Notes under the pieces: generated by a model
Databases searched by the model: none
What the model saw: only the letters and a program-made list of their open reading frames with translations
What the model was told of the DNA's origin: nothing
Shown here: positions 1 to 20,000 of the stretch, in pieces
How positions within the stretch are numbered: position 1 is the stretch's first letter
How the letters are laid out: each line of letters starts with the position of its first letter
Translations under genes and position numbers: made by a program
Origin: an uncultured virus (IMG/VR IMGVR_UViG_3300022660_000072)
Taxonomy: Duplodnaviria; Heunggongvirae; Uroviricota; Caudoviricetes
Length of the DNA: 20,000 nucleotides
Direction: 5' to 3' (one strand)
IMG/VR virus record: IMGVR_UViG_3300022660_000072

Positions 1-1
1 G

Positions 2-481
2 AACTCCTTTACCCACCAGGAGGAGAAAAGAGGAATCTATGTGTTTATTTACCCTGTTACGCTGATACCAAAAGATGGATATACCATTGAAAAGGTTGAA
101 GCTTTTTCCGGATTGAAGGTTTGTGTGAGAGAGCTAAAAAGGAATGCCCCAAAGTCCGTTGAATCCATATGGGAAAGACTGCAGGAAAGTATAGATATGC
201 TTGTCACCATGTTCGAAGATGGCAGAGTTGATCTAGTAGATAGCCACTTGAGAGCTACAGAGTGGACACCAATGGAAAAGTTTTATGTAGTATGCTCAGA
301 CAGGATTTGGAAAGACAAGCTTGTCTGTGAATGCAAGACCCTGCTTGAGACGGAGATTGTAGAAAACAAGTGGAATTCTCACTCAGATAAGATGAGAGTA
401 AGGACAGTAACGAAAAAGCCTAGTTATCCTGCTACATGGTACAAGGTTTCAGAAGATGGTTCAGTAGTAAAAACAAGGTAG
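2..481 (+). CDS. Hypothetical phage protein, 5'-truncated by the window edge
   Basis: Frame +2 is open from base 2 (NSFTHQEEKRGIYVFIYP...), so the track's GTG at 41 is probably internal. TAG at 479-481. Confidence 0.75.
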   Translation, partial: NSFTHQEEKRGIYVFIYPVTLIPKDGYTIEKVEAFSGLKVCVRELKRNAPKSVESIWERLQESIDMLVTMFEDGRVDLVDSHLRATEWTPMEKFYVVCSDRIWKDKLVCECKTLLETEIVENKWNSHSDKMRVRTVTKKPSYPATWYKVSEDGSVVKTR

Positions 482-483
482 AT

Positions 484-786
484 ATGGCAATGTACACGAT
501 GCAAGACTGGAGGAGAGACAAGGTTCTCAAGCTCACAGTAGGACAGGAAGTCGATGAACCGGTTGTATGGCAGTTAAGGGATTGTGTTCCTCCTGTCAAC
601 TGCACAAGAAGTTATCTGCAGGTTGGAGAAGCCAAGACCATAGATGAGGAGTTTGTCGATCTGTACGACACGTTCGAAAGAGACAGTGACAACAATGGAC
701 CTTGGGTTTATCTAGGAGCCTGCAGGATAGATGAAAGAAAGCCTAGAGAATGTTATTTTGAGAAGTATTACAAAATGAATAGTTAA
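484..786 (+). CDS. Hypothetical phage protein (100 aa; motif DCVPP...YLQVGE)
   Basis: ATG at 484 follows the upstream stop by 2 nt, a better start than the overlapping 436 start in the track. Confidence 0.8.
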   Translation: MAMYTMQDWRRDKVLKLTVGQEVDEPVVWQLRDCVPPVNCTRSYLQVGEAKTIDEEFVDLYDTFERDSDNNGPWVYLGACRIDERKPRECYFEKYYKMNS

Positions 787-790
787 AGAT

Positions 791-1117
791 ATGTTGACAT
801 TGAACATGCAGAACATGAAAGCCCGCAACATGGAGGAGCTTTCGAAGAATTTGAAGGAAGTGGCAGATTCCATTAAGGAAGGCTACAACACAGGAATAAT
901 GAGACCAGGCTGTATCTGGAAGATTGAAGGAGAAGAAGAGCCTGATGAGGAGGAAAAGGTCTTCTGTTTCAAATTCCGGTCTGAGGTTTTCATCAAGGCT
1001 AAAAGCAAGGATGAGGCAGAGCTTTATTTCGAAGGTCTAGAGCTGCTTAGTCCAGAAGCTATTGAACATGGTGGAGAGGTGTCTCCATATTACGAAGTTG
1101 AAAAATGTAAGGAGTAA
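791..1117 (+). CDS. Hypothetical protein, apparently two small domains joined by an acidic linker; C-terminal part DpnD/PcfM-like
   Basis: Tight packing; linker EGEEEPDEEE; C-terminal EVFIKAKSKDEA resembles the xVEAxxxEEA pattern. Confidence 0.75.
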   Translation: MLTLNMQNMKARNMEELSKNLKEVADSIKEGYNTGIMRPGCIWKIEGEEEPDEEEKVFCFKFRSEVFIKAKSKDEAELYFEGLELLSPEAIEHGGEVSPYYEVEKCKE

Positions 1118-1275
1118 TGGACATGGATCACATTGAAGTACAACAGGAGTATGAAACCCTCAAGGAGCAGCTAGGAGCAGAAGTCTTCCTTGAAGAATTG
1201 TATCAGGCTATGAATACAGATGAAGCCCATGTTTATTTCGAGCATGTTGCAAGAATGAATGACATAGAATTGTAA
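1117..1275 (+). CDS. Small acidic hypothetical protein (52 aa, MDMDHIEVQQEYETLKEQLGAEVFLEELYQAMNTDEAHVYFEHVARMNDIEL); not in ORF track
   Basis: TAATG stop/start overlap at 1115-1119; hand-translated; fills the gap exactly. Confidence 0.8.
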   Translation: MDMDHIEVQQEYETLKEQLGAEVFLEELYQAMNTDEAHVYFEHVARMNDIEL

Positions 1276-1278
1276 ATT

Positions 1279-1440
1279 ATGGCAAAGTTTGTTTTTTACA
1301 CCACCATGACAGAGTATGGAACGATTGAGGTGGAGGCTAAGACCTTGAAAGAGGCAGAGAAGTTAGCCTGGGAGATGGAAGGAAAGTATTGTCCACATCA
1401 GAACATAGTAGAAGATATTGAACAGAAGTTAACATTTTAA
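1279..1440 (+). CDS. Small DpnD/PcfM-like protein (53 aa, MAKFVFYTTMTEYGTIEVEAKTLKEAEKLAWEMEGK...); not in ORF track
   Basis: Hand-translated; 3-nt gaps on both sides; IEVEAKTLKEA motif. Confidence 0.8.
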   Translation: MAKFVFYTTMTEYGTIEVEAKTLKEAEKLAWEMEGKYCPHQNIVEDIEQKLTF

Positions 1441-1443
1441 GTT

Positions 1444-1602
1444 ATGATAAGATTAGTTGACACATGTTTCGGCGTATTCAAGGTAGAGAACGGAACAGCC
1501 ACATCATTGAAAGATGACCAGTTTTACTACAATATCCCCAATGGTATGAGGGATGAAGACATACAGGCTTACTTTGAGCTCCTAATGGAGTATGAAGCCT
1601 AG
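1444..1602 (+). CDS. Small hypothetical protein (52 aa, MIRLVDTCFGVFKVENGTATSLKDDQFYYNIPNGMRDEDIQAYFELLMEYEA); not in ORF track
   Basis: Hand-translated; start context TAAGTTATG matches the recurrent initiation motif. Confidence 0.8.
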   Translation: MIRLVDTCFGVFKVENGTATSLKDDQFYYNIPNGMRDEDIQAYFELLMEYEA

Positions 1603-1641
1603 GTTTTATAGATTTATATTTTTATAGAAAAAAGTAGAGTT

Positions 1642-2037
1642 ATGAAATTGATTTATTTGGTAGATGGAGTTGATAAAGGCATGTTTTCCGGAGAAGAAAA
1701 GGAAGGTATCTTCTTACAGAGGCTTGTCTTTGAATTCCAGTCTGGAAGAAATGATGGATACTTCATATCCAAAGTCCATGAAAAAGAGTACCAAGAATGG
1801 TATAAGAACCTTCCCGAAGAAAACGTATGCTATTGCACCTTCGATAGGTTGTACAATAAGACTATCAAGTATGACAAGCAGAAGACCTTGTTTCTCCTGG
1901 CTTACAGCTTTGAGAACAGCTTCCAAGGAAGTTCGGGTTATGTAAAGTTCAGCAGTAAGAGAATGCAGAGGCTTTACCTGGCATGGGTTGATGAAAGAAA
2001 TCGAAAGATGGAGGTTTTGTACAGGTCCAAAAAGTAA
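1642..2037 (+). CDS. Hypothetical phage protein (131 aa)
   Basis: ORF track; start context AAAGTAGAGTTATG. Confidence 0.8.
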   Translation: MKLIYLVDGVDKGMFSGEEKEGIFLQRLVFEFQSGRNDGYFISKVHEKEYQEWYKNLPEENVCYCTFDRLYNKTIKYDKQKTLFLLAYSFENSFQGSSGYVKFSSKRMQRLYLAWVDERNRKMEVLYRSKK

Positions 2038-2064
2038 TGAAAAGTTCATTTTGAATAAAAATGT

Positions 2065-2131
2065 CATAACTTGCATAAAATCAGCATGTTATGTGTCGGT
2101 AATTCAAAATTCATGCTTACCTTTACATAAG
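2065..2131 (+). promoter_or_regulatory. Putative early promoter (TACCTTTACAT, variant of Bacteroidetes TAnnTTTG) with upstream inverted repeat
   Basis: ATGCTTACCTTTACATAAG at 2113-2131 is 17/19 identical to 4117-4135. IR CATAACTTGC (2065-2074) / GCATGTTATG (2084-2093). Lies in an AT-rich intergenic gap. Confidence 0.65.
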
Positions 2132-2149
2132 AAATCAAAATAGTAAGTT

Positions 2150-2419
2150 ATGATAGAGTCCAATTTGAAGCATGTCGCAGTTTACGACAAATATTTCAAG
2201 AAGGTGCTTTTGGCAGATTACGTGACAGACTACAGAGGTGTATCATATTATACGCTTAAGTACGCTGATATTGTCAGAAGGAATGACGGAAAGAGAGTTC
2301 CTGGTCCTATAAGTTATAGTAAGTCTGAAAACGGCACAGTAATTCCTAGGAGAGTAAAAAGGATACAAGATATTGAAGTTTTGGCGAAGGAGATTGGTCT
2401 TGTGCATTTTGAATTTTAG
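2150..2419 (+). CDS. Hypothetical phage protein (89 aa, basic)
   Basis: ORF track; AGTAAGTTATG start context. Confidence 0.8.
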   Translation: MIESNLKHVAVYDKYFKKVLLADYVTDYRGVSYYTLKYADIVRRNDGKRVPGPISYSKSENGTVIPRRVKRIQDIEVLAKEIGLVHFEF

Positions 2420-2431
2420 ATTGATAAAGAT

Positions 2432-2650
2432 ATGAGCAAGTTGTATTTGTTGGAGTGGTATCTCACTCTTGAAGGTAAGAAGAAAAGAAGATTGTTTTCA
2501 GACAAGGATGTAGCAGATGAGAAGTATCAGGAGTTGAAAGGTTCGATCCGTCACGGATGGCTATCTCTCAAGGAGCTTTTTGAAAGCAACATCGAAGAAG
2601 GTTTTGAAGAAGGAGAAGTTCTCCATTATAACGATATAAACAGACTGTAG
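2432..2650 (+). CDS. Hypothetical phage protein (72 aa)
   Basis: ORF track; tight packing. Confidence 0.75.
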   Translation: MSKLYLLEWYLTLEGKKKRRLFSDKDVADEKYQELKGSIRHGWLSLKELFESNIEEGFEEGEVLHYNDINRL

Positions 2651-2669
2651 AACAGAAGTAGAGAAAGAA

Positions 2670-2936
2670 ATGAAGAAGATTGGAAACATCAGCATGGATC
2701 CTGCTGTGATTGTAGACACCGAGGTGTATGCGCAGGACCTTGACAACGCAAAGAAGATAGCCAAGGTATTCATAGAAGAATCGGCAAGATTTGAGTTTGT
2801 GAGCCAGGGCGAATGTGGAAAGAACTGTTTTCGTATCAAGACGGAGTGTTTCGGCACGGTTGCTGATATGCTTGACATCGCAAAGTATAGAAGATGCAAG
2901 TTCAAGGCAGTTGTCACTCCGGTAATAGCAGTTTAA
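2670..2936 (+). CDS. Hypothetical phage protein (88 aa)
   Basis: ORF track; A-rich leader, tight packing. Confidence 0.75.
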   Translation: MKKIGNISMDPAVIVDTEVYAQDLDNAKKIAKVFIEESARFEFVSQGECGKNCFRIKTECFGTVADMLDIAKYRRCKFKAVVTPVIAV

Positions 2937-2963
2937 GTGTAACGGCTCAAAGAAAAGTAAGTT

Positions 2964-3560
2964 ATGGAAAAGAAGTCGAAGTTGTTTGACGACATGATGT
3001 CAGAGTACAGAAAAAAGGAGACTCACGAACTAGCCGGCATCCTAGGAGTGGAGATGAAGAAGTACCAAACGCTTCCATTGGAGGCAATCATAGGCAATGT
3101 ATCTCCAACCCAACAGCCAGTTGTAAAGGCCGCTATTGGTCTTTATGAAAGATTAAGAGTCTACAATCAACCTGCTCCAATAAGGGGAGTAGAAGATGTT
3201 GTCCCTATACTCAGATCAGTTCTGGCAGGGCGCGAGGAGTACAGAGACGAGGTGTGGTGTATCACTTTAGACAGAATGCATTGTATCAAGAGCATTGATG
3301 CATGCTTCTTCGGAAAGTTCGAATTTTCAAGATTTGCCCCAATGTACATCTGCAAGAATGTGATTGAAAACAAAGGAGAAGCTGCCATATTAGCACAAAG
3401 TTGTAAGGATGAAGACCTGCTTCCAAGTAGGGATGTGATAGATAAGGTCAGAAGTGTGAAGAATGCATTGAGTTCAGTTGGCATTGCTCTTACAGACCAT
3501 GTGATGGTTACGAATGAAGGCGTGTGCTACTCGTTCGCAGAAGAAAAGTGTTTCAAGTAA
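2964..3560 (+). CDS. RadC-like JAB/MPN-domain protein with degenerate metal-binding site
   Basis: RadC-like features: EVWCITLD, AAIL..., LLPSRD, ALSSVGIALTDHVMV...YSFAE. The expected HNHPSG reads AQSCKD. Confidence 0.85.
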   Translation: MEKKSKLFDDMMSEYRKKETHELAGILGVEMKKYQTLPLEAIIGNVSPTQQPVVKAAIGLYERLRVYNQPAPIRGVEDVVPILRSVLAGREEYRDEVWCITLDRMHCIKSIDACFFGKFEFSRFAPMYICKNVIENKGEAAILAQSCKDEDLLPSRDVIDKVRSVKNALSSVGIALTDHVMVTNEGVCYSFAEEKCFK

Positions 3561-3571
3561 GTCAATAAGAT

Positions 3572-3817
3572 ATGGTAGACATTGCAATTTTGGATTACAG
3601 CGTAAGTGAAGTGATACTTCTGAAAGCTGACGAAAAGATTGTTGAACGTGACTTCAACAACGATGTTGCAGCATTTATTCAGGCACCTATAAGTCAAGGA
3701 GGGCTTGGTTTTGATCTTGATAGCTGCTATTACATGTGCAGTGAGAAGATAAGAGTTATCTGTCCGTTCGGAAGCCCAGAAGGTGGAATGGAGATTGGCT
3801 GTGATTCAACTCACTAG
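3572..3817 (+). CDS. Hypothetical phage protein (81 aa)
   Basis: ORF track; preceded by AGTAAGT (3556-3562). Confidence 0.75.
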   Translation: MVDIAILDYSVSEVILLKADEKIVERDFNNDVAAFIQAPISQGGLGFDLDSCYYMCSEKIRVICPFGSPEGGMEIGCDSTH

Positions 3818-3994
3818 TAGTCAGGTGGTTATGACGGCTGTGAAGGTCCCCAGGCTTTCTCAGTTTGCTCATATAAAAAGGGATTCAAGTGCAAGAGTAG
3901 CAATAAGTTGTGTGATGTATGGCACGTGTTTTGTCTTTTGCGATGTTGAGTTCGTTAATCTATATGAAGGCGTTGGTAGAGGAGTTTTCTTGTC

Positions 3995-4030
3995 AGGGTA
4001 GGGACGGATAGTCCCCACCCTTTTTGTTTG
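3995..4030 (+). terminator. Intrinsic terminator
   Basis: GGGTAGGGAC-GGATA-GTCCCCACCC stem (one mismatch) followed by TTTTTGTTTG. Confidence 0.85.
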
Positions 4031-4084
4031 TCATTCAGAACGTAGCTGAGACCAATGTAAAAACTTGTTAAATCATTGAAAAAT

Positions 4085-4135
4085 AATGTTTTACAATGGC
4101 TCGTTGAAAAACATTTATGCGTACCTTTACATTAG
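4085..4135 (+). promoter_or_regulatory. Putative early promoter (TACCTTTACAT) with upstream inverted repeat
   Basis: ATGCGTACCTTTACATTAG at 4117-4135. IR AATGTTTTACAA (4085-4096) / TTGAAAAACATT (4104-4115), 11/12 match. Directly downstream of a terminator. Confidence 0.7.
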
Positions 4136-4145
4136 CTAAAAGAAA

Positions 4146-4156
4146 GTTCTTTGAAA
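4146..4156 (+). promoter_or_regulatory. boxA-like antitermination element GTTCTTTGAAA
   Basis: Resembles the Nus boxA consensus (GYTCTTTRAMA); about 10 nt downstream of the putative promoter. Confidence 0.5.
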
Positions 4157-4162
4157 AGCTGG

Positions 4163-4193
4163 AAAAAAGAAAGCCTCTCCCAAGGGAAGAGGC
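4163..4193 (-). terminator. Intrinsic terminator on the minus strand
   Basis: GCCTCTCC/GGAAGAGGC stem (4173-4193), followed on the minus strand by TTTCTTTTTT (4172-4163). Confidence 0.7.
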
Positions 4194-4249
4194 GAGGTAG
4201 TGGAGGAACGCCTTAAGAATTTGTCCTCCGGAACTTAATCTTCGCTGTT

Positions 4250-4309
4250 ATGAGAATAAGAATCTCTATCAGACTTGGCAGATGGACATTTGTAGTTACT
4301 AACTACTAG
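4250..4309 (+). CDS. 19-aa basic/hydrophobic peptide MRIRISIRLGRWTFVVTNY (candidate type I toxin or leader peptide); not in ORF track
   Basis: Hand-translated; GTTATG start context as in other genes; buried in nested stems. Confidence 0.6.
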   Translation: MRIRISIRLGRWTFVVTNY

Positions 4310-4376
4310 TGCCAAGGGCGAGGGGTCAGTTTCCGGCTCTCCCCTCGCTGAAGATTAAGATTTCATTCTCCAGCCC

Positions 4377-4386
4377 TGCAAAGATA
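4377..4386 (-). promoter_or_regulatory. Bacteroidetes -7 promoter element TATCTTTGCA, firing leftward
   Basis: Plus strand TGCAAAGATA gives TAnnTTTG on the minus strand; intergenic; no clear -33 TTTG. Confidence 0.65.
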
Positions 4387-4403
4387 GTAAAAAAGTAAGT
4401 TGT

Positions 4404-4583
4404 ATGAAGAAAGTTAGAAGAATCCCACGTGAAAGAATCCCTGCGTTTATTGCATATGCCCTTGTTGCCGTTTGTGTGATTGGTGGCTTCACAGCAGGAA
4501 AGCACTGTTTGTTTACCGGAGGAGCGATGTACATCATTGGAATGATTCTCGATCCGAAGTCAGACCTTTATAGAAAGGACTAA
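4404..4583 (+). CDS. Small membrane protein (59 aa, MKKVRRIPRERIPAFIAYALVAVCVIGGFTAGKHCLFTGGAMYIIGMILDPKSDLYRKD); not in ORF track
   Basis: Hand-translated; AGTAAGT at 4394-4400; basic N-terminus and two hydrophobic segments; stop 3 nt before the next ATG. Confidence 0.8.
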   Translation: MKKVRRIPRERIPAFIAYALVAVCVIGGFTAGKHCLFTGGAMYIIGMILDPKSDLYRKD

Positions 4584-4586
4584 GCC

Positions 4587-4871
4587 ATGAATGAGAAGCT
4601 GTTGAGTAAGATTCTTACCCCAAGAATCAACAGGTGGAAGATGTTGAATGAAAAGGGCAGGAGAATCGAAGCCAAGATAGAGATAGCAAGGTACTTCGCC
4701 CTTAACATAGATGGCAAGCCTTTCGAAGAAGTCTATAAGGAGCTACAAGGTGCTCAAAAGCAAGGTGCATACATTATCTCCACCGAACTGTTCCTAGACA
4801 ATATTATGCTTTCTAAGTTGAGCTATGAATGGGGAGACGAAGTTTACCACATGATGAAAGAATGTATTTAG
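4587..4871 (+). CDS. Hypothetical phage protein (94 aa)
   Basis: ORF track; tight packing. Confidence 0.75.
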   Translation: MNEKLLSKILTPRINRWKMLNEKGRRIEAKIEIARYFALNIDGKPFEEVYKELQGAQKQGAYIISTELFLDNIMLSKLSYEWGDEVYHMMKECI

Positions 4872-4895
4872 TATAAACCCAAAACAAAGTAAGTT

Positions 4896-5216
4896 ATGAA
4901 GAAGTTGACATTTGAACAGGTGTACAAAAGGTTCGTTAAGCACAACGAGGAGAAAAAGGTGACAAGCCAGTATTCTGCCTCAAAGTCTAACAGACTAGTA
5001 GGAGTTGTTGTTTTCAAGGAAGATAACTGGCCAGGCAAAGATTACAGCCTAGAGTCAAGGTCCTATCAGTTCGTTAGTGACAACAAGTATTTCATCCCAG
5101 GTCTTGGTGGTAATTCGATTTTCGCTGATTGCATGGATGGTTCAGAGGAAGGAATAAGGCTTGACTTTTACCTCAGTTCTTGGGAGATTGACTACTGTTA
5201 CATAGAAGGAGAGTAA
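4896..5216 (+). CDS. Conserved-looking hypothetical mobile-element protein (YSLESRSY...SDNK...GGNSIF..C.DG)
   Basis: ORF track; AGTAAGTTATG start context. Confidence 0.85.
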   Translation: MKKLTFEQVYKRFVKHNEEKKVTSQYSASKSNRLVGVVVFKEDNWPGKDYSLESRSYQFVSDNKYFIPGLGGNSIFADCMDGSEEGIRLDFYLSSWEIDYCYIEGE

Positions 5217-5219
5217 GGC

Positions 5220-5378
5220 ATGGATAGAGTAAACACGAATCAGCGATTGGTCTCAAGAGAGAGGGCAATCGAAATAACCATGAATGTGAATGGAGTCACA
5301 CGTGGAATGGCAGAAAGGTACACAGACAGTGAGCTGAAAGAAGTATTGAGATTGGTAAGGATGAAGCCGGCATTTTAG
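5220..5378 (+). CDS. Small hypothetical protein (52 aa, MDRVNTNQRLVSRERAIEITMNVNGVTRGMAERYTDSELKEVLRLVRMKPAF); not in ORF track
   Basis: Hand-translated; fills the 5217-5380 gap with 3-nt and 2-nt spacers. Confidence 0.8.
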   Translation: MDRVNTNQRLVSRERAIEITMNVNGVTRGMAERYTDSELKEVLRLVRMKPAF

Positions 5379-5380
5379 TT

Positions 5381-5755
5381 ATGGGAAACAGAGTATATGA
5401 TATGGCGATGGAACTCCTCCAGGAGGAGGCATACGCAATGCATGAGTCATACAACAACGAACAGATAGCAGAGTGTGTTCAGAAGATTGTAGGCAGGTTG
5501 AACAGGCATGGTCACAAGTATTCGCAGACTATCACTGCAGACCTGGGATTGCTCCAGATCAAGGTCAAGAATGCAAGTTCAAGGAACGGAGGCTCGTTCG
5601 TTTCTGTGTCTGATGAGACTGCTACCTATGTGGCGAGGTCACTATCGGAAATCATAGATGTGAGTGTTGTTTGCACCGAAGATGAGGTCAAGGGTCTCAT
5701 AGAAATGATGGATGAAGCTTTCTTTGCATTGAAAGACAGAGACCGGAGTTTTTAG
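5381..5755 (+). CDS. Hypothetical phage protein (124 aa)
   Basis: ORF track; AGTTATG start context. Confidence 0.8.
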   Translation: MGNRVYDMAMELLQEEAYAMHESYNNEQIAECVQKIVGRLNRHGHKYSQTITADLGLLQIKVKNASSRNGGSFVSVSDETATYVARSLSEIIDVSVVCTEDEVKGLIEMMDEAFFALKDRDRSF

Positions 5756-5764
5756 GCAAAGTTA
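5755..5764 (-). promoter_or_regulatory. Bacteroidetes -7 element TAACTTTGCC, firing leftward and divergent from the structural promoter
   Basis: Plus strand GGCAAAGTTA gives TAnnTTTG on the minus strand, at the left edge of the intergenic region. Confidence 0.55.
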
Positions 5765-5832
5765 CCCCATGAAAGTGGCTGTTTTAGCCTAAATAGGTCA
5801 GTAAAAACAAGTTGAGCAATAAAATCTTTTAG

Positions 5833-5861
5833 AAAGTGTTGCATTTTGCAACACTTTTTTT
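5833..5861. promoter_or_regulatory. Perfect 11-bp inverted repeat (operator and/or terminator)
   Basis: AAAGTGTTGCA-TTT-TGCAACACTTT (5833-5857) running into a T tract; overlaps the -33 region of the structural promoter. Confidence 0.75.
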
Positions 5862-5862
5862 A

Positions 5863-5870
5863 TACCTTTG
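5863..5870 (+). promoter_or_regulatory. Bacteroidetes -7 element TACCTTTG for the structural operon
   Basis: Matches TAnnTTTG, with TTG at 5839-5841 (21-nt spacer); about 110 nt upstream of the scaffold ATG. Confidence 0.75.
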
Positions 5871-5902
5871 TCGCAAGCTATTCCAGAAAAGTAGGCTACT
5901 AC

Positions 5903-5977
5903 CTTTCATAACTTACTGGCTAGGGGTCTGCTGTTCTCAAGATAGCAGACCCTATAATAAAAAAAGTAAGTTAAAAG
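5903..5977 (+). promoter_or_regulatory. Structured 5' leader of the structural operon, sequestering the scaffold initiation region
   Basis: Inner stem GGGTCTGCT (5924-5932) / AGCAGACCC (5944-5952). Outer pairing TAACTTACT (5909-5917) / AGTAAGTTA (5965-5973) plus CTTT (5903-5906) / AAAG (5974-5977). Confidence 0.65.
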
Positions 5978-5979
5978 AA

Positions 5980-6663
5980 ATGAAGAACAAGGTATTTACC
6001 AGACTGGAGCCGAAGGCTAAGTCCTACGGATTCAGTAAAGATGAGCTGATGACTGTGTGCGAGTCTATAGCAAATGGTTTCAGTTCCGAAGAGGAAGCCA
6101 CAGATGAAGCAATCGATGCTAGAATCGAAGCTTCTCTGCCATTCTTGAAAATCTCTCAGAGTGCCGCCAATCGGTCTTACGAACGAATGAAGGCGAAATT
6201 CGAAGATGAGAACAAGCCAAAACCAACACCAACACCGCAGCCTGAGCCACCGAAGCCAGCTGACCCACCTGTAGATGAAGCCCCTGCATGGTTCAAAGCT
6301 TTCCAGGAGAAGTACGAATCAGACAAGAAGGCTACCAATGACAGGTTCAATCAGATGAGCCAGGAGAAAGCCAATGAAGGCTTTATGGCTAGTGCTCTCT
6401 CAAGTCTTAAGGATGTCGATCCAAGATTCTACAGAGACCTTAAGGGAAAGACCTTCGAGAAGCAGGAAGATGTCGACACCTATGTCTCAGAAGTAATGAA
6501 TGACTGGACAGAGTTCTGTACAGACAAGAACATCAAGGCTATGGCAGATGTTATCCCTCCAGGAGGTGGTCCAAAGCCAACAAAGCCAAACGAAGGTGTT
6601 GTAGCAAGGGCAGAAGCAAGAAAGGCAGTTGAAACCAAGTCTGCAATAAAGGGTCTAGAGTAA
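5980..6663 (+). CDS. Putative capsid scaffolding protein (227 aa)
   Basis: Likely start ATG 5980 (MKNKVFTRLEPKAKSYGFS); helical and charged with a Pro-rich linker (KPKPTPTPQPEPPKP) and PAWFK motif; position before decoration and capsid genes. Confidence 0.75.
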   Translation: MKNKVFTRLEPKAKSYGFSKDELMTVCESIANGFSSEEEATDEAIDARIEASLPFLKISQSAANRSYERMKAKFEDENKPKPTPTPQPEPPKPADPPVDEAPAWFKAFQEKYESDKKATNDRFNQMSQEKANEGFMASALSSLKDVDPRFYRDLKGKTFEKQEDVDTYVSEVMNDWTEFCTDKNIKAMADVIPPGGGPKPTKPNEGVVARAEARKAVETKSAIKGLE

Positions 6664-6707
6664 TTCTGGAGTAAGGCCCGTAATCAATCAAATAAAAGTA
6701 AGTCCAA

Positions 6708-7271
6708 ATGGAAGTAAAATTCGCTCACACAGAAGCTCCTGCTCCGAAGCCAATCGTCTTCGAGCAGATTTTTGCTGAGAAGCCAGGCGGTGGACTGCTT
6801 GCCAACCACGACTTCGATGTGAAGGAGGGTATGGCTGCCGGTCTTAACGCAGCTGGAAAGTATCAGGTCATCAAGGCACCGATGCTCTATGAGGACGCTA
6901 CAGCAGAAGCCACAACCATCAAGGTTAAGAAGGGTTCAGCAGTAGTATCCGGTGATTTCCTTGCCACAGGCAAGAAGGCCGTAAAGGTCACTAAGGTGGT
7001 TACAACTGATCCAAACTATGATGTGCTTACAATTTCACTCGGAGTTGAAGTAAAGGCCGGACAGGTGCTCTATCAGGCAACCGCAGCAGCCGATGGTTCA
7101 ACAGCAACAGCAGCTCTCTCTGTTGTTCCAGTTTATCTGGTCGGTGATGATGTCCCTGCAAACTCAGGTGACTTCATGGTTAAGCTCGTCAACGGAGCAA
7201 ACATTCGCAAGGAGACAGCACCTGTCGCTGACGAGGTGGTGGCTCAGATGAAAGGAATCTCAAAAGTGTAG
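6708..7271 (+). CDS. Putative head decoration/head fibre protein
   Basis: 187 aa, Ala/Val/Gly/Thr-rich, between scaffold and major capsid. Confidence 0.65.
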   Translation: MEVKFAHTEAPAPKPIVFEQIFAEKPGGGLLANHDFDVKEGMAAGLNAAGKYQVIKAPMLYEDATAEATTIKVKKGSAVVSGDFLATGKKAVKVTKVVTTDPNYDVLTISLGVEVKAGQVLYQATAAADGSTATAALSVVPVYLVGDDVPANSGDFMVKLVNGANIRKETAPVADEVVAQMKGISKV

Positions 7272-7277
7272 TGTAGT

Positions 7278-8402
7278 ATGGGTACAATGAACAAACCACT
7301 GATGGACATCGACCAGCCTAGTCTTCAGGCTGAGGTCGATTCGTATGTTCCAGGTAACGGATTTGCCTGGAGAGACCTTTTCCCACTCCGATACACCCCT
7401 AAGTTTGACCTTAAGGGAATCGAAGGTAAGGAGGGTATTCCTATCTCTGCCGACAGAGTTGCATTCAACACTAAGGCACCTCTCAAGAGCAGAAAGACAA
7501 TCGGCTCATGGAGTGGTACTCTTGAGAAGATTGCAATCTCTAGGGAGAAAGACGAAATCGAAATCAATGAGTACAACGACCTTAAGCGTATCGCTGCTGC
7601 AGCTGATACAGACAAGGCTGCAAAGCAGTATCTCGTTGACATGATTTACGATGACGTAGAGTTCTGTAACAATGGTATGGATGCAAGAGTTGAGCTTGAT
7701 GCCATGCGTATCGCTTCTCACGGAGTAAAGACCTACACTAAGGAGGTTGACGGTGAGAACGCAACAGAGGACATCATCAACTTCAACGTACCGAAGGAGA
7801 ATTTCCACGGAACAGCAGTGAAGTGGTCTGACCCTACAGCCGATGGTCTCGGTGACATCATGAAGATGGTAAGAGCTCTCAAGAAGGCTGGCAAGAAGGC
7901 TCCTGCTTACGCATTCATGGAGCAGCAGGCTTTCGACTACCTCTGCGCACAGGAGAAGACTGCAAAGAGACTGTTCACAGCAGCAGCTCTCAAGAACGAC
8001 ATGATCTTCACAGCAGAGCGTGTTACCCTTGAGAACATCAACAACTACCTCTCAAGCAAGGGCATGCCTAGAATCGCTATCCTTGACACTTGGGTTACTA
8101 TCCAGGCGAAGGACGGAAGCGAGACTACAGTTAAGCCTTGGGCTGAGAACGTTGTTGTACTCTCTCTTACTGCACAGCTCGGTTGGACATGGTACAAGAC
8201 TGTTCCGCAGGTTCCTAACACAGAAGCCCTCCAGGCTTACGGTGGATTCTATAAGACCACAAGGTACTCAGAGGTTAACCCTATGCTTGAGGTGACAATG
8301 GCAGAGGCATACGTGCAGCCTGCCCTTATCAATCGCTCAAGCTTGATGTTCCTCAATACTGAGAACTCTGAGTGGGCTAACGGAGAAGTAGCAAAAGCCT
8401 AA
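7278..8402 (+). CDS. Major capsid protein (lambda gpE-like family)
   Basis: 374 aa; WRDLFPLRYT, ADRVAFNTKAPLKSR and C-terminal EVTMAEAYVQPAL motifs; biased, high-expression codon usage; synteny. Confidence 0.9.
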   Translation: MGTMNKPLMDIDQPSLQAEVDSYVPGNGFAWRDLFPLRYTPKFDLKGIEGKEGIPISADRVAFNTKAPLKSRKTIGSWSGTLEKIAISREKDEIEINEYNDLKRIAAAADTDKAAKQYLVDMIYDDVEFCNNGMDARVELDAMRIASHGVKTYTKEVDGENATEDIINFNVPKENFHGTAVKWSDPTADGLGDIMKMVRALKKAGKKAPAYAFMEQQAFDYLCAQEKTAKRLFTAAALKNDMIFTAERVTLENINNYLSSKGMPRIAILDTWVTIQAKDGSETTVKPWAENVVVLSLTAQLGWTWYKTVPQVPNTEALQAYGGFYKTTRYSEVNPMLEVTMAEAYVQPALINRSSLMFLNTENSEWANGEVAKA

Positions 8403-8418
8403 GTAGTAGTGTAGCTTT

Positions 8419-8736
8419 ATGACTGTAAGAGAAGCCCTCCGTAAATCGTTTCCATTCTATGTCAATGATGGTGAGCTTGAGGTAATAGCAATCTCAAGAG
8501 GACTAGTTCTTGACAATGAATTCGATGCATTCAGTGCATCTAGTAAGCCATTCGAACTTGCCAAGGCTGACATTATCAAGACTGTTGTCATGACACCTAA
8601 TGTTTCAGAAGGTGGTGTCAGCATATCTTTCAACGACAAGTCGTCGATGATTTCCATAGCGAATGGTATCTACGGAAAATACGGAGAGCCGCTCTTTGGT
8701 CTAGAGACTCCCACTGTAAAACCCCTTGACTGGTAA
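8419..8736 (+). CDS. Head-tail connector/adaptor (DUF6706-like)
   Basis: 105 aa following the capsid gene; PNVSEGGVSIS and ANGIYGKYGE motifs. Confidence 0.75.
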   Translation: MTVREALRKSFPFYVNDGELEVIAISRGLVLDNEFDAFSASSKPFELAKADIIKTVVMTPNVSEGGVSISFNDKSSMISIANGIYGKYGEPLFGLETPTVKPLDW

Positions 8737-9059
8737 TGGTTAATTTCAGACCTCACAATCTCACACTAAAGGTGTCGCTTCCCGGTGCCTACGATGGCAC
8801 CGGAAAGTACATCAAGGGAGGTGAGAAGACTATAGAAGGAATCCCTTGTAGATACGAGCCAAACGGCAGAGCCAATACCATAGCTCTAGAAGATGGCAGT
8901 GTCTATATGTATTCCTACATGGTCTATCTAGATTCAGATTGCCCGGAGATTTCCTACGGTGATGAAGTCGAATTGTTCGATCAGTCAGGAGTGAGCAGAG
9001 GAAAGTTTACCTCACACGGATTCCACAGAGGACAGTTAAACGCAAAGCTATGGCTATAA
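8736..9059 (+). CDS. Putative head-closure (stopper) protein
   Basis: 107 aa; IPCRYEPNG, GFHRGQLNAKLWL; TAATG coupling; synteny. Confidence 0.65.
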   Translation: MVNFRPHNLTLKVSLPGAYDGTGKYIKGGEKTIEGIPCRYEPNGRANTIALEDGSVYMYSYMVYLDSDCPEISYGDEVELFDQSGVSRGKFTSHGFHRGQLNAKLWL

Positions 9060-9520
9060 AATGCAAGACCGAAATGTCTGAAATCCAGGAGTACATCAAG
9101 AGCTCAATCGAAAGGATGGACAAGGTTGTGATTCGCAACCTTCAAAGGCTCGGAGAGGAGGCAGTGATTTACGCAAGGAACAGGACAGGTGCAGAAAGCT
9201 GGTATGACCAGACTGGAAACCTAAGGTCTTCAATAGGTTATGTCATAGCAAAGGATGGAGGTATCGTAAGAAGGGGAGGCTTCTCCCAGATTCTAGATGG
9301 TACAGAAGGTCCTAGCGAAGGAAAGGAATTCGCTGCAGAAGTGGCGAAAGACTACCCAGGAAAGTATGTCCTCATAGTCGTAGCAGGTATGAACTACGCT
9401 TCCTACGTGGAGGAGATGGAGAATAAGGATGTGCTTGCTTCTTCATCCCTTTTCGTAGAAAGAGAACTCCCGAAGATGATAAAGAGAATAGACGAGCAGA
9501 TAGGTAAGTTCAAGAAATGA
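9050..9520 (+). CDS. HK97 gp10-like neck/tail-completion protein
   Basis: DQTGNLRSSIGY and VAGMNYASYVE motifs. Confidence 0.85.
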   Translation: MAIKCKTEMSEIQEYIKSSIERMDKVVIRNLQRLGEEAVIYARNRTGAESWYDQTGNLRSSIGYVIAKDGGIVRRGGFSQILDGTEGPSEGKEFAAEVAKDYPGKYVLIVVAGMNYASYVEEMENKDVLASSSLFVERELPKMIKRIDEQIGKFKK

Positions 9521-9948
9521 TACTGTCAGAAATCGAAATAAAGGAGGCGTTCTTTACGCTCATTAAAGCATCCGAACTGTCAAGGATGATCAGTGGTTCT
9601 GTCTACAGAGACAGACGCCCTCTCAATTCCAAGGTAGAGGATGTAGTCATTTCGGTTCTTGCTACAGGAGCAGGTCAGATTCAGCCTTTCATACTCAATA
9701 TCAATGTCTATGTTCCGGACATCAAGAGAGGAAAAGAGTTCATATACAACGATGACAGAGTCAAGCCGCTTATGAGAAAGTGTCTTGACATCCTTGAAGA
9801 AGGAGTAGTTGTCTATGCTTCAGACGAAACCGGAAGACAGGAATTCGGATTAAGGTACAAGCTTGAGTCTCAAAAGCTGTACGAAGTCAACGGAGAAGAT
9901 TTCCACGCAATCAATCATAAGATTCGTGTGAATGTATGCACGGAGTAA
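9517..9948 (+). CDS. Putative tail terminator/completion protein
   Basis: 143 aa; GSVYRDRRPLNS..EDVVI, NINVYVPD; ATGA overlap; immediately before the tail tube gene. Confidence 0.7.
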   Translation: MILSEIEIKEAFFTLIKASELSRMISGSVYRDRRPLNSKVEDVVISVLATGAGQIQPFILNINVYVPDIKRGKEFIYNDDRVKPLMRKCLDILEEGVVVYASDETGRQEFGLRYKLESQKLYEVNGEDFHAINHKIRVNVCTE

Positions 9949-9973
9949 GTAATCAAAAAAAGTAAGTTTTACT

Positions 9974-10474
9974 ATGGCAGTTATCGGTTGGGGAAGACCC
10001 ACTATCGTAATCTCGAAGCTTGATGCAAGCGGAGAGCCTACCACATGGTCAGAGGTTCCTACACCTGCTGAGGATACTACAAGCCTCACTACCACCAAAG
10101 GCGACAAGACAGAAGCAAAGCTTGAGGGTGGTGCCAACGAGGATGTAAAGTACGGAAGAAACACATACGCACTCGCATATCAGATTCGTGTTGCAAAGGG
10201 CAAGACAATGCCTTTCGCTGCACTTGATGGTGTTGTTGAAGGTGAGTATGCTGTAGCTGTTCAGCCGGAGGACCCTACTGTTCCTGGTATCATGATCAAG
10301 AAGTCTGTTGTTTCAGCAGAGGATACCTATTCAACAGCAGAGGGTGGAGCAATTGTCTACACTCACGATGCTCTGCAGCCTAACGAAGGCTCTCAGGTTG
10401 AGTGGGGTGTTGTCACTATCGAAAGAGGTGCAGACGGAAAGTCTATCACGTCTGTTTCACAGGCTAAGGCATAA
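9974..10474 (+). CDS. Major tail (tube) protein
   Basis: 166 aa; WGRPTI, TTTKGDKTEAK.EGG, VQPEDP motifs; position. Confidence 0.75.
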   Translation: MAVIGWGRPTIVISKLDASGEPTTWSEVPTPAEDTTSLTTTKGDKTEAKLEGGANEDVKYGRNTYALAYQIRVAKGKTMPFAALDGVVEGEYAVAVQPEDPTVPGIMIKKSVVSAEDTYSTAEGGAIVYTHDALQPNEGSQVEWGVVTIERGADGKSITSVSQAKA

Positions 10475-10479
10475 GGCTA

Positions 10480-10534
10480 TGCGACAGGCTTAATTGTCGC
10501 ACATGTGGAGAGAGGACTGACCCCCTCTCTCTAC
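10480..10534 (+). promoter_or_regulatory. Tandem stem-loops after the tail tube gene
   Basis: TGCGACA (10480-10486) / TGTCGCA (10495-10501) and GTGGAGAGAGG (10505-10515) / CCTCTCTCTAC (10524-10534); no U tract. Confidence 0.65.
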
Positions 10535-10552
10535 GCCAATAGTAAAAAGGCA

Positions 10553-11257
10553 ATGGAATCAAGAGAGATATACAACGAATTAACAGATGCCATTATAGAG
10601 CGCCCTATCGCTTTTTCAGTTGGCAAAGAAAGGATGAATCTATTCCATGCAAGCCTTGGCAAGATGTATCTTGTTGCCAGGCTTCTTGATTCCATGAAAG
10701 TAAGTCAGCAGAGACTTTCGGAAGACCCCTTTTCAGAAGCAGCACGTCTGTGTCGTTTCAGTAGGGAGAATGTAGTAAGGCTTATCTCATTCTATACAGT
10801 CAAAGACAAAGAAGACCATTTCGACAATGAGCTGATTGAGCATAGATGCTCGATCTTGTCAACCCTTGATGACAAGGAGTTGGCGACTTTGCTTATGATG
10901 GTACTCACTCAAGACAGCTCTGACAGATTCATCAAGGAGTACGGCATTGACAAGGAAAGACAGTTGGTTCAGAAGATTGTCAGATACAAGAGAGACAAGG
11001 GCAATCTGTCTTTCGGTGGCAAGACTGTTTACGGCACCTTGATTGACTCCGCATGTGAGCGATATGGCTGGTCCTTTGACTACGTTGTATGGGGAATATC
11101 TTACACCAACCTCAGAATGATTACCGCCGATTCAGTGGTTTCTATGTATCTAAGCAAGGATGACATGAAGAAACTCCATGTGTCGGCTGACAGGGAAGTT
11201 ATTAATGCTTCCGATCCGAAGAATTTCGAGAAAATCAAAGCAATGTTGGAGGAGTAG
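10553..11257 (+). CDS. Putative tail assembly chaperone (234 aa)
   Basis: Between tail tube and tape measure. ATG 10553 preferred because the track's GTG 10505 lies in a hairpin. C-terminal GGKTVYGTLID.ACERYGWSFDYVVWGISY. Confidence 0.7.
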   Translation: MESREIYNELTDAIIERPIAFSVGKERMNLFHASLGKMYLVARLLDSMKVSQQRLSEDPFSEAARLCRFSRENVVRLISFYTVKDKEDHFDNELIEHRCSILSTLDDKELATLLMMVLTQDSSDRFIKEYGIDKERQLVQKIVRYKRDKGNLSFGGKTVYGTLIDSACERYGWSFDYVVWGISYTNLRMITADSVVSMYLSKDDMKKLHVSADREVINASDPKNFEKIKAMLEE

Positions 11258-11260
11258 TCT

Positions 11261-14200
11261 ATGGCAGGTTTGGAGTTTCATATCACAGCAGACAATAGAG
11301 ACTTTCTCAACAAGGTTCGTCAGGTGCAGGATAAGGTTTCTGAGACCACGAAGAAAGTAGAGAAAGAAGGCAATGAAATGGAGGCTATCTTCAAGAAGCT
11401 TGGAAGTGGGATAGCTTCACTTGGAGCAGGATTCACTGCTACCAAGCTGATTTCTGATATAGTAAGAGTAAGAGGCGAATACCAGCAGCTAGGTATTGCA
11501 ATGGAGACAATGCTTGGAAGCCAGGAGAAGGCTGATGCTCTTATGGCACAGTTGACAGCAACCGCAGCAAAGACTCCATTCGGTCTTTCTGATATAGCAC
11601 ATGGAGCAAAACAGCTCCTTGCTTATGGTACAGCATCGGAGGAAGTAAACGAAACCCTTGTAAGGCTTGGAAACATCGCTTCCGGACTGTCGATTCCGTT
11701 GAATGACCTTGTGTACCTTTATGGCACAACTATGACACAGGGTCGTCTGTTTACGCAGGATTTGAGGCAGTTCATGGGTCGTGGTATTCCATTGGCTGAT
11801 GAGCTTGCAAAGCAGTTCGGTGTCACCAAGGATAAAATTGGTGAGCTTGTTACAGAAGGTAAGGTTGGCTTCCCTGAAGTTGAGAAGGCTATCCACGCAA
11901 TGACCAACGAAGGAGGTAAGTTCTACAACCTCATGGAGAAGCAGTCAAGCTCTCTCACCGGTCAGATAAGCAACCTTGAGGATGCCTGGGACATGATGCT
12001 GAATGAGATTGGTACCAAGACGCAAGGTCTTGCATCTGGTGCAATTCAGACAGCTTCCACCCTCATAGATAACTACGAAAAGGTAGGTCGCATCATAGTT
12101 GAGATAGCAGGTGTTTATGGAACCTATAGAGCAGCGCTTGTAGCAACTACAGCTGTTCAGAAGGTTCACACTATGGTAATGGAGAGAGCTGCTGTTGAGA
12201 TTGGTATTGTAGCAGCACAGCATCATAACCTCACCATACAGCAGGCTAAAGCTGCAGCAGCTACAAAGCTTCTCACTGAAGCAAAGAAGAAGCTTCTCAC
12301 TACCATGAAGGGTCTTGGCAAAGCCTTGACCAATCCTTATGTACTTGCAGCAGCAGCTGTAACTGCACTAGGTTTCGGTATCTACAAGCTCATTACATAT
12401 CAGACTGAGGCAGAGAAGGCACAGAAACGATTGAACGATGCTTTCTCTGAGGCATCTGCTTCTGCCGGTTCGGAGATCAAGAAGCTTGATGAACTCAAAG
12501 GCAGATTGTCTGCTGCCAAGAAAGGTTCTGCAGAATACTACGAAATCAAGGATGAGATTGTCAAGAACTTCGGTAAGTACGATTCAACTCTTGCTGATGA
12601 GATAGAGAGAGTTGGAGACCTTTCTACAAAGTACGATGTCCTTGCAAAGGCTATACAGGATTCAGCTAACGCAAGGATGTACGACAAGTATGTAGAGGAG
12701 GAGACCGAGAGATATGACAAGGATGTCACTGGTAAGCTCAAGAAGCTCCAGGAGACTATCTACGGAGCCAAAGGCATAAGCACAGAAGATGCAGCTCGCA
12801 CGTATTCGAAGATATGGAAGAACATCTTCCAGGGCGAAGCTCTTGACCAGGAGACTGAGAATGTCATCAAGAGTTTCGACAAGGTGCTCAAGGGAACTGA
12901 TAACACTGGCAAGAAGTTCACAGCCATTCAGAATCCTATCCGTGACTACATAGCTGACCTCAATGACCTGAATGTTCAGCAGGATGAGTTCATCAACAAT
13001 GCTAGAACCATGTTTGGTTTTGGTGCTGATACATCCGACTTCAATAAAGGTCTGAAGACTCTGACTGAGGAGCAGTTGAATCAGACAAAGAAGGATCTTG
13101 CCGAAATCCTCAGTAAGTTCAAGGAGACAAAGCAGGAGCAGGATTATTCGCTTGTTTCCGGAGAGGACATCACATTCGCTACAGAGCAGCAGATTACTGA
13201 TGCCATAGCCAACGTGGACTCATTCCTTGCTCAGATTAAGGCTAACAGAGACAAGAATAAGCCAAAGGAAGAAGAATATGAGGAAAATGCCATCAAGAAG
13301 GCACAGCAGACAGCAGAGAAGGTCGCTGAGGCTTCAAGAAAGGCAGAGTATGACCTTAAGAAGGCTCAGACAGACGATGAAATAAAGCTCATAGAACTTG
13401 AGAGAGACGAGAAGATTGATGCTCTCAATGATGAGCTTGAGGCATACAAGGCTATCTACGAAGCAGCCGGTAAGGATACCAAGGAGCTTGAGGAAAGTTT
13501 CGCAAGAATGGTAGAGGTTGAAAAGCAGATGGCTGATATCGAAATCAACGAAGCCAACAAGGAAAAGAGTGATAAGATCAAGGAAGAACTGCAGGACCTT
13601 CTGAAAGAGTTTGAGACCTATCAGCAGGCTGTCACTCGTATAGAGAAGGAATACGATGAGAAGCGTAAGAAGATGTACGAGGAAGACGGAAAGACTTTCA
13701 AGGCTGGATTCGACGATGATAATGTCAGAGAACTTGAACGCCAGAAGAAGGAAGCCATTGAGGAGGTAGCTGAGAACTACGCAGATAAGAGTGATGCTTT
13801 CGAATCATGGGCTGACTCGTTATCTTCTATAGCTATTACAGAGCTGAATAAGATGTTGGCTCTTGCAAAGGCTAGACTTTCTATTCTAAAGAATACAGAA
13901 GGTGTTGACGAACTTGAGATAGCACAGGCAGAGGCTGCAATCGAATCGCTTGAAACAGCCATATCTAATTCGAACGACACCACTAAGGAAAGCAAGGCAA
14001 ACTGGACTGAACTGTCAAAAGTAATTAACGATGCAGGTTCAGTGTTCGGAGAACTAGGAGATGTCATCCCAGGAGTAGCCGGAGAAGTTCTTGCTGGAGT
14101 AGGCGGAATTGCCAGTGCGGCTGTTGGTATGGCAAATGGCATCAAGACTATTGGAGAGGCTGCTTCTGCTGCAGAAAAGGCTTCTGCAGTGCTTGCTGTA

Positions 14201-15409
14201 ATCTCTGCAGCAATCAAGGTTGTTCAGTTCTTTACAAATGCAGCAGAGGAGAATAAGCAGGCTTACCTAGCATCAGCAAAAGCAGCAGACGAATATAGAA
14301 GAGCTCTGGAAGAATTGACTGATCAGAAACTCAAGGAGAAGTATGATACAGCTTTCGGAAACGATGCACTCGGAGAATTCATAGAAAAGTCAGAAGGAGC
14401 AAAGAAGAAGCTTGATGAGCTGAAAGAGTCTCTTGGAAGTATGTCGACATTCGACTACACTGACTATTACATGGACATGTTCTCAGACAGGTCTTGGGCT
14501 TCATTGAGTAAGAAAGTAAGAGACAAGCTTGATGAGATAATGGCTCAAGGTGATACAGCCCTTGTTTCAGACATGAGAAGCACTTGGCAGAAGTATTGGG
14601 GAAGTGGTGTTGAAAATATCCATGTTGCCAATCTTTCGGACTTTATAGATGAATCCGGTGCACTTGATACAGAAGGTCTCAAAGCATGGTTGGATTCGTA
14701 TGGAGAAGGTCTGTCTGACGAGACTCGCCAGACTGTAGAAAGCATGATAGCTGATTGGGAGGCTTACGGTGAGACAGTGGCAGAGATAAATGACTATGTC
14801 AAGTCTCTGTTCGGTACAATGTCTTCCACTGTAGCAGACAGCATGATTGATTCCTGGATAGAGACCGGCAATGCTATTGCTAATGCCAAGGATGTTCTAG
14901 GAGACTATGCAAAGGCTATGGCAAAGGCTGTTATTGAATCCAAGTTGCTTGAAAGCATCTTCACAGATGAAGCAGCACAGCAGATGGCAGATTTGGTTGC
15001 TGTTGGTGATACTGAAGGTGCTCTCTCAATACTTGCAGGTCTTCTTGAGCAGGCGAACGAGCTTGCTCCTCATATCAACGATTACCTGGCAGGTGTAGAC
15101 GAGGTGACTGGTGGAGCACTCTCAGGAGAGGATGAAGGTGGTCCCGATAGAGAACCTTCAAAGAAAGGAATCGCAACCGCATCGCAGGAGAGCGTTGATG
15201 AAAACAACGCAAGGCTGACAGCAATACAGAGTCACACATACTCCATCAATGAGGAGTGCAAGAAGAATGGAGCATACAGCGCACAAATCATATCAAGGCT
15301 TACGGCGATTGAAAGGAATACGGCATACCTCTCTACCATTTCGACAAACATCGCAGCAATAAGCAGTGATATAGAGGTAATAAAGAACAGAGGAGTGACA
15401 ATGCTATGA
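11261..15409 (+). CDS. Tape measure protein (1382 aa)
   Basis: N-terminal tape-measure domain (AAKTPF...GAKQLLAYG...DLRQFMGRGIP...GQISNLED); long Ala/Lys/Glu-rich helical body with hydrophobic segments. Confidence 0.95.
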   Translation: MAGLEFHITADNRDFLNKVRQVQDKVSETTKKVEKEGNEMEAIFKKLGSGIASLGAGFTATKLISDIVRVRGEYQQLGIAMETMLGSQEKADALMAQLTATAAKTPFGLSDIAHGAKQLLAYGTASEEVNETLVRLGNIASGLSIPLNDLVYLYGTTMTQGRLFTQDLRQFMGRGIPLADELAKQFGVTKDKIGELVTEGKVGFPEVEKAIHAMTNEGGKFYNLMEKQSSSLTGQISNLEDAWDMMLNEIGTKTQGLASGAIQTASTLIDNYEKVGRIIVEIAGVYGTYRAALVATTAVQKVHTMVMERAAVEIGIVAAQHHNLTIQQAKAAAATKLLTEAKKKLLTTMKGLGKALTNPYVLAAAAVTALGFGIYKLITYQTEAEKAQKRLNDAFSEASASAGSEIKKLDELKGRLSAAKKGSAEYYEIKDEIVKNFGKYDSTLADEIERVGDLSTKYDVLAKAIQDSANARMYDKYVEEETERYDKDVTGKLKKLQETIYGAKGISTEDAARTYSKIWKNIFQGEALDQETENVIKSFDKVLKGTDNTGKKFTAIQNPIRDYIADLNDLNVQQDEFINNARTMFGFGADTSDFNKGLKTLTEEQLNQTKKDLAEILSKFKETKQEQDYSLVSGEDITFATEQQITDAIANVDSFLAQIKANRDKNKPKEEEYEENAIKKAQQTAEKVAEASRKAEYDLKKAQTDDEIKLIELERDEKIDALNDELEAYKAIYEAAGKDTKELEESFARMVEVEKQMADIEINEANKEKSDKIKEELQDLLKEFETYQQAVTRIEKEYDEKRKKMYEEDGKTFKAGFDDDNVRELERQKKEAIEEVAENYADKSDAFESWADSLSSIAITELNKMLALAKARLSILKNTEGVDELEIAQAEAAIESLETAISNSNDTTKESKANWTELSKVINDAGSVFGELGDVIPGVAGEVLAGVGGIASAAVGMANGIKTIGEAASAAEKASAVLAVISAAIKVVQFFTNAAEENKQAYLASAKAADEYRRALEELTDQKLKEKYDTAFGNDALGEFIEKSEGAKKKLDELKESLGSMSTFDYTDYYMDMFSDRSWASLSKKVRDKLDEIMAQGDTALVSDMRSTWQKYWGSGVENIHVANLSDFIDESGALDTEGLKAWLDSYGEGLSDETRQTVESMIADWEAYGETVAEINDYVKSLFGTMSSTVADSMIDSWIETGNAIANAKDVLGDYAKAMAKAVIESKLLESIFTDEAAQQMADLVAVGDTEGALSILAGLLEQANELAPHINDYLAGVDEVTGGALSGEDEGGPDREPSKKGIATASQESVDENNARLTAIQSHTYSINEECKKNGAYSAQIISRLTAIERNTAYLSTISTNIAAISSDIEVIKNRGVTML

Positions 15410-16224
15410 TAACAGGAAAGGTACTCATAGATGGAGTGGACATCAAGTCCACTTACGGAGCATACATAGTCGATGGAGGCTATGATGATGTTCCTGCCTT
15501 CTCTGAAATGAAGGCTCCGGAAAAGAACGAATGGTTCGAGAGCAATGATGTAGAGGTTGACTTGTCTTCTCCATGTGTTGAAAGCCATAATATGTCGTTC
15601 AGATTCATGATGAAAGGAACGATGGATATGCTTCAATCGTTCGTTGACTTCATAATGTCCAAGAGAACCCATGCTGTAGAAATGGTAGACATCGAAAGGA
15701 CACGCACTCTCAGAGTTTTCGATGTAGGAGCAAGCAGGATTTGCTCAATCTGCAACATTAAGGTTGACATGTATGATGATGATCCAAGAGTAGGACTTGT
15801 TTACGTGGAGCCTTCATCCTCTGGGAAGTTGGTTGGATTATCGCTTGACGGAGTGGATGTTTCCAAGTACGGATGTCTGCTTTCAGGAAGTATAGATGGT
15901 CTGTTCCCGGACATCAGAATGAAGGAAAATAAGCTTGAGGAGTCAGACTACAGTGATGGCCAGGAACATTCGAACGAGTCAGGCATTTATGTTGAAAGGG
16001 GCGATGTGAGATTTAGGCTGATTATGAGGTCTGATGACAAGGCTGACTTCTGGAATAAACGTGATGCACTGTTCTTGAACCTCACGAAAGAAGGAGAAAG
16101 GACAATATCATGGAAAGGCAGAGATACAAAGGTCTATTACAAGAGTTGCAACTCTGTAGACTTTGATTACTCAGGTAGAAGCTGGTGGGAGTTTGAATTG
16201 ACATTCGGATGCATAGGAGAATAA
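15406..16224 (+). CDS. Putative distal tail protein (272 aa, internally duplicated)
   Basis: Follows the tape measure with ATGA overlap; two repeats starting GKVLIDGVDIKSTYG and GLSLDGVDVSKYG. Confidence 0.7.
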   Translation: MITGKVLIDGVDIKSTYGAYIVDGGYDDVPAFSEMKAPEKNEWFESNDVEVDLSSPCVESHNMSFRFMMKGTMDMLQSFVDFIMSKRTHAVEMVDIERTRTLRVFDVGASRICSICNIKVDMYDDDPRVGLVYVEPSSSGKLVGLSLDGVDVSKYGCLLSGSIDGLFPDIRMKENKLEESDYSDGQEHSNESGIYVERGDVRFRLIMRSDDKADFWNKRDALFLNLTKEGERTISWKGRDTKVYYKSCNSVDFDYSGRSWWEFELTFGCIGE

Positions 16225-16227
16225 AGA

Positions 16228-19200
16228 ATGATTATATACGATTCATACGATAATGTTTTGTTGGAGACAAAGGTTTCCGACAAGTCAAGTCTTTATTGTG
16301 GTCTTGATAACAAGGATAGGCTCACTTTGCACTTCACTCTTGATAGGCATGTGGAGATTCCTATAGGTGCATGGTGCAACTTCGAAGGCAACAGATATGA
16401 GGTGATGTCAGATGCCGATGTGAAGATGAATCACACGGAGAACTATGACTACACAGTTGTTCTGTCTTCTTACTTTGCCTTGGTGTCAAGATACAAGGTC
16501 TGCAACATGGTTGACAGAAGATTGAAGTTCGATCTTGTTGCAAAGCCTCATGAGCATCTGCAGATGATTGTTGACAATCTTAACTCAAGAGACGGAGGAT
16601 GGTCAATAGGTAACTGCATTGATTCTGTTGAGAAGCTTGTTTCTTACAATCATACAAATTGCGAAGAAGCCCTCGTAAGCATAGCTGATACTTTCAGCAC
16701 TGAAATAGAGGTAGTTGGAAAGGTTATCAGTCTAAAGAAGGTAGAATACTTCAAAGATGATCCGTTGGCTCTGTCGTATGGAAAGGGTAACGGATTCCGT
16801 CCTGGCATACAGAGAACTAGCGTAGATGATGGTCTTCCTGTTCAAAGATTGTTCGTGCAGGGAGGAAGCAGGAATATCTCTCTTAAGGAGTATGGCTCGT
16901 CTGAGCTTCACTTGCCAAAGTTATTGTCATTCAAGTTTGACGGAAACAAGTTCGAAGGAGAAGAAGGATTCGTTGAAAAATATGCAAAGTCGTTCAAAAC
17001 AGATGCAGACGGAATGTCTGTGTCAGTTGATGGAATGACAGGTGGTAGGGAAGACAGCCTTGACTTGAGTGAGGTATATCCTAGCAGAGTATGCAAGGTT
17101 ACAGGAGTAGTGTATATCTTCAAAGGTAATGAGTACACCACCCCGGAATCATCATGGACTGCAGATGATTGGAATGAAGTTCAGATTGACATCATTGACA
17201 ATACCATTCCGGATAGTCTTGATTTCAACGAATGCCTCATGGAAAACAACGAACCCCTTACAGTTGTGTTCCAGTCTGGCATGCTTGCAGGTCGTGAGCT
17301 TAACGCAAACTACCTGTCAGACAAGAAAAGATTTCAGCTCATAAAGCAGGAGTTCGATGGACAGCCAATGCCACAGGATTCGTTCATTCCAAAGGTAGAC
17401 GATTCGTATGCTGTTTTTAACGTGTATCTCCCTGCTTCATACATATCAGATGCTACTACCTATTCAGGTGCAGAGTATGACATCTTAAGGGAGGCTTCAA
17501 GGTATCTTTATGAGAAATGTGTTTCTGAGTTCAATTTCGCAGGAGAGATTGACGGAATGTGGGCCAAGAAAAACTGGGATACCATAGGACCAAGGATGAG
17601 GATTGGAAGCTATGTCAGCTTCACCCATGAGAAGATGTTCCCGGACGAACCTGCATTGGTAAGAATAGTAGGAATCACTCAGTATGTGAACAACCCTCAT
17701 TATCCTAAGATTGAGCTGTCTAACACAGTCGGTTCTTCCACTGTGTCCTCTAGGCTTAACAAGATTGAGAATAAGGATGCTCACGTAGCTGAACTGTATG
17801 AGGAGGCCAGGCGATATACGAAGAGAAGATACACTGACATAAAGCAGACCATTGAAATGCTGTCTGATGCTTTCGATAACTACTCGGAAGGCATCAATCC
17901 TATAACAGTGGAGACCATGCTTGCTGTTGTCGGTGATAAGAGTCTTCAGTATTTGTTCACTCAGTCCCTTGACACTGATGCCCCGTCAGTGTTGGAGTAT
18001 TCGTTCGATCCAAACGATGGAGTGTTCAGTGTATCTGATGCTTTCATCAAGCACATGACACTTGAGATAGACAGCATCAGTCCTGTTCATTCCAACGATG
18101 AATATCTTAGGTGGAATGTGGCTGCTTATGCTTCTGAATCCCTGGAAAAGGATTCGGGATACTATCTGTATGCAAAGGTGTCGAAGGATTCTCAGCAAGG
18201 CACATTTCTGCTGTCGAAGGAGTCGATCAAGCTTGAAGCAGAAGAAGGATACTACAACCTGCTTGTTGGTATTCTCAATGCAGAGGTAGACGGAGATCGT
18301 TCGTTTGCTTCGATGTATGGCTTTACTGAGATTCTGCCTGGTCAGATAACTACAGACACTATCAAGAGTGCTGATGGAAATACTTGGCTTGACTTGCTGA
18401 AAGGCATACTCCACCTCAATAACATGGCAGGTGTAAGTGGTGTCAAGACAGAAGAAAAAGGAGACCAATCCATTGCAGCCTGGTTCGGAGGTCTGATGAA
18501 AGATATTGAACTAGATGATGACAAGGAAAACGCTGCTAAGTCTGTAATAAGGCATGACGGCACCGGCTACTTCGCAGACGGACTGTTCAAGTGGGATAAA
18601 GACAAGGGTATCAACCTTGGAAATGGTGCTATCTGGATTAACTACGATGGTTCGGTAGACTTTGGCGATCAGATTAGGATAGGTGCTTCAGGAGAAGAAA
18701 CCCTCGGCTCACTTTTGACCATTGTAGCCACATTGGCTGACATATGGAAGATAGATGAGGAGACAGGTGATCTTGTCACTGACCGCAATGTTAGGATAGC
18801 CAAGAATGTAATCATCGGAGGCGACATGTCTTCTACTGCTAAAGGTAGAGACGCAGGAGCCGCAGGTGGAATCATCGGAGTAAAGGTAGGAGACGATGAA
18901 TACACAGACATCATTGATGGTCTCCTTAACATGACCGATGCTTTCAAGGACTTGGATGTAGATGTTGACCTGTCGGACTACTACACTAATGAGGAGACAG
19001 ATGCAAAGATTACGGAAAGCCTTATCCCTTATGCTAAGATAGCAGATATTGGTTCTACATACGCTACAAAGACATCGCTTGAAACCTTGCAGGGCGAGGT
19101 GGACAACATCGAAGCTGTCCTCGGAATGGATGAGGAAGCAGAAGGCATCATCAATACTTGGAATGAGGTCAAGGCATTCCTTGACGGATACAGCAGCTCT

Positions 19201-20000
19201 GATGACCTTGCTGCTATCTTGTCTACCATGAATGCTGACATAGCCAAGAGAGCCTTGGATTCCGATCTTGGCACTCTTGCAGGAAGGGTAGGCGTCAACG
19301 AGCTTGCCATAGCCGACAATGCAGGAAACATCAAGAAGAACTTTGATGCTATCGAAGCCCTCACTACAAGGGTCAAGGCAGAGGAGGACATCACCGCTAC
19401 ATACAAGACTTGGTGGGATGACTTGATGTCTCTTATTGTCAAGGATGGAACAAACAACATCAAGATTAACGGAAACCTCATTGTCGCAGGTGACACAAGC
19501 ACAGGAGGAACGGGAAGCAATCCCGAAGTGGCAGGAACACTCATAGGAATCAAGGTCAACGGACAGACCTATGACAACCCTGTTAACGGCATCCTTACCA
19601 TCCCCGACTATCCGACAAGCCTTACATGGTCTGCCATCGAGGGCAAGCCTACGAATCTGACTGAGTTCACTAACGATGCGGGATTCATCACCTCGGCTGC
19701 GTTGGAAGGCTATGCACTCAAGACCGAGATACCTACCACAATGGCTTGGACTGCGATTACAGGTAAGCCTTCCTTTGCTGCGGTAGCGACAAGCGGAAAG
19801 TATGGTGACCTTACGGGAAGACCTACCATTCCGTCTAATACCTCGCAGATTGCCGAGAGCGGCAACCTCTACTTTACCAACGCAAGGGCGGTCTCTGCAT
19901 TGGCTGATACTCTCAAAGACTATGTTACTAAAACGGCACTCGCTTCTGACCTTGGGGAGTATGCTTCTAAGGAGTGGGTAACCGAGAAAGGCTACATCAC
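16228..20000 (+). CDS. Tail hub/spike fused to fibre-like repeats, >1257 aa, 3'-truncated by the window; not in ORF track
   Basis: ATG 16228 (MIIYDSYDNVLLETKV); frame +1 appears open to the window end, which explains its absence from the track. LSYGKGNGF, RLFVQGGSRN, EDSLDLSEVYP and VVFQSGMLAGRE motifs; C-terminal WxxIxGKP repeats. Confidence 0.9.
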   Translation, partial: MIIYDSYDNVLLETKVSDKSSLYCGLDNKDRLTLHFTLDRHVEIPIGAWCNFEGNRYEVMSDADVKMNHTENYDYTVVLSSYFALVSRYKVCNMVDRRLKFDLVAKPHEHLQMIVDNLNSRDGGWSIGNCIDSVEKLVSYNHTNCEEALVSIADTFSTEIEVVGKVISLKKVEYFKDDPLALSYGKGNGFRPGIQRTSVDDGLPVQRLFVQGGSRNISLKEYGSSELHLPKLLSFKFDGNKFEGEEGFVEKYAKSFKTDADGMSVSVDGMTGGREDSLDLSEVYPSRVCKVTGVVYIFKGNEYTTPESSWTADDWNEVQIDIIDNTIPDSLDFNECLMENNEPLTVVFQSGMLAGRELNANYLSDKKRFQLIKQEFDGQPMPQDSFIPKVDDSYAVFNVYLPASYISDATTYSGAEYDILREASRYLYEKCVSEFNFAGEIDGMWAKKNWDTIGPRMRIGSYVSFTHEKMFPDEPALVRIVGITQYVNNPHYPKIELSNTVGSSTVSSRLNKIENKDAHVAELYEEARRYTKRRYTDIKQTIEMLSDAFDNYSEGINPITVETMLAVVGDKSLQYLFTQSLDTDAPSVLEYSFDPNDGVFSVSDAFIKHMTLEIDSISPVHSNDEYLRWNVAAYASESLEKDSGYYLYAKVSKDSQQGTFLLSKESIKLEAEEGYYNLLVGILNAEVDGDRSFASMYGFTEILPGQITTDTIKSADGNTWLDLLKGILHLNNMAGVSGVKTEEKGDQSIAAWFGGLMKDIELDDDKENAAKSVIRHDGTGYFADGLFKWDKDKGINLGNGAIWINYDGSVDFGDQIRIGASGEETLGSLLTIVATLADIWKIDEETGDLVTDRNVRIAKNVIIGGDMSSTAKGRDAGAAGGIIGVKVGDDEYTDIIDGLLNMTDAFKDLDVDVDLSDYYTNEETDAKITESLIPYAKIADIGSTYATKTSLETLQGEVDNIEAVLGMDEEAEGIINTWNEVKAFLDGYSSSDDLAAILSTMNADIAKRALDSDLGTLAGRVGVNELAIADNAGNIKKNFDAIEALTTRVKAEEDITATYKTWWDDLMSLIVKDGTNNIKINGNLIVAGDTSTGGTGSNPEVAGTLIGIKVNGQTYDNPVNGILTIPDYPTSLTWSAIEGKPTNLTEFTNDAGFITSAALEGYALKTEIPTTMAWTAITGKPSFAAVATSGKYGDLTGRPTIPSNTSQIAESGNLYFTNARAVSALADTLKDYVTKTALASDLGEYASKEWVTEKGYI

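Follow-up and report, generated by a model that had tools for sequence, protein, structure and literature searches.

A candidate type I toxin-antitoxin-like cassette with a predicted non-helical peptide in a siphophage from animal-gut metagenomes and in Bacteroidales genomes

Relation to described sense/antisense systems

The ibs/sib loci of Escherichia coli carry toxin ORFs of about 19 codons that are fully overlapped by structured cis-antisense RNAs of 110-150 nt, and the Ibs peptides are almost wholly hydrophobic. Plasmid R1, in which the CopA/CopT pair acts together with the tap leader peptide, and pCF10, with its prgQ/Anti-Q region, have similar arrangements that serve as switches on operon leaders. 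Among the key determinants of type I toxin mRNAs, PMC8594479 names a start region that is occluded and pairing over a long distance between the 5' and 3' ends, and the membrane type I toxins described so far are presented in PMC8309996 as all having a hydrophobic alpha-helical transmembrane domain. According to an article of 2025 (PMC12390103), toxin-antitoxin systems of type I are established only in Proteobacteria, Firmicutes and Tenericutes. For Bacteroides, only unvalidated sense/antisense pairs are known (PMC7366714), among them putative type-I-like cis-antisense pairs of Bacteroides thetaiotaomicron with candidate sORFs, which Ryan et al. 2020 (PMC7366714) call 'reminiscent of type-I TA systems', and the same article describes translation in Bacteroidota as proceeding without Shine-Dalgarno pairing.

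We analyzed a stretch of 20,000 nucleotides of viral DNA (the window), in which an element around positions 4134-4388 shares several features with these systems. Like hok/sok and AapA1/IsoA1, it has a small ORF in an RNA that long-distance pairing of the 5' and 3' ends closes, a start codon hidden within a helix, a predicted antisense RNA on the opposite strand, carriage by mobile elements, and copies that are present or absent and in some cases decayed. It differs from both in having no sequence or Rfam similarity to them, in a predicted antisense RNA that covers the whole ORF and not the leader alone, in a sense RNA without its own terminator, and in a peptide without a transmembrane helix. 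Moreover, because Bacteroidota translate without Shine-Dalgarno pairing, the element would work without SD/anti-SD logic. The very short ORF and its predicted full overlap by a structured cis-antisense RNA recall ibs/sib, whereas the peptide is cationic with alternating residues and the Rfam Sib family was unmatched. The pairs of Ryan et al. 2020 (PMC7366714) belong to the same phylum and likewise join cis-antisense transcription to candidate small ORFs, but they are described there as divergently encoded genes with a candidate sORF in each; the nine supplementary files of that article that were searched as text contained none of the motifs IRFSI, RLGRW, SIRVG and WKLK. Like CopA/CopT-tap and prgQ/Anti-Q, the element heads a mobile-element operon, with predicted convergent promoters some 200-250 bp from each other and a leader ORF that the predicted antisense RNA would overlap, and it differs from them in a constrained peptide sequence, in an ORF that is uncoupled from the next gene by a 95-nt gap, and in the lack of a sense attenuator terminator.

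Source contig and distribution of the element

The window is part of a 62-kb temperate siphophage contig present in animal-gut metagenomes, the host of which is probably a member of the Bacteroidota. The phage carries a single copy of the element, its accessory genes include RadC, DUF2958, ADP-ribosylglycohydrolase and PcfK/PcfJ, and no tRNA or tmRNA was found in the window. The only RNA run holding the phage (X18) covers just positions 5276-5801, as contigs without strand or end information, and lack of cover elsewhere carries no weight. Six homologues of the element were found, one on a metagenome contig (L087, the single true match of the search of such contigs) and five in Bacteroidales genomes (L144, L145, L146, L147 and L183); counts out of seven given below refer to the window plus these six. 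Several of the homologues adjoin mobile-element genes or a tRNA, the one in L146 lying next to LPD29 and DpnD/PcfM genes. In the window, the covariance model of the element matched 4146-4388. A natural metagenome variant lacks exactly positions 4132-4378, so that 4131 is joined directly to 4379, and neither terminal inverted repeats nor a target duplication was detected at the ends of this indel (4131/4132 and 4378/4379).

The element was also sought more widely. No match was obtained by blastn of 4000-4420 against cultured phages or of 4050-4410 against plasmids, and blastn and nhmmer detected nothing in 57 IMG/VR loci found via the capsid protein; the whole records of 46 of these gave only chance matches of 14-27 nt and lacked the element. 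The genes neighboring the element are not conserved in these capsid-linked loci. The neighboring 81-aa protein has nine ENA/Logan clusters, and variants occur in runs X7-X17. In viral contigs, a search for related loci confirmed none, whether the query was the 106-aa protein, the RadC-like protein or an 81-aa alignment, a palindromic stem pattern picked out 25 loci of which none was homologous by nhmmer, and three other pattern scans returned 0 loci. In genome contigs, the first pattern scan likewise gave 0, and an 18-mer gave 45 matches, about the number expected by chance from a hand estimate, none of them homologous. In 401 Bacteroidales genomes, BLAST of 3570-4600 did not find the element, and a peptide HMM yielded one clear match only, in genome G569; the 29 weak loci from that search contained 0 covariance model matches, and the weak loci L151, L152 and L155 proved on inspection to be chance. 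Another candidate (L148) scored 20.8 bits with the covariance model but was rejected as a tandem-repeat hairpin without an ORF. The extended L087 frame matched nothing in the protein database. Rfam gave no match in the window at the gathering score, and at E values up to 10 it gave nothing but chance-level matches in the window region and in L087, known antitoxin RNAs including Sok and Sib being unmatched.

Sense RNA, small ORF and antisense unit

Upstream of the element, a terminator scan placed an intrinsic terminator of the preceding + unit at 3987-4025 (stem 4001-4015 and a T-run, with a longer GGGTAGGGAC/GTCCCCACCC stem visible), and a terminator, though of different sequence, stands at the equivalent position in L087. 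There follows on the + strand a promoter block (4055-4131) that is kept in diverged metagenome variants and in L087. It is associated with the promoter-like scan site TTGAAA-18-TACATT at 4104-4133, which overlaps the promoter that a previous sequence-only reading had placed at 4117-4135, and with a near-consensus Bacteroidota -7 box, TACCTTTA, at 4122-4129; an exact TAnnTTTG occurs on the sense strand in three of the seven homologues. Operator palindromes at 4052-4115 were considered and set aside, as they are not conserved in L087.

The RNA predicted to start at this promoter (4134-4388, + strand), a structured 5' operon leader carrying the small ORF, was delimited by folding, covariance model matches and covariation. 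The stems listed in the sequence-only reading were recovered. The closing helices have their 5' halves at 4148-4163 (P0, TCTTTG 4148-4153; P1, GCTGGA 4158-4163) and their 3' halves at 4369-4384 (P1, TCCAGC 4369-4374; P0, CAAAGA 4379-4384). Inside them lie hairpin A (GCCTCT/AGAGGC, 4173-4193), hairpin B (GGAGGA/TCCTCC, 4202-4229), which has equivalents of other sequence in L087, L144, L145 and L183, and the C domain (4230-4364). In the latter, stem C (4230-4243/4350-4364), including the long-range pairing of CTTAATCTTC (4234-4243) with GAAGATTAAG (4350-4359), closes a four-way junction of C1 (4245-4272), C2 (4274-4316) and C3 (4317-4349); CTTGGCA 4274-4280/TGCCAAG 4310-4316, GTAGTT/AACTAC 4292-4306 and GCGAGGGG/CCCCTCGC 4318-4348 are all present.

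Folding of the + strand gave -90.0 kcal/mol, where shuffles average -66.9 (z -4.53), and that of the minus strand -91.7 kcal/mol, where they average -63.7 (z -6.06); in either case, 0 of 200 shuffles did as well. Separate MFE folds of L087, L144, L146, L147 and L183 gave the same nested architecture. The + fold is the stabler of the two in 5/7 homologues, by 6-16 kcal/mol, with G-U pairs favoring +, and the two-sequence consensus fold reached -56.8 on the + strand versus -38.5 on the minus strand. Covariation analysis, which had been proposed as a check on the nested fold, was run and found the fold conserved with covariation. In a six-sequence alignment fitted to the covariance model, a procedure that inflates pairing, 90.0% of the cells pair compared with 70.7% in shuffles (0 of 500 reach it) and 40-52% in slid controls, and 32 of the 54 pairs change on both sides compared with 15.2 in shuffles. 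Changes on both sides were seen for 10 of 11 pairs in stem C, where 97.8% of the cells are paired, and for 7 of 8 pairs in C3. A MAFFT alignment of the C domain was left unused because its registration was too poor. The P0/P1 closure and stem C are conserved features of the RNA.

The small ORF (4250-4309, + strand) has 19 codons and translates to MRIRISIRLGRWTFVVTNY, as had been read from the sequence; it starts in C1, with the start codon buried in the helix, and stops just 5' of the 3' arm of C2. All seven homologues have an ORF of 19-26 codons in this structural position. Pairwise differences at codon positions 1, 2 and 3 number 97, 69 and 134, the variable columns are 13, 8 and 16 of 16, and by permutation this codon periodicity has p 0.008 for position 3 and p 0.015 for position 2. 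When the window was compared with L087 alone and the substitution positions were fixed, amino-acid conservation was not significant (p 0.11). The alternating pattern hphphphph is kept in 5/5 intact forms of 19-20 aa, and the alternation of basic and hydrophobic residues noted in the window peptide, together with the coding conservation of the ORF, holds across the homologues. Because of this periodicity and of the conserved hydrophobic/polar alternation, we consider it very likely that the small ORF is translated. The ORF has a poor start context, scoring -2.7, which among 85 phage genes falls under the 5th percentile. The L145 copy, found about 170 nt past the 3' end of a tRNA, is decayed: codon 12 is TAG, and stem C contains mismatches. 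Another frame, 4117-4200, whose N-terminal part resembles a frame of L087, was discarded, since neither its start nor its stop is conserved and the promoter lies partly within it.

The longest hydrophobic run in the window peptide is three residues, which is too short for a transmembrane helix; among the variants, only that of L183 has a hydrophobic stretch of about 10 residues, followed by a basic tail. The cationic peptide, with hydrophobic and polar residues in strict alternation around a G/W-K/R turn, is better matched by a two-stranded amphipathic beta-hairpin than by a transmembrane helix.

On the minus strand, a box TATCTTTG at 4386-4379 conforms to the -7 consensus TAnnTTTG (taken from PMC7366714) and would belong to an antisense promoter. 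The exact motif stands at the same position in 7/7 homologues, with nn being TC, TC, CC, CC, TA, AT and TA. The window contains nine TAnnTTTG against 11.9 expected, which makes a single match unremarkable, and the box therefore draws its weight from its conservation in the homologues and not from one window match. A second cause of this conservation is possible, because the box persists in the element-less variant and its CAAA bases belong to P0. The terminator scan recovered the predicted antisense terminator at 4193-4163, namely hairpin A (4193-4173 on the minus strand) followed by the U-run TTTCTTTTTT. A minus-strand hairpin with a U-run is present in 6/7 homologues; the sequence of hairpin A differs among variants and the U-run is constant, as is also seen in the metagenome variants X13 and X20. 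Promoter box and terminator bracket the ORF, as had been proposed, and they predict an antisense RNA of about 209 nt (4376-4164; 183-223 nt among the homologues) that would be complementary to the whole ORF and to most of the sense fold.

In the sense direction, no terminator-like site was found in 5/7 within the element plus 60 nt, and the next gene follows on the same strand. In the window this is 4404-4583 (+), on the same predicted sense transcript, encoding a 59-aa protein without a Pfam or PHROG match that has two hydrophobic segments and, as read by eye, is a putative membrane protein. This gene has a good start context: its homologue in L087 scores 8.6, about the 75th percentile among phage genes. 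The start at 4404, unpaired in the MFE fold, comes 95 nt after the stop of the small ORF at 4309.

Competing explanations and biological meaning

Comparison of the homologues thus demonstrates, at the sequence level, the fold, the coding constraint and the conservation of the antisense box and terminator. Our preferred reading, to which we give a probability of about one half, is that the element is a portable sense/antisense cassette of Bacteroidales mobile elements, type I toxin-antitoxin-like and with a non-helical peptide. The sequence-only reading had proposed a type I-like cassette, and what stands of it is the conserved nested fold, the coding ORF and the antisense box and terminator, while the sense RNA lacks its own terminator and the peptide a transmembrane helix. 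In the preferred reading, the promoter at about 4104-4133 would start a sense RNA that immediately adopts a closed fold, the ends being paired through P0 and P1 and the interior holding hairpins A and B and the long stem C, which closes the four-way junction where the 19-codon ORF sits. Given that the AUG lies in helix C1 and that the initiation context is poor, low translation is to be expected. A convergent promoter (TAnnTTTG, 4386-4379) at the 3' edge would produce an RNA of about 200 nt ending at hairpin A and its U-run. Both RNAs would be made; the antisense RNA, complementary to the whole ORF, would block translation or destabilize the sense RNA, and the peptide would harm the cell once the antisense RNA is lost.

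As the main rival reading, one that the sequence-only reading had raised for genes 4404-5755, the element might instead be an antisense or convergent-promoter switch on an operon leader, in which RNA-RNA pairing or polymerase collision would set downstream expression and the ORF would encode a leader or regulatory peptide and not a toxin. Such a role would agree with its location directly upstream of a same-strand gene in every homologue, with the variety of these genes (small membrane proteins in the window and L087, an LPD29-domain protein in L146), with the absence of a sense terminator before the next gene in 5/7 and, in the phage, with its place behind a terminator and a conserved promoter block, where it heads a unit of 15 kb or more that includes the scaffold, capsid and tail genes. 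However, a pure leader peptide would not need a residue pattern that is conserved where the nucleotides are not, and the 95-nt gap and the unpaired next start make no coupling or sequestration visible; moreover, the same downstream region is expressed in the natural variant without the element, and a + strand terminator for attenuation is lacking. We regard this switch as possible though rather unlikely. The coding constraint would also suit a non-toxic small protein, for instance a phage or mobile-element accessory or anti-defense peptide, made from a stable folded RNA and merely tuned in level by the antisense RNA, and the position among phage accessory genes, and next to PcfM/LPD29 genes in L146, would be in line with it. 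This appears improbable, given that a complete overlapping antisense unit plus a closed mRNA would be unusually heavy repression for a harmless peptide; the premature stop in L145 fits the loss of a costly gene, even if it is expected of any remnant.

Good folds on both strands, the insertion/deletion polymorphism and the association with mobile elements could further suggest a noncoding RNA of either strand or a DNA structure (single-strand origin or promoter, packaging site, MITE) in which the ORF is incidental. The codon periodicity and the conserved residue pattern argue against this, as do the G-U pairs that make the fold strand-specific in 5/7, contrary to a cruciform in duplex DNA, the single copy in the phage without terminal inverted repeats or target duplication, and the lack of reverse transcriptase, transposase and TnpB-like genes in the 62-kb genome, and we consider this reading very improbable. 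A group I intron was rejected, as the 5' exon ends in A and not U, Rfam gave no match and the element lies in a leader and not in a gene, and so were a retron, DGR or omega-RNA, as the genome encodes no reverse transcriptase or TnpB/IscB.

The element is a defined and testable type I candidate in the dominant gut phylum, with a seven-member family, an mRNA fold backed by covariation, a predicted antisense RNA whose promoter and terminator are mapped, and a peptide that resembles none of the type I toxins described. We tentatively propose, with the odds somewhat against it, that it represents the founding type I toxin-antitoxin family of Bacteroidota and their phages, with a new structural class of toxin (19-20-residue cationic amphipathic beta-hairpins in place of a transmembrane helix), a doubly closed mRNA in which two four-way junctions are nested and a fully overlapping antisense RNA from a convergent sigma-ABfr promoter, as a promoter-to-promoter unit that passes between conjugative elements and phages. 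Should the peptide be toxic, the field, which so far comprises only membrane toxins of helical structure and two nucleases of the cytosol, would gain a beta-hairpin class, and it would be seen how a start codon is occluded where Shine-Dalgarno pairing is not used. If the element is a switch instead, it would be a portable regulator, built on convergent promoters, for operons of phages and conjugative elements in gut Bacteroidales. Under either reading, it would constitute a new structured RNA family, absent from Rfam.

Position and fold of the element in the phage

The window corresponds to bases 122-20121, on the reverse strand, of a 62,328-bp IMG/VR virus record that is complete according to CheckV. 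The gene set is that of a temperate siphophage, with a tyrosine-type integrase (domains Arm-DNA-bind_5 and SAM_5), a terminase, an SPP1-type portal and a MuF-like protein fused to an ADP-ribosyltransferase domain, after which come many small accessory genes and then the scaffold, capsid, tape measure and tail genes. Because the nearest capsid proteins of cultured phages are those of a Porphyromonas phage (30% identity) and a Riemerella phage (27%), at least half of the words of window 3000-6000 are present in 12 of the 24 runs listed (animal-gut and bovine-gut metagenomes), and homologues of the element are present in genomes sampled from the family to which a MAG titled Prevotella sp. belongs, the host is likely to belong to Bacteroidota. 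This assignment bears on the reading of promoters and on translation, since PMC7366714 gives TAnnTTTG as the -7 consensus for the Bacteroidetes primary sigma factor and describes translation in Bacteroidota as independent of Shine-Dalgarno pairing.

Upstream of the window, the rest of the same phage (L059) encodes the MuF-like minor head protein with its C-terminal ADP-ribosyltransferase domain PF03496 at 5593-7314 (-) and, two genes beyond it, an ADP-ribosylglycohydrolase (PF03747) at 4468-5235 (-); the first could be an effector that is ejected and the second its antidote. The L059 cluster at 11266-15875 (-), which encodes proteins with TET-associated glycosyltransferase (PF20691), ParB_N, PIG-L deacetylase-like and MgsA_C domains, points to a module for DNA base hypermodification.

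Of the gaps between genes in this phage, that at 3818-4403 is the largest, and the element is located there, downstream of a terminator at ~3987-4025 (+) and a promoter-like site at 4104-4133 (+). The sequence-only reading had proposed a type I toxin-antitoxin-like cassette here, and the stems, small ORF (4250-4309, +, 19 codons), minus-strand promoter box (4386-4379) and minus-strand hairpin plus U-tract (4193-4163) that it listed were all found in place. Both strands are predicted to fold more stably than any of 200 shuffles (+ strand, -90.0 kcal/mol, z -4.53; minus strand, -91.7 kcal/mol, z -6.06). The fold consists of two multi-helix junctions, one nested in the other: helices P0 and P1 pair the ends and enclose hairpin A, hairpin B and a long-range stem C of 10-14 bp, which closes a four-way junction with C1 (4245-4272), C2 (4274-4316) and C3 (4317-4349).

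Relatives of the element and conservation of the RNA structure

The element and its neighbouring genes were missing from the close phage relatives found via the capsid (57 loci; 46 whole records). Comparison of this region of the window with contigs from four public runs yielded diverged variants and three leads. In these variants another G+C-rich hairpin stands in place of hairpin A while the preceding A-run (the minus-strand U-run) is retained, and GTAGTT/AACTAC is replaced by ATAGTT/AACTAT, a compensatory change; in one contig (run X13), position 4131 is fused to CAAAGATA (4379) and the element is exactly missing. A pattern derived from the variants retrieved one full homologue from metagenome contigs, L087 (~72% identity over 3484-4414). 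A covariance model of the element in the window and in L087 then matched 1 of 151 genomes and gave a third copy (L144, in bacterial genome G569), and a model of all three sequences matched 2 of 59 genomes in the genus of G569 (new copy L145), 4 of 151 at the family level at E <=0.05 (L146 and L147; a further match, L148, was rejected) and 2 of 151 at the order level (L183), the samples being overlapping ones in which non-detection does not prove absence. No new copies came from the small genera of G504 (1 of 2 genomes matched) and G466 (1 of 4), and seven copies were accepted in all, the window included.

Independent MFE folds of L087, L144, L146, L147 and L183 showed the same order of helices, and the arms of stem C differ entirely among copies (CUUAAUCUUC/GAAGAUUAAG, UUUUGGCUUUCG/CGGAAGCUAAAG, GAACCAUUU/AAAUGGUUU, AAACCGGUU/AAUCGGUUU and GAAAAGCCGAAA/UUUCGGCUUUUC). 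Covariation supported the fold: in a six-sequence, model-made alignment, standard pairs occupied 90.0% of cells as against 70.7% in shuffles (0/500 as high), and both sides had changed in 32 of 54 pairs as against 15.2 in shuffles, a comparison to be read with the caveat that the alignment is model-fitted and that six related sequences may beat shuffles without any structure. This concern is partly met by the independent folds and by slid controls, in which shifting the partner by 1-3 columns left 40-52% pairing. Changes on both sides were concentrated in stem C (10/11 pairs) and C3 (7/8 pairs). The RNA structure is real, and on these comparisons it appears to belong mainly to the + strand. 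G-U pairs occur on the + strand side, and the + strand was the more stable in five of the seven copies, that is, L087 (-87.1 vs -75.1 kcal/mol for the minus strand), L144 (-92.6 vs -76.1), L146 (-91.4 vs -81.7), L147 (-69.2 vs -62.8) and L183 (-117.5 vs -107.6); in the window the strands were about equally stable, and the minus strand was ahead only in the decayed L145. Likewise, the two-sequence consensus gave -56.8 kcal/mol and 54 pairs for the + strand as against -38.5 kcal/mol and 37 pairs for the minus strand, in which stem C is gone. Such an asymmetry favours a structure of the sense RNA over a cruciform in duplex DNA.

The small ORF, the predicted antisense unit and the sense promoter

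An ORF occupies the same structural position in all seven copies, starting in C1 and stopping just 5' of the 3' arm of C2. The predicted peptides are MRIRISIRLGRWTFVVTNY (window), MKIRFTIRLGRWKIVVTNY (L087), MEIQFSIRVGKLKLTVTLAF (L144), MEIIFSIRVSR*KVIVIMTF (L145), MEIRFSVKVWKLKVTVIINL (L146), MKLTISVRIWKLKIKFEVEL (L147) and MVTSKTISFAFFWGLIRFRIRKTYKK (L183), the last a 26-aa variant that has the core IRF(S/R)IR in common. Between the six forms of 19-20 codons, pairwise differences over codons 2-17 numbered 97/69/134 at codon positions 1/2/3, and variable columns 13/8/16 of 16; by column permutation, position 3 had an excess (p 0.008) and position 2 a deficit (p 0.015). RNA pairing would have no cause to track codon phase, and the ORF is very probably a gene. 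A hydrophobic/polar alternation (hphphphph, turn, hphp) is retained in all five intact forms, from which we infer, in line with the amphipathic beta-hairpin suggested in the sequence-only reading, a pair of amphipathic strands that meet at G/W-K/R and have one hydrophobic and one cationic face. The L183 locus (in G055, 1501-1728, -) has an extra junction hairpin, and its peptide a hydrophobic N-terminal stretch and a basic tail; peptides of more than one type may occur in the family.

Some observations would speak against coding: the start context score of the ORF (-2.7) is below the 5th percentile of 85 phage genes, with 4 A in the 20 upstream bases vs a median of 9; its AUG sits within a helix; and for the window and L087 alone the conservative character of the replacements was not significant with substitution sites fixed (p 0.11; significant with sites free, p 0.003). 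A toxin gene would need its translation to be low and gated, yet a non-gene would be expected to look the same. The start contexts of the phage genes are A-rich from -14 to -4, with G at -3 (65%), T at -2 (55%) and T at -1 (65%), and no Shine-Dalgarno motif was found in them. At window 4117-4200, a 27-codon frame (MRTFTLAKRKFFEKLEKRKPLPREEAR) is similar in its first ~15 codons to a frame of L087, two Leu changes being synonymous. It is unlikely to be a gene: neither its start nor its stop is conserved, and it runs over both the predicted promoter and the fold's 5' end.

All seven copies carry an exact TAnnTTTG on the opposite strand where the sense fold has its 3' edge, at one and the same position of the alignment (nn being TC, TC, CC, CC, TA, AT and TA), although its CAAA doubles as the 3' arm of P0 and the box persists in the element-less variant, abutting the sense -7-like box. 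Read antisense, hairpin A is a G+C-rich stem directly before a U-run in 6/7 copies; L147 had no hairpin plus U-run by the criterion used. Since the hairpin sequence varies from copy to copy while the U-run is constant, the signature is that of a terminator. The predicted antisense RNAs, of 183-223 nt (209 nt in the window), span the entire ORF.

The sense strand carries an exact TAnnTTTG ahead of the fold in three copies (L146, L147 and L183) and TAyCTTTA in the window and L087; in L144 and L145 an upstream ORF precedes the element, with no recognisable sense box. No sense-strand terminator-like site was found within the element plus 60 nt in 5/7 copies, and the sense RNA would therefore continue into the next gene. 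Within the conserved promoter region, an AT-rich block at window 4058-4099 (TTAAATCATTGAAAAATAATGTTTTACAATGG) has 32-39-nt matches of 85-94% identity in 3 of 401 Bacteroidales genomes, each a short way upstream of a gene start; the matches may reflect a promoter or regulatory motif in common, or mere low-complexity resemblance.

Possible mobility and function of the element

The element appears to behave as a self-contained mobile module, as judged from its insertion/deletion polymorphism, its neighbours, its decay and its differing downstream genes. In the phage it is present or absent between the promoter block and the gene of a 59-aa, probably membrane protein with two hydrophobic segments. 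L146, at a contig end, adjoins genes with LPD29 and DpnD/PcfM domains near ordinary chromosomal genes; L144 ends a 4-kb block without Pfam matches, flanked by proline-synthesis genes and a hybrid two-component system; and L145 lies ~170 nt downstream of the apparent 3' end of a tRNA gene. The 3' ends of tRNA genes are typical integration sites of mobile elements. At L145 1300-1350, the tRNA-like 3' end (T-arm, acceptor ending CCGACCA) is followed by a strong hairpin; this copy is decayed (its codon 12 is TAG, and stem C has two mismatches), and its locus also has Ns. In the element-less variant of run X13 the junction TACCTTTACA|CAAAGATA (4131|4379) is an imperfect palindrome that sets the sense -7-like and antisense -7 boxes nearly back to back, and in L183 the boxes on either side of the cassette are perfect inverted copies of each other (TATATTTG ... 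CAAATATA); the unit that moves may reach from promoter to promoter.

No description of the family was found in the literature and databases searched: with the window and L087, Rfam 15 gave no match at the gathering score and chance-level matches only at E <=10, no paper describing the family was found within the literature searched, and a text search of 9 supplementary files of a B. thetaiotaomicron transcriptome paper did not find the peptide motifs. According to PMC12390103 (2025), Proteobacteria, Firmicutes and Tenericutes are the only groups in which type I systems have been recognised to date.

The principal alternative, a less likely one, is that a mobile-element operon has in its leader a switch worked by an antisense RNA or a convergent promoter, in favour of which are the predicted read-through of the sense RNA and the variety of the genes downstream. 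A harmless accessory peptide is unlikely, and a purely noncoding or DNA-level element highly improbable: the codon-phase bias and the strand asymmetry speak against the latter. Type I toxin-antitoxin loci, whose toxin mRNA determinants are listed in PMC8594479, resemble the element in their tiny ORF, 5'-3'-closed mRNA and overlapping antisense RNA, here a predicted one, and in being carried by phages or other mobile elements with copies absent or decayed. Two features of such loci are lacking, a sense terminator and a transmembrane helix; PMC8309996 ascribes such a helix to all membrane type I toxins and lists RalR and SymE as the sole cytosolic ones, whereas the peptide of the element has none. 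For this reason we place the element outside the known families. On the co-occurrence of the ORF, the closed mRNA, the antisense unit, mobile carriage and absent or decayed copies, we give a probability of about one half to its working like a type I system, in which a tiny conserved ORF would lie, start codon buried, on an mRNA closed by 5'-3' pairing, and a candidate antisense RNA, with promoter and terminator of its own, would overlap it fully.

Follow-up and report, generated by a model that had tools for sequence, protein, structure and literature searches.

A short leader ahead of the head genes of an uncultured Caudoviricetes virus raises the question of whether it acts on the operon to which it belongs or on the messages of other genes. 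The window, i.e., the whole stretch of 20,000 nucleotides that was analyzed, reads CTTTCATAACTTACT at 5903-5917, and the exact reverse complement of this segment, AGTAAGTTATGAAAG, confirms that it is antisense to a motif shared by the start regions of other genes. The preliminary description had built on this a candidate early/late switch, in which the late leader would silence early mRNAs in trans, or early mRNAs would invade the leader and unmask scaffold translation.

The motif itself is far more frequent than expected by chance. In the window, AGTAAGTTATGAAAG matches the + strand at 2142 (one mismatch), 2956 (two) and 4888 (two). Allowing up to three mismatches there are 5 matches against 0.89 expected, and for the core GTAAGTTATG with at most one mismatch there are 7 against 1.07 expected; 0/200 shuffles reached the observed count in either case. 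The weaker sites ahead of the ATGs at 1642, 1444 and 4404 are also as first described, with duplexes of -13.5, -12.0 and -12.7 kcal/mol respectively. Over the complete genome of 62,328 bases, the coding strand holds 28 copies of AGTAAGTT and 20 of GTAAGTTATG, and the opposite strand one of each (for GTAAGTTATG at 5907), so that the motif belongs to non-structural genes throughout the genome rather than being a feature of the genes just upstream of the leader, as had been assumed. When all start regions are compared with the anti-motif, 32 of 118 form a duplex at -14 kcal/mol or better, while shuffled anti-motifs (n = 100) reach this level at 2.7 start regions on average and at 11 at most. The complementarity is thus beyond chance, and it is unevenly spread: duplexes of this strength are found at 14/60 starts in the replication/recombination region, 3/11 in the block from ParB to the minor head gene, 15/32 in the small-ORF cluster and 0/15 in the head-tail region. 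The exact junction GTAAGTT+ATG is present at 20/92 non-morphogenesis starts and 0/26 morphogenesis starts.

This very regular AGTAAGTT-ATG junction, which recurs at approximately 30 gene starts (the motif can also be written AGUAAGUU) and is excluded from morphogenesis genes, deserves attention in its own right. We know of no initiation signal of these hosts that accounts for it, and its regularity may be a more interesting lead than the leader itself.

Features of the leader region, in window coordinates
Feature	Position	Strand	Basis
Terminator-like palindrome AAAGTGTTGCA-TTT-TGCAACACTTT	5833-5857, T-run to 5861	+	Read from sequence
Bacteroidota-type -7 box TACCTTTG, consensus TAnnTTTG	5863-5870	+	Regex match
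P1, small 5' hairpin (5886-5889 with 5904-5907; 5891-5894 with 5899-5902)	5886-5907	+	Minimum-free-energy fold
Anti-start-region strand (anti-motif) CUUUCAUAACUUACU, 5' strand of long-range helix P2	5903-5917	+	Sequence and fold
P3, strong 13-bp hairpin inside P2	5923-5953	+	Minimum-free-energy fold
A/U-rich single-stranded linker, P3 to start-region motif	5954-5964	+	Fold prediction
Start-region motif AGUAAGUUA (5965-5973), then AAAG; 3' strand of P2	5965-5977	+	Sequence and fold
First gene of head module, 227 aa, putative scaffolding protein	5980-6663	+	Position and all-helical prediction

The leader begins behind a terminator-promoter junction. The palindrome and its T-run close the upstream small-ORF cluster and overlap the expected -33 region of the promoter; they are absent from the list produced by a consensus terminator scan. 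Palindrome and -7 box form a cassette with three copies in the genome, and a long leader is found in only one of them, the one at the head gene. Most relatives carry a hairpin of different sequence with a T-run at the equivalent place ahead of the -7 box, and the differences between the window and its relative L007 in the palindrome are confined to the loop and the loop-closing pair. The consensus of the Bacteroidota primary sigma factor is given as TAnnTTTG at -7 and TTTG at -33 (PMC7366714), where the expected -33 place of the present promoter reads GTTG. No sigma-70-like promoter was found in 5500-6200. Judged only from the consensus -7 box, transcription of the head operon would start at approximately 5875-5877.

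Folding 5875-5990 gives a minimum free energy of -35.1 kcal/mol (z = -4.47), and 0/200 shuffles fold as well. In this structure P2 consists of nine base pairs, 5909-5917 with 5965-5973, around the 13-bp hairpin, with pair probabilities of 0.80-0.997 in three transcript models. We therefore also predict (pair probabilities 0.8-0.99) what the preliminary description had proposed, a cis fold that spans the inner hairpin and reaches the initiation region of the first head gene. The own duplex between the 5' strand and the start region of the first head gene amounts to -11.5 kcal/mol; the bases 5909-5917 are paired with a probability of 0.88-1.00, and opening 5903-5917 costs 7.3-8.6 kcal/mol. P1 overlaps the 5' end of the anti-motif, with a paired probability of 0.7-0.98 at 5904-5907, and a 5'-terminal stem is likewise predicted in the relatives. 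The 3' end of the linker is predicted to be unpaired (paired probability 0.00-0.01 at 5962-5964). An Rfam 15 scan of 5600-6200 returned 5 weak matches, the best at 23.5 bits against a cut-off of 50.

How strongly this structure would affect initiation is a separate matter. At the first head gene a spacer of 6-7 nt separates the start-region motif from the AUG, whereas the canonical copies elsewhere have none, and prediction leaves the AUG at 5980-5982 mostly unpaired: opening it costs 0.2-0.5 kcal/mol. Opening the region from -18 to +6 costs 3.9-7.3 kcal/mol, a moderate sequestration; calculated with 110 nt of upstream context, the gene ranks 32/118 in the genome, where the median is 5.6, and is no outlier. 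Because sequestration is moderate and the AUG almost free, a strong translational block is not predicted in this phage. The corresponding cost is 5.1-10.3 kcal/mol in 11 of the 12 other long leaders computed (L149 was left out) and 1.6 kcal/mol in L130. Specifically for the AUG, UUUCAU at 5904-5909 can pair with the operon's own AUGAAG at 5980-5985 across a 6-nt bulge, though the probability of the pair 5907:5982 is 0.04-0.31 and varies with transcript length.

The gene behind this leader starts at 5980 and not, as initially annotated, at 5981. Its product falls into PHROG 5824, of unknown function, and has no Pfam family above its cut-off. An AlphaFold model (pLDDT 71.7) consists of 8 helices and a disordered linker, for which a structure search returned one significant match, to an uncharacterised protein, and named scaffolding proteins at E 0.6-0.8 only. 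Since neither the Pfam nor the structure search supplied a name, the scaffold label follows from position: the gene for the major head protein lies downstream at 7278-8402. The genes upstream of the leader, presumed early in the preliminary description, sit between the portal/minor-head genes and the head module. The gene immediately upstream, 5381-5755, had no PHROG, Pfam or Atlas match.

A comparison with relatives separates what is peculiar to this phage from what is common to the family. Direct searches returned little: blastn of 5300-7300 against phage GenBank records, an IMG/VR scan with a single protein and a first scan of bacterial genomes found no match or relative, a pattern search for leaders of the L001 type recovered only L001's own contig, and the anti-motif 15-mer matched 106 stretches, with blastn finding the remainder of the leader at none of the loci compared. 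Genes homologous to the 227-aa one, at 28-94% identity, were obtained from IMG/VR, JGI metagenomes and Bacteroidota MAGs, and contigs from four public runs were included. A set of 25 closer homologues, with 66-97% identity, lies in ENA and Logan assemblies. Of 24 leaders folded, 14 distinct ones from about six subfamilies have the same order of parts (the window, L007, L001, L004, L006, L002, L124, L116, L121, L123, L126, L130, L132 and L149), so the cis architecture recurs ahead of homologous genes. The order is a -7 box, a 5' strand, a GC hairpin of unrelated sequence, an A/T-rich linker, which all relatives have, and the start region. The TAnnTTTG box is at the equivalent place in most relatives, looser in L116 and L127 and absent from L130.

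In the relatives the start motif abuts the gene's own ATG, and the best duplex between 5' strand and start region covers the own AUG in 12 of the 14 leaders; those of L007 and L132 end at -2 and -3. The whole AUG is paired in seven, opposite CAU (4), CGU (2) or UAU (1), wobble-tolerant variants that are intelligible only in RNA of the + strand. The retained CAT, which the preliminary description had considered necessary for trans pairing only, is thereby explained: it, or a variant of it, opposes the own AUG in half of the leaders, and in this phage too it can pair in cis. Pairing in the relatives extends further, into gene-specific codons; GUCUC(A/G)U, for instance, pairs with AUGGAGAC, and GUUUUCCAU with AUGAAAAC. 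G-U pairs are part of 10 of the 14 best duplexes.

Statistically, a 5' strand fits its own start region better than those of other subfamilies. Own duplexes average -12.5 kcal/mol against -8.4 kcal/mol for cross pairings among 11 non-redundant leaders (permutation p = 0.00015), and with one representative per subfamily (n = 6) only 2, 2 and 4 of 720 permutations equal the own pairing. The z-scores of individual duplexes against shuffles are modest, from -0.07 to -3.15. For P3, 8 of 12 predicted pairs are retained through two-sided changes in an alignment of six leaders; as the MAFFT alignment misaligned the start-region strand, covariation in P2 could not be counted on it and the count was confined to P3. 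Fold, conservation and covariation are thus computed results.

Closer relatives show where change is tolerated. A 23.8-kb DNA contig of run X14 has 25 differences from the window in 5500-6300 and none in 5833-6011. The leader of L007 is identical to that of the window except for loop changes and indels adjoining the start region, and 5903-5917 is identical in both L007 and the X14 contig. Natural variants of P3 alter the loop only (L007 at 5937-5938, run X13 at 5938), while the linker is an indel hot spot (5958-5962 in L007 and in the X13 and X16 contigs), and where natural variants carry insertions after 5970 and 5972 the 8-bp core still pairs. On these sequences the leader is under purifying selection. 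The starts of RNA-library contigs at 5907 and 5928 were considered as transcript ends and rejected: a DNA contig also begins at 5908, and these starts are therefore assembly breaks.

Within subfamily I the two strands behave differently. The core ACTTACT of the 5' strand is unchanged in the seven leaders compared (the window, L007, L001, L005, L004, L006 and L002) and does not covary with the start-region strand, which has a different defect in each lineage: a spacer, a C insertion, G>A or U>C against a constant ACUUACU. Moreover, in the window genome and in two other genomes, G001 and G002, canonical starts elsewhere suit the 5' strand better than the start region of its own gene, which ranks 17/99 in G001 and 19/53 in G002. 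In six further genomes it ranks 6/24, 8/41, 37/67, 2/19, 10/25 and 6/41 by duplex energy, and since it is not top-ranked in any of these six (ranks 2-37), duplex energy alone is a noisy measure. G001 and G002 have a common start motif of their own, which their 5' strand fits with a G-U pair or a bulge. Most genomes with the leader architecture are without the AGTAAGT start motif: AGTAAGT-N(0-9)-ATG has no match in seven related virus records and a single match in one, and all eight of these motif-poor records keep the design of 5' strand, hairpin and start region, L119 and L122 in the form of the shorter closing helix.

Taken together, we consider it reasonably probable that 5833-5985 comprises a terminator-promoter junction and, behind it, the conserved, structured and cis-acting 5' leader of the head operon, which tunes translation of the first gene. 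Transcription would start at approximately 5875, just after the Bacteroidota -7 box, and the leader RNA would form P1, P3 and the long-range P2, in which 5903-5917 pairs with the start-region motif at 5965-5973 of the operon's own first gene. P2 would then occupy the ribosome-loading region of that gene and so tune its translation; the stability of the mRNA 5' end may be affected as well. Shine-Dalgarno pairing plays no part in hosts of this phylum, where start-region structure is among the main factors that decide initiation. The match of the leader to some 30 other start regions follows because its own start region is a slightly altered copy of the common AGTAAGTT-ATG junction. Since the self-pairing design is common to related phages, the match of the anti-motif to the starts of other genes most likely arises as a by-product rather than marking an early/late switch. 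We infer the transcription start, the effect on translation and the lack of a trans role. Two observations fit less well. A constant 5' strand facing a varying start-region strand, with a better fit elsewhere in the genome, is an asymmetry that a purely cis model does not predict. A scaffold-like protein is also expected in large amounts, with which repression sits oddly.

A different function in cis, mainly control of the transcript and not of translation, seems rather unlikely. Here P3 would be an attenuator, a terminator, a processing site or a 5' stabiliser, with a phage factor governing read-through or cleavage, and P2 would be structural scaffolding. P3 is the most stable and best-covarying part of the leader, P1 takes in the extreme 5' end of the presumed transcript, the start region is no more than moderately sequestered here, and a promoter followed by a terminator ahead of the late genes is the classical lambdoid arrangement. 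A run of at least four U also follows P3 directly in 5 of the 14 leaders. However, the other nine, the window included, have no U-tract: the tail behind P3 in this phage, UAUAAUAAAA, has 3 U among its first 8 bases, and the terminator scan made no call at P3, where the GC-rich hairpin is not followed by the U-tract that marks an intrinsic terminator or attenuator. No antiterminator-like protein was recognised either, the upstream gene 5381-5755 having no PHROG, Pfam or Atlas match, and a terminator or stabiliser would have no need of complementarity to the own AUG and first codons, which is significant across subfamilies.

For the trans switch from which the analysis started we see little chance. 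The leader, or a short RNA ending after P3, would pair through CUUUCAUAACUUACU with the shared AGUAAGUUAUG starts of non-structural genes and silence them late in infection; alternatively, their mRNAs would titrate the strand and thereby open the head gene. The excess of strong duplexes over every shuffled control and the confinement of the exact junction to non-morphogenesis starts are in line with this, as is the single antisense copy in 62 kb. So are the preference of the 5' strands of the window genome, G001 and G002 for canonical starts over their own, and the invariance of the 5'-strand core while the own start region varies. The U-runs behind P3 in five leaders could moreover release a short RNA with a free seed. 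In this phage, though, there is no U-tract behind P3, and the seed is predicted to be locked in cis; by our arithmetic, once both partners have been opened, pairing in trans nets no more than a few kcal/mol. The feature conserved throughout the family is pairing to the own start, gene-specific codons included, which persists in the eight motif-poor records, and complementarity to other starts is automatic, given that the start region of the operon itself copies the common motif. The strand of G001 is one base out of register with the common motif of that genome, and one leader would have to serve about 30 kinds of target. Silencing of early mRNAs by the late leader is therefore not supported: the anti-motif is predicted to be cis-locked, and the genes that carry the motif are only presumed to be early. 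Because the cis design explains the CAT, locks the anti-motif and persists without the motif, a trans switch is an extra hypothesis that is not needed.

The two functions could also be combined in a riboregulator with a dual purpose, to which we give a slim chance. The 5' strand, normally held on the start region of the head gene, would be freed by ribosomes, by a phage factor or in a short RNA that ends behind P3, at which the U-tracts of some relatives hint. It would then mask the AGUAAGUUAUG junction of some 30 non-structural genes and so shut off the other messages of the phage globally as head-protein synthesis begins, a fate that head and tail genes would escape by avoiding the exact junction.

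It is very unlikely that the inverted repeat acts as a DNA operator downstream of the promoter, or that it is a chance or relic inversion without function. TAACTTACT and AGTAAGTTA do form a perfect 9-bp inverted repeat in the DNA too, and one antisense 10-mer in 62 kb is not wildly improbable (we estimate ~0.1). But the G-U pairs of the best duplexes become A-C mismatches on the other strand or in a cruciform, both strands vary in sequence among subfamilies while their complementarity is retained, and the leader is under purifying selection. Finally, a small minus-strand gene using the AGTAAGTT-ATG at 5917-5907 is hardly credible: this perfect canonical junction opens a 26-codon frame (MKGSSLLFWNSLRQRYKKSVAKCNTF), but its ATG is not conserved (CGT in L001, L005 and L002; TAT in L130 and L149) and the frame crosses the promoter box and the terminator palindrome. 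Candidate gene calls are confined to the window's + strand and take up 86.5% of the genome, so that a minus-strand peptide start, which the preliminary description had named as a possible refutation of its own proposal, can be rejected.

The preferred reading, a leader acting in cis, has partial counterparts in known systems. The RNA phage MS2 is described as having a leader in which an upstream strand reaches past enclosed hairpins to pair with the site where ribosomes load on the first gene, and in which a 5' hairpin can transiently hold that strand (PMC4615214), much as P1 overlaps 5904-5907 here. In MS2 the kinetics with which the RNA genome folds during replication set the time available for translation, and the target is a Shine-Dalgarno sequence. 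The present element, which is known from predictions, would instead belong to the mRNA of a DNA phage in an SD-independent host, with one enclosed hairpin and a largely free AUG. A second likeness is to the T4 genes e, soc, 49 and I-TevI, for which an intramolecular helix over the RBS or AUG of a late-function gene is described as timing its translation (PMC3014915). In T4, late transcripts lack the 5' strand because their promoters are located within or beyond it. This defining feature of the gene e type is missing here: the one promoter box that is conserved (5863-5870) precedes the 5' strand, and the operon's own transcript should therefore carry both strands.

The trans idea has precedents of another kind. 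The RegA repressor of T4 acts on early mRNAs as a class, recognising a motif that their start regions have in common. Similarly, the T4 endoribonuclease RegB is described as inactivating early mRNAs via a short motif common to their initiation regions (PMC3014915). In both cases the effector is a protein, and the literature searched describes no RNA that achieves such a shut-off by antisense pairing from a late leader. With phage P22 the likeness lies in a head-assembly scaffold gene being singled out for translational control; here too a structured leader is found on the scaffold-like first head gene only. We know of no RNA operator of this form in the autoregulation of P22 scaffolding protein, and PHROG, Pfam and structure searches detected no relation between the 227-aa protein and P22 gp8.

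A trans switch, if true, would be the more important result, being an RNA counterpart of T4 RegB or RegA, though it is not what the evidence favors. If the cis reading is true, this compact element of approximately 110 nt would represent an unannotated family of structured RNAs without an Rfam match, preceding the first head gene in widespread gut and environmental Bacteroidota phages, and a natural case of control by start-region structure in a phylum whose initiation is SD-independent.

The RNA from 5875 to 5990 is predicted to fold at -35.1 kcal/mol, compared with a mean of -19.9 (sd 3.4) for shuffled versions, of which none in 200 is as stable (z = -4.47). As the preliminary description had proposed, the leader is predicted to pair around an inner hairpin onto the start region of the first head gene (ATG at 5980): a small 5' hairpin (P1) is followed by a long-range helix (P2) enclosing a second hairpin (P3). 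Pair probabilities in P2 are 0.80-0.997 across three transcript models. The AUG at 5980-5982 is almost entirely accessible, with a predicted opening cost of 0.2-0.5 kcal/mol; freeing the 5' strand at 5903-5917, which we call the anti-motif, would cost 7.3-8.6 kcal/mol. No Rfam family reaches its threshold for the leader (best score 23.5 bits versus 50). Taken by itself, the match to the Bacteroides -7 consensus, given as TAnnTTTG in the pertinent text of PMC7366714, would place the transcription start near 5875; RNA-library contigs yielded no usable transcript ends, since a DNA contig is broken at that point too.

The key result of the analysis comes from the leaders of distant relatives. A protein search with the 227-aa first head gene found 32 homologues, and an alignment-driven scan retrieved relatives' DNA at 28-94% identity. 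We folded 24 leaders, an initial 22 and then the loci L130 and L149. The full architecture is present in 14 distinct leaders (the window, L007, L001, L004, L006, L002, L124, L116, L121, L123, L126, L130, L132 and L149; L005 is an identical copy of L001), always in the order -7 box, 5' strand, GC-rich hairpin, A/T-rich linker and start region, except that no -7 box was found in L130 and the match in L116 is looser. The hairpins of these 14 leaders are unrelated in sequence; in an alignment of six leaders, P3 keeps 8 of 12 pairs despite changes on both sides. Six short leaders (L118, L119, L122, L125, L128, L129) instead form a helix between UAACAC or UGACAC and GUGUUA in codons 4-6, and L127, L136 and L138 folded into no clear structure.

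When the 30 bases before the hairpin are paired with the stretch from the hairpin to +12, the best duplex covers the gene's own AUG in 12 of the 14, ending at -2 in L007 and at -3 in L132. The whole AUG is paired in seven, opposite CAU (L004, L006, L124, L116), CGU (L001, L002) or UAU (L149), and part of it in five, the window among them. Pairing continues into codons 2-3 in L001, L004 and L006 (GUCUC(A/G)U with AUG(G/A)AGAC) and into AUGAAAAC in L121, L123 and L126. Duplexes between a 5' strand and its own start region average -12.5 kcal/mol, compared with -8.4 for cross pairs (permutation p = 0.00015; 11 non-redundant leaders, with L007, L005 and L123 omitted as near-duplicates). Because relatives share both strands by descent, the test was also run on six leaders, one per subfamily, and 2, 2 and 4 of 720 permutations were as good. 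These leaders also bear on the CAT in the anti-motif, which was said to be retained for pairing in trans: where the motif adjoins the ATG in relatives, the CAT position pairs with the gene's own AUG, and the claim does not hold. The window lineage has a 6-7-base spacer (AAAAGAA) between motif and ATG; UUUCAU (5904-5909) could still pair with AUGAAG (5980-5985) across a bulge, at a low probability for 5907:5982 (0.04-0.31).

Close variants show where the leader changes. In L007, whose product is 94% identical to the first head protein over the 32 residues compared, the leader is that of the window bar changes in the palindrome loop and its closing pair, two in the P3 loop, and some indels as well as substitutions in the stretch from P3 to the ATG. 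A 23.8-kb DNA contig from the public run X14 has 25 differences from the window within 5500-6300, 18 of them at 5536-5832, seven at 6012-6204 and none in 5833-6011; by our own arithmetic the chance of finding 0 of 25 in 179 of 801 bases is about 0.002. Variants in runs X13 and X16 differ in the P3 loop (5938), in the linker (5957-5962) and by T, TT or A added after 5970 or 5972, and all keep the 8-bp P2 core. Among natural variants, 5958-5972 is an indel hot spot in an otherwise invariant leader: TC and TT are inserted in L007, AA, CC, T and TT in RNA-library contigs of X16, and the DNA run X13 has a 1-base deletion and an A insertion. Such indels may serve to adjust the cis helix in spacing or strength.

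The window corresponds to bases 122-20121 on the minus strand of a 62,328-base IMG/VR virus record with 42% G+C and a CheckV completeness of 100%. A simple caller (at least 45 codons, first ATG only, window's plus strand only) gave 118 ORFs covering 86.5% of the genome on that strand. The genes that the preliminary description called early come after the portal and minor-head genes and before the head module. Within 1-5755 there are about 25 small ORFs of unknown function, the RadC-like one being the sole one recognised, and the junction motif discussed below is present at half of the start regions in the small-ORF cluster.

Layout of the genome and leader features in window coordinates (genome layout from PHROG matches)
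Feature	Position	Remarks
Replication and recombination genes	about -38,400 to -15,400	SbcC-like, RecT, replication initiator, methyltransferase, dUTPase, SSB; PHROG
ParB-like protein, small and large terminase, portal, minor head protein	-15,352 to -5,070	one block; PHROG
About 32 small ORFs, function unknown	-4,999 to 5,755	includes RadC-like protein at 2964-3560
Head-tail module	from 5,980 on	major head protein 7278-8402; tape-measure-sized ORF 11261-15409
Palindrome with T-run	5833-5861	upstream of -7 box
TACCTTTG	5863-5870	matches Bacteroides -7 consensus
P1, small hairpin	5886-5907	predicted fold
P2, nine pairs	5909-5917 with 5965-5973	predicted fold; encloses P3
P3, 13-bp hairpin	5923-5953	predicted fold
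Palindrome and -7 box cassette copies	5833-5870; -15375; -8259	the latter two in the region of L140:15376 and L140:8260, minus
Regular junction: A-rich run, AGTAAGTT, ATG	2142, 2956, 4394, 4888, 5965, 6697, 9961	26 more places in the genome

Three copies of the cassette AAAGTGTTG(C/T)A-nnn-TG(C/A)AACA(C/G)TTT, each with a TAnnTTTG box after it, are present in the genome, before a 213-aa gene, the portal gene and the head module. At the equivalent place relatives have a hairpin and T-run, some with the same GTTGCA...TGCAAC core and others with a different sequence. The cassette resembles a compact terminator-promoter unit in which the 5' arm provides the -33 region; it could instead be the site of a regulator and mark three co-regulated operons. 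The minor head protein (573 aa, SPP1 gp7 / MuF-like; L140:5071-6792, minus, outside the window) also matches ADP-ribosyltransferase families, and two genes downstream lies an ADP-ribosylglycohydrolase gene (255 aa; L140:3946-4713, minus); the two may be an injected modifier with its antidote. The gaps left by the gene caller at 16225-16825, 17345-18097 and 18290-19801 fall where the ORF list has a single open frame, 16228-19998 (1257 aa, 3' end open), probably encoding a tail fibre or host-recognition protein.

The anti-motif reads CTTTCATAACTTACT. Its reverse complement has five matches in the window at up to three mismatches, against 0.89 expected (at least five in 0 of 200 shuffles), and the core GTAAGTTATG has seven at up to one mismatch against 1.07. 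Genome-wide, the coding strand holds 20 copies of GTAAGTTATG and 28 of AGTAAGTT, and the other strand one copy of each, that of GTAAGTTATG being at 5907. AGTAAGT has 39 coding-strand copies, 33 of them followed 7-24 bases on, mostly at exactly 8, by a start codon (counted for frames of at least 35 codons). These counts make AGTAAGTT-ATG a genome-wide gene-junction motif and confirm that the leader holds its sole antisense copy. Many other genes use GGAGG instead. The junction fits no initiation signal known to us for Bacteroidota and may serve re-initiation between tightly packed small genes. As far as a limited literature search goes (11-mer and term matches), the leader and the AGTAAGTTATG junction are apparently undescribed; papers returned for the 11-mer were non-phage by title, and those matched by terms contain no description.

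In trans, the anti-motif was proposed to act as an early/late switch by pairing with the shared start junctions of other genes, which we regard as quite unlikely. Duplexes of -14 kcal/mol or better form with 32 of the 118 start regions (14 of 60 left-arm, 3 of 11 ParB-to-minor-head, 15 of 32 small-ORF and 0 of 15 head-tail genes), while 100 shuffled anti-motifs average 2.7 such start regions and never exceed 11; the own duplex has -11.5. The exact GTAAGTT+ATG form is found at 20 of 92 non-morphogenesis starts versus 0 of 26 morphogenesis starts (chance about 0.008 by our own estimate), and a U-run of at least four after P3 in 5 of 14 relatives could release a short RNA with the anti-motif free as a seed. 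However, such complementarity is automatic because the own start region copies the common junction, P3 has no U-tract in the window phage, and the switch is not borne out since the seed is predicted to be locked in cis and the pairing conserved across the family is with the own gene.

The 5' strand was compared with genome-wide motifs as well as with its own gene. G002, the record of L002, has the window's common motif (exact GTAAGTTATG eight times) and G001, that of L001, the variant ACGAAAGTAAGTTTATG; in these two the 5' strand matches the genome's own common motif by way of a G-U pair or a bulge. As in the window genome, their 5' strand shows greater complementarity to the canonical starts of other genes than to the start region of its own gene, which comes 17th of 99 in G001 and 19th of 53 in G002. 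AGTAAGT-N(0-9)-ATG has no match in seven related records (G003-G007, G009, G010) and one in G008, but the leaders of G003-G010 still have the cis design or closing helix. The start-region strand is blemished differently in each lineage: the window and L007 carry a spacer, L002 has gained a C, L001 and L004 show G>A, and L006 combines U>C with a spacer. The 5' strand keeps its ACUUACU core throughout. A model of cis pairing only would have to read these one-strand blemishes as tuning of helix strength. With about four events (roughly 1 in 16, own arithmetic), the asymmetry favours trans pairing and is its best supporting point, suggestive at best. G002 also has a second antisense AACTTACTTCG at reverse-complement coordinate 34026, about 110 bases upstream of the L002 start, followed by a hairpin TTGCAGG...CCTGCAA at a gene end, upstream of another TAnnTTTG box; it is either a relic or a second anti-motif.

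Two other explanations fail: a DNA-level operator conflicts with G-U pairs in 10 of the 14 duplexes, and the 26-codon frame of a minus-strand peptide from 5909 has CGT or TAT for its ATG in relatives and crosses the promoter and palindrome.

The product of 5980-6663 belongs to PHROG 5824, of unknown function, and its predicted structure is all-helical, with one linker disordered (pLDDT 71.7). No Pfam family scored above cut-off and a structural search gave no significant named match, so the label "scaffolding protein" is positional only. Nearest in form to the head leader is that of the levivirus maturation gene, whose ribosome-binding site pairs with a complementary stretch lying upstream, with hairpins enclosed between the two (PMC4615214). 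The T4 genes e, soc, 49 and I-TevI follow the same pairing principle, with late promoters that bypass the 5' strand, a feature not seen here; the protein precedent for the proposed switch is RegB of T4, which cuts a motif common to early start regions (both from PMC3014915). In P22 the scaffolding protein is implicated in the autoregulation of translation (bioRxiv 10.1101/2022.12.13.520362). The host is likely a member of Bacteroidota: three MAGs, labelled Mucinivorans sp., Tenuifilaceae bacterium and uncultured Bacteroidetes, carry homologues of the first head gene, and near-identical DNA is present in runs labelled faeces, gut, bovine gut and wildlife metagenomes. The phage GenBank set contained no close relative.

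Opening -18 to +6 of the first head gene is predicted to cost 3.9-7.3 kcal/mol, varying with transcript length. With 110 nt of upstream context its start region ranks 32 of 118 for structure (genome median 5.6), in a comparison that overstates structure for genes within translated operons. The cost is 5.1-10.3 kcal/mol in the other long-leader relatives apart from L130 (1.6; L149 left out), and 2.7-4.5 in the short-leader subfamily. The leader may also affect mRNA stability or processing. In a member of the Bacteroidetes, initiation is reported to be tuned by mRNA structure, and the ribosome to do without the Shine-Dalgarno sequence (PMC6847099 and PMC7797042). The cis half of the original interpretation is supported, and is widened to a conserved leader family. 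Since the predicted cis effect is moderate in strength, we take the element to tune or gate initiation on the first head gene rather than to switch it off.
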